Assembly: GCA_002269645.1 (NCBI GenBank)
Contig: NIVC01001275.1
Location: 186,001 to 250,000 of the forward strand
DNA from: Macrostomum lignano
Taxonomy: Eukaryota
Length of the DNA stretch: 64,000 nt
Reading direction: 5' to 3'
Part shown: one piece after another, positions 1-64,000 of the stretch
Position numbering within the stretch: the stretch's first letter is position 1
Layout of the letters: each line of letters opens with the position of its first letter
The notes under the pieces: generated by a model
What the model was told of the DNA's origin: nothing
What the model saw: only the letters and a program-made list of their open reading frames with translations
Database searches by the model: none
Translations under genes and position numbers: made by a program

Positions 1-3000
1 ATTTTGATGGCTCATTTGATGGTAGTTTGAATTATACATGCGCAACTGCTGGCCAACTTGGCCAATCTGGCCACCGTAAATTGTGGTGGACCAGGGGTAA
101 GTCGCAAAAATGTCCAACTTAAAGAATTCAGACATATTAGATGATGAGGCATTTATCTCTTATAAGACAGTTATAGTTACTCCTGCTGTTTACCCAAAAT
201 TCCATTAGGGTTTTTTTATAGGTAAGTTGCATTTTTGGTCAAAAAGTAAGTCACATGGCCAGTGTAAATCAGGGGGGTTGCGCATGCATGGTTTGAATAA
301 AAAAGCCTTAAGTTATACCACTGTAAATCATTTTAATTTGTTGGCAAACAAGAACATGTTGCCATATGAGCTAAGATCCTTGCGCAGCCAATGCAACAAT
401 ATGACAATTTAGTAAATGCAGCATGGTCCAATACTGAGATGATGACAATTTAGATAATTTAGTTGTTTTTCTCATAAGCCACAGATGACGATCTCGAATA
501 TGATGACTTTGGCTGGAACTAGGAGTTTTTAGCCTCTCATTAATCAGTTTCTCTAACTTTCTAAGACTAAGTCTAAGTTCATAGTCTAAGTTTAGTAACT
601 TCTAACTTAACCCAAAGTCTAAGTATGCTTGACTCTGACTGCGTTTGTTATCTAACTGAATCAAATGATAAATCAAGTGCTTAATGCTTGAAAATGAACA
701 AAATAGTATGAAAATTGTGTTTAATTTTGATTGCAATTGTACAAACAAAGAGCAGCCATAACTAGGCCTAATAAGTGAAGTATCAATGTATCAACATTTG
801 AAGTGGAATTGAACATTTTTCTATTGCCAGATTGTCAACAATCCAAAAAGTCTGATTTGCACAGAAATTTAGGGTCTTGTACATTATTTGCACATTTGTG
901 CAGAAAATTCGAATTTTGCACAGCTGTGGCAGCACCTAGTGTTTATGTTTTAATAATTTTGCAATGATATTCATGCCATGGGACAACACATTAGCAGGAC
1001 ACTACACTAGGGCTAGACTAGGCCTACACCTATGTTGGGATGAGAGCCTTCTCTGTAGTGTAGGGACTGTAGAGGTGAGAAATTAGAAGTAGGCCTACAT
1101 AGTAGAGTTCTTTTTAGTTGTTCCTCCTGAAAAAAAAATGGAAGGATATGTGTGCAAGTTTTGAAAACTTGCAAAACCTCTGAAACAATGGCTCTTGCTT
1201 TTCTTTTCTATGGCTAAAGGCTAAAGGCCTAAAGCTAGACCTAAACCAAGTCCAAGCCAACAGCCAAGCCAGGTACGAAAAGAAAAGTACCTCCCTGAAT
1301 AAAGGAGTTTAATCTCAATTTAAGTACAGATTTGTCAGAGTTAAAACACCCACAATACAGTAGACATCAGATGGACTACTTACTGAATATAAAAACCAAT
1401 AGAAAAATCCTAAGTCGCGCGTTGCAAACGAAATTCAGCTAAAATAGTAAGTTAAAAAAGTTTCTGCAAGATGTTCAATTAAACAAACATTTTTGATGTA
1501 GTACCAAAGGAAGAAACAAATTTGTATAGCTCTTGCTATATAGCTTAAGTATAAATTTTTAGCTAGTATCTTGGAAGTATCGGATTTATTCAGATAAATT
1601 TAGATAAAGAAATAAACAATGTACAATGATCAGATTAATAAGAGTGCTTGTATTATGGAAAACTGAAGTAAGACGCTACGCTCGCCAACCGTTGACTCTA
1701 TTTCCATCGATATAGGCTCCAGCTAGGACTACTCAAACACAGCTGAGCTGGCCAATTAAATTTGTTGCATGTCGATCTGGGCCAAATTGACCGCAGTTTT
1801 CGGCCAAATCGGTTGCAGTTTTAGTTTTACACTGTCTATGGCCTCTCCTCTCAGCTCAGCTGGGTGAGCCGACTCGCGAAAGCGAAGGATTTTCTATTTT
1901 CTAAATTGATCGCAGTTTTGGCCAACTATAGATTGCAAAAAGGTACAATGTACATGTAATATGAAGAAATTTCAGAGCTACCAAATAATTTAGTTAATTT
2001 CTTACTGTACACAATGCACATGCGCGAGAGTGCATGGACAGTTCTGAGAGTGCAAGTGCGGCACAAGCAGTGCAACAAATCAGTAGTTCATATGGGTTCA
2101 AAGTACTGTGTTCATGGTGGTACATGTAAAACTGGTGGCTTACGTACGAGCTAATTATTATGGTTCGTCAATCCACAACAACGCCATCAAATTATAAAGC
2201 CTAATTGGAGTTGTCACTTTGGCTTGTGATGGGTTTCGACCTTCGGGCTCCTTGTTAGGGAAGCCTTCGGGCCTCAGGCTCAGAAATAAATCAATTTGAG
2301 ACCTGGCCCCCCACTCCTGTCAGATGGTCAGCCCCATGGTAGCTTGATCGTGTGGCGAGCAGTCTAGGTCCTATAGCTAAGAGAGGGACAGCGAGAGACG
2401 AGCAGGGAGAATTTTGAAAGTAGAAATTAGCTAATCCGCAGATCAGCTAACTTGCTGCCACCAGCCCGTGCGCCCTGGCTCACCACACCGGGACTCTCGA
2501 AATCGGGCTTCCGACTAGAAGGGGCTTTGCACTTACCTGCCAACTAGTGTCTTTTTGCTGTCAATCTCGAAGTCATAGCCGATGATAAGGGACACTGCTG
2601 GGACTAGATCGCATTGGCCATGCAGGTACAGAGGGGACTTGTGCAGGGGATTCTTGCGGTGGCGAGTCTATGGGGTAGCTGCATGTACTATTACATTGCT
2701 AAATACGAAGATATGTACTTTTGGCCTTCAACGCGCCAACTAGCCTCTCATAGCGCTGATGATAGACTAACTCGAACTTCAGAGACCGCATGATTCATTT
2801 ACCCGAGCCCCTTGGCTACCCTAGAAAGAACAAAGTGCATCTATGGCGCCGATTCTGCACTTCTGGCAGTTTTGCTCACTGATTTGATAGATTGGTCGAC
2901 TGAGAACTGCCTTGCCATTGGTCCACTGTGACCGGCGCCTACTAGCTTAGCTACTCATCTGAGCCATCGGCGAACAAAGAAATAAAACCGATAAAAATAA

Positions 3001-4797
3001 CTGTTAGATTTAACCTTCTCCTTAGTTCACTTCACACTTCAGATTGAATTGGAGTCTTAGACTACTACATGTAGCAGTATTATTGAATGATTTCTGCCTC
3101 AGCAACAGCACTACTGAACAAAATGAGCAAAAGTGTGCGCCTAATTCAGCTACTGCAACAGGGGACAGATAAGGGATCACCCATTCAAGCAAGTCTAGGT
3201 AGCCTCTCACCCAACCAATCAGAAACTCAACAGCCGGAGACCAGGTAATCCACAGTGACCGAATCGGCTCGATGCTCTGCAGCTGTAGACTCGGGATGAT
3301 GCCGGCACAATCTTTGCTGTTAGCTAGCAGGTGATGCTCTTAACTTGATGTTCGCTGCTGATGACCGGGGGACTCGTCCTTGATGATGATGGGGGGAAGT
3401 CGCAATCCGGGGATCAAGAAACGACGGTCAGTTCCGGGCCGGTGGAGTAGGAACCAGGCCAGAGTCGGAACAGGTACCGGTTGAGGTCCGAGCGGGCCAA
3501 AAACACCGGTTTAAATAGCCGCCAACTGGACCGCAGTTTGTTATAATGGAACACGTCGATTCTGATTGGCTGAGCCGTTTTGTTAAAATGAGCGCCGAAT
3601 TTTCTGATTGGCTAAGCTCGTTGCTACCCAGAATCACGTGACCGAGAGATCCTATCAGTTCCCACAGGGTCGTAAAAAGATGACAGGTGCGGCCATAAAT
3701 CACTCAAAATCGCAACAAAATGATTTATGACTTTTCGCGTAGGATTGACAGAAATTAATGAAAAAATATACATTAGAAAGCTCTTATTAAATAGAAAGTG
3801 AAGATAATGAAGAGAAATCGCTAATCGCTAATCCCAAAGTACTTTTAGGGGTAAAACGCATAGCTGTCAAAGCTGTCACATGCTTGAGTGAACACAAACA
3901 ATAGGCTCTGACCATAAATCTTGATGGCCTGTCAAAATGATGAGAAAAAAGCTACCGCCCGCATCCTCTCAGACCATCTGGCGCCCGCCTCAACACTGAG
4001 TGAGGCGCAGGTGGCTGTCAGACCAGCTTCGAAAGCGATGATTTATGACCCAAAAAGCTGCGCCTATGTTATTATGACTACTAGTATGACCAGACATTAT
4101 ATCTAGTATAAATTTTATGAAAATTCGCAGAAAAAGGATAAAAATGCCCACTGCCCACTGTTAGTAGGCAAGTAAGTTAAGAGCCCATGTGCTAGCGCGG
4201 GATTTGGGAAAAAGTGCGTCCTCATCACTTGTAAATATTTTTTCACTGCTGCATGCTCTGGGCTCTGTACTGAAAATAGACATTTTAGCGAAGTGATTAG
4301 ACAGCTTATTAAACTTTGATTTGACAGGGGAGAGGCGCAAATTGCAGTTCATTTTGCATTTTGTCCAGCCGTAGTAGTACGCGTACTACTGCATGGATCT
4401 ACTGTGTACTTTTAGCTCGATAAGTTCATAAAGTGTGTTTTTGGAAAAGTTTTTGCAAAATTTTGTAAATTCTAATGCATCGCTAGTGCAAAAAAATGAT
4501 CAGGGGGGTTTATATGTTCACCTTTTTATACATATGCATGTACATATGCTATTTATATTTATGAGAAATCAGCATTGGGATTAAGGCTTAAATATTTTCC
4601 CATATTAGCCATAAAAATTCATTACTCAGCGGTACATGCAACTGTTAAAAATGTTAATATATTTTCTTAGCGTCTTAACTTACCGTATTTTGCAGTCCCT
4701 TGCTTAATGTGCATCAGTGTAGTGTTCTGTAATACACTGTACACGACATTAAGTTAGTGTCAGGGGCTGTGTTAAGTACACTTTAATTAAGCGACAT

Positions 4798-5096
4798 TGT
4801 CACAACCGGCTAGAGGCATTACTGCCCATTCCGCCGACTCCCCTGAGCAGGCACACCTCACACAGACAGGAGTTGTACAAGCGGCCCTAACTTTATTTAT
4901 CGTTAGGCATGTACACTTCACTGTGCCAGCTTGGGGGCTGGCCCTCGATCAAGGCCGATAATTGCACGAGCAGAGCCAAGCCGAGATTCCAATTCAGCCC
5001 CAAATTAATGTGACTGCACTTGGAATCGAGCCTGGGCCGCTGGCACACCAGAGCCTGCGCTGGACTGCGACCCGGCCCCTATACTTACATGTAACA
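4798..5096 (-). mobile_element. putative solo LTR / dispersed repeat (~300 bp)
   Basis: Ends read TGTCACA...TGTAACA (TG...CA, inverted termini). The minus strand has a TATA-like site and AATAAA. About 45 bp (agaggcattactgcccattccgccgactcccctgagcagg) recurs nearly identically at ~31760-31805. No TSD seen. Confidence 0.35.
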
Positions 5097-5844
5097 AATA
5101 CCTGTACCCAAACCTACATGTATACAAACCTGTAGCAGATACTACTTCTCAGTTCTCACAAAATTAAGAGAATATTCATAAGTTTCACTAAGATACTCGC
5201 ACTTACGCGGGTTACATATGTATTTAATGTGGCTTACAAAACCGAGTTGAAATTCCGAACAACGCTGAGTTTGAAATATACTGGTCGAGTTGAGCTGAGT
5301 TAATGTGAAAAGTATTTATGAGTGAAAAGCAAAGTTAAAGCAATCAGCGCGAGGCCGTACAAAAAATTCTGGCGAGATCTTAAAAACGAAGACAGGCTAG
5401 TTAAATATGAGTTATTTAAAAACTTAGACAAGCAATTGTCCTGTATATAGTTAGTTATAGTTAATTCTAAACATGCACTGACCTTATAGGACACCAACAG
5501 CGCTCAAACCAGGCTGTCAACTGAACGAACCGCGCTGTCAGCTCTAGAACTGGCTGGCTTCGACTTTGATAGCGTTCACAGCGATCGCAGCATTCAGTGG
5601 GGCTTCGCCATTCGATAGAACAATTTGGCAGGTTATTGTGAAGCCAAACTTAAGGGAAGGAAAATAACGGAGGGATGAAAATGTAGGCATCCTATAATTC
5701 TTAAACTTTCTAAAATTAGACCTGCAGTCTACTACATGTACTTAGTGGTGGTGTCGTGTGTCTGCAGACAAGAAAATGATGATGACAGAAAGCATCGCCA
5801 ATGTCAATAAGCAAACAAGCAGGATAATTAATAAGTTGCATATC

Positions 5845-6130
5845 AGACTGGAGAGTATGTACGTACATTCACGCGCGCGGGGGCCGGGGTTTGGCTTGGA
5901 GAGTGTGTACATTAAAATACGCGGGGCTGGGGGTTGGTTTGGAGAGTGTGTACATTAAAATACGCGGGGCTGGGGGTTTGTTTGGAGAGTGTGTACATTC
6001 AAATGGACTGGGCGTTGGTTTGGAGAGTATGTACATTAAAATGCGCGGGCTGGGGTTTGGCTTGGAGAGTGTGTACATTCACGCGCGCGGGGCTGGGGTT
6101 TGGCTTGGAGAGTGTACATTCACGCGCGGG
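5845..6130. repeat. minisatellite, ~39-bp unit (ggagagtgtgtacattaaaatacgcggggctgggg...)
   Basis: About 7 degenerate tandem copies visible. Confidence 0.85.
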
Positions 6131-6745
6131 GAAGGAATTTATTGGATTGAACATATGAGATGAAGTGAGGTGGGGTGGTTGGTTTGGTTTGGTTTTTACG
6201 ATGAGTTTTGAAGTTTATAAAAAAGGTTTGGTTGATCAGATTTACAATACGGCTCGTACTACTTTCGTAAACTATTTCGGCTAAAATTAGTAAATGTTTG
6301 AAAAACTGAAAAATTGTTTTTAAACTTTTGTCAGCGCCGGCTTCCTAGCCTATTTTTTATAATTCTTACTCAATAACAAAGGATTTAACCATCATGTTTT
6401 AAAACGAGACTAAACTTGCAGAAATCGAGATGCAACCAAACCCGGAAGTTATGATCAATTTAGTAAAATAAAAGAACGCGCCTTTTTTGTGTAAACTGAG
6501 GAACTGTGGTCAGCCTAGACTTGTATGAATAAATGAGAGGTTTGGGAAGAGTTGGCACTCCAAGCTGTAGAATTTCTTTGGTTTATTCGTAAGAAACTCA
6601 TTCACCAACAGTCGGAACGCATGCAGGGATCAGTCAAGATTGTTGCGTCCTCATGAAAAGTCAGTCAAAATTTTCATTATCTAATCAAAATGGAACATCT
6701 AGACGGCAATTTTCTCAATAAAGAACGCCAAGTTAATTCGTTAAC

Positions 6746-8039
6746 TCACATTGGCTGCTGGTCTGCCAACAAGACGCAGCTGTTGTTGGCTTGCTGTTGA
6801 CCCGAATCTTCAGGCACCGGAGGCGACGGCGGTGGCGGCGGTGGCGGCGGCAACAGCATCGGCGGCGACAGCTCCTCGTTGTCGACAACATCAACGATTT
6901 CATCGTCGTTAAGCGACACCTCCTCGGCAGCGGCGGCAGCGGCTGAAGAGGAGGCCGGCGACGCTGGCAGAAGTCGCTGCTTTGCTCCCGTGGCCGACAT
7001 TGTCTCGTCCGTCCGAGCCACCAGGGACAGCATCGAGCGCGAGGCGTCGCGGACTTAAAAAAATGATTTTATAAGCTACAGTGAATTAGCATTGCAGGGC
7101 AGGAGTGATTGCAGGGGCAGGAGTGATTGCAGGGCAGGAGTGATTGCAGGGCAGGAGTGATTGCAGGGGCAGGAGTGATTGCAGGGGCAGGAGTGATTGC
7201 AGGGCAGGAGTGATTGCAGGGCAGGAGTGATTGCAGGGGCAGGAGTGATTGCAGGGGCAGGAGTGATTGCAGGGGCAGGAGTGATTGAAAGAGAAGAGAC
7301 CAGGATGGGTGAGTAACTATTTCTGAGAGCCAGATAGTTGGAAAGCGGCTTTGCTAGCAAAATAGATTCAGCAAAGGAGGGCGCAGCACTGATTCAACAG
7401 AGAGAAAATCTACAAATACAGCTAACTCTCACCTTTGTTTTTAAGAGTCCTGGCGCAGTTGCTAAGCAGAGCTGGCCGGCGCTTCTTAGACCCGAGCGCA
7501 TTCATCGAGTCGGCCCGGCTGACGCCCTCCTCGTCTGCGCTTTTGCCGCTCTGGCGCTGCTGCTGCTTCTGCTTGAGTTTCTGCTGTCGCCGCTGCTTGC
7601 GCGATCCCGTCACCACCTTGGCAACGGCTTTTGACGGCGGCTCTGGTGTGTCGGCAGCGTCCTGTATGATCTCGGCAGATGTCTCCGACTGGTCCATGGT
7701 CACCGCCTCCGGCCCTCCCTCCGCTCCCTGAGCAACGTCCACCAAATCTGCTTCTTCCTCTGCTTCCTCCGCTTTCTCAACTGACTCGCCAGTCTCTTCT
7801 CCATCCCAGACTCCGGAGCTTCCACAGCCTCTTCTGCAGGTTGCTCCGCATCACTCCCGTTACCCTCTCCGGCAGCACCGGACGCGGAGGCTGAGGCCGT
7901 ATCAGTGACGCTCGAATTCGCCTCATCATTCCGAGTGGAAGCTGGATCCTTCGTAGCCTGAGCAGCGGCTGCCGACTGCTCAACGTCGACTGAACCATCG
8001 TCGAATTCTACCACGTCGCAAACGGCGGACTGCATCTCT

Positions 8040-8071
<32 letters not shown>

Positions 8072-8584
8072 ACCGCTGCCGCCATCTTCGAGCAAATTCG
8101 CGCCACCGATGTCACCGACGCCGCCGCAACTTGGCGACTGTTCGGCATCGGGTTCGTCCACGGCGGCGGCCACCGTCGCTGTATTGTCAGCCTCCTCGTT
8201 CTTGGCTTCGGCTGCTGTGGTGTCGCTGGTGTTCAAATTTGCGTCTTCTTCTCCAAGCGGTGGCTTTGAGCTCTCGGCAGTGACCTCCGTTAATGGCGAC
8301 GACACCGCGGCCTCCTCCTGAGCTCTGGCGGCCGCTGTTAAAACCGTCGTCGTTGACCGTTTGAAGTGTGGCTGCGACGGCGACTTGGCGCGAACGCTGG
8401 CCGACGACGCCCCGCTGCTGCCGCCGCCCAAGCTGTCAAACTTTCTGATCAAATTTCGCACGCCCGGGAATTCAGCGGCCGCCGGATCCGCGGCTGGACA
8501 GTCGCTGCTGACGACACCTTTGGGCAGATCCGGCAGTTCTGTAGCCGCTTTGCTAGTCGCCTCAACCAGCTCGCTGGACTGCAT
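6746..8584 (-). CDS. acidic, Ala/Ser/Pro-rich low-complexity protein, 2 exons (8584-7433, 7053-6746), ~486 aa if a 1-nt frameshift at 7805-7807 is corrected
   Basis: GC-rich coding-like ORFs. Donor AAAG|GTGAGA at 7433/7432 and acceptor TTTTAAG|TCC at 7054/7053 join in frame (..RTLKNK-V-RDASRSMLSLV..). AATAAA at 6587-6582. No recognisable domain. Confidence 0.65.
7090..7287. repeat. intronic minisatellite, 17/18-bp unit caggagtgattgcaggg(g)
   Basis: About 11 tandem copies inside the 379-bp intron. Confidence 0.9.
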
Positions 8585-9554
8585 CGCAGGCGGTGTTCTG
8601 TCCAAGCGAAATTTCCTGCTCTGGGAATGGGACCTACTTATTAAATTGAGTGCAAACGAGTTTTAGCGAACCGGCTGACAAGAAATTAGCAAACTAAATT
8701 GCAGTTTTTATATTGCTTCATTCCATGTTTACTCGATTGTCTATGGTTGAAAGTATGGCCGAAATTTGAGCAGCTTGTGAGATTGATTAACGATTTCCAC
8801 TCGATCAGCTGCGGAATCGAACCAGGGGTTGCCTCACTTCTCCATTCAGTTTTGGCCATAGACAGAAAGCTTGAAACCAATAAAAATGCTGGTTTCCCTT
8901 TACTATGCAATAAAATTCTTGAACTGGAAGTTGACTTTGGATACATATCAGTTCCGTTGTACTTATTGACACTTCTTCAAGTGCTGAAAAGAGATTGATT
9001 AGTTTTGTATGTGTGTTGCAAAACGAGCATCCAATGCCTTACAAAGGTGATGCTGTATAGTTACAGTAGAAAGGCCTGGACTAGTCTAAAGCAGGGAAGA
9101 TTAAGAAGAGAAGATTAAAGCAGAGAAGCTCCAGTCAGCCCCTATAGTCCGCCACAAACTCAGGATCATAATTTAGGAGGAGTATGCAATTTCCTTCTCT
9201 CTGTCTCGCTCTCTTCTTTTGCCAACCCAGCCAGCTGTCTCCTAGGAGAGGCCTTGCCTGATAGCAGCAACAAGGTTTACCTAGACGCATGCCCGTGCGT
9301 CTTCAATCTTCGGGTGGAAACTGCGACCGCTTTCGACGGCCAGCACTCCACCCGCTGACCCTCCTGCCAATTGGGGAGTCGCGATGCGGAATTGAGCAAT
9401 GCCAACTAGAGAAGCAGAGAAGAGGCCGCGAGCAGTCCTGCTCTTTTTGTTGGGCATGGAGCGAAGAATAATTCAATATTCTTCCTCTAGGAGAGTGGAG
9501 AGAAAAATCGAACTGATGGACTGGAGTAGGCCACACAAGGCTAGTTAGATTGTC

Positions 9555-10335
9555 CGAGATAGAGGGAGTGAGGAAAAGAGGGTGAGATGCAGATAGAGGG
9601 AGTGAGGAATAGAGGGTGAGATGCAGATAGAGGGAGTGAAGAAGAGAGGGGTGAGATGCAGATAGAGGGAGTGAGGAAGAGAGGGGTGAGATGCAGATAG
9701 AGGGAGTGAGGAAGAGAGGGGTGAGATGCAGATAGAGGGAGTGAGGAAGAGAGGGGTGAGATGCAGATAGAGGGAGTGAGGGAGAGAGGGGTGAGATGCA
9801 GATAGAGGGAGTGAGGAAGAGAGGGGTGAGATGCAGGTAGAGGGAGTGAGGAAGAGAGGGGTGAGATGCAGGTAGAGGGAGTGAAGAAGAGAGGGGTGAG
9901 ATGCAGATAGAGGAGTGAGGAAGAGAGGGTGAGATGCAGATAGAGGGAGTGAAGAAGAGAGGGGTGAGATGCAGATAGAGGGAGTGAGGAAGAGAGGGTG
10001 AGATGCAGATAGAAGGAGTGAGGGAGAGAGGGGTGAGATTCAGATAGAGGGAGTGAGGGAGAGAGGGGTGAGATGCAGATAGAGGGAGTGAGGAAGAGAG
10101 GGTGAGATGCAGATAGAAGGAGTGAGGGAGAGAGGGGTGAGATTCAGATAGAGGGAGTGAGGGAGAGAGGGGTGAGATGCAGATAGAGGGAGTGAGGAAG
10201 AGAGGGTGAGATGCAGATAGAAGGAGTGAGGGAGAGAGGGGTGAGATTCAGATAGAGGGAGTGAGGGAGAGAGGGGTGAGATGCAGATAGAAGGAGTGAG
10301 GGAGAGAGGGGTGAGATGCAGATAGAGGGAGTGGA
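9555..10335. repeat. purine-rich minisatellite, ~34-35-bp unit gagatgcagatagagggagtgaggaagagaggggt
   Basis: About 22 tandem copies. Confidence 0.92.
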
Positions 10336-11074
10336 AGGGAACATGAAAGGGAGAGAAGGTGAGACCGAGACACAACAGCGGGAGTGAGGGAGAGGTATAT
10401 GAAAGGCAGCTTTAGAGATAACGAAGCGGATAGATTAAACAAAAACAATAATGAGAACAGGGCTCATGTCTGAACACGGTTGCCATTTGATTATGCCAAT
10501 TTCTTAATTAATTAGTTAATCATTCAACTAGCTTTATTTAACAATCAGTCACTCTATATGCCTGACAAGCGCGCCAAGAGAGATCCCCTCTTCGTTTTAT
10601 ACAGATCCTCACCCGGCCCCACAAAGCACGTACGGCGCTGTTTCGTGACGCCAGCTATAATGCAGCGAGAGTGTAGAGAAAAACGCATTGAAAGCTCAGT
10701 GTAGCGCCAGTGCTCATTAGAGCCTGCAATTAGCCCGCGACTGCCGCTCTGCCTTGCTCTCACTTCCCTCAAGATGAGGCAGATGAGAAGCTGCACAAAG
10801 CAGCCCGGAGTAAATTGAGCATTCCAACAAGAAAAAGCTATTTGTATTTCACACAGTGCCGCGTGTGCACGAGCAGCCTGTACGAGAGCGTCGCTATTAT
10901 AGCAATTATGAATTGCCACGAGGCCTGTAATTTGTACGGGCAGCTGTTGAGCAGAAGATTGGGCTATCAGTGGCAGTCGAGCCAAGGAGAGCTAAAACGA
11001 GGATCTGGAATTGGACACGCTTGTCTCAGACCCCCAGAAAGCACATTTTTACACCTTTTCAGCATTCGACAGAG

Positions 11075-11348
11075 CGGGTTGTTCAGCTTTTCTGCATAAA
11101 AAAGGGACATCACGACTAAAATGTCGGGAGTTCGATTCCTGACCCACTCGGAACAATGTGCGTCCTTGAGCAAGACACTTAACTCTGCATTGCTTCAGTT
11201 CACCCTGCTGTAAAATGGGTGCCAGCATTAGCTGGGGTAATTGAGGGTGTGTGTTGCGACCCCCCCCCCCAGTCCTTGGACTGAACAGCCGTACGCAGCC
11301 TTCAGATGCGCCGCGCAATAGCTGCGGCTGACTGTCGGTTGCACATCT
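11075..11348 (+). mobile_element. tRNA-derived SINE with CORE/MIR-like central domain (degraded head)
   Basis: B-box-like gagttcgattcc, followed by ccttgagcaagacacttaac...cagttcaccc...tgtaaaatggg, which resembles the CORE-SINE domain. Inverted homolog at 14542-14818. Confidence 0.7.
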
Positions 11349-11688
11349 GCCATTGATGCAGGCGTAAGCAAGCAGTTATTATTATTCCATCGCAAACAAC
11401 GGAGATTTATGCTTCAAAACTTGGGTCAAAACCAGCTCTTACTTAAGAACTATTCAGGATTAAAAATAAAAGAGCAAGTTCAACCTCAAGCGTGTACGCC
11501 TGTCGTGTCGTGTCGCTAACTCCTACAGATTCTCGTTCAAGTCCTCCTTGCTAGACGAGCCCAACCAATGGGAGCGAGGAGGGTTAGTTACAAATCCAAG
11601 ACCCGCGGCATAAAAGGCAAGCCCGAGCCATCGCAAGCGCAGTGCAGCACGACGGACCAGCACTAGCAGCAGCAACAGCAGGCAGCCA

Positions 11689-18510
<6,822 letters not shown>

Positions 18511-18574
18511 ATAGAGACGACCCTGACGCGTTTTTACAACTGATACTGGACGCCAATCAGAGGCCTCAGGGGAA

Positions 18575-19770
18575 AGTAGTCAACCTGAGGATTGGGGAAG
18601 TGGTCAACCTGAGGATTGGGGAAGTGGTCAACCTGAGGAGGATTGGGGAAGTGTTCAACCTGAGGATTGGGGAAGTGGTCAACCTGAGGAGGATTGGGGA
18701 AGTGGTCAACCTGAGGAGGATTGGGGAAGTGGTCAACCTGAGGAGGATTGGGGAAGTGGTCAACCTGAGGATTGGGGAAGTGGTCAACCTGAGGATTGGG
18801 GAAGTGGTCAACCTGAGGATTGGGGAAGTGGTCAACCTGAGGATTGGGGAAGTGGTCAACCTGAGGATTGGGGAAGTGGTCAACCTGAGGATTGGGGAAG
18901 TGGTCAACCTGAGGATTGGGGAAGTGGTTAACTTGAGGATTGGGGAAGTGGTCAACCTGAGGAGGATTGGGGAAGTGGTCAACCTGAGGATTGGGGAAGT
19001 GGTCAACCTGAGGATTGGGGAAGTGGTCAACCTGAGGATTGGGGAAGTGGTCAACCTGAGGATTGGGGAAGTGGTCAACCTGAGGAGGATTGGGGAAGTG
19101 GTCAACCTGAGGATTGGGGAAGTGGTCAACCTGAGGATTGGGGAAGTGGTTAACCTGAGGATTGGGGAAGTGGTCAACCTGAGGAGGATTGGGGAAGTGG
19201 TCAACCTGAGGATTGGGGAAGTGGTACACCTGAGGAGGATTGGGGAAGTGGTTAACCTGAGGATTGGGGAAGTGGTCAACCTGAGGATTGGGGAAGTGGT
19301 CAACCTGAGGAGGATTGGGGAAGTGGTCAACCTGAGGATTGGGGAAGTGGTCAACCTGAGGAGGATTGGGGAAGTGGTCAACCTGAGGATTGGGGAAGTG
19401 GTACACCTGAGGATTGGGGAAGTGGTCAACCTGAGGATTGGGGAAGTGGTCAACCTGAGGATTGGGGAAGTGGTTAACTTGAGGATTGGGGAAGTGGTCA
19501 ACCTGAGGATTGGGAAAGTGGTCAACCTGAGGATTGGGGAAGTGGTACACCTGAGGATTGGGGAAGTGGTACACCTGAGGATTGGGGAAGTGGTCAACCT
19601 GAGGATTGGGGAAGTGGTCAACCTGAGGATTGGGGAAGTGGTTAACTTGAGGATTGGGGAAGTGGTTAACTTGAGGATTGGGGAAGTGGTTAACTTGAGG
19701 ATTGGGGAAGTGGTTAACTTGAGGATTGGGGAAGTGGTACACCTGAGGATTGGGGAAGTGGTCAATCTGA
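18575..19770. repeat. minisatellite, 24/27-bp unit ctgag(gag)gattggggaagtggtcaac, between the convergent KChIP and GPATCH1 3' ends
   Basis: About 48 copies starting ~65 bp after the KChIP stop. Confidence 0.95.
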
Positions 19771-20234
19771 AGATCTGTGGAGCGATGAAGAACTACAAAG
19801 GTAACGGCAATTAATTAACTGATATTTATCTAATTCGTTTAAAGGCAATTGACTTAGTAGTAGAAAAGTATTCAACACAGCAGAAAAACTTATTAATCAT
19901 CAATTTTTTGTCAAGAAGTATTAATACTCTAATAAATTTTTTAACTAACAAGCACATCGGAACAATAAAATATCTTATCTGCGTATGTTTATAGCAGACA
20001 TTAAAATACACATTTATAGCCCCCTTGGCGTGTTTGAATTTGCTAGTATCCTTAAATTTCGGCAATAAGTCAGTCATTTAGCAACTTTGGCTGATTGTGA
20101 TTACATTAGTCATGGAAAGACAAGCTCCAATTGATGGAGTAGTTTGAAGTCATTAACTTTTATTTGTTTACCAAACACTAGTAAGTAAAGATAATCAAAT
20201 GCATGGAAATACAAGATTATGAGTATCCAAATCT

Positions 20235-22907
20235 CTATTTATCGGCCTTTTTGGATACCGGCACGAATTCGTAACTGTCCGAATCGGACTCGGACCCCGA
20301 CTGCTTGTGCTTTCGCTTCTTCTTAATCTTTTTAGCCTTCTTTAACTCTTTGCGCAGCTTCTTCTCTAATCGGCGAAGCTCCCGATCGCCGTCAGTGGAA
20401 GCTGACGAAGACTGGGCGGCGACTGGCTTCGAAGGCGGCGGTGGCTGCTGCTGCTGAGGCTTTGGGGGCTGTAGCGGAGGCGGCGGCGGCGGCGGCGGCG
20501 GCGGAGGCGGAGCAGGCGTCCTAAACGGCTCTGACGGAGGCTGATCCTCGAACAGGTGAGCAAACAGGCTACCAGCGGCCAGCATACGGCTGGTTGACTG
20601 CTCAGTAGCCGCCGCTGGTGCCGCCGCTGTATCTTTGCTAGCCTGAGCCTTAGCCAACTGTGGCCGCTCTTCGCTGCCGCCATCGTGTCGATCAGCAGCA
20701 TCAGCATCGCCTTCCTTGTCCCCGCTATCTGGCCCGTCACTATCATCCTCGTCATCTGAGCCGAACACGGACCGAAACAGGTCCATAGACGGTCGGCTGG
20801 CTTCAACAACCGAAGCTGGCGCGGTTGCCGTGGCAACGGACAGAGCCAAGGAAGTCTGCGACTGCGTAGATGCAGGCGCATCGGAGGCTGGGACGGCGGC
20901 CGGGGCTGGCTGCTGTACGTTAGCAATCGGGTTGGGCGCGGGTGGCGCCGCCGCAGGCGCATTCGCATTGTCTTCGAACAGGCAGGCGAACAGCGACTGC
21001 GCCGACGCAATCGGAGCTTGGCCGACAGCAGCCGACATCTGCGAAGGTCGGCCGCTCGAGTCGCGCTTTGCCGGCGCTTCCTCCGGATAGGGATTCGGCA
21101 CATTCAGCCGGCGGCAGACCATGGCGTGAGGCCGCCACTCGGACAGTCGGCGGGTCGGCGGCTTGTCGCCGCCAGCGTCGGCCGCAGCTTCGTTGGCCGC
21201 TTTGCCCGCTAGGCTGTCGTCGGCACCGTATTGCTGATCGGAGGCGCCGGCAGGCAAGAACCGGCTGCTCAGGCTGGTCGGCGCAGATCTATCGGCAGCG
21301 GCGGTGGTGTCGGCGGCTCGCGCGAACTGATCCCGTTCGAGGTTGCGCTCCCAGTCGGTCAGGCCCTCGGCGCCGTCGGCCGCTTTGGCGTAGGCCTCGG
21401 CGTGCTCGGCGCCAGCGGCTGTTCGCCAGCGCAGATAGCTGTGGTAGCGCGCCTGCTTGGCCGGATCGTCGCCAAACTGCTGATGCCAGCGGGCCGTAGT
21501 CAGCGGCGCGGACGTGGCGGCGGGGGCTGCGGGGGCGACAACGGCGGCAGCAGAAGAAGCTACTGAAGTCGAATTGCTTTTATCCAGCGGAGCACCGACG
21601 TCCCAGCGGCTGTTTCGCGGCGGGATAATTGTTTTTGACGGCGTCGGAGGCGTTGGCGGCTTTGGCAAGTCGGCCTCAGCTTCGGCAGCTTCCTCCGCTT
21701 CGGCGCGCATCTGGCGCAGCGCAATGTCCAGAGCGTCAGGGGCCGGCGCGGGCCGATGCATTGGCACGAAGCCAGCCGGCAGCTCCGGTGGCGGGTAGGC
21801 CTTCCGGCGAACCGTGCCGCCGCGTCGCTGGACAAAGCCTTTCAAGGGCCGGTCTTCGTCGTCGTTGTCATCATCATCATCATCGACGTCGTTTAATGAT
21901 GCTCGCTTTGCGTCCGGAGCCGTCCAGCCGAAGGTCCGTCGGCGGCTGGCCAGCGCGGCCTCCTCGGCCTCGGTGCCGATGGAGAAGTCGTAGTTGGCCA
22001 TGGAGTCGCCGCCGAACACATCGGCATCTTCAGATTCTAGCGCGCCGACGCCGAACGCCTGACCGCGCATGCCGCCGACTGACGTCGATGAGGCTGTCGT
22101 TGACGATAGGGCGCGGCCGGCGTCAAGCCCGGAGTAGCCGAGGCCGCGGGTGTCCCGGCCGGGCTTCAGACGCAGTTTTGACAGCAGGTCCACCGCTGCT
22201 GCGTCGCCGGCGTCGCCGGCGTCTCCAGCGCCGTCGCCGTCATCGCTGTCGGGATTGTCGTTGCCAGTCGTCGGCCGCGGTTGTTGCCGCCGACGCCAGC
22301 CGAGGTGCCGAAGCAGCCGGTCACCCAGGCCGGTCTCACTCGGCAGCAGCAGCTCCGCCAGCGGGTCGGAGCCAGCGCCGCCGCGTCCTCCAACGGTGGC
22401 AGCAGCCGCCAGCCGGCGCATCTCGATGCCGTCGTACTCTGGACGGGCGCGAACTTCCCGCGGTGCAATGCCAAAGTCACCGAGATCTTCGGCGTCCATG
22501 AAATCCTCCGGCCGACGCTCTCGCTGCCCTCGCTGGTCGCCCTGACGATCCCGACGAGACGAGCGGAACTCGCCAGGCTTAAAGCCCTCTACGGTGCCGA
22601 CACTGTTGAAGTGCCCGGCGGAGAAGCCGCCAGTGAAGGCACCGTGGAATCGGACAGGCCGGCCGCGCTCGTCCAGCGCCCGCTGCTGATGGATCGGCAG
22701 TCCGCTCTGCGGCTGCTGGCGCCGGCGCTTTGCCTGCTTAGCCGCGGCCGTCGCCGGATCGTCGTCAGAGTCGTCGAGCAACTCCAACGGCGTGCCGAGA
22801 AATTCATCACTATCATCATCGTCCTCCTCATCATCATCTTTGTCATCGCCCTGATAGGAGTCTCTGTGTCGGTCTTCGTAGTAGAGGCGGCCGCGACGCC
22901 GCGACAT
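20235..22907 (-). CDS. GPATCH1: G patch domain-containing protein 1 (spliceosome-associated), single exon, 890 aa
   Basis: N-terminal DUF1604-type motif DERGRPVRFHGAFTGGFSAGHFNSVGTVEGF, then RPEDFMDAEDLGDFGIAP, degenerate G-patch LGDRLLRHLGW, FGVGALE..D.DVF, WRPHAMVCRRLNVPNPY and a Lys-rich C-terminus. Confidence 0.93.
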   Translation of the reverse strand: MSRRRGRLYYEDRHRDSYQGDDKDDDEEDDDDSDEFLGTPLELLDDSDDDPATAAAKQAKRRRQQPQSGLPIHQQRALDERGRPVRFHGAFTGGFSAGHFNSVGTVEGFKPGEFRSSRRDRQGDQRGQRERRPEDFMDAEDLGDFGIAPREVRARPEYDGIEMRRLAAAATVGGRGGAGSDPLAELLLPSETGLGDRLLRHLGWRRRQQPRPTTGNDNPDSDDGDGAGDAGDAGDAAAVDLLSKLRLKPGRDTRGLGYSGLDAGRALSSTTASSTSVGGMRGQAFGVGALESEDADVFGGDSMANYDFSIGTEAEEAALASRRRTFGWTAPDAKRASLNDVDDDDDDNDDEDRPLKGFVQRRGGTVRRKAYPPPELPAGFVPMHRPAPAPDALDIALRQMRAEAEEAAEAEADLPKPPTPPTPSKTIIPPRNSRWDVGAPLDKSNSTSVASSAAAVVAPAAPAATSAPLTTARWHQQFGDDPAKQARYHSYLRWRTAAGAEHAEAYAKAADGAEGLTDWERNLERDQFARAADTTAAADRSAPTSLSSRFLPAGASDQQYGADDSLAGKAANEAAADAGGDKPPTRRLSEWRPHAMVCRRLNVPNPYPEEAPAKRDSSGRPSQMSAAVGQAPIASAQSLFACLFEDNANAPAAAPPAPNPIANVQQPAPAAVPASDAPASTQSQTSLALSVATATAPASVVEASRPSMDLFRSVFGSDDEDDSDGPDSGDKEGDADAADRHDGGSEERPQLAKAQASKDTAAAPAAATEQSTSRMLAAGSLFAHLFEDQPPSEPFRTPAPPPPPPPPPPPPLQPPKPQQQQPPPPSKPVAAQSSSASTDGDRELRRLEKKLRKELKKAKKIKKKRKHKQSGSESDSDSYEFVPVSKKADK

Positions 22908-23629
22908 CCCAGTCAGGAATCGGAGATAACAGGAATCGGTTTGAAGTCTTTTATCTCGGGGTTTAATTCGACGATATGTATCGAAAGTTTACTTTTCAAA
23001 CCTAAAAAACTGATTAGGATGTGCTGTACATAAATTAGCTTGAATAAAACTCTTACTACTATTAGTAGTGCAGATTTATTTTCTAAATAGTTTTTAGAAT
23101 TTCCAACCTTGTTATGTTTTTTTCCTAAGGATAAAAAACAAAGCCAAGCAAGAACAACAAACAATGGATGAGAAAAAATAGATAACTTTCTGATAATTTT
23201 TATTCCAATTGTTTTACAGTATATTTGTGAACTTTATTTGTTAAAAAAACAGAACCGAAAAGAAAAAAAGCTTACCTCTTGTCTACTTAAAGTAGGAAAA
23301 TAAAACAGGAGTAAAGAAAGCTTATATATGGCATTAATCTGCCTGTGTCGAATATTCAGAGACACAAAATATAACAAAAAGACGACTAATTAAGATGTTC
23401 CACTATAAGCTTTTATGACGATTAGTTAAGAACGATTAGTAAAATAAATTAAAGTGTCGCATCAGAAACCAAAATCAGGACACCGTTCGTTTGTCAAAGC
23501 GTTTAAAACCGTACATAGGCGACCTTTAAAGGAAACTAACAGCCTCAATAATATAACACAAAGTTAAGCGATGGGTACTCGTATCTGCACAGGTTTTGAC
23601 AGCCGAAGTAGTTGCAGCAGCTAGCTTAT

Positions 23630-24545
23630 GACAGGATCACAGACAGGCACACCATAGACTGTGTGGATCACACAGACAGGCACACCATAGACTGTGTGGA
23701 TCACACAGACAGGCACACCATAGACTGTGTGGATCACACAGACAGGCACACCATAGACTGTGTAGATCACACAGACAGGCACACCATAGACTGTGTGGAT
23801 CACACAGACAGGTACACCATAGACTGTGAGGATCACACAGACAGACATACCATAGACTGTGTGGATCACACAGACAGGCACACCATAGACTGTGTGGATC
23901 ACACAGACAGGCACACCATAGACTGTGTGGATCACACAGACAGGCACACCATAGACTGTGTGGATCACACAGACAGGCACACCATAGACTGTGTGGATCA
24001 CACAGACAGGCACACCATAGACTGTGTGGATCACACAGACAGGCACACCATAGACTGTGTGGATCACACAGACAGGCACACCATAGACTGTGTGGATCAC
24101 ACAGACAGGCACACCATAGACTGTGTGGATCACACAGACAGGCACACCATAGACTGTGTGGATCACACAGACAGGCACACCATAGACTGTGTGGATCACA
24201 CAGACAGGTACACCATAGACTGTGTGGATCACACAGACAGGTACACCATAGACTGTGTGGATCACACAGACAGGCACACCATAGACTGTGTGGATCACAC
24301 AGACAGGTACACCATAGACTGTGTGGATCACACAGACAGGCACACCATAGACTGTGTGGATCACACAGACAGGTACACCATAGACTGTGTGGATCACACA
24401 GACAGACATACCATAGACTGTGTGGATCACACAGACAGGCACACCATAGACTGTGTGGATCACACAGACAGGTACACCATAGACTGTGTGGATCACACAG
24501 ACAGACATACCATAGACTGTGTGGATCACACAGACAGGCATACTA
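23630..24545. repeat. minisatellite, 33-bp unit cacacagacaggcacaccatagactgtgtggat
   Basis: About 27 highly homogeneous copies. Confidence 0.95.
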
Positions 24546-25204
24546 TAGAAGATTTCAGTTAGAATAATTGTTTATTACTATACTGAAATGGGCAACTTTT
24601 AATACGTTTTCACTGCATTCGGCTGACAAAAACAGTTGTTATTATTAAGGCAACTGTACACAAAATATATGTAAAAACGCTAAGCGCTCAATAGAAAAAA
24701 AACAAATTAAAACGAAACAAAAGACTTTACTACAGAAAACAAAAAACACACCTTGGATAGATACTGAGTATGGATACATTCTGAATAGTGATTTGAAGTA
24801 CAGAAATTAATTTTTCTTACTCTAGCTGGATAAATATTAAGCGATAAACGAAGGGGGGAGAAACCGGAAACTCTTCAACTTAGATCAGGAGCAATTGTAA
24901 ACAGCAATAGCAAATCGAAACTGCTACTAGTAGTATGATATAGGCATAGGCATATTAATACATATGTTAGTAACGATAATTGTTAGAAAATAACATCAGA
25001 CAAAAAAGGTTAGATCCGCAACTGGACAGAAAATCTGGATTAAAAAAATAACCGACAGCCTAACAATAATCAGCTCGAATCAAAATGGAAATTTTTGCCA
25101 CCATAACGCAAAATATGGCATTTTAGTGCAGAATCTAACTTTAGTCGGCTCAATGTGATGGGCTGTTTATTGACTTGGCCTAAGGATTCTTTTGATACTT
25201 TGAC

Positions 25205-26460
25205 GGGCGATTCTCACAGGCGATTTTGGATACAACATAAGGGGAAGGGGGGGCGATTCACACAGGCGATTTTGGAGACAACATAAGGGGGGGGGCGATC
25301 GATTCTCACAGGCTATTTTGGAGACAACATAAGGGGAAGGGGGGGCGATTCTCACAGGCGATTTTGGAGACAACATAAGGGGAAGGGGGGGGGCGATTCA
25401 CACAGGCGATTTTGGATACAACATAAGGGGAAGGGGGGGGCGATTCTCACAGGCGATTTTGGAGACAACATAAGGGGAAGGGGGGCAATTCTCACAGGCG
25501 ATTTTGGAGACAACATAAGGGGAAGGGGGGGGCGATTCTCACAGGCGATTTTGGAGACAACATAAGGGGAAGGGGGGCAATTCTCACAGGCGATTTTGGA
25601 GACAACATAAGGGGAAGGGGGGGGCGATTCTCACAGGCGATTTTGGATACAACATAAGGGGAAGGGGGGCGATTCACACAGGCGATTTTGGAGACAACAT
25701 AAGGGGGGGGGGCGTTCGATTCTCACAGGCTATTTTGGAGACAACATAAGGGGAAGGGGGGGCGATTCTCACAGGCGATTTTGGAGACAACATAAGGGGA
25801 AGGGGGGGGGCGATTCACACAGGCGATTTTGGAGACAACATAAGGGGAAGGGGGGGGCGATTCACACAGGCGATTTTGGATACAACATAAGGGGAAGGGG
25901 GGGGCGATTCTCACAGGCGATTTTGGAGACAACATAAGGGGAAGGGGGGCAATTCTCACAGGCGATTTTGGAGACAACATAAGGGGAAGGGGGGGGCGAT
26001 TCTCACAGGCGATTTTGGAGACAACATAAGGGGAAGGGGGGCAATTCTCACAGGCGATTTTGGAGACAACATAAGGGGAAGGGGGGGGGGCGATTCTCAC
26101 AGGCGATTTTGGAGACAACATAAGGGGGGCGATTCTCACAGGCGATTTTAGAGACAACATAAGGGGAAGGGGGGCAATTCTCACAGGCGATTTTGGAGAC
26201 AACATAAGGGGAAGGGGGGGGCGATTCTCACAGGCGATTTTGGAGACAACATAAGGGGAAGGGGGCAATTCTCACAGGCGATTTTGGAGACAACATAAGG
26301 GGAAGGGGGGGGCGATTCTCACAGGCGATTTTGGAGACAACATAAGGGGGGCGATTCTCACAGGCGATTTTAGAGACAACATAGGGAAGGGGGGCGATTC
26401 TCACAGGCGATTTTGGAGACAACATAAGGGGAGGGGGGGCGATTCTCACAGGCGATTTCG
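25205..26460. repeat. G-rich minisatellite, ~40-46-bp unit gcgattctcacaggcgattttggagacaacataaggggaaggggggg
   Basis: About 28 copies differing mainly in G-run length. The array starts ~100 bp past the stop of the TNIP-like gene. Confidence 0.93.
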
Positions 26461-26557
26461 GGAACAGCTAAAGCTGACCGAAATTGGACTCCGCAGAAAA
26501 TGAAAAGTCAAGTCCAACCAGTCAATCAATAATCAGCGAATAAAACCCCGGGCAGGC

Positions 26558-27440
26558 TTAGAGCAAGTAGGGGTTCTGAGCCGGATACGGCTTCGCCCTG
26601 TCGCACACGCTGCAGTGATGCGCGGTGGCCGGATTCTCCAGGGTGCAGGCCTCGCATTTCCACGGGCCAGCCGGGCCGGTGGCAGCGGCGGCGGCTCCGG
26701 GTCTTCTGACAGGGTTGTGAGACTCCGGCAGCTGGTCGCAGATTGCACTGGCGCTGTCGTTGTTGTTACTGTTGTTGCGACGGTTGTCGGCGCCAACAGT
26801 CGTTGCTAGCAGCTGTTGCTGCTGCTGCATCTGGCGCTGCTGCATGAAGGCCCGACGATCGGCGGGGCCCGGCGGACCGACTGGCGCAGGGGCAGCGGCA
26901 ACGGCACCGGCGGCGGCGGCCGGAGCTTGGCCAAGCTGGTCTCGAAGTTCGGCCAGGCGAGCCTGTACGGCAATTTGGACATTTTTACAAATATAGATGG
27001 CAACAGTCGTAGTAAACAGCACAGGGCATATGGCGGCCCTGATTTTCTTATCATCCGGCATGTGCACTCTCTCTCTCTCTCTCTGTGCCCATGGGGATGG
27101 CCAGTGTGACAGATAGGAGAGTGTGACAGAGGAACATTGTGACAGGAATGTACAGGAACAGAAGTCAGAGACAGGGACATGAGCTCCTCAGACAAGCCCC
27201 AGGCCCCCAGCACCGGTAAAGTACTCACCTGAGCTGACTCCCTATCGGCTCTTTCCCTGGCAAAATCCTCTTGATACAGAGCAGCCTGAGCCTGCAGCAC
27301 TTCGTTCTCCTGTCGCAGGCCTTCCAATTCGCGATTAGCTCTGGCCAGTTCGTCAGCCAGGCGCGTCCGCTCTCGTTCGAGTCGGCGCATGGCCTCTGTT
27401 GTGTCGGAAATGAGTGAATCAGTTGGGTCATTGGGCTGCG

Positions 27441-27472
<32 letters not shown>

Positions 27473-28946
27473 GCGACCCGCGGCGCGCTCCTAGCCTGGG
27501 CAAGCTGATTTCGCAGCTCGGCGAGCTGGCGATCGCGATCTTCGTTCATCTTCTCGTGGCGAGCCTTCTGGCTGGACCAGAACTCGTGCCACTGCTTGTT
27601 CACGGACTTGAGCTGGAGTTGAGCGGCACGGATGGCAATAATAGTCATAATTGTGAGCACAGGTACGCAGGCGCGCACTCATGCACACGCTCACACAGGG
27701 TGTACAGCGGCCCTTTGACTTGCTAATCGTCCGGCATGTACACTCTCTGTGCCTTCAGGGTTGACCCTTATGGGTGTCATAGAGTGAGTAATACTCTAAT
27801 AAGTAATGCCATAAAGCAAATAAAATACCTCTTCATTTTCTTTTCTCAGGCGTTCCAGTTCACGATTCTGCTGCGGAGGCGTGTAAGGCATGTTTTGATA
27901 CACCTGCTGCTGCTGCTGCTGCTTCTGTCTGGCCTGCGGATGCTGCAGCTTTAGTGGCTGCCACTTTTCCGGTGCGGCTTCAGTTCCGCCAGCCTGAAAA
28001 GGGAAAAAACGAACAAACGGGGTCAGGAATTGGAGGGGCAATCAATGTACAGGGGAGGTAATTATTGTTAAATGGGGTGATGCATATTGAGGACGGGGTT
28101 ACGGGTTGGAAGGGCACTGTACATTGAAGACGGGGTTATGCATTGGAGAGGAAATGTACATTGGGGGGCGGGTTCAGGGTTTGGAGGGGTAACGTACATT
28201 GGGGGACGGGGTCAGGGATTGGAGGGGCAATGTACATTGGGGGACGGGGTTAGAGATTGGAGAGGAAATGTACATTGGGGAAGGGGTTAGGGTTTGGAGG
28301 GGTAACGTACATTGGGGGACGGGGTCAGGGATTGGAGAGGAAATGTACATTGGGGGACGGGGTTAGAGATTGGAGAGGAAATGTACGTTGGGTTACGGGG
28401 TTAGGGATTGGACAGGAAATGTACATTGGGGACGGGATTAGGGTTTGGGAGGGGTAACGTACATTGGGGGACGGGGTCAGGGATTTGAGGAAATGTACAT
28501 TGGGGACGGGGTTTAAAGTAGCATTGTACATCAGAGATCAAAGAGACATTCGCGCTAACCGTCTCCCCCTGGTGCAGCAGGGCGTCCGCCTCGGCCAGGT
28601 GGGCAATAATACGCCTTAGGTCGACAATTTTCTCCGGCGAACGGAACAGCATTTTTAACGAAGCGTCCAGCATCTCCTGCGGGGAGGCCGGCGACGGGGC
28701 TTCCATAGTCCAGTCGTGGACGTCCCGGCCGCCAGCTGGCATGCCGCCGTCCGCGGCGTCGTCGTCTTCATCGTCCGTGTCGGCATTGCCGTTGCGATTG
28801 GCGTCAATGAGCTGCTGCGGGCAGGGCGCGTCGAGCAGGCTGAACTGCTGCTGGCCGTCAGCCCAGGGGTCCGGCTGCATCAGGTCCGGCTCGAACGAAT
28901 CGTCCCGATCTCTCAAATTAGAAGCGGCTGCTGCTGCTGTGGCCAT
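26558..28946 (-). CDS. ABIN/TNIP-like ubiquitin-binding adaptor: coiled coil + UBAN + C-terminal RanBP2-type (NZF) zinc finger; exons 28946-28560, 27993-27829, 27612-27229, 26962-26558 (~446 aa; alternative ATG at 28994)
   Basis: All three introns are GT-AG, phase 0. Spliced protein has ENEELKSVNKQWHEFW (cf. TNIP1 LLEVNKQWDQHF), LYQEDFARERADRESAQARLAEL (UBAN DFxxER, cf. TNIP2 YKDDFMSERADRERAQSRIQEL) and WKCEACTLENPATAHHCSVCD (NZF). Confidence 0.85.
28105..28512. repeat. intronic G-rich minisatellite, ~38-39-bp unit aatgtacattgggggacggggtcagggattggagggg
   Basis: About 10 copies in intron 1 of the TNIP-like gene. Confidence 0.88.
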
Positions 28947-29559
28947 TGTGATTTTGCTGGATGATTTATTGAAAACCGAAAATTTGCTTTGCATGAATTA
29001 TTACGGAAATAACAATTCGGCTTTGGACATTGCGAATATTTCCTCTGATAATTTATTTTTCTAGTGCTTCATAATAAAAAATGAATTAAAACTCAAACTG
29101 TAAATAAGTAAAGCTCTATATAGAGTAATAGAATTACATGGCTGCAATGTTTTTATTATCAGCGTACAATTTAAAAGTAGTGAATCGGAAAGACAAAGTA
29201 AAGATCAAATAAGTGACTGGTCGGATTGGCCTCACATTCTCATAATAATCAGCACATGTAACTTATTAAAACTAGGAATTTTTACCCACAGGCCACAGCT
29301 CGCCTCAGTTGCCTAATTCAAATTAACAGTTAACCTTTTGGAGGCCGAATTTATAAATGAAACGCACCGAGTCGAATGACAATACACAGATCAAGGTTAT
29401 CTACGGAAGTAGAATTATTAAAAAGCATGCGCAAATGGTCTACATCAAGATTTACGAGTATAGAAGACTCTTTCATGAACGCAGGTAAACTGTTTGAAAT
29501 GATCGATAAAAAGTTACATCAAAGGCCAAATATTATCCATATGGACTTTAAGGTTTTTG

Positions 29560-29740
29560 GAGAGGATTATCGAAGGTTTTAGGGAGGATTATCGAAGGTT
29601 TAGGGAGGATTATCGAAGACTTTTGGGGAGGATTATCTAAGGTTTTTGGGGAGGATTATCGAAGGTTTTGGGGAGGATTATCGAAGGTTTTTAGGCAGGA
29701 TTATCGAAGGTTTTGGGGAGGATTATCGAAGACTTTTGGA
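29560..29740. repeat. short minisatellite, ~22-24-bp unit ggaggattatcgaaggttttg
   Basis: About 8 copies, ~120 bp beyond the D2HGDH stop. Confidence 0.85.
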
Positions 29741-29862
29741 AGCAACACGGACGAAGTTTCTAAAAATGATGGACTATTTCTGGGAAGATAATGAACTATA
29801 TTTACATTTACAGTTAATTCTGTTTGGAACTGTCAGGATAACGGGGTGGCAACATCAGAGAG

Positions 29863-32741
29863 TCATTCATCGGGCAGCACCTTGTAGGGATTCATAATCC
29901 CGTTAGGATCCAGCAGCCGTTTCACTTCGGCCATGACTCGAACAGCAAAATCGGCCTTACTATGCCGAATGTACTGACTCTTCTTGAGCCCCAGCCCGTG
30001 CTCAGCGCTAACCGAGCCACGCCGGTCCCTGACCCAATCGAACACGTGCGGCTCGATCAGCTCCAACACTTTGGCATCGAATTTTGGCGTAGTAAAATTC
30101 AGATGCAGATTGCCGTCGCCAAGGTGACCGTAGCCGGCTGTCCGAATAACCCGGCCGTCCAGGCGGGTCCGCATGTGCTCAACTAGGCGGTAGATGTCGG
30201 CCAGCGGCAGGCTCACGTCGTATTTGTACTCGTAGCCGTCCACTAGCAGGGATTCGACAATGCGCTCGCGCAGAGACCACAGGTGAGCAAATTGCCCAGC
30301 ATCCTGGGCTACTGTGCCGTCGGTTGCGCAACCATCCATCGACATCACTGACTCGATGAAGCCGTCCAGCTTCTCTCGATCGTGCGTCTCGTTAGAGCCG
30401 GATGTCTCGGCTAGCACGTAGAAACTGTGCTCGCCCAGGGGGCAGGAGAGGCCGAGGTTCTGTTTGACAGCTCGCATGGACTCCGAATCGATGAACTCGA
30501 ATGCGGACAGGATCTCGCCCAGGCTGCGTCTGGCCAGCCGGTAAGTGTCCAGCACGGCCTGCGGGATGGCCTGGTCTATGTTAGTTGAAGCCTAAGCCTA
30601 TTATAGAGTTAAGCAGAGCTGGCCGCGGTTAGTACACAAGGCCCTCTACACTCTCAGCACTAAAAATTCAATTCTACCTACAAAAGATCCTAATCCTATT
30701 GTAAAGATCCCAATCCTACTATACAGATCCCAATCCTACTATACAGATCTCAGTCCTACTATACAGATCCCAATCCTACTATACAGATTCCAATCCTACT
30801 ATACAGATCCCAATCCTACTATACAGATTCCAATCCTACTATACAGATCCCAATCCTACTATACAGATCCCAATCCTACTATACAGATCCCAATCCTACT
30901 TTACAGATCCCAGTCCTACTATACAGATCCCAATCCTACTATACAGATCCCAATCCTACTTTACAGATCCCAGTCCTACTATACAGATCCCAATCCTACT
31001 ATACAGATTCCAATCCTACTATACAGATCCCAATCCTACTATACAGATTCCAATCCTACTATACAGATCCCAATCCTACTATACAGATCCCAATCCTACT
31101 ATACAGATCAAGTCTCAAGATCAAATTCAAGGACTCCAAATGCTAATTTTTAAACTGGAACAAACCTGAAAGGAATCCAGGCCGAGAAAGGCCAGCTGCA
31201 CAGACTTGGGCCTGGCCGGGCACAGTATAGCCGCTTTAGTAATGATACCAAGCGTTCCCTCGCTACCAATGAGCAGCTGTTTAATATCGTATCCGGTGTT
31301 GTCTTTCCGCAGAGTAGTCAGGCAGTCCAGCACCTGTCCGGTAGGCAGCACAGCCTCCAGACCCAAGGTGGTGCCGCGCAGGCTGCCGTACCGCAACAGG
31401 CGAAGGCCGCCAGCATTCGTGGCCAAGTTGCCGCCAATCTGACAGCTGCCCTTGGCGCCAAGGTCCAGCGGCATCATCAGGCCTTGGCTAGCCGCCTCCC
31501 TGTCCAACTGTTCGAGTACGCAGCCGGCCTCGGCAACAAGCACGCCGGACACTGGGTCGATGCTAAGCAGGCTGTTCATGCGGCTAGTTGAGATCACGAT
31601 CTCGTCGAATAGAGGCACCGAGCCGCCAACCAGGCCGGTGTTGCCGCCCTGCGGTACTACGGCTAAACGGCGCTTATTGCAGTGACGGACTATGGCGCTC
31701 ACCTGGGATTTCGGTAGGTTAAGAGTTTGTGACATTGTGACATTGGTATTGTTTGTTATTAGAGGTATTACTGCCCATTCCGCCGAATCCCCTAAGCAGG
31801 AACACAAGCGCAAGGATATGTACGTAGTCATACGCAAAGGCACACACTCACATCAGAGAGTGTTCAGAAATCTAATGACAACTTTCCTTTTAAATGATTG
31901 TAAACTTTTCTTGTCATTTCTAATATTTCCCAATGAAAACTGTACCTAGACCAGGAGCGTCCCAGAGTCGCTTGCGTCGCCCCAGCGTCTCTACTGGTAA
32001 CACAGGTAAAATAGGAAAGAAAGTCACTCTAGACGACTCTAAAATGACGAGATGTCACGGAACAAGTTGTCAAAAAGAGTTGCCTACACAGTGTTCATTT
32101 GGAGGCGTTTTACTGGATCTGTGACTCTGGGGCGCTTCTATAGTGACTTTTAGTCTAAGGCGCATCTGCGTCACTTCATAAAATTAGAATCGCATTTCGA
32201 ATTTATAACAACTACTACTGGAGTCTACTTGAGTTAGTAGAAAGCTATGCGCTACTCTTGGGTGCAACTTTTTTTGCGACTCTCGCTTTTACAGTCGCAT
32301 TACAATCGTTCGAATCGTTAAAAAAGTCACAAGAGTCGCCCCAGACCCGCCTAGAGTAAAGGTTTCAACGGTTTTTATATTTAATCTCGTTTAAAATGGC
32401 ACTCGAACCTCTTCCGTAGTTTTTGGCCGCAGCACCAGCTGACCCTGGCCACGGCATATCCGCAGCCAGTCAATATTGTAGGACAGCACCTCGTCCGCAT
32501 CTTTGATCACGTGATCGCCGCCAACAATAGCCTCGAATGCGGATAAGTCAGCGTCAGTTAATTGACTGAACGCGCCGCGCTTTATCCCGGGATGAATTTC
32601 GGTGGTCAGCGGGGGCAGCCCGCCTGAAGCTGAAGAGGCTGGTCGGGCAAGAAGGGCGAAAGCGCCGGCAGGTGCGGGTCGCCGCCTGAGCAGCAGCTGA
32701 GGAAGCAGAGATGCGGCTCGGCTGGCCAGGAAGAGGCGGCG
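29863..32741 (-). CDS. D2HGDH: D-2-hydroxyglutarate dehydrogenase (FAD-linked, mitochondrial); exons ~32741/32696-32409, 31702-31166, 30558-29863; start codon not visible
   Basis: [11 protein letters not shown]...LRPKTTEE|[83 protein letters not shown]. Both introns are GT-AG phase 0. Confidence 0.95.
30700..31108. repeat. intronic minisatellite, 20-bp unit atacagatcccaatcctact
   Basis: About 20 copies in D2HGDH intron 2. Confidence 0.93.
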
Positions 32742-32824
32742 TCAGAATGAGATTGAATATTTTTCTGAGATTTCTAAATGATTCCTAAAGCTATACTGAT
32801 ATACTTCCTGAAGCTAATTGATTG

Positions 32825-33138
32825 CTTAGCAACCAATAACCTGCCTTAGCAACCGATGCTTAACCCTAGCAGCCAATATCCTGCTTTAGCAACCAATGCT
32901 TAACCCTAGCAACCAATAACCTGCCTTAGCAACCGATGCTTAACCCTAGCAACCAATAACCTGCCTTATCAACCGATGCTTAACCCTAGCAACCAATGAC
33001 CTGTCTTAGCAACCGATGCTTAACCATAGCAGCCAATATCCTGCCTTAGCAACCAATGCTTAACCCTAGCAACCAATAACCTGCCTTAGCAACCATTGCT
33101 TAACCCTAGCAACCAATATTCTGCCTTAGCAACCAATG
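32825..33138. repeat. 40-bp dimeric minisatellite (tagcaaccaataacctgcct + tagcaaccgatgcttaaccc)
   Basis: About 8 copies between the FAU 3' end and the D2HGDH 5' end. Confidence 0.88.
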
Positions 33139-33360
33139 CCCTCTCACTCACAGCTAATAATGCCCTTCCTTAAATACCAATTCCTTCTCTAAAGCTAGCA
33201 ACACTAATTATGAAGTTATCAAAAAACTAACCTACACAATTAAAAAGAGCCATTAAAGTTATTAAGTTTCCTATCTTCACAAGCTTTTACATGACAACAA
33301 AGACCAGAAAAGAACCAACAAGTCATTAATACGCCAGGAACCGCGTGCGGCATGATCTTG

Positions 33361-33366
33361 TTTATT
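33361..33366 (-). terminator. polyadenylation signal AATAAA of FAU
   Basis: AATAAA lies ~120 nt after the FAU stop and is followed by a U/GU-rich stretch. Confidence 0.55.
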
Positions 33367-33487
33367 TTCCAATGCAAACTATAAATAAAAACTGCCGCTC
33401 AATGCGCCTCGAAGCCTTAACTTATTAGGTAGGCCCTGTCATCAATCAATCAAATCAGTCTTGTCTAAGCTTAATCGCTTCCATTAA

Positions 33488-35545
33488 TCAAGAGTTGGCG
33501 TTGGGTCCGCGACGACGACCGCCCGGCAGGTTGACAGTGGCCACGAATCGCTTGTTGTACTGAATGCGGCGCTTAGCCCGGCCAGTTTTGGCCTTGTGCT
33601 TCTCCTGCTTGGCCACTTTTGGCGTCTGGCCGCGCACTTTGCCAGCTCGGGCCAGCGAGCCGTGCACCTTGCCGCCGGGTAGCAACGCCTGGATGTCCAG
33701 AGTGGTGCCTTCGGTGGCCACCTGTGGTACAGCGGAGGGGGTAGGGGTGGGACATGACACTTGCTTGATACAAATCAAAACCGTTTCTGTCATTTTAACC
33801 TAGAGTTCAGTTGTTCTTAATCAGATCCCACAATAGCTGTCAATCCAATCAGATCCCACAATAGCTGTCAATCCAATCAGATCCCACAATGGCTGTCAAT
33901 CCAATCAGATCCCACAATAGTTGTCAATCCAATCAGATCCCACAATGGCTGTCAATACAATCAGATCCCACAATAGCTGTCAATCCAATCAGATCCCACA
34001 ATAGTTGTCAATCCAATCAGATCCCACAATAGCTGTCAATCCAATCAGATCCCACAATAGCTGTCAATCCAATCAGATCCCACAATAGCTGTCAATCCAA
34101 TCAGATCCCACAATAGTTGTCAATCCAATCAGATCCCACAATAGCTGTCAATCCAATCAGATCCCACAATAGCTGTCAATCCAATCAGATCCCACAATAG
34201 CTGTCAATCCAATCAGATCCCACAATAGCTGTCAATCCAATCAGATCCCACAATGGCTGTCAATCCAATCAGATCCCACAATAGTTGTCAATCCAATCAG
34301 ATCCCACAATAGCTGTCAATCCAATCAGATCCCACAATAGCTGTCAATCCAATCAGATCCCACAATGGCTGTCAATCCAATCAGATCCCACAATAGTTGT
34401 CAATCCAATCAGATCCCACAGGCACAATAGTTGTCAATCCAATCAGATCCCACAATGGTTGTCAATCCAATCAGATCCCACAATAGCTGTCAATCCAATC
34501 AGATCCCACAATAGTTGTCAATCCAATCAGATCCCACAATAGTTGTCAATCCAATCAGATCCCACAATAGCTGTCAATCCAATCAGATCCCACAATAGCT
34601 GTCAATCCAATCAGATCCCACAATGGCTGTCAATACAATCAGATCCCACAATAGCTGTCAATCCAATCAGATCCCACAATAGTTGTCAATCCAATCAGAT
34701 CCCACAATAGCTGTCAATCCAATCAGATCCCACAATAGCTGTCAATCCAATCAGATCCCACAATGGCTGTCAATCCAATCAGATCCCACAATAGCTGTCA
34801 ATCCAATCAGATCCCACAATAGTTGTCAATCCAATCAGATCCCACAATAGCTGTCAATCCAATCAGATCCCACAATAGCTGTCAATCCAATCAGATCCCA
34901 CAATAGCTGTCAATCCAATCAGATCCCACAATAGCTGTCAATCCAATCAGATCCCACAATAGCTGTCAATCCAATCAGATCCCCAATAGCTGTCAATCCA
35001 ATCAGATCCCACAATAGCTGTCAATCCAATCAGATCCCACAATAGCTGTCAATCCAATCAGATCCCACAATAGCTGTCAATCCAATCAGATCCCACAATG
35101 GCTGTCAATCCAATCAGATCCCACAATAGCTGTCAATCCAATCAGATCCCACAATAGTTGTCAATCCAATCAGATCCCACAATAGCTGTCAATCCAATCA
35201 GATCCCACAATAGCTGTCAATCCAATCAGATCCCATAATGGCTGTCAATCCAATCAGATCCCACAATAGCTGTCAATCCAATCAGATCCCACAATAGCTG
35301 TCAATCCAATCAGATCCCTAAAATAAGTGCTAAGTTAGCAAGCCAAGCATGCACTATGCAAAACTCACAGTCGCAATGGTGGCATCATCGTCCAGAGCTT
35401 CACCGGCAGCGGCAAACACAGCCAGGCCTAGAGGAGAGGCGCCGCACTGTTCGCCAGCCCAGGTCTTCAGGTCGGCAATGGTGTCCTCGGCGGCAAACTG
35501 CTTGGCGATGGTGTCGCCAGTAGGCAGGGATACAAACACGGGCAT
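33488..35545 (-). CDS. FAU: ubiquitin-like FUBI - 40S ribosomal protein S30 (eS30) fusion; exons 35545-35369 and 33721-33488, 136 aa
   Basis: ...LLPGG|[39 protein letters not shown]...GPNANS. Donor ACT|GTGAGT and acceptor CACAG|GTG are phase 0 and give a 76-aa UBL. Confidence 0.96.
33820..35318. repeat. intronic satellite, 28-bp unit agctgtcaatccaatcagatcccacaat
   Basis: About 53 near-identical copies fill most of the FAU intron. Confidence 0.96.
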
Positions 35546-36599
35546 GATTTCTGGCAGGTTCTCTTTGCGTTGGATTGCTACTAGGAGCTGAAGATTGATG
35601 GGATTAAAAAGTACTCCAGAGTGCAGATTAAAGAAGACTGACAATAGTCAGTGTTCCAGCTTCATGTTACTTGTACTTGATGCTCACATATAACATGTTT
35701 TCCAGACAATTGCTATTATAGACAATGGAATATTCCATATTTGTACTATAGTACTAGATAGGACAAAATCTAGTGTTATATATTAATAAATATTGGCCTT
35801 AGGATACACCAATATTATTAGGATCATTAACCTTTCTGTAATGTTGCCGTTGTTTAGATTATTTACATAAGCCCTAAAGGCTTGGGTTATTTTTTTTTAA
35901 ATACAGGCTATTGTTCTATTATAAAGATCATGCAAAATATATGCTAGAAAAATTGATATATTAAAAAATAAGTGTTACCACTCTAGAAAGAGAGCAAGAT
36001 TGGTACTCAAGAGCTGTAGCCCCTCCCTATTCCTCCCTTGACACAGCCACTGGTGCCAACTATAGGCCAATGTCAACTGTATATTGGTAACCCAAAAAAA
36101 TTATATTGGGAATTTTTTGGTATGTCCTATATCTCTATATGCTCTTAATAGCTAGAATCCTCCAATATATATGCTAGAAGCCATCTGTCTCTTTGTATGT
36201 GTATAAGATATGCCAAGCAAAAAGCATAAGTTGCACCAGTTTTAAATCATCTAGACTCTTGTTGTGTAGTAGTTTTATCTACTGCCTTTTTGTCTACTAG
36301 TAGATGAAATACAAGGTAGCATTTTCTAATAAATATAGGACATAACATTGTCCCAGTCTTGTATGTATACCCAGAACTGGATTAAAGTAAATGATATATA
36401 ATTTATTGTCTGCATCAATGTATAAAAGTTGTTTTATATCTTTGCAATAGTTTTATATTTTTGTGTATATACCTTATTGGAAGGAAACCTTATTTAGCCT
36501 TTATTCAATCATTCGAGTCAGTGATATTTTTAAACTTTCATTGGTCATGGATCTTGCACTTCATTTCCAAAATAAAAAAACAATAAATGAAGCTGGTTG

Positions 36600-37420
36600 A
36601 AATACCAAACTATTTAAGTGCTACAAGGATACTGTACTTTGGATTTCAATTAGTCATTCAATTGGATCAGTTAGTGTGACAAACCAAGGATGAACATTTT
36701 GCTCAATTATAGGAAGTAGTTTGCAAAGGCAATGCTAACTATAAACACTGGCGACTGCTAATGAGCAAAGATTGCTAAGCAAGTACATCTGATCTGTTGG
36801 AGTTATATTTCTTAATGGGTAATATTTATATATAACAAATAAGGAAGTAATTGATGAGAATTGTTGCCAACTAGCCAAGCTATGCAAAGATTCTGGCTAT
36901 CTAGTATGCACAATTAATGTTCTATGCAGCAGAGCCAATTACCAACTTGAAGATATCTAGAACCAACTAGGCCTGATTCAAAAGCTTCATCTGGTTGTTG
37001 GTTGTTGTGTAATACTAATGAGGAATATTGTCTATTTAGTGGCTTAGTTAATAGATCTAATGGAATTATTTATAGAATATGCTATATGACATGTACAAAA
37101 CTGCCTAGTCTGCCTATAGTGGTATGGGTTGAGTTCAACAAATATAGTAGGAACTTGCATTGTCTATCCAGGAATAGCAATGACCTCAGTGGAGAATGAT
37201 TCCAATTGGAACAATCAGAAAAGCCTCTGTCATTTGTAGTATCCAACAATTGCCACTAAAATTGGCCTAGGTTATTACAATTCACAATTTGCAAAGAATG
37301 ATACTGAACAAAATTTTTATTGACATAGGCTATGGCCAAAGCAAATAAAAGTCAATAGTTTGGCTTGCTTTACATTGCACTATTGTGTTTATTGTCTGAC
37401 AGATTTGCACATCAATGCTT
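36600..37420 (+). pseudogene. decayed Pif1-family helicase (Helitron RepHel C-terminal part)
   Basis: Piecewise translation gives V*QTKDEHF (cf. RQxxDxxF), VILMRNI, SGLVNRSNG (cf. GLVNGxxG), PIVVWVEFNKY and QLPLKLA*VITIHNLQRMILNKIFIDIG (cf. QLPLRLAWAITIHKSQGxTL). Many stops and frameshifts. Confidence 0.75.
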
Positions 37421-37699
37421 GCAAAAGTAAAAGTATTTGTACCAGTGTATATACCTTTAAAAGCTGAATATTTTAAATGAATTAGCAATTATCAACCAAG
37501 AAGAAGTGGAACTTGTCCAAAGCAGGGGTAAGTATAGTATTAGCTTATTAAATTTTAACAATGCAAATGTTGATTGGAAACATTATATTACATGTACTTA
37601 TTTTTATTTTAGATTATATCTTTAGAGTTGTTTATTCAAAATTGTTATTCATTTAAACATCTCAGGTGAAATGTTTGTCATATTGTCAGTAGTAGCTTA

Positions 37700-38950
37700 G
37701 CATAGCCAAAACAATTTGCTTAAAGCATTTTGCCACACTAAAAAATAGTAGCAGCTCCTAGATGTATATAATTGTGCTAAGCTAATGCTAGAATTTAAAG
37801 CAAATATCAGTTTAGTGAAAGTGTATTTGATAGAGACTATTAGGAAAACAGTATGCAATTCTAATGTTCAAACTTCTATAATCAGTTGTGTGCATTCAGG
37901 CAAGGTAAAAATCCAGTTGCAATAGTTGCAGTTGTAGAGTAGCAGAGCTCTATTCCAATGTTGACAATAGAAGTTCAGGAGTCTGAGGATATGATCTTTG
38001 CAATTGTTTATCAATCAATTGCTATGAAGGAAATGTCTGAAGTCTATCCAGAAGTGCTACTATTTGACACTACTTATAAGGTGGACAATTGTAACATGCT
38101 ACTCTTTTGCCAATGGTTAAAGATGGTGACAATAGTATCTAAGTATCTAAGACTATTAATACTAATTGCTAATGAAATAGCTAAGACTGTAGCAAATGCT
38201 GTAAACTTTTTATCACTTTTTGTAGCATATGATAAAGTTTGCTGCTTAATAGTTGACAAAGACCTGACAGCTTTAAAAATTTTGAATAAGTGCTTTTACA
38301 ATGCTAAGCCAAATTTGTGCAAATTTCACATTTTATGAACTCTTATGAAAGTGCAGTCCTTAAGCTCCTAGAAAATATGGTCCACACAGTGACAGAAGCA
38401 GAATTTGAAAGATCTCATTGCCAGCTGCAGCAATTGGCATTGCCATATCTTCTAGAGTACTTCAAAAAAGTAGGTTCTCTTGTAGGCATCAGTGGGCAAA
38501 GTGCTATAGGAAGTTTTGCCTTAACCTTAGTACAAGTGATACTCAGCAACTAGAATGTTTTCATTGGTAGGTGAAGGATATCATTAGACACAATTTGGAG
38601 ATTACATTTTTTGTTGCCAACTTTCCATTCCTACTTCACTCAACTGATAAAAAGTTGAATCACTAGGTATTCAATACAAAAAACAGACCAACAACAGTAC
38701 TATCAAGCTCAAGCTTTTTATACAAATAATTTAAAGTCTTGGCACCATTTCCTTTTGCTCAAATTGAGAAGAAATCAAAGAATGTGTCATTAACCACTGT
38801 CACTGAAAAGTTAGAAAATAGTTGAAAAGGTGTTCTGCGTGTTAGTAGTCTAACTTGCCAGTGTGCTGCCTTCAATTCCTTTTCACTGCCATGTAAGCAC
38901 ATTTTGCAACTCCAAGTATGGGAACTCTTGCTATTATTTCATGAAGATTT
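37700..38950 (+). pseudogene. decayed MULE/Mutator transposase (MULE domain + SWIM zinc finger)
   Basis: YPEVLLFDTTYKV, LIVDKDLTAL...LCKFH (DDE core and CxxH) and CQCAAFNSFSLPCKHIL (SWIM) at 38856-38905. Frameshifted. Confidence 0.78.
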
Positions 38951-39460
38951 GATCATATGATGATGGTTTCATAGCTACTGGCTTTCTATGACTAGATTGA
39001 ACTCATCTAAGAGCTCCATTACTATCCATTCAATTGACAAAAAAGTGTGTTCTAATAGATACATAGAAATTTTTTCAAGTGTACTCAGTTTGCAAATAGC
39101 TAGCACAAATCATTATCTGTTAGAATGGTTCAGTTAAGAAATTGAATGTCACTTCTGGAGCAAATGCTTTAGGGCTAGAAAGAAAGTCACTCTATTAGTA
39201 TCCACTCCATATTAGGAATAAACCAAACATCCTTTGTGCCTGCATTAGGAAAGCATAGAATACACACCCAATGACAATATTTTTGCTACATTTGGCATTG
39301 ATGCAAAGCTTGAGGTAGATATTCTTACATTTTTTACTTATACATTTTTAGCAACTGGATGCTGAGCAAATGCCCAAGGCTAAACAACTGGGGCTTTGGA
39401 GTCATTTAAGGTTTGTTTTTGGGAGTTATTTCCTACATGCAATAGTTTTTTACTTGCAAT

Positions 39461-40488
39461 CTAGTGTCCTCCTTTGGGGCACCCAATAAGGAAGGAACAA
39501 AAATTATTTATACAAATCCATTAAAAAGCACATTTTCTTAAGAACCAACTTATTTTTTAGTTTTATGCTAATATAAACCACCTTATTTTAGTAAAATTTT
39601 CACAGACAAATATATTTGCTATGAATCTATATATTGCCTTAAAGTAAAATGACACAAAAAAATAAAGCCTTCACAAAAGAAACATGCATTCCCTAGACCC
39701 CAACACCCCCTTAAATAGCAAGCACTCCCAGATAGCAAACATCCCTTAGATTGCAAGCATCCCCCAGATAGCAAGTATCCCCCCAGATAGAAAGCATCCT
39801 CTAATAGTAAGCAACCCCAGATAGCAAGTATCCCCATAGATAGATAGCAAGCATCTTTAAGATAGCAAGCATCCTTCAAATAGCAATAAACCCTAAACAG
39901 CAAGTATACACCCCAATAGCAAGCACCTCCCAGATAGCAAGCAAACCTAGATAGCAAACATCCATGGATATAAAGAATCACTAGATAGCTAGCAACCCCC
40001 TCCTTAGACAGTAGGTACCCCCTACCCCTGAGAGCAAACATCTCCCCAATATAACAAGCAACCCCAGATAGCAAGCATCCACTAGACATTAAGTAGCTAA
40101 TGCAACAATTTCCTTAGCTAATGCAATGATTGCTATCTTAGGTAGTGCAATAATCATTTATTTATCAAATGCAATAATTTATGTCTTAGCTAGTGCAACA
40201 ATCCTTTTCTATCATCAAGCATATTTTTCCTCTAGTGCAATAGTCGACATTTCATCTAATACAAGTATCCTTTTTTCATTTAGTGCAATAATCCTTTACT
40301 CATTAAGCACAATAATGCATGTTTCAACAAGTGCAATAATCCTTTACTTACTAAGTGCAATAATCATTGTCTCATCAAATGCAATAATCATTGTTTCATC
40401 AAGCATAATAATCTTTTATTATTCTCATCAAGCATAGGGATATGATCATCAAGTGCAATAATCATTGTGTTTTTAATAAAAGCTTTCA

Positions 40489-40532
<44 letters not shown>

Positions 40533-41178
40533 CTATACCAAGATTTGAACAAAGGTTGCTGCAGTAGTATTTCAGTCTGTTCATATCTAGGCTAGCTCTT
40601 CATTGAATTTATAAAATGAATTTGTAGCACTTATAATTCAATACTCATACCAAGTCAGATAAAGTAAAAGTTATATAAAGCAATTATGACAATCAATTTT
40701 TTCAGGTAAGTCAATACTAGTCTTTATTAAAGTTAGCAATATGGTTATGCAACATAAATAAAGTCTTTTTTTATACTTCCACACTGCATTTTTAACACTG
40801 GCGCAATTCAATTCAATGTCGAAAATCAGCTAGGGGCCTAATAGATAGACTGAATAAATAAAAAGCCTAGTCTAATATAATTTATTCATAATCAGATCTT
40901 AGCTAGTCAGTTTTTTCCTTAGCATTCTTACAATGCATTTCAAGTCAAAAATTGCTTGACCTTTGCAAAAAAGCATGTTTTTCACATATTTAATCCTTTT
41001 AGCATTAAGCAATTCCTTAACCATGTTGATTGTTGTATATACTAGGCCTATCATGGAAACAATTCTGATCAAATGGTGCAAGTTTGAAAGAATATTTTTT
41101 CTTCGATCAATTATATATCTATCTTATTATCTACTTATCTAAATAAATATTGACAAACCATTTTCAGTATATGAAGTC
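39461..41178 (-). mobile_element. older, diverged copy of the non-autonomous Helitron at 43141-46925
   Basis: Carries the same 18-bp agatagcaagcatcccc array (39700-40085) and the same following spacer. 40480-41175 aligns by eye to 46350-46920. CTAG at 39461 is next to a cctcctttgggg hairpin remnant. Confidence 0.55.
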
Positions 41179-43140
41179 ATTTGTAGTCCTAGTTTTTTAT
41201 ATTAAATTATTTTTTGATACTAAACTTTTTAACAAACAAACCAAAAAGGCTTATTAAAGCATTACTAAAGCTTTACTAAAGTTTACTTTAAAGTTTACCT
41301 CCAAAGTTTATAAATGGTCTTAATGACAACCTTTTCAAGTTTTATTTTAACAAATTCCTTTGGCACTAGGTACTAAGTCTATCTATAGAAATACTTTAGC
41401 AATTTTTTTTAACCTATTACTATAGGTATAGTGAGTAATGATATTTAAAAGCCTTCATGGTTTATAGACTTACACATATCTTAAATATGCTTTAGTAAAC
41501 TCATTTTGGTTTATTTATTTAAAACTTTTAATTTTATATAAAAATAATTTACTCTAAGAAACTATAATTAGGGCCTATGCTAACATGTATATATAATATA
41601 TTGTCTAAATTTCTATGATCTAGAATTACATAGAATAAGCCTAATAAATCTAAATAAATTATCTACTCATTATTACTAATGGGGCCTATAGGCCCTAGGC
41701 CTATGTATTGTGCACTGCATTGACTCTAGTTAAAAATAGGCCTAAGCATCTTGGCCATAGACTAGGCCCTCATTATGGTAGCCTTCTAGCTTAAAATAGT
41801 TCATGGGGCCTAATCATAAATAAATTTCTAGAATAAAAATAGTTTAAAGAATAGGTCTTGATAACTCAGTCACAACTGGCCAACTGTTGTATAACTAAGC
41901 CTAGGCTAGACCTAAAATAGGTAATGGGCAATGGCTAGAGTTCCGGCACTGGAACCTGTTTTCTAATGGCTATGGATCTGTCTAAAAATGTGTCGGCAAA
42001 AGTTATACAGGTTATGGATCTTCTGGCAGTCTTCTGCAGGTAGTTATCTACTAATAGTGCTTGATTACACTTAAAACACTTAAAATGTTGCAAAAAGTGT
42101 CGGCGAAAGTTATATAGGTTAGGCCTATGGATCTGGCAGTCTTCTGCAGGCAGTTATCTACTAATGAAGTCTTTGAACATTAGAAGTATCTTGTTTTGAA
42201 TGTCATTGTTTCATTTTGATCTTATCTTGAACTAAATCCCAATATCAACCACCCATTAAAAAGTAAAATGTTTTTGCTATATTATACTGGCATTCCTTCA
42301 GTATACAATCATTGAAATTAGTGACAATCCCCATTGCCATTGGAGGGATAGACCTAGAAAGATGACGAAAGTGCTGTTTTTTCATCAAAATGCAAAACAA
42401 CAGCTGGCAACGCCAACAAGCACTCCGATAATTTTTATTTATCCATCATAACACAGGCTTATAGCTACAGATAATGTTTGAATGAAAAGAGAAGGTAAGG
42501 GGCTTTGTGCTCCACTTCACTTCACGAGTCCAAGAATCGAAGACGATCCTATATATCCACTTCGGTTTATGATTATTTAAATGGGAATAATACATGTAAA
42601 TGATCGTGAACCGAAGCTAGCCATGTATCGAGATAGCTACAAGCATTATCTGAAATCAAGCACTATGGCACTAAGCACTAAGCACTATCCTCCTTGTGGA
42701 GGAATAGAGCCTGTTTTCCTAAACATAATAAACACACTATAAACTTCAATGCAATACTTACTTAAGTAAGGTACCTTATCAGTGCTGTTACAGTTCTATT
42801 TTAAACACAAGAAATCGTAATGCATACGTACGTAGCCGCAGTACATTAACGCACACTAATCTATAAAAAGAAGATGACTCTACTAGTAGACCATAATTAT
42901 GTGATTATGTTGTGACCGGACCTTTTTCTCAGCAGACGACGCGCTTTTCGTTTTGTATAGTTATTTTACAAACTTTAAAGAATACACATACGTATTGCAA
43001 ATACTATAAATAAATGTAAGTATTCTGTATTGATTTTTTTGACTTCTTTACAAATTTTTGTTAATTCGGTATATATTTTGAAATGAAAATTCTACTAAAT
43101 AGCTTAATTCCTTGGAATTTTTTTTCTTTTTAGAAAATTA

Positions 43141-46100
43141 CTAGCAATCTTCGCCCCCCCCGATGGGGGACATCTGGATAGAACTTCTGTTCTCTACAAG
43201 TAAAAAAACCCCGCCAAATAGAGTCTTCACAAAGACAACAGAAAAACTGCTCAAATGAAGCGCAATGCAAAAAGAAAACATCCCAAGACAGCAAGCATCC
43301 CCCCTCCCCCCCCAGATAGCAAGCACCCCCAGATAGCAAGCACCCCTAGATAGCAAGCACCCCCCAGATAGCAAGCACCCCCAGATAGCAAGCATCCAAT
43401 TGATAGCAAGTATCTATCCTTAAATAGCAAGCATCCACCAGACAAAAAGTATATAGTGCAACATTTCCTTTTAGCTTTCTAGGGGCTCCTTTATGATTGG
43501 CATGACGCTTCTTATTACGTTTGAAAATGTCTCTCCTGTGTTTGAAATGGTGGCTATTTTATGTTTGAATTGGTGGCTTTTTAATGTTTGGCATGGTGAC
43601 TCTTTAATGTTCTACATGGTGGCTCTTTAATGTTTGACATGGAGTCACATATATGTTTCACATGGTGGCTCTTCTATGTCTAACTTGGTAGCTCTTTTAT
43701 GTTTGACATCGTGGCTCGTTAATGTTCGACATGGTGGCTCTTTAACGTTCGACATGGTGGCTCTTTAATGTTTGACATGGTGGCTCTTTACTGTTCGACA
43801 TGCTGGCTCTTTAATGTTTGACATGGTGGCTCTTTAATGTTCAACATGGTGGCTCTTTATTGTTTGACATGGTGGCTTTTTAATGTTTGACATGGTGTCT
43901 CTTTAATGCTCGACATTGTGGCTCTTTAATGTTCTACATTGTGGCTCTTTAATTTTCTACATTGTTGCTCTTTAATTTTTGACATGGTGGCTCTTTAATG
44001 TTCTACATTGTGCTCTTTACTATTTGACATTGTGGCTCTTTAATGTTCTACATTGTGGCTCTTTAATATTTGACATGGTGGCTCTTTAATGTTCAACATG
44101 GTGGCTCTTTATTGTTTGACATGATGGCTACTTAATGTTCGACATGGTGGCTCTTTAATGTTTGACATGGTGTCTCTTTAATGTTTGACATGGTGGCTCT
44201 TTAATGTTTGACATGGTGTCTCTTTAATGTTTGACATGGTGGCTCTTTAATGTTTGACATGGTGGCTCTTTAATGTTTGACATGGTGGCTACTTAATGTT
44301 CGACATGGTGGCTCTTTATTGTTCGAAATTGTGGCTTTTTAATTTTCTACATGGTGGCTCTTTAATGTTCTAAATGGTGGCTTTTTAATGCTCTACATTG
44401 TGGCTCTTTAATGCTCTACATGGTGGCTCTTTATTGTTTGACATGATGGCTCTTTAATGTTTGACATGATGGCTCTTTAATGTTTGACATTGTGGCTCTT
44501 TAGTGTTCTACATTGTGGCTCTTTATTGTTTGACATGATGGCTTTTTATTGTTTGACATCATGGCTCTTTAATGTTCTACATTGTGGCTCTTTATTGCTT
44601 GACATGGTGGCTCTTTAATGTGTGACATGGTGGCTCTTTAATGTGTGACATGGTGGCTCTTTAATGTTTGACATGGAGTCACGTATATGTTTGACATGTA
44701 GTCACGTATATGTTTGACATGGTGGCTCTTTAATGTTTGACATAGTGGCTCTTTTATGCTTGAAATGGTGGCTCTTTAATGTTCGACATGGTGGTTCTTT
44801 AATGTGTGACATGGTGGCTCTTTAATGTTTGACATGGAGTCATGTATGTTTTTGGCATGGAGTCACGTATATGCTTTACATGGTGACTCTTTAATGTTCG
44901 ACATGGTGGCTCTTTAATGTTTGACATGGAGTCACATATATGTTTGACATGTAGTCACATATATGTTTGACATAGTGGCTCTTTAATGTTTGACATAGTG
45001 GCTATTTTATGCTTGACATGGTGGCTCTTTAATTTTCGTCATGGTGGCTCTTTAATGTTCGACATGGTGGCTCTTTAATGTTTGTTATGTAGTCATGTGT
45101 ATATGTTTTACATGGTGGCTCTTTAATGTTAGACAGGGAGTCACGTATATGTTTGACATGTAGTCACGTATATGTTTGACATGGTGGCTCCCCTAGATAG
45201 CAAGCATCCCCAAGATAGCAAGCATCCCCCAGATAGCAAGCATCCCAAAGTTAGCAAGCATCCCCCAGATAGCAAGCATCCCCAAGATAGCAAGCATCCC
45301 CCAGATAGCAAGCATCCCCAAGATAGCAAGCATCCCTCAGATAGCAAGCATCCACCAGATAGCAAGCATCTCCCAGATAGCAAGCATCCCCCAGATAGCA
45401 AGCATCCCCAAGATAGATAGCATCTCCAAATAGCAAGCATCCCCAAGATAGATAGCATCCCCAAATAGCAAGCATCCACCAGACAATAAGTAGCTAGTGC
45501 GACAATTTCCTTAGCATTATAGCGGCTCCTTTAAAATTCGCTTACTTTTACGTTTGAAATTGTGTATCTTTTATGTTTAACAGGGTGGCTCTTTTATGTT
45601 ATACATTGTGGCTCTTTTATGTTATACATTGTGGCTCTTTTTTGTTCTACGCTCGTACATGGTAACTCTTTTATGTTTGACACGGTGGCTTTTCAATGTC
45701 TGACATGGTGGCTCTTCTATGTTTGACATGGGGGCTCCTTTATGTTTGACATGGCGGCTCTTCTATGTTTGACATGGGGGCTCTTCTATGTTTGACAAAG
45801 TGGCTTTTTAATGTTTGACATGGTGGCTCTATTATGTTTGACATGGTGGCTCTTTAATGTTAGACAAAGTAGCTCTTTAATGTTTGACATGATGGCTCTT
45901 TAATGATAGACATGGTGGCTCTTTAATTTTTGACATGATGGCTCTTTTATGTTTGACATGGTGGCTCTTTAATGTTTGACATGGTAGCTCTTTTATGTTC
46001 AACATGGTGGCTCTTTAATGTTCGACATGGTGGCTCTTTTATGTTCGACATGGTGTCGCTTCAATGTTTGACATGGAGTTACCTATATGTTTTACATGGT

Positions 46101-46925
46101 GGCTCTTTTATGTTCAACATGGTGGCTCTTTAATGTTTGACATGGGGTCTCTTCAATGTTTGACATGGAGTTACGTATATGTTTGACATGGTGGCTCTTT
46201 AATGTTTTACATGTAGTCACGTATATGTTTGACATGGTAGCTCTTTTATGTTTGACATGTAGTCACGTATATGTTTGACATGGTGGCTCTTATATGTTTG
46301 ACATGGTAGCTCTTTTATGTTTGACATGGTGGCTCTTTAACGTTTCGTATTTTGTGTTTTTTAAGGTGTTTTAATAAAAAAAACATTTTTCACTACTAAG
46401 ATTCGAACCAAGGTCGCTACATTAGCATTCCAGTCTGTTTGCATCCGGCTATCTCTTTTCAATTGGAGAACATGACTTGTGGCCCTTATAATTCAATACT
46501 TACAGCAAGTCGGTTAGAGTAAAAAGTTATGACATAATCAATTTCTCAGTCAGCCAGTATCAGTCTCAATTTAAGTTAGCAATAGGGTTACGCAATTTCA
46601 ATCAAGTCTTGTGTGCGTTTCTGTGGCACTGTTTTCACCTTGTTGTGATGCAATCTTTATCACAATCGGAATTGAGCCAGTCAGTTTTTTCTCTAGCATT
46701 CTTACAATGCATTTCAAGTCGAAAATTTGGCTTGACCTTTGCAAAAAAGCATGTTTTTCGAATATTTAATCCCTTTAACATTGAGCAATTTCTTAGCCAA
46801 GATGCATGTACCGTGCCAGGAAAATTTCTGATCGAATGGTGCAAGTTTGAAGAAAATCGGTTGAGCCAATTTTTCTGAAATCTATCGCATAGCTACAGAC
46901 ATTTCATTTTTAGTATATAGGAGGA
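43141..46925 (-). mobile_element. non-autonomous Helitron (3.8 kb) with internal satellite arrays
   Basis: Minus strand reads A|TCCTCCTATATACTAAAA at the 5' end (46925) and CTAG|T at the 3' end (43144-43141). A ccccc-gat-ggggg hairpin lies 12 nt from the end, and the insertion is between A and T with no TSD. Confidence 0.78.
43270..46335. repeat. two tandem modules, each an 18-bp array (agatagcaagcatccccc) followed by a 23-bp array (tttaatgtttgacatggtggctc)
   Basis: 18-mer blocks at 43270-43440 and 45190-45480; 23-mer blocks at 43540-45190 and 45570-46335. Confidence 0.92.
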
Positions 46926-47448
46926 TGCTTAGTAGTAAACCCGAAGGGTGAAGACGCTTTGGTGAAAAGTTGTTTTTTACAAAAAATTCTATAGTTTTTC
47001 CCACAGCCATTTTTATGCGCAATATGTTATTCTATCACTATGCCAATGGCATCAATATGCCAATAATAAATGAATAACCAATTTTACAACATTTTTTCAA
47101 TCAATTATTAATCAATTAAACGCATTAGAAGCATTATAGGCCCTAAAGTCTCTAAAAAGTCGCAAAAGAAGTGCTTGGCAGATAGAAAATGCATGCCTAT
47201 CTACTATCACCTATGGCTATAAACCCAGTGAGCTATAAACTTGGCAAAATGACACAAAATTTGGCAAACAAAAATGCATTGAAAATTTTCGTGTATTCTT
47301 TGGCCTAGCAAGCATTGCAACTCTGTTCAATAGAAGCCATTCCCATTTTTTCACCAGTAGGGCCTATTATTAAATAATTGATAAAACAAGGGTGGGGGTT
47401 AATTTTACTAAGTAATAATAGGCCTAGTTCCCAGTGAGCTCCGCGAAA

Positions 47449-47497
47449 CCCACAAACCCAAGGACACGCGCGAAGCGCGTGTCCTTGGGTTTGTGGG
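47449..47497. other. perfect 23-bp-stem palindrome with GAA loop (GCGAAGC apex); second 9-bp-stem GCGAAGC hairpin at 47555-47575
   Basis: cccacaaacccaaggacacgcgc-gaa-gcgcgtgtccttgggtttgtggg. Confidence 0.95.
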
Positions 47498-49756
47498 GTG
47501 AGCGGAGCGAACGCGCGAGGCACAAAGTGCCGAGCATGAGGAACAAACAGCCAGCCAATGCGCGAAGCGCATTGGGTGGTCTGGCTTGTGACGAATATAA
47601 TAATATGAGACGTGTGCATCGAAAAAATGACAAGAAAAATCTCACAAAAACTGCTGTAACTTCAAAACTACAAGTGCGAATTTCACAAGTGAGGTGTCAT
47701 TTTAAAGAGAAGAATCTGATCTATTTAACGAGTATAGTTTTGTATGGATTCACTGCGGAGAAAAGGAACAGGCTTCAGTTGAAATGTTTGTCTTAAGATT
47801 ATGTCTTTACAAAAGTGCATTTCCTCATGCACATTAAAACTCGAGCTAAAAATGTTCGAGGGTTATAGGTGCGCCTTACTAAGATGCATAACATTATTGG
47901 GTTGTTTTTTTCAATTGTATCAAAAAGTTGGCACTTTGGTTGCAAAAAATGCAAAAATTGAAAATGTACTTTTACAGTTTTTTGCATTTTTTTCTATACT
48001 GCTAATAGTTAAGCATACATACTATGCACCAATTGATGCGCAATTCAAAGATACACAAGTGTGGAAGTTTTCAATTCTTAAACATTTGAAATCAGAAAGT
48101 TATCGACGAAAGACTAAAAATCATGATCTCAAACTGATTTGAGGAAAAGTGCTCATTATAATTTTTGGAATATGGAAGAAACAATTCAACGCCGTCATCT
48201 AATTCCAAACTAACTGTACTTTAAGGTACTGCGATGATTTTTTTATTGAAAGAGCGAAACCTGTTTAAATATTTGAAAAAATGGAAAAAAAGTACCTTTT
48301 TTCATAGAAATACACTCTTTTGACTGCTTAATCCGATTTCCAACAACAAAATAGTTGCTTTCCTGCTGGTGCAAACCGTTATTAGGGTGAATTTTCAAAA
48401 TTGCATACTGTGCCAAAAGTAAACTGAAGCTTAATATTTATAAACATTAGAAACGGGACCACTAATGGGTATTTTACTTTGGTTACTTACTATGGACTAA
48501 ACTGGCACTGGCAGAGACAGATTTGAGAGAAACTAATTGCTCCATTGTATTTGTATTTGGCTCCAGCGTTACAAATTACAATAGCTATTTCGGGGTCTAA
48601 CCGGCTAAGTTATCAAAAAAGCTAGATACCAATCACCAGTTTCATCATCAGCTATACCTACCACGATTTTATAGTCACATGCAACAGTAATACCCTCCTT
48701 TAAAAGTTTTCAATATCTAAAATGATGTGTTAAATTTTATAAAATTTCATAAACAGTGAAATTTTAGCTGTTTACGTGCTGGTGGTTTGAACGTAGCTAC
48801 TTTGTGCGAAAATACACTGTCATTAATACCGTACCTATTATTGTATTTATTGTATTGAAAGTTGATGTGTAAATTGTACTTTTCTATTTTTTTGTCATTC
48901 GTTATCGCACTCGGGCCGGCCTGCCTGCCTTGTGGGGTGTGGTGGCCTTGGCCACTTTCTCCCCCTTCTGCTAGGATCCAAAGCAAGCTTTCAAGTGTAC
49001 ATTTAATATTATCGATCGATTATTTAAAACAAGCCTCTAGTGGCTGGTGTTGAGAGTGAGTGGCCTTGAGTGTACGCGAAAGCAAGAGGAAGCCCATGGG
49101 CGGACTATATGAACCTTCCTTTAGTGGAAAGTTGGGCCTTGTACATTGGATAGTGTACGCTACACAAGACAGAAGGTAAAGAAAAAGAGAACGACAGGCT
49201 AGCCAATAGCGATAGCATGTGCTTCTTTCTCTCCAGTCCACTATGGTAGGGGGGGGAGGGGGTGTCAGACGGCCCAACTCTAACCCCCATACCCAAAACA
49301 GCGTACATGTAGAATAAGAAGGGATTGGGTCCAGATAAGTCTTCCCAAATGTACATGTATGTACAAAGACAAACACAGACAAGAAAAATGGCTCTAAAAA
49401 CCATTGTTATTGTTACACTGTGTGTCTATTTTTATTAACTTGACTTTGACTTGTCTTTACTCTAGCATGGTCAAGGATAATTACTGTTACTTCATACCTA
49501 ATTTACAATTAATTGCATAAGATTAAGAAGGAATAATACAATCGAGGTCGAACCCATGATCACTTGACCCACCCACCCATGATCACTTCTGATTCTGACC
49601 TACATGTATCTACTATATCCTGCCAGTTTCTCCAGTTTTATGGGTCTTGGTGTCGGTGATTCGAGCAATTCCATTACATTTTATCGGTGCAGTGCGTCTA
49701 TTAATGCTTAGCTACTTGTATATGTGTTGCAGAACTTATGCTCGTAGTTTCCCTTC

Positions 49757-50538
49757 TAGGGATGTTGACCCCGGGAGTGCTCCCCGGGGAGCTTGTCGGG
49801 GAATACTCTCCGGGGAATTTAACCGGGGACCCTGGGGAGAAAAAATATGAAAAAATGCATTTGTAACTTAATTTTTGCCATTAAAATAAGAAACTGATTC
49901 ACAGAAAGCTGATTGAAACTCTGTCTATGCTCTTTTACCGCATAATTGCTTATTTCAATGCATTACATGTATAATTTGAAACACAACACACGTTTGATTG
50001 TTTTTTCACTAATAAGTCATTCAATCAAGCAAATTGCACGTAGAAAAGAAACCCGTCAGGAAAAAGAAGCCTTACTGACTAGTGACTGCTGTGCTGGTCT
50101 GCGTTGACGGCTTGACGCAGGCGCAGCGCTGCGTCATGCGTCAGGCACTGACGCATAGGGGGGTGTCATACATATACTCCCTATTAGACAAGGACAAAAT
50201 GGTGATTTACATATATATGCAAGAAATAAAATTCCGATTATAAAAACAGTCTCATTCATTAATTATCCTCTCACGAGCGTAGCTGTTTAGCATGCATTCC
50301 AACAAATGCACTTTTCCGATAAAGGTGCGCGCACGATTTCGTGATGCCACATTGTCAAATACAGTTTAAAAAAACATTGTTTAAAATTTTTACCCCTGCG
50401 CCTTGAACATGTAGTACAAAGCTTAAATCAAAGTTTAAAAAATTCCACTTACAATTTAAGTGATCCGCCGTTTTTACTTATTTTTTCTTTTCACCGGGGT
50501 CCCCGATAAGATAATTCCCTGGGGAATCGACATCCCTA
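49757..50538. mobile_element. hAT-type MITE (~780 bp)
   Basis: TIRs are TAGGGATGTTGA / TCGACATCCCTA (Ac-like TAGGGATG) with ccgggg subterminal repeats. ttcccttc occurs on both flanks (49749-49756 and 50540-50547, offset by 1 nt), consistent with an 8-bp TSD. Confidence 0.72.
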
Positions 50539-51370
50539 ATTCCCTTCCTATAAATCATTTGACGTTAGAGACATTTTACAACTCTCGCCCTACTTTATCT
50601 ATTAGGCTAACTTTATGTATGACACGACGCAAAATATTAGGAGCATCAGCGTTAATAATGCCTTGAAAGTCTTTAAATAATCGATACAACACTAGGTATT
50701 ATAAAATTCCAACCCCAAAGCTCACTGGGGCGAAAAGACTTTGTCTTCATTAACTAGTAATAAAGACATTGTTATTGGTAGTATAATTATTAGATAGGCC
50801 TAGGCCTAGGCCTAGTATTAGCAAGTAGAAAGACCATAGTCTGAATCATGCTAGGCTAGGTGCATGCCTGAACAAAAGTTGAATAGTTACAATGCACACA
50901 AAAAAGTTGAGTGCATAGCCATATTCTCAAAGCTAGACTAGAGCCTAGTGCCCAGGCCCCAAGTAGGCCCCTATTGTGTCAATAAATAACCTTTTTTGCA
51001 TTGCAACAGTAAATGTTACATAAATGACCCTTTTTTATGCTAATAATTTGGTTGATTATTCATCTTTTTTGTTTATACTATATATAGCCAAAAATCAACA
51101 TATAAACATTTGTTTAAACACCTTATTTGTTATTATAAGTTTTTCAAAGTAGAAAGCTTAAAATTTATGCTTTAAAATCTACTTTTCCATGTTTTTCTAT
51201 TTTTTTCCACTTAACATTAACTTTTCTGCATGATTCTATCAAGTGCATACTAGGTATGCATACACATTATTTTTTAGGGTAATAGCAATACCTAACTTTT
51301 GGTATACAAGGCAAATGCATGCCAAAATTTTTGTGCATATACTACATGATCCAGAGTTTGGCAGGACAAA

Positions 51371-53291
51371 TCTCTACATATAAAAATCAAAACTTTGTCT
51401 GTCTGTCTGTCTGTGTGTGGACAATTTTGATCGCTATGGACTCCCAAACCGCTCAACCAAATTACACCAAACTTTACACCCACCCTAAACTTACTACGGA
51501 GAATGTCTTAGGCTACCTTTTAATTTCCTAAATTTGAGTCTTCCTACCTAAAAGTACAAAAAAACTGCTCAAAATGCGCGATTTTTTCACTTAATCCTCC
51601 ATAGCGCCGCTCCACTTCTACCGATTCTCTTCAAATTTGACACAGGCAATTTTCAACTATTTTGACACAATCGTGTAAAATTTCAAATCTCAAAGTTAAT
51701 CCTGAAAGCCGCTGTGCACTTTTAAAGTTTGGCTGTTTTTTTCAGCGTAGCAACCACCCCAACCTCCACCCGCCTGCCTCTCTTTCCCGATCCCGATCTG
51801 GGCCCAGATGTGTAAAAGGGTTTCAAAATTGACTAACTTTCAGCTGCCATAAGTTTGCTCCACGTAAAGCGATTGACTTCAAACTTGACACAATTCTTCA
51901 TTGACTCATTCTCTGTCTAAATGTAAAGTTTCAACTCTGTAACTCAACCGAAAAAGAAACTGTAAGCATGTGAAGTTTGTCTGCTTTTTCTGTTGTTTGT
52001 GCCACTCACTCACTCATTGCCCCAGAGCCAGACGAAGGGTCAGGCGATAGGACTGAATGTACATAGCAAATGTACAGTGTTTTGGATTAACTTTATTTAT
52101 AGCCTTCTCTGCACCCCGAGAGTGGAGAGGCTACGTTTAGCCATAACAGTTTAGTGAGAAATTCTAACCACTGCCCTCCCCTCTGTATTGGCAAACTCTG
52201 CAGCAGTTTAACAGTGGATGGCAATTGGCAAATCGAGGGAATCCAGCATGGTTTGTAAAAGCTAAAGATTTATGAAAAGGCGATGTGATGCAATGCAATA
52301 CAACCCTACTAAATTAGGCACACCAGGGAAATTTTAGGTTTCTTTTAAAGGTACTATGTAAATTTTAAATGGCCTCCTAAGAAATGCGTATTTCCTTGGT
52401 TTTTAGACTGATGCAGACTGCAGTGGAGCTGAAGATACACAAATTCCTTTCAGGACTGCAAATTAGCAAGAAAGATGACGTGATCCAAGCATGAGAACAA
52501 CCATGAGTGTACTACGTCCCACAAACTGGCTTTCCAAGCAGGGATGGGCAGACTTTTACCTCAAAGGCCAGATAAAGAATCCAGCTCATAGCTAAGGGGC
52601 AGATGAAAGTGGAAAGAAGAAGGAATAGACGATTCGAAGAGAGGAGAGGCGACAGAGGGGATAAAAGAAAAGATAAAAGATAATAGGAGAGATGAGGGGG
52701 TGAGGACGATGAGAGAGAGGGGAGAGAGGAAAAGCGAGAGGAGAGAGTAGAGATGAGAGAACAGAGAGCTGCAGATGAGAGGAGAGAGGAGACAGCAGAG
52801 AGGAGAGCAGAGAGGAAACAGGTGAAAGAAGAGATGAGAGAGTAAAGGGAAGAGAGAAGAGATAAAGATACATCTCTACATCTCTAAGGTTCTAGAGATG
52901 AGAGAGATGGAAGGAGAGATAAGAGATAACAGAGAGAGGAGAGTGGAGTGAGAGAAGAGAGGGAGACAGAGTATAGAAAAGGGAAGAGAAGAGAAAAGAA
53001 GAAAGGAGAAAGGAAAGTGAGGAGTCAAAAGAGGGGAAAGAAAAGAGTACAGAGGAGAGAGGTGAGAGAACATATAAGACAGAGATGCCAGATTAAAGAG
53101 GGGGGATGAGAGAGCAGAGACGAGAGTGAACAGATAAAAGATGGGAGAGTAGAGAGAACAGAGGAGAGGTTACAGAGACGAGAGGAGAGAGGAGAGACAA
53201 AGGTAGAGAAGTGAGTGAGGAGAGAGGAGCGGAAAGAGGAGAATGGAGAGGGGAGAGGGGAGAGAGAGAAGGAGAGATAAGAGAGAAAGAC

Positions 53292-53369
<78 letters not shown>

Positions 53370-53932
53370 GGGAGCAGAGAGAAATGAGAAGAGATAAAAG
53401 ATAAAAAAAGAGAAAGGAATGATAAGAGAGCAAAGACGAGAGAGAAAAGAGGTGAGGGAAGAGACGAGAGAAGAGGGGAGAGATGAGAGAGGAGAGGGGG
53501 AGAGAGGAGAAAGGAGAGGAGAGAGAAACGAAGAGACAAGAGATGAGATAAGAGAGATGAAAGAGAAGAGAGATAAGGGAAGATACGAGAGGAGAGAGGA
53601 GAGAGGAGAGACGAGGGACAAGAGAGATGAGAGGAAACAAAGAGACGATAGAAGGATCCAAGGGACGTAGGGAGAGTCAGGGAGAGACCAGAGTTTAGCA
53701 GTATATGTTTTAGAGACAGACAGACATTGCCTGACATTCTGCGCAGTACCCCAGCCAACAATGTCTCAAACCCTAATTTTAGACGAATGTGCTCCATTTT
53801 ATGTCTACCTCTATCCTACTAACTATTAACAAGTTTTTGTTTGTGTATGGCCTTAGATTTCAGAATACATGCAAAAGTAGTTCCGGGTATTGGAATTCCT
53901 CGGGTTCAAAATCCGCGGGTTTCAACAGCTTG
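51371..53932 (+). mobile_element. non-autonomous Helitron with (TGTC)n near the 5' end, a GA-rich core and a CTTG 3' end
   Basis: 5' end A|TCTCTACATATAAAAATC. 3' end ccgggtattggaattcctcgg hairpin ...caacagCTTG|T. Homology with the inverted copy stops exactly at CTTG|T. Confidence 0.7.
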
Positions 53933-55379
53933 TTAATTATAAAGAATTAATAAAGTTAAAAATGTTATATTACTTTTACTAAATAATAGTATTTTTAGCA
54001 TTAAAATAGCAATAAAATTAAAAGATATAATTAAAAATAAAATAGCATTAAAATGGTAACCAGAATAAACAAATGAAAATAAAAAAAGGTTACAAATGAC
54101 TTTCAATTTTTGGGATATATGCAAGCATATCCTAGAACCATGATACCTATGAGTTGGCTAGTCTAGTCATATTAAAGCTACAAAAAGCAGCTATGCAATA
54201 GTATTACTATCTTGATTACATATTTAGCTATCATTGAGGCATTACCCAACCATTGTCTATCAACTATTTGTGACCAGGTTAGCAAAATTCACTCATTTCC
54301 CTAAGTTACATTGGTGTAGATAAATCAAGTGACTAGAATTATATATATGCATGTAATGAAACCTTTGTAAGATAAAAAACAATGCAAGAAAAAGTAACAT
54401 TGATGCTGGCAAGTGCCAAACTGGCTAACTATAGGTATTAGTATAAAACAATTTGAAGCATGCAGCTCTATTTTGCTTTTGCATTTAATTTCTATAGGAA
54501 TAAAACATTCTCCATATGCAGAAGCAAATGGTACAAGCATGAAGAAGCTAGAGATGAAGTATATGTGTAGTATATCCTATATATCATACTGAAATTCAAA
54601 CCTTACTACATTATACCTTTCCCTATAATACATATTTACCTAAAGTCTACAAGTACTTTAAAATGCACTGCCAATAAAACACAATAGAGATACTTGCAAT
54701 AATTGCTAAGTAGAATAATAATTTATTTTGGAAGCAAATAGAAGTCACAAATTTTCTTTGCGACATGCTTCTTATCACTGTACAAATTGTAGCCGTAGCA
54801 TATAGCTTAGTTATTGGATGTCTAATATTAGCCTTGAACCAATGATAGTTGGAACCAATGATAGGGACAAACTCTACTACTGAATACTAACTACAAAAGT
54901 GAGAAAAAGGGCTTATTAGAATGCAATAAACACAGCCTTTCTGTCCTCTCTCCCTTTCTCTTTGTCCTTAATCTCTTTAATTTAAGTTTCTCTTTAATTG
55001 TCCTATATCCTCATGCTTCTTATATGGCATCTTTACTTCTCTTTCTCTATTATTTAAGAAATATTTAAAATTCAAAATTAAAATTGATTTGATTTTTTTA
55101 ATTTAAAACCTGATTGCTAGGTGGCTTGCAGTATGTTATACACCTGCTGGCCATCTCTTAAAATGCATGTTTGATATAATATAGTGCAAAATTTAAAACT
55201 GGCCCCTATCCTATCCCTTTCAATTATTAAATCAACAGCTCCAATGGAAAAAGTCTTACTAAAATATTACTAGATATGGAAAGTATATGTTCCTTTCATA
55301 TGCTTTGTCTAAAAAACCTTTATATCTATAACTTCTCATAGCCATATCTATAGCTACAGTGGAACTCTAATGCGTGACC

Positions 55380-55600
55380 TTGGCCTTGGTAGGATATAAC
55401 AAATAATGACAGTAGCATGGTAGAGGCAGCTATGTGATCAGGCATAGCTACCCAGCCTACCATCAAACACTTTGTTGAACCACATTCTGCCATGTCCAGC
55501 ACCTATTGACCAAGTCAAAAGGCACCTTGTCCTTGATAGAACTTCATGTCATCAATTTTGCAATTTATGCCAGCTAGATTGACTGGGTTAACCAACAGTT
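55380..55600 (-). pseudogene. decayed Merlin/ISXO2-like DDE transposase fragment
   Basis: Minus frame KIDDMKF..QG..GQ*VLDMAECGSTKCLMV..V..PDH resembles the family pattern IDESKF..RG..GQWVFG.VERGS.K...V.DR. Confidence 0.5.
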
Positions 55601-56164
55601 ATGCATGTATATTTGGATATGTATGCATGCATGTATATGCTCATGCATTTAGCATACTGGAAGCATTAATCATAATAAATATAATAATGGGTATAAATTG
55701 CTAGATAAATAGGAGATGCCACTTTTATTCACCTTTGCTTTTGGCAAGGCATCAATACCCTAATTTATATAGTAATGTAACTACTAATATTAGTAGTATT
55801 ACTACTACTGCACTAACTTGCCCAAAGCCACTGGAAATTGAACAAACTACCAGTATAAGCTAAAAGCTGAGTTCTCTGACATCACTAAGGCCTGGCTTTC
55901 TAGATCTTTGCATTAATTCATATTCTCAAATGTAGTATAAGAATATACATATTTTTCTAAAGCATCAGGTTGAAGAATTCTAACTCCCAGCAAAAGTTCG
56001 ATAACTTAGAGATAAGTATGTTACATTTAGAAGCGTGTATAAAAAACTAAGGTTTTAACAGTCCCCGCTGTTATTGTGCTTTATTTTGTGTGAATATGTT
56101 ATCACACGAAGAGAAATCAGTTGGAATTTAGCGAATTAAAACAAAAACACACTGCAGCTGCGCA

Positions 56165-58181
56165 ATGTCGGACAAGTGCTGCTATTTAGTGGAGTTCGAT
56201 TACAAAGCCGACCAGGAGGACGAGCTCTCCATAGTCAAAGGCGAGCTGCTGTACGACGCCGAGCCGGAGGAGGACGGCTGGCTTCGCGGCCGGAACTCGG
56301 CGGGCAGGCGCGGCCTGTTCCCTGACAATTTTGTTAAACCGTGCCGCCTGGCCACCCTGCGCCGGGTTGACCCGAAGCTGCGCGCCTCCGGCTTGGAGGC
56401 CAATTCGGCTGTCTATGCGATGGAGCCGCTGCCAGCTGCCGGATCCGCCGCTGTGGCGACCGTCTACGTGCCCAAGCTGGCCGCCAAGTTTCCCGTCCCG
56501 CTGGCCTATCTGGACATTGACGGCGGGGGTGGCCAGCCGCCGCACGAGCAGCAGCAGCTGCCGTCGCGCCCCCTGCCCGGGATGGCGCCCACCAGCGCAG
56601 TCAGGCAGCACCAGCCGAAGCCTGCGCAGTCGGCGACTGCTGGCGGTTCAGCATCGGCCTCGCTGTCTGATAAGGCCAAGCTGCAGATGCACTCGGACTA
56701 TGTGAAGGTTAGGGAGGCTGGGTTGGAGTGGCTCGGGTATTGGGGCACAGATCCCAATTACAGACACCCAGATCCCAATTACAGACACCCAGATCCCAGT
56801 TACAGACACCCAAATCCCAGTTACAGACACCCAGATTCCAATTACAGACACCAAGATCCCAATTACAGACACCCAGATTCCAATTACAGACACCCAGATC
56901 CCAATTTCAGACACCCAGATCCCAATTACAGACACCCAGATCCCAATTACAGACACCGAGATCCCAATTACAGACACCGAGATCCCAATTACATACACCC
57001 AGATCCCAATTACAGAAGCCCGGGTCCCGAATCCATAAAAATATCCCCATTCACAATCCCTATTTCCATGGCAACGCAGGTGATCCACGCCTACACGGCC
57101 CAGCACCAGGACGAGCTGACCCTCCACATCGGCGACGTGATCCGCGTCACCAACCGCAACCTCAGCGACGACGGCTGGTGGCAGGGCGAGCTGCACGGCC
57201 AGGTCGGCGTGTTCCCCGACAACTTTGTTGAGCCCTGCTCCGCCTCGGCTGCCGCGCCTGCCCGACAGGCCGCCTCCTCGACTGCCGCCGCCGCGCCGGC
57301 CCGGCCGCCTGTCAGCGCCGCCGCCCGGCACCAGAACTCGTCCGGCGGGCTGGACTCCGCCGCTGCACACGCCGGCAGCAACGGCCTGCTGGCTGGCGAC
57401 CACCCGCAGCGGCAGCCGCTGGCCGACGCGGCAGCTGGCAGGCCGCGGCCGGTGGCCGGCAAGAGGCCGCCAAACGGAGCCAATCACAGGGGCCCAGTGA
57501 GTGTCCTACTGGGGATGGGAATCCCAAAGTGTAGGGTATTGGAATCCTACAGTGTAGGGTATGGGAATCCCACAGTGTAGGGTATGGGAATCCCACAGTG
57601 TAGTATGGGAATCCCACAGTATAGGGTATGGGAATCCCACAGTGTAGGGTATGGGAATCCCACAGTGTAGTATGGGAATCCCACAGTATAGGGTATGGGA
57701 ATCCCACAGTGTAGTATGGGAATCCCACAGTTGTAGGGTATGGGAATCCCACAGTGTAGGGTATGGGAATCCCACAGTGTAAAACACGGTAAAGCCAAAT
57801 CCAGGTGACCGCTGGTTGCTAAGGCCCGCATAGCAACTGAGCAGCAATCCATTGAACGCCCCGCAGCATCTGGAAGAGGAGGCCAGCCGCACCGAGAGCT
57901 CCCAGCTGACCACGGCCGCCACGTCTTACAGCGCGGCTGGCGGGTCCGGTCAGCAGCAGCCGGAGACGCTCGCTGAACTGCTTCAGGAGGTGCAGCGCCT
58001 TCGCTCGGAGGCGGCCCAGCGCGACCGGGAGATCCTGGAGCTGAGCAGGTTCAAGCGCACGGCTGTTGACAACATCGCGGGCCTGAAAGAGGAGATCGAC
58101 AATATTAAGAAGAGCTTTCACGCCTGCTGCGTGGACATGGACCGGGTGAAGCGGGAGCTGGCCAGCCTCAGCAGTATCTGA
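56165..58181 (+). CDS. CD2AP/CIN85(SH3KBP1)-like adaptor: two SH3 domains, Pro/Ala-rich linker, C-terminal coiled coil; exons 56165-56707, 57080-57496, 57867-58181 (~424 aa)
   Basis: SH3-1 VEFDYKADQEDELSI...DGWLRG...GLFPDNFVK and SH3-2 DYVK|VIHAYTAQHQDELTL...DGWWQGELHGQVGVFPDNFVE carry the PDNFV signature of this family. Both introns are GT-AG phase 0. The last exon encodes a heptad coiled coil. Confidence 0.85.
56745..57015. repeat. intronic minisatellite, 21-bp unit acagacacccagatcccaatt
   Basis: About 12-13 copies in SH3-gene intron 1. Confidence 0.92.
57510..57780. repeat. intronic minisatellite, ~21-23-bp unit gggtatgggaatcccacagtgta
   Basis: About 11 copies in SH3-gene intron 2. Confidence 0.9.
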
Positions 58182-58411
58182 ATAGGACCGGGTGAAGCGG
58201 GAGCTGGCCAGCCTCAGCAGTATCTGAATAGGACCGGGTGAAGCGGGAGCTGGCCAGCCTCAGCAGTATCTGAATAGGACCGGGTGCAGCGGGAGCTGGC
58301 CAGCCTCAGCAGTATCTGAATAGGACCGGGTGAAGCGGGAGCTGGCCAGCCTCAGCAGTATCTGAATAGGACCGGGTGAAGCGGGAGCTGGCCAGCCTCA
58401 GCAGTATCTGA
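58139..58411 (+). repeat. 46-bp tandem repeat made of the last codons and stop of the SH3 gene
   Basis: ggaccgggtgaagcgggagctggccagcctcagcagtatctgaata occurs 6 times, starting at 58139, 58185, 58231, 58277, 58323 and 58369. Confidence 0.95.
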
Positions 58412-58793
58412 GCAAATGATAAAGGAATCTGATATTGAACAGACATTCACATGAAGTTCATTTGCAATGCACACCACACACCGATTCTGTCAGTTTTTAC
58501 CATTTTTTTACTTTGTGAGACCCAAGATTAATTATAGTCATTGCTTCACGAGTATTAGGAATTTACAAGCCGCCCGCAATTCACAAGTAACAAGGGAATT
58601 CGCATAGTGCATTTTTCTAATTCACCATTTGAGTTGAATGATGTAGCTCGTACATCAACAATCTAATTAGCTTCCTGTGAATTTTCTTCATAATGAATGA
58701 ATTTATATATGCAGCTGTAACATTATTTGTCATTAATTACTAGTAGTGTTCACAACACAAGTTTCGTGAATTTTGTATTTTTTACCATTGGTA

Positions 58794-59450
58794 CAAGCTG
58801 TTGAAACCCGCGGATTTTGAACCCGGGGAATTCCAATCCCCGGAACTATTTTTGCATGTATTCTGAAATCTAAGGCCATAAACAAACAAAAACTTGTTAA
58901 TAGTTCGTAGGATAGAGGTAGACATAAAATGGAGCGCATTCGTGTAAAATTAGGGTCTGAGACATTGTTGGCTGGGGTACTGCGCAGAATGTCAGGCAAT
59001 GTCTGTCTGACTCTAAAACATATATTGCTAAACTCTGGTCTCTCCCTGACTCTCCCTACGTCCCTTGGATCTTTTAAAATTTCTATCATCTCTTTGTTTC
59101 CTCTCATCTCTCTTGTCCCTCATCTCTCCTCTCTCCTCTCTCCCCTCTTCTCTCGTATCTTCCCTCATCTCTCTTCTCTTTCATCTCTCTTATCTCATCT
59201 CTTGTCTCTTCTTTTCTCTCTCCTCTCCTCTCTCCCCCTCTCCTCTCTCCTCTCACCCCCTCTTCTCTCTTATCTTCCTTCTCCTTTCTATTCTTTTCTC
59301 TCTTCTCTTAACTCTCTCCTCTACTCTCTCATCTCTCCCCTCTTCTCTCGTCTCTTCCCACACCTCTTTTCTCTCTCGTCTTTGCTCTCTCATCTTTCCT
59401 TTCTCTTCTTTTATCTTTTCTCTCCTATCTCTTCTCATTTCTCTCTGCTC

Positions 59451-59535
<85 letters not shown>

Positions 59536-60761
59536 TATCTCTCCTCCTCTCTCTACTCTCTCCCCTCTCCATTCTCCTCTTTCCTCTCCTCTCTCCTCTC
59601 ATCTCTGTAACCTCTCCTCTGTTCTCTCTACTCTCCCATCTTTTATCTGTTCACTCTCGTCTCTGCTCTCTCACCCCCCTCTTTAATCTGGAATCTCTGT
59701 CTTATATGTTCTCTCACCTCTCTCCTCTGTACTCTTTTCTTCCCCCTCTTTTGACTCCTCACTTTCCTTTCTCCTTTCTTCTTTTCTCTTCTCTTCCCTT
59801 TTCTATACTCTGTCTCCCTCTCTTCTCTCACTCCACTCTCCTCTCTCCGTTATCTCTCATCTCTCATTTCTCATCTCTCCTTCCACATCTCTCATCTCTA
59901 CAACCTTAGAGATGTAGAGATGTATCTTTATCTCTTCTCTCTTCCCTTTACTCTCTCATCTCTTCTTTCACCTGTTTCCTCTCTGCTCTCCTCTCTGCTG
60001 TCTCCTCTCTCCTCTCATCTGCAGCTCTCTGCTCTCTCCTGGCCCATCTCTCTTTCTCCTCTAATCTCTCCCCTGTTTCCTCTCCTCTCTCGTCCTTTCT
60101 CCTCTTTCCCCGTCCTCTCGGTTCTCTCCCCTCTCCTCCTCTCTCCTCACTCACTTCTCTCTCCCTTGTCTCCCCTCTCATCTCTTATTTCTATCCTTTT
60201 TTCTCTCCACTCTCCCATCTCTCGTCTGTTCACTCTCGTCTCTGGTCTCTCATCTCCCCTCTCTCATCTGCCATCTTTACTCTCTTATACTCGTATGTTT
60301 TCTCACCTCTCTCATCTGTACTCTTCTCTTCCCCTCTTTTGACTCCTCTTTTTCCTTTCTCCTTTTTCCCTTCTCTTCTCTTCCCTCTTCTATTCTCTCC
60401 CTCTCTTGTCTTCTCTCTTCTCTCTTCACTCTCCTCTCTCCTCTCATATTTCGCGTTCACTCTCATCTTTGCTCTCTACCCCCACTCTCTTCTGTCATCT
60501 TTACTCTCCACTCTCCTGTGTACACTTCTCTTTCCCCTCTACTGAATCCTCTCTTCTTACTCCTCTTCTCTTCCCTCTTCTATACTCTCTCCCCTCTATT
60601 CTCTTCTCTTGTCTCTGCACTCTGCTCTCTCTTCCTTCATCTCTCATCTCTACTCTCTCATCTTTCCTTTCATCTCTCTCATCTCCACAATCTCATCTAT
60701 TTCCTCTCTCCTCTTCTTCCCTTTACTCTATCATCTCTCCTTTCTCCTCTCTTCTTTCTCA

Positions 60762-60832
<71 letters not shown>

Positions 60833-61767
60833 TTTTATCTTCTCTCTTCTCACTCCTCTCTACCTCTCTCTCCCCTCCTATCTCCTCTCTGTTCTCTATT
60901 CTCTTCTCACTCTTCTCTACTCTCCTCTCTCATCGATCCTCTGTCTCATCTCTCCCCTCTTCTCTCTTCCTCTTCTCTCCTCTACTCTTTCCTCTCCCTC
61001 CTGTCTCCCCTCCTCCTCCCATATTCTCTGCTCTCTCCTCGTCCTCACCCCACTCGTCTCTCCTGTTATCTTAATATATTCTCTCTTACCCCCCTCTCGC
61101 CCTTCCTCTCTTTCTAATAGTCTATTCATTTTCTTTTTCACTCTCATCTGGCCCGCAGCCATGAGTTGGATTCTTTATCTGGCCTTGAGTTAAAAATCTA
61201 CCGATCCCTGCTTCGAAAGCCAGTTTGTGGGACGGTACTATCATGGTTATCATTTCTCATGCTTTAATCACGTCACCTTTCTGGCCAATTAGCAGCCCTG
61301 AGAGGAATTTGTGTATCTCCAGCTCCACCACCACAGTCTGCACTCTGCAGCAGTCTAACAACCAAGGAAATACGCATTTCTTAGGAGTCATTTAAATTTT
61401 AAAGTTACCCTATGCGAAACTTAATGTTAAAAGCTTCATGGTGTAACTAATTTAGTAGGATTGCATTGTAATCAGTTATTCATTAATTTTTCGATATTTT
61501 TACAAACCATCCCACATCGCCTTGGTTTGCCATCCTTGTTTAACTGCTGCAGACTTGTCTATTCAGAGGACAGTGGTTTGAAATTGAATCTCTCGCTAAA
61601 CTCTCTCCTCTCCACGCCTCTCCACTCGCGGGGGTACAGAGAAGGCTATTAAAAAGTTATTCCAAAACACTGTACATTCGCTATGTACATTCAGTTCTTT
61701 CGCCTGACCCTTCGTCTGAGCTGGGGGAATGAGTGAGTGAGCGGCACAAACAACAGAAAAAGCAGAC
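58794..61767 (-). mobile_element. 5'-truncated inverted copy of the 51371-53932 Helitron, with an expanded CT-rich core
   Basis: Reverse complement aligns by eye to 51977-53932 with many substitutions and ends in CTTG|T at 58794. Confidence 0.75.
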
Positions 61768-62021
61768 GAATCCATAAAAATATCCCCATTCACAATCCCT
61801 ATTTCCATGGCAACGCAGGTGATCCACGCCTACACGGCCCAGCACCAGGACGAGCTGACCCTCCACATCGGCGACGTGATCCGCGTCACCAACCGCAACC
61901 TCAGCGACGACGGCTGGTGGCAGGGCGAGCTGCACGGCCAGGTCGGCGTGTTCCCCGACAACTTTGTTGAGCCCTGCTCCGCCTCGGCTGCCGCGCCTGC
62001 CCGACAGGCCGCCTCCTCGAC
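61768..62021 (+). other. duplicated fragment of the SH3 gene (intron-1 3' end plus the SH3-2 part of exon 2)
   Basis: Identical as far as read to 57029-57282 (offset 4739). Gives an 82-aa ORF at 61807-62055. Confidence 0.93.
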
Positions 62022-63396
62022 ACGCGAAGCGCGTGTCCTTGGGTTTGTGGGGTGAGCGGAGCGAACGCGCGAGGCACAAAGTGCCGAGCATGAGGAACAA
62101 ACAGCCAGCCAATGCGCGAAGCGCATTGGGTGGTCTGGCTTGTGACGAATATAATAATATGAGACGTGTGCATCGAAAAAATGACAAGAAAAATCTCACA
62201 AAAACTGCTGTAACTTCAAAACTACAAGTGCGAATTTCACAAGTGAGGTGTCATTTTAAAGAGAAGAATCTGATCTATTTAACGAGTATAGTTTTGTATG
62301 GATTCACTGCGGAGAAAAGGAACAGGCTTCAGTTGAAATGTTTGTCTTAAGATTATGTCTTTACAAAAGTGCATTTCCTCATGCACATTAAAACTCGAGC
62401 TAAAAATGTTCGAGGGTTATAGGTGCGCCTTACTAAGATGCATAACATTATTGGGTTGTTTTTTTCAATTGTATCAAAAAGTTGGCACTTTGGTTGCAAA
62501 AAATGCAAAAATTGAAAATGTACTTTTACAGTTTTTTGCATTTTTTTCTATACTGCTAATAGTTAAGCATACATACTATGCACCAATTGATGCGCAATTC
62601 AAAGATACACAAGTGTGGAAGTTTTCAATTCTTAAACATTTGAAATCAGAAAGTTATCGACGAAAGACTAAAAATCATGATCTCAAACTGATTTGAGGAA
62701 AAGTGCTCATTATAATTTTTGGAATATGGAAGAAACAATTCAACGCCGTCATCTAATTCCAAACTAACTGTACTTTAAGGTACTGCGATGATTTTTTTAT
62801 TGAAAGAGCGAAACCTGTTTAAATATTTGAAAAAATGGAAAAAAAGTACCTTTTTTCATAGAAATACACTCTTTTGACTGCTTAATCCGATTTCCAACAA
62901 CAAAATAGTTGCTTTCCTGCTGGTGCAAACCGTTATTAGGGTGAATTTTCAAAATTGCATACTGTGCCAAAAGTAAACTGAAGCTTAATATTTATAAACA
63001 TTAGAAACGGGACCACTAATGGGTATTTTACTTTGGTTACTTACTATGGACTAAACTGGCACTGGCAGAGACAGATTTGAGAGAAACTAATTGCTCCATT
63101 GTATTTGTATTTGGCTCCAGCGTTACAAATTACAATAGCTATTTCGGGGTCTAACCGGCTAAGTTATCAAAAAAGCTAGATACCAATCACCAGTTTCATC
63201 ATCAGCTATACCTACCACGATTTTATAGTCACATGCAACAGTAATACCCTCCTTTAAAAGTTTTCAATATCTAAAATGATGTGTTAAATTTTATAAAATT
63301 TCATAAACAGTGAAATTTTAGCTGTTTACGTGCTGGTGGTTTGAACGTAGCTACTTTGTGCGAAAATACACTGTCATTAATACCGTACCTATTATT
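62020..63396 (+). repeat. direct duplication of 47466-48842
   Basis: Constant offset of 14554. The ORF-track translations are identical (47799/62353, 47801/62355). The left breakpoint lies in the 47449-47497 palindrome. Confidence 0.93.
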
Positions 63397-64000
63397 CTCT
63401 CTCTCTTGCTTCCCCTCTCTCTCTCTCTGCTCCCCCTCTCTCTCTGCTTTCTCTCTCTGTCCCCCTCTCTCTCTGCTTCCCCCCCTCTCTCTCTGCTTCC
63501 CCCCTCTCTCTCTCTGCTTCTCTCTCTCTGCTTCCCCCCTCTCTCTCTGCCCCCCCTCTCTCTCTGCTTCCCCCCTCTCTCTGCTTCCCCTCTCTCTCTC
63601 GCTCTTCTCTCTGCTTCTCTCTCTCTCTCTGCTTCCCCCTCTCTCTCTGCCCCCTCTCTCTCTGCTTCCCCCTCTCTCTCTCTGCCCCCCTCTCTCTCTC
63701 TGCTCTCTCTCTCTGCTCCCTCTCTCTCTGCTGCTTCTCTCTCTCTCTCTGCTTCCCCTCTCTCTCTCTGCTTCCCCCTCTCTCTCTCTCTCTGCTTCCC
63801 CTCTCTCTCTCTCTGCTTCCCCCCTCTCTCTCTGCTTACCCCTCTCTCTCTGCTTCCCCCTCTCTCTCTCTCTGCTTCCCCCTTCTCTCTCTCTGCTTCC
63901 CCCTCTCTCTCTCTGCTTCCCCCCTCTCTCTCTGCTTCCCCCCTCTCTCTGCTTCCCCCCTCTCTCTCTGCTTCCCCCCTCTCTCTTATCTCTCCTCTCC
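63397..64000. repeat. pyrimidine-rich microsatellite-derived repeat (ctctctctctgcttcccc)n
   Basis: Visible periodic CT/C-run pattern to the window end. Confidence 0.9.

What the first reader, a model, noticed from the sequence alone, without database searches (positions are those of the whole stretch)
61700..63396. Three-part chimera: Helitron + captured SH3 exon + palindrome-broken segment, creating a stand-alone SH3 micro-ORF
At 61767/61768 the inverted Helitron is cut and joined to a copy of 57029-57282, with 1-bp microhomology. At ~62019-62021 this joins a copy of 47466-48842 through a GAC microhomology inside the GCGAAGC palindrome. The two copied pieces look identical to sources 4.7 and 14.6 kb away, whereas the Helitron arms are clearly diverged, so the event is very recent. 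The result is an 82-aa ORF (61807-62055, MATQVIHAY...PDNFVEPC...GFVG*): essentially one SH3 domain using the formerly intronic ATG, a potential dominant-negative microprotein. It looks like local template switching or Helitron-associated exon capture caught in the act. Misassembly is the main alternative.
Basis: partly seen in the sequence, partly recalled or inferred. Interest (0 to 1): 0.75.

Follow-up and report, generated by a model that had tools for sequence, protein, structure and literature searches.

The report
SH3 exon copied into a Helitron
In a flatworm (Macrostomum lignano) contig, two nearby DNA pieces, one of them a splice-ready SH3-domain exon, were very recently copy-pasted side by side into a cluster of rolling-circle (Helitron-like) transposon fragments; this is a clean but ordinary example of how such elements pick up gene fragments, and it still needs confirmation from sequencing reads.

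Summary
Window 61767-62021 is a 255/255 copy of 57028-57282. Window 62020-63396 is a 1376/1377 copy of 47466-48842. The flanking repeat is cut at 61767. The window is M. lignano contig NIVC01001275.1:186001-250000 (Mlig_3_7).

The repeat behaves as a non-autonomous Helitron. A paralogous locus has a precise empty site, there is no target-site duplication, it inserts at A^T, and it has a 5'-TC end. Its 3' end is CTTG, not CTRR, and its hairpin is weak. Both copied pieces therefore sit inside a 7.2-kb composite Helitron with intact termini.

The junctions have 1-3 bp microhomology. One lies a few bases past the apex of a 71-bp palindrome that is intact in the source.

The best explanation is serial template switching (filler-DNA or MMBIR-like) that copied local sequence. 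Misassembly is unlikely but not excluded, because no reads were available.

The 82-aa SH3 ORF exists. However, the copied exon keeps its splice acceptor, and GenBank already annotates it as the last exon of a 260-aa two-SH3 protein (PAA69985.1). That model is genome-guided. The "stand-alone microprotein" reading is not supported.

This is a new example of a known process, of moderate interest.

The parts
47438..47508 (.). Near-perfect 71-bp palindrome with 34-nt arms and a GAA loop inside a GCGAAGC motif. It is intact in the source. B' begins a few bases from its centre.
   Evidence: DNA fold -62.7 kcal/mol, z -12.9
47466..48842 (+). Source B: AT-rich non-coding DNA, with no protein or RNA family match.
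51371..53932 (+). Full-length (2562 bp) non-autonomous Helitron-like element. Layout: 5' TCTCTAC..., about 1.35 kb unique, about 0.9 kb GA/CT-rich satellite, 280 bp unique, ...CAACAGCTTG 3'. It is flanked by host A and T.
56165..58181 (+). CIN85/CD2AP-like two-SH3 gene copy with exons 56165-56707, 57080-57496 and 57867-58181, all phase 0. Homology to the parental loci L001-L003 runs only from 56110 to 58183.
57028..57282 (+). Source A: the last 52 nt of intron 1, including the acceptor and an in-frame ATG at 57068, plus the first 203 nt of exon 2 (the whole second SH3 domain).
58794..60043 (-). P1: the 3' part of a young-subfamily Helitron (3' terminus at 58794, 280 bp unique, the whole satellite). 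It is collinear with the left and L003 copies up to about 60043.
60044..61767 (-). P2: an internal fragment of an older Helitron subfamily (satellite plus a 740-bp unique part, about 80% identical to the others). It is truncated at 61767 (junction J1).
61767..62021 (+). A': a 255/255 copy of source A. The splice acceptor AG is at 61817-61818.
61807..62055 (+). 82-aa ORF: one SH3 domain plus 10 new residues, REARVLGFVG. Positions 61819-62055 form the terminal coding exon of the GenBank model PAA69985.1.
62020..63396 (+). B': a 1376/1377 copy of source B. It starts just past the palindrome apex (junction J2) and ends against a CT-rich array (junction J3).
63397..64000 (-). CT-rich array of 21-bp units. 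It is the start of P5, the 5' part of a young-subfamily Helitron. P5 continues past the window to its 5'-TC end at window-equivalent 65989 (L004 19828).

Best explanation
This is most likely a real, very recent, local copy-paste rearrangement. While DNA was being synthesised through a cluster of partial non-autonomous Helitron copies just downstream of an SH3 adaptor gene, the growing strand left its template several times. It re-primed on nearby sequence through 1-3 bp of microhomology. This is serial template switching: the "filler DNA" route of Helitron gene capture, mechanistically the same as MMBIR/FoSTeS or synthesis-dependent end joining.

Two templated pieces were written in. B' came from 14.6 kb upstream and A' from 4.7 kb upstream. 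Both sources were left intact.

Read along the Helitron's sense strand (leftwards in the window), every exit point lies at structure-prone DNA:
- the CT-rich satellite (P5 to B);
- a few bases past the apex of a 71-bp palindrome, with slippage of one CG unit (B to A);
- the edge of a 21-bp minisatellite (A to P2);
- the satellite again (P2 to P1).

The product is a 7.2-kb composite. It has a bona fide Helitron 5' end and 3' end, and it now carries a splice-competent copy of the exon encoding the gene's second SH3 domain, in the gene's own orientation, 3.6 kb past its stop codon.

Shown: the copies, the junctions, the microhomologies, the intact sources, Helitron-type insertion behaviour, and the position inside intact termini.

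Inferred: the direction and order of the switches, whether it was one event or several, any role of a Helitron Rep/helicase, and any expression.
For: - The copies are essentially identical to intact local sources.
- B' is truncated at both ends while source B is continuous, so copying ran from B to B'. A lies in a gene with three parental paralogues, and A' matches the window's A at 255/255 but L001-L003 at only 98.4%.
- Junction microhomology is 1 bp at J1 and GAC at J2.
- J2 lies in a very stable palindrome. A's left end is 12 bp from the 21-bp minisatellite at 56748-57016. J3 and J0 lie in the CT satellite.
- Helitron behaviour: an empty site in L001 against a filled site in L002/L003, and A|TC...CTTG|T flanks with no target-site duplication at three independent sites.
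- A' and B' lie between the 3' end at 58794 and the 5' end at window-equivalent 65989.
- Internal capture with short junction homologies is what the filler-DNA model predicts. End-bypass capture would place fragments at the 3' end (PMC6544945).
- Artefact routes fit poorly. Random library chimeras would not join three pieces from within 15 kb of a 764-Mb genome. An assembler or polisher needs sequence similarity to switch copies, and there is none across J1 or J2. This rests on reasoning from the methods described in PMC5730564.
Against: - No read-level or second-assembly evidence was available.
- Exact-protein look-ups of three junction-spanning ORFs found nothing.
- The GenBank gene model that uses J2 comes from a genome-guided transcriptome with multimapping reads. 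It is therefore not independent of the assembly.
- Microhomologies of 1-3 bp are weak evidence on their own.
- The source of P2 is unknown. P1 and P5 overlap in their satellite parts at only about 74% identity. The history may therefore involve several events of different ages, and a single synthesis run is only one possible reading.
- No autonomous Helitron was examined.
Confidence: 0.62

Rival explanations
1. Assembly artefact. The Canu (PacBio CLR), Pilon and SSPACE assembly joined or invented these junctions in a very repeat-rich region, and no single molecule carries J1-J3.
For: - The region is dense in low-complexity CT satellite and minisatellites.
- Mlig_3_7 is a CLR assembly polished with Illumina DNA and RNA-seq reads, and it has 180-312 Mb of redundancy.
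- The perfect identity of the copies is what a duplication artefact would also show.
- No independent sequence contains the junction ORFs.
Against: - J1 and J2 lie in unique sequence with only 1-3 bp of shared bases, so overlap-based assembly or polishing has no reason to jump there.
- Three pieces all come from within 15 kb and all in the same orientation, which is not the pattern of random ligation chimeras.
- A' includes intron sequence, so it is not an RNA-seq polishing insert.
- The composite ends in proper Helitron termini with A and T flanks.
Confidence: 0.15
2. Capture dependent on the Helitron Rep/helicase. The composite was built during rolling-circle transposition and inserted here as one 7.2-kb unit at an A^T site. 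It is a chimeric transposition that joined parts of two or three donor Helitrons with host DNA. It was not formed in situ by host replication or repair.
For: - The composite has intact 5'-TC and 3' termini flanked by host A and T.
- All pieces are arranged co-linearly on the Helitron sense strand.
- The switches between Helitron bodies lie in the shared satellite.
- Chimeric and fragment-carrying Helitrons are well documented (PMC6544945).
Against: - A' and B' match sequences only 4.7 and 14.6 kb away at 99.9-100%, whereas P1, P2 and P5 match no local copy better than 97%.
- A unit insertion would require the donor complex to have sampled exactly this neighbourhood.
- There is no evidence of other copies of the composite or of an active autonomous element. 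Neither could be tested here.
Confidence: 0.15
3. Cut-and-ligate repair. Physical fragments, released for example by breakage at the extruded palindrome on a sister chromatid, were ligated into a double-strand break by end joining, without templated synthesis.
For: One end of B' lies at the palindrome centre, where hairpin or cruciform cleavage is expected. Junction homology is minimal.
Against: - Both sources are intact on the same contig.
- Two separate fragments would each have to be excised from a sister chromatid and captured together.
- The breakpoint is a few bases past the apex and includes a CG slippage, which fits polymerase dissociation better than hairpin-tip nicking.
Confidence: 0.05

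Closest known systems
Helitron gene-fragment capture by the filler-DNA model (internal capture during break repair or template switching)
   Same: - The fragments are internal to an element bounded by Helitron-type 5' and 3' ends.
- Several unrelated host pieces lie side by side.
- The junctions have short homologies and the donor loci are identifiable.
- The captured piece is an exon with part of its intron, so capture was at the DNA level.
   Different: - The donors lie in cis, only 4.7 and 14.6 kb away, and are still 99.9-100% identical.
- Only one copy is known, so there is no evidence the composite has been mobilised.
- The element's 3' end is CTTG rather than CTRR, and its 3' hairpin is weak.
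- The acceptor is a compound of three partial Helitron bodies.
MMBIR/FoSTeS and synthesis-dependent microhomology-mediated end joining (templated insertions)
   Same: - Serial copying of nearby segments.
- Sources retained.
- Junction microhomology of 1-3 bp.
- Breakpoints at non-B DNA: a palindrome, a polypurine/polypyrimidine satellite and a minisatellite.
   Different: - These models were defined mainly from human and yeast rearrangements and Drosophila gap repair (my own knowledge).
- Here there is no experimental system, and a role for a transposon enzyme cannot be excluded.
CIN85 (SH3KBP1) / CD2AP adaptor proteins
   Same: The host gene encodes N-terminal SH3 domains, a Pro/Ala-rich linker and a C-terminal coiled-coil-like tail. 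Its best named homologues are SH3KBP1 and CD2AP. The SH3 domains match SH3_9, SH3_1 and SH3_2.
   Different: - The flatworm protein has two SH3 domains, not three.
- The annotated chimeric product (260 aa) and the 82-aa ORF both lack the C-terminal half.
- Splicing exon 2 to A' would give a three-SH3 protein, but nothing shows that this occurs.

Membership tests
Helitron (rolling-circle transposon), non-autonomous | Insertion between host A and T without a target-site duplication, shown by an empty site | tested here: met
   The L001 empty site reads gatta^taggtc. L003 and L002 are filled. All three 5' flanks are A and all three independent 3' flanks are T.
Helitron (rolling-circle transposon), non-autonomous | 5'-TC terminus | tested here: met
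   TCTCTAC(C/A)TATAAAAATC is found at window 51371, L003 1711 and window-equivalent 65989 on the minus strand.
Helitron (rolling-circle transposon), non-autonomous | 3'-CTRR terminus | tested here: not met
   All copies end ...CAACAGCTTG, that is CTTG. This is a variant terminus, so I call the element Helitron-like.
Helitron (rolling-circle transposon), non-autonomous | A 16-20 bp palindrome or hairpin close to the 3' end | tested here: inconclusive
   An imperfect CCGGGGATTGGAATTCCCCGG palindrome lies about 30 nt from the end. Folding gives z = -2.1 for the right copy and -0.05 for the left copy.
Helitron (rolling-circle transposon), non-autonomous | No terminal inverted repeats; multiple copies at independent sites | tested here: met
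   There are three independent insertion sites in about 150 kb of sequence, plus a solo 129-bp fragment in L001-L003. The termini are not inverted repeats of each other.
Helitron (rolling-circle transposon), non-autonomous | A Rep/helicase-encoding autonomous partner in the same genome | not tested
   No whole-genome search was possible. No long ORF lies in the element.
Helitron gene capture, filler-DNA type | Captured host DNA lies internal to the element, between recognisable 5' and 3' termini | tested here: met
   A' and B' (61767-63396) lie between the 3' end at 58794 and the 5' end at window-equivalent 65989.
Helitron gene capture, filler-DNA type | Short homology between acceptor and donor at the junctions | tested here: met
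   1 bp at J1 and GAC at J2. This is weak. J3 shows none that is detectable.
Helitron gene capture, filler-DNA type | The chimeric element is later amplified (more than one copy) | not testable with these tools
   Only this contig and three paralogous loci were available. None of them carries the block.
MMBIR/FoSTeS-type templated insertion | Copied segments with intact nearby templates, microhomology and at least two consecutive switches | tested here: met
Microprotein / dominant-negative single-domain ORF | Independent transcription and translation of the short ORF | not testable with these tools
   No RNA or ribosome data were available. The ATG lies upstream of a retained splice acceptor, and the only annotation uses the exon as spliced.

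The most novel reading that the evidence does not exclude
This would be a snapshot of Helitron exon capture before any mobilisation. A single synthesis run along the Helitron sense strand was thrown off its template at a satellite, at a palindrome apex and at a minisatellite edge. It stitched a splice-competent SH3 exon into an element that still has both termini. The exon is already used as an alternative last exon, giving a coiled-coil-less two-SH3 isoform, so both the mechanism of capture and the birth of a new isoform would be visible at one locus. It would also be the first described Helitron gene capture in a flatworm.
Probability: 0.25. Interest if true: 0.6.

Novelty: new member of a known kind. 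Interest (0 to 1): 0.38.

Why it matters
How Helitrons pick up gene fragments is still argued, because most captured fragments are old and their donors are far away or diverged. At this locus both donors are still intact, in cis and about 100% identical. Every junction can therefore be read to the base, including one just past the tip of a strong palindrome.

If reads confirm it, the locus is a tidy natural example supporting template-switch (filler-DNA) capture. It also shows how an exon copy placed downstream of its own gene can offer a new terminal exon.

It is a single locus in a highly repetitive, partly redundant draft assembly, so its value is illustrative rather than field-changing.

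Tried and rejected
- I first thought the right arm ended naturally at 61767, because a two-sequence alignment stopped there. Adding the third copy from beyond the window showed that the other copies run about 600 bp further, so I rejected this.
- An inverted segmental duplication as the origin of the arms is rejected. Homology stops exactly at the Helitron termini and the flanks are unrelated.
- A simple insertion into one Helitron (P1 + P5 as two halves) is only partly tenable. The unique parts fit, at 94-98% identity, but the satellite parts overlap by at least 440 bp at about 74% identity.
- The GenBank model PAA69985.1 as independent proof of junction J2 is rejected. The transcriptome was genome-guided and allowed up to 1000 multimappers.
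- Exact-product look-ups of junction-spanning ORFs (82, 172 and 128 aa) and of two other window ORFs found nothing.
- A protein homology search with the B'-derived ORF found nothing. Pfam found nothing on the B ORFs. Rfam found nothing in the whole window.
- Gene IDs Mlig008314 and Mlig002072 were not found in the searchable literature or in one paper's supplements.
- I looked for terminal repeats or a Helitron-like end around source B. A CTAG lies 10 nt beyond the palindrome on the minus strand, but it is followed by G, not T, and there is no second copy to define ends. This was left unresolved.
Full report
**Where the window comes from**

The longest ORF across the SH3 region (56165-57580) matches Macrostomum lignano protein PAA67583.1 at 99% identity. 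Other best hits are SH3KBP1/CIN85 and CD2AP adaptors. The 90% cluster holds four GenBank proteins on four contigs of assembly Mlig_3_7, GCA_002269645.1. Locus L004 (NIVC01001275.1:232162-258055) is 100% identical to window 46162-64000. The window is therefore NIVC01001275.1:186001-250000, and L004 provides 8 kb beyond the window's right end.

**The observation**

- Self-BLAST confirms both copies. A' (61767-62021) equals A (57028-57282) at 255/255. B' (62020-63396) equals B (47466-48842) at 1376/1377.
- The single mismatch, at 62022, abuts the junction. The alternative reading is a shared GAC plus loss of one CG unit in the palindrome's CG run.
- J1 shares one base, C at 61767.
- After 63396 the sequence enters a CT-rich array of 21-bp units, whereas source B continues into unrelated AT-rich DNA.
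- Source B starts inside a 71-bp palindrome (arms 47438-47471 and 47475-47508, GAA loop). It is extremely stable as single-stranded DNA (-62.7 kcal/mol, z -12.9). The copy keeps only the right arm and a few bases beyond the loop.

**What the flanking repeat is**

- The left copy (51371-53932) and the right-hand material are inverted relative to each other.
- Three paralogous loci gave the key test. L001 has an uninterrupted site, gatta^taggtc. L003 and L002 carry a 2.7-kb insertion at exactly that point, with no target-site duplication. It reads A|TCTCTACCTATAAAAATC...CAACAGCTTG|T.
- The window copies have the same termini and the same A and T flanks, in unrelated flanking DNA.
- Insertion at A^T without duplication and a 5'-TC end are the hallmarks of Helitrons (features as summarised in PMC6544945).
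- The 3' end is CTTG rather than CTRR, and the subterminal palindrome is weak. I therefore call the element Helitron-like and non-autonomous. It has no long ORF.

**Structure of the right side**

Sequence beyond the window shows a third partial copy, P5. It runs from the CT array at 63397 to a 5'-TC end at window-equivalent 65989. K-mer chaining and alignments resolve the right side, on the minus (Helitron-sense) strand, as follows:
- P5: 5' end, 1.35 kb unique, then satellite. It is 94-97% identical to the left and L003 copies.
- B' (reverse complement).
- A' (reverse complement).
- P2: an internal fragment of an older subfamily, about 80% identical, beginning about 600 bp from where a 5' end would be. 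It really is truncated at 61767.
- P1: satellite plus 280 bp unique, ending at the 3' terminus at 58794. It is 96-97% identical to the left and L003 copies.

A' and B' therefore lie inside a 7.2-kb composite that has both Helitron termini. P1 and P5 could be two halves of one element. However, their satellite parts overlap by at least 440 bp at only about 74% identity, so the Helitron scaffold may predate the A'/B' event and may have its own history.

**Age**

A' and B' together differ from their sources at no more than 1 of 1632 positions. Young Helitron copies differ by 2-6%, P2 by about 20%, and the gene copy differs from its parental loci by 1-4%. The A'/B' event is the youngest feature of the locus.

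**Context of the "source" gene**

L001, L002 and L003 are collinear with each other for more than 9 kb on both sides of the gene. The window matches them only from 56110 (55 bp before the ATG) to 58183 (2 bp past the stop), introns included, plus Helitron sequence. The window's SH3 gene is therefore itself a dispersed 2.07-kb DNA duplicate. It lacks the parental 3' UTR. At the homology boundary the last 46 bp of coding sequence are tandemly repeated 5.9 times. The gene lies between the 3' ends of two oppositely oriented Helitrons. This suggests the locus has repeatedly acquired templated DNA, but I did not pursue it further.

**Mechanism**

- Both donors are intact and in cis, so the pieces were copied, not cut.
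- B' is truncated at both ends while B is continuous. A lies in a gene with paralogues, and A' matches the window's A better than it matches L001-L003 (255/255 against 98.4%). The direction of copying is therefore clear.
- The junctions show 1-3 bp of microhomology.
- If synthesis ran leftwards (5' to 3' on the Helitron sense strand), each departure from a template occurs at structure-prone DNA: the CT satellite, a few bases past the palindrome apex (where a nascent strand can first fold back on itself, here with slippage of one CG unit), 12 bp from a 21-bp minisatellite, and the satellite again.
- This fits serial template switching, that is, the filler-DNA model of Helitron capture. That model predicts internal fragments with short junction homologies, unlike end-bypass capture (PMC6544945). 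It equally fits MMBIR/FoSTeS-type repair (my own knowledge).
- The direction, the single-event reading and any involvement of a Helitron enzyme are inferences.

**Is it real?**

- I could not examine reads.
- Mlig_3_7 was built from PacBio CLR reads with Canu, polished with Pilon using DNA and RNA reads, and scaffolded with SSPACE (PMC5730564).
- J1 and J2 lie in unique sequence with almost no shared bases. All the pieces come from within 15 kb and in one orientation. A' contains intron sequence. None of the usual artefact routes predicts this pattern.
- I put misassembly at about 15%.
- The GenBank model that uses J2 is not independent evidence, because the transcriptome was genome-guided and kept multimapping reads.
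- Exact look-ups of junction-spanning ORFs in public assemblies found nothing.

**Coding consequence**

- The gene has three phase-0 exons: 56165-56707, 57080-57496 and 57867-58181.
- A comprises the last 52 nt of intron 1 plus 203 nt of exon 2, which is the entire second SH3 domain.
- The 82-aa ORF (61807-62055) is real and scores as a full SH3 domain. Its ATG is intronic and lies upstream of an intact acceptor.
- Exon 1 spliced to A' gives exactly the deposited 260-aa protein PAA69985.1 (BOX15_Mlig008314g1). That protein has two SH3 domains and ends ...AASSTREARVLGFVG*. It lacks the Pro/Ala-rich and coiled-coil-like C-terminal 175 residues.
- Exon 2 spliced to A' would also stay in frame and give three SH3 domains.
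- There is no AATAAA or ATTAAA within 900 bp after the normal stop. One ATTAAA lies at 62387, after the chimeric stop.
- If the copy is expressed, use as an alternative last exon is more plausible than a free-standing microprotein. Neither has been demonstrated.

**Verdict**

The functional reading is not supported. The finding is a new, unusually legible instance of a known process: gene-fragment capture by template switching in a Helitron context. It sits at a locus whose gene model is already in GenBank, and it awaits read-level confirmation.

Noticed in passing
window 58139-58411: A 46-bp unit repeated 5.9 times at 99% identity. It duplicates the last 12 codons and stop codon of the SH3 gene, exactly where homology to the parental loci ends.
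   Followed up: partly
window 56110-58183 versus L001-L003: The window's SH3 gene is an intron-containing 2.07-kb dispersed duplicate of the Mlig002072 loci, at 96-99% identity. It runs from about 55 bp before the ATG to 2 bp after the stop. Its flanks are entirely unrelated and it has no parental 3' UTR. It sits tail-to-tail between two Helitrons.
   Followed up: partly
window 56708-57079: Intron 1 is 372 nt, stop-free and in frame, so exons 1 and 2 form one 471-aa ORF. Its 21-bp minisatellite would encode DPNYRHP repeats if the intron were retained.
   Followed up: no
L001 ~2941 versus L003 1711-4407 and L002 1-410: There is a Helitron presence/absence difference between paralogous or allelic loci of the same assembly, with a precise empty site. 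This shows relatively recent activity of the family.
   Followed up: yes
window 47551-47579 (= 62105-62133); L003 17288, 17498, 21555: Further hairpins with the GCGAAGC mini-hairpin motif. One is a second hairpin 45 bp after the big palindrome in B. Others belong to an unrelated repeat of about 210 bp in L003. Their function is unknown.
   Followed up: no
window 9557-10370, 12096-12665, 15802-17894, 18570-19774, 23633-24549, 25205-26461, 33819-35318, 43273-46345: Numerous long minisatellite arrays (units of 18-200 bp, 80-98% identical). Several create long artefactual ORFs, for example 18507-19814.
   Followed up: no
window 47423-47426 (minus strand): On the minus strand the 71-bp palindrome is followed after 10 nt by CTAG, an arrangement reminiscent of a Helitron 3' end. 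The next base is G, not T, and no second copy was available to test whether B belongs to another element.
   Followed up: partly
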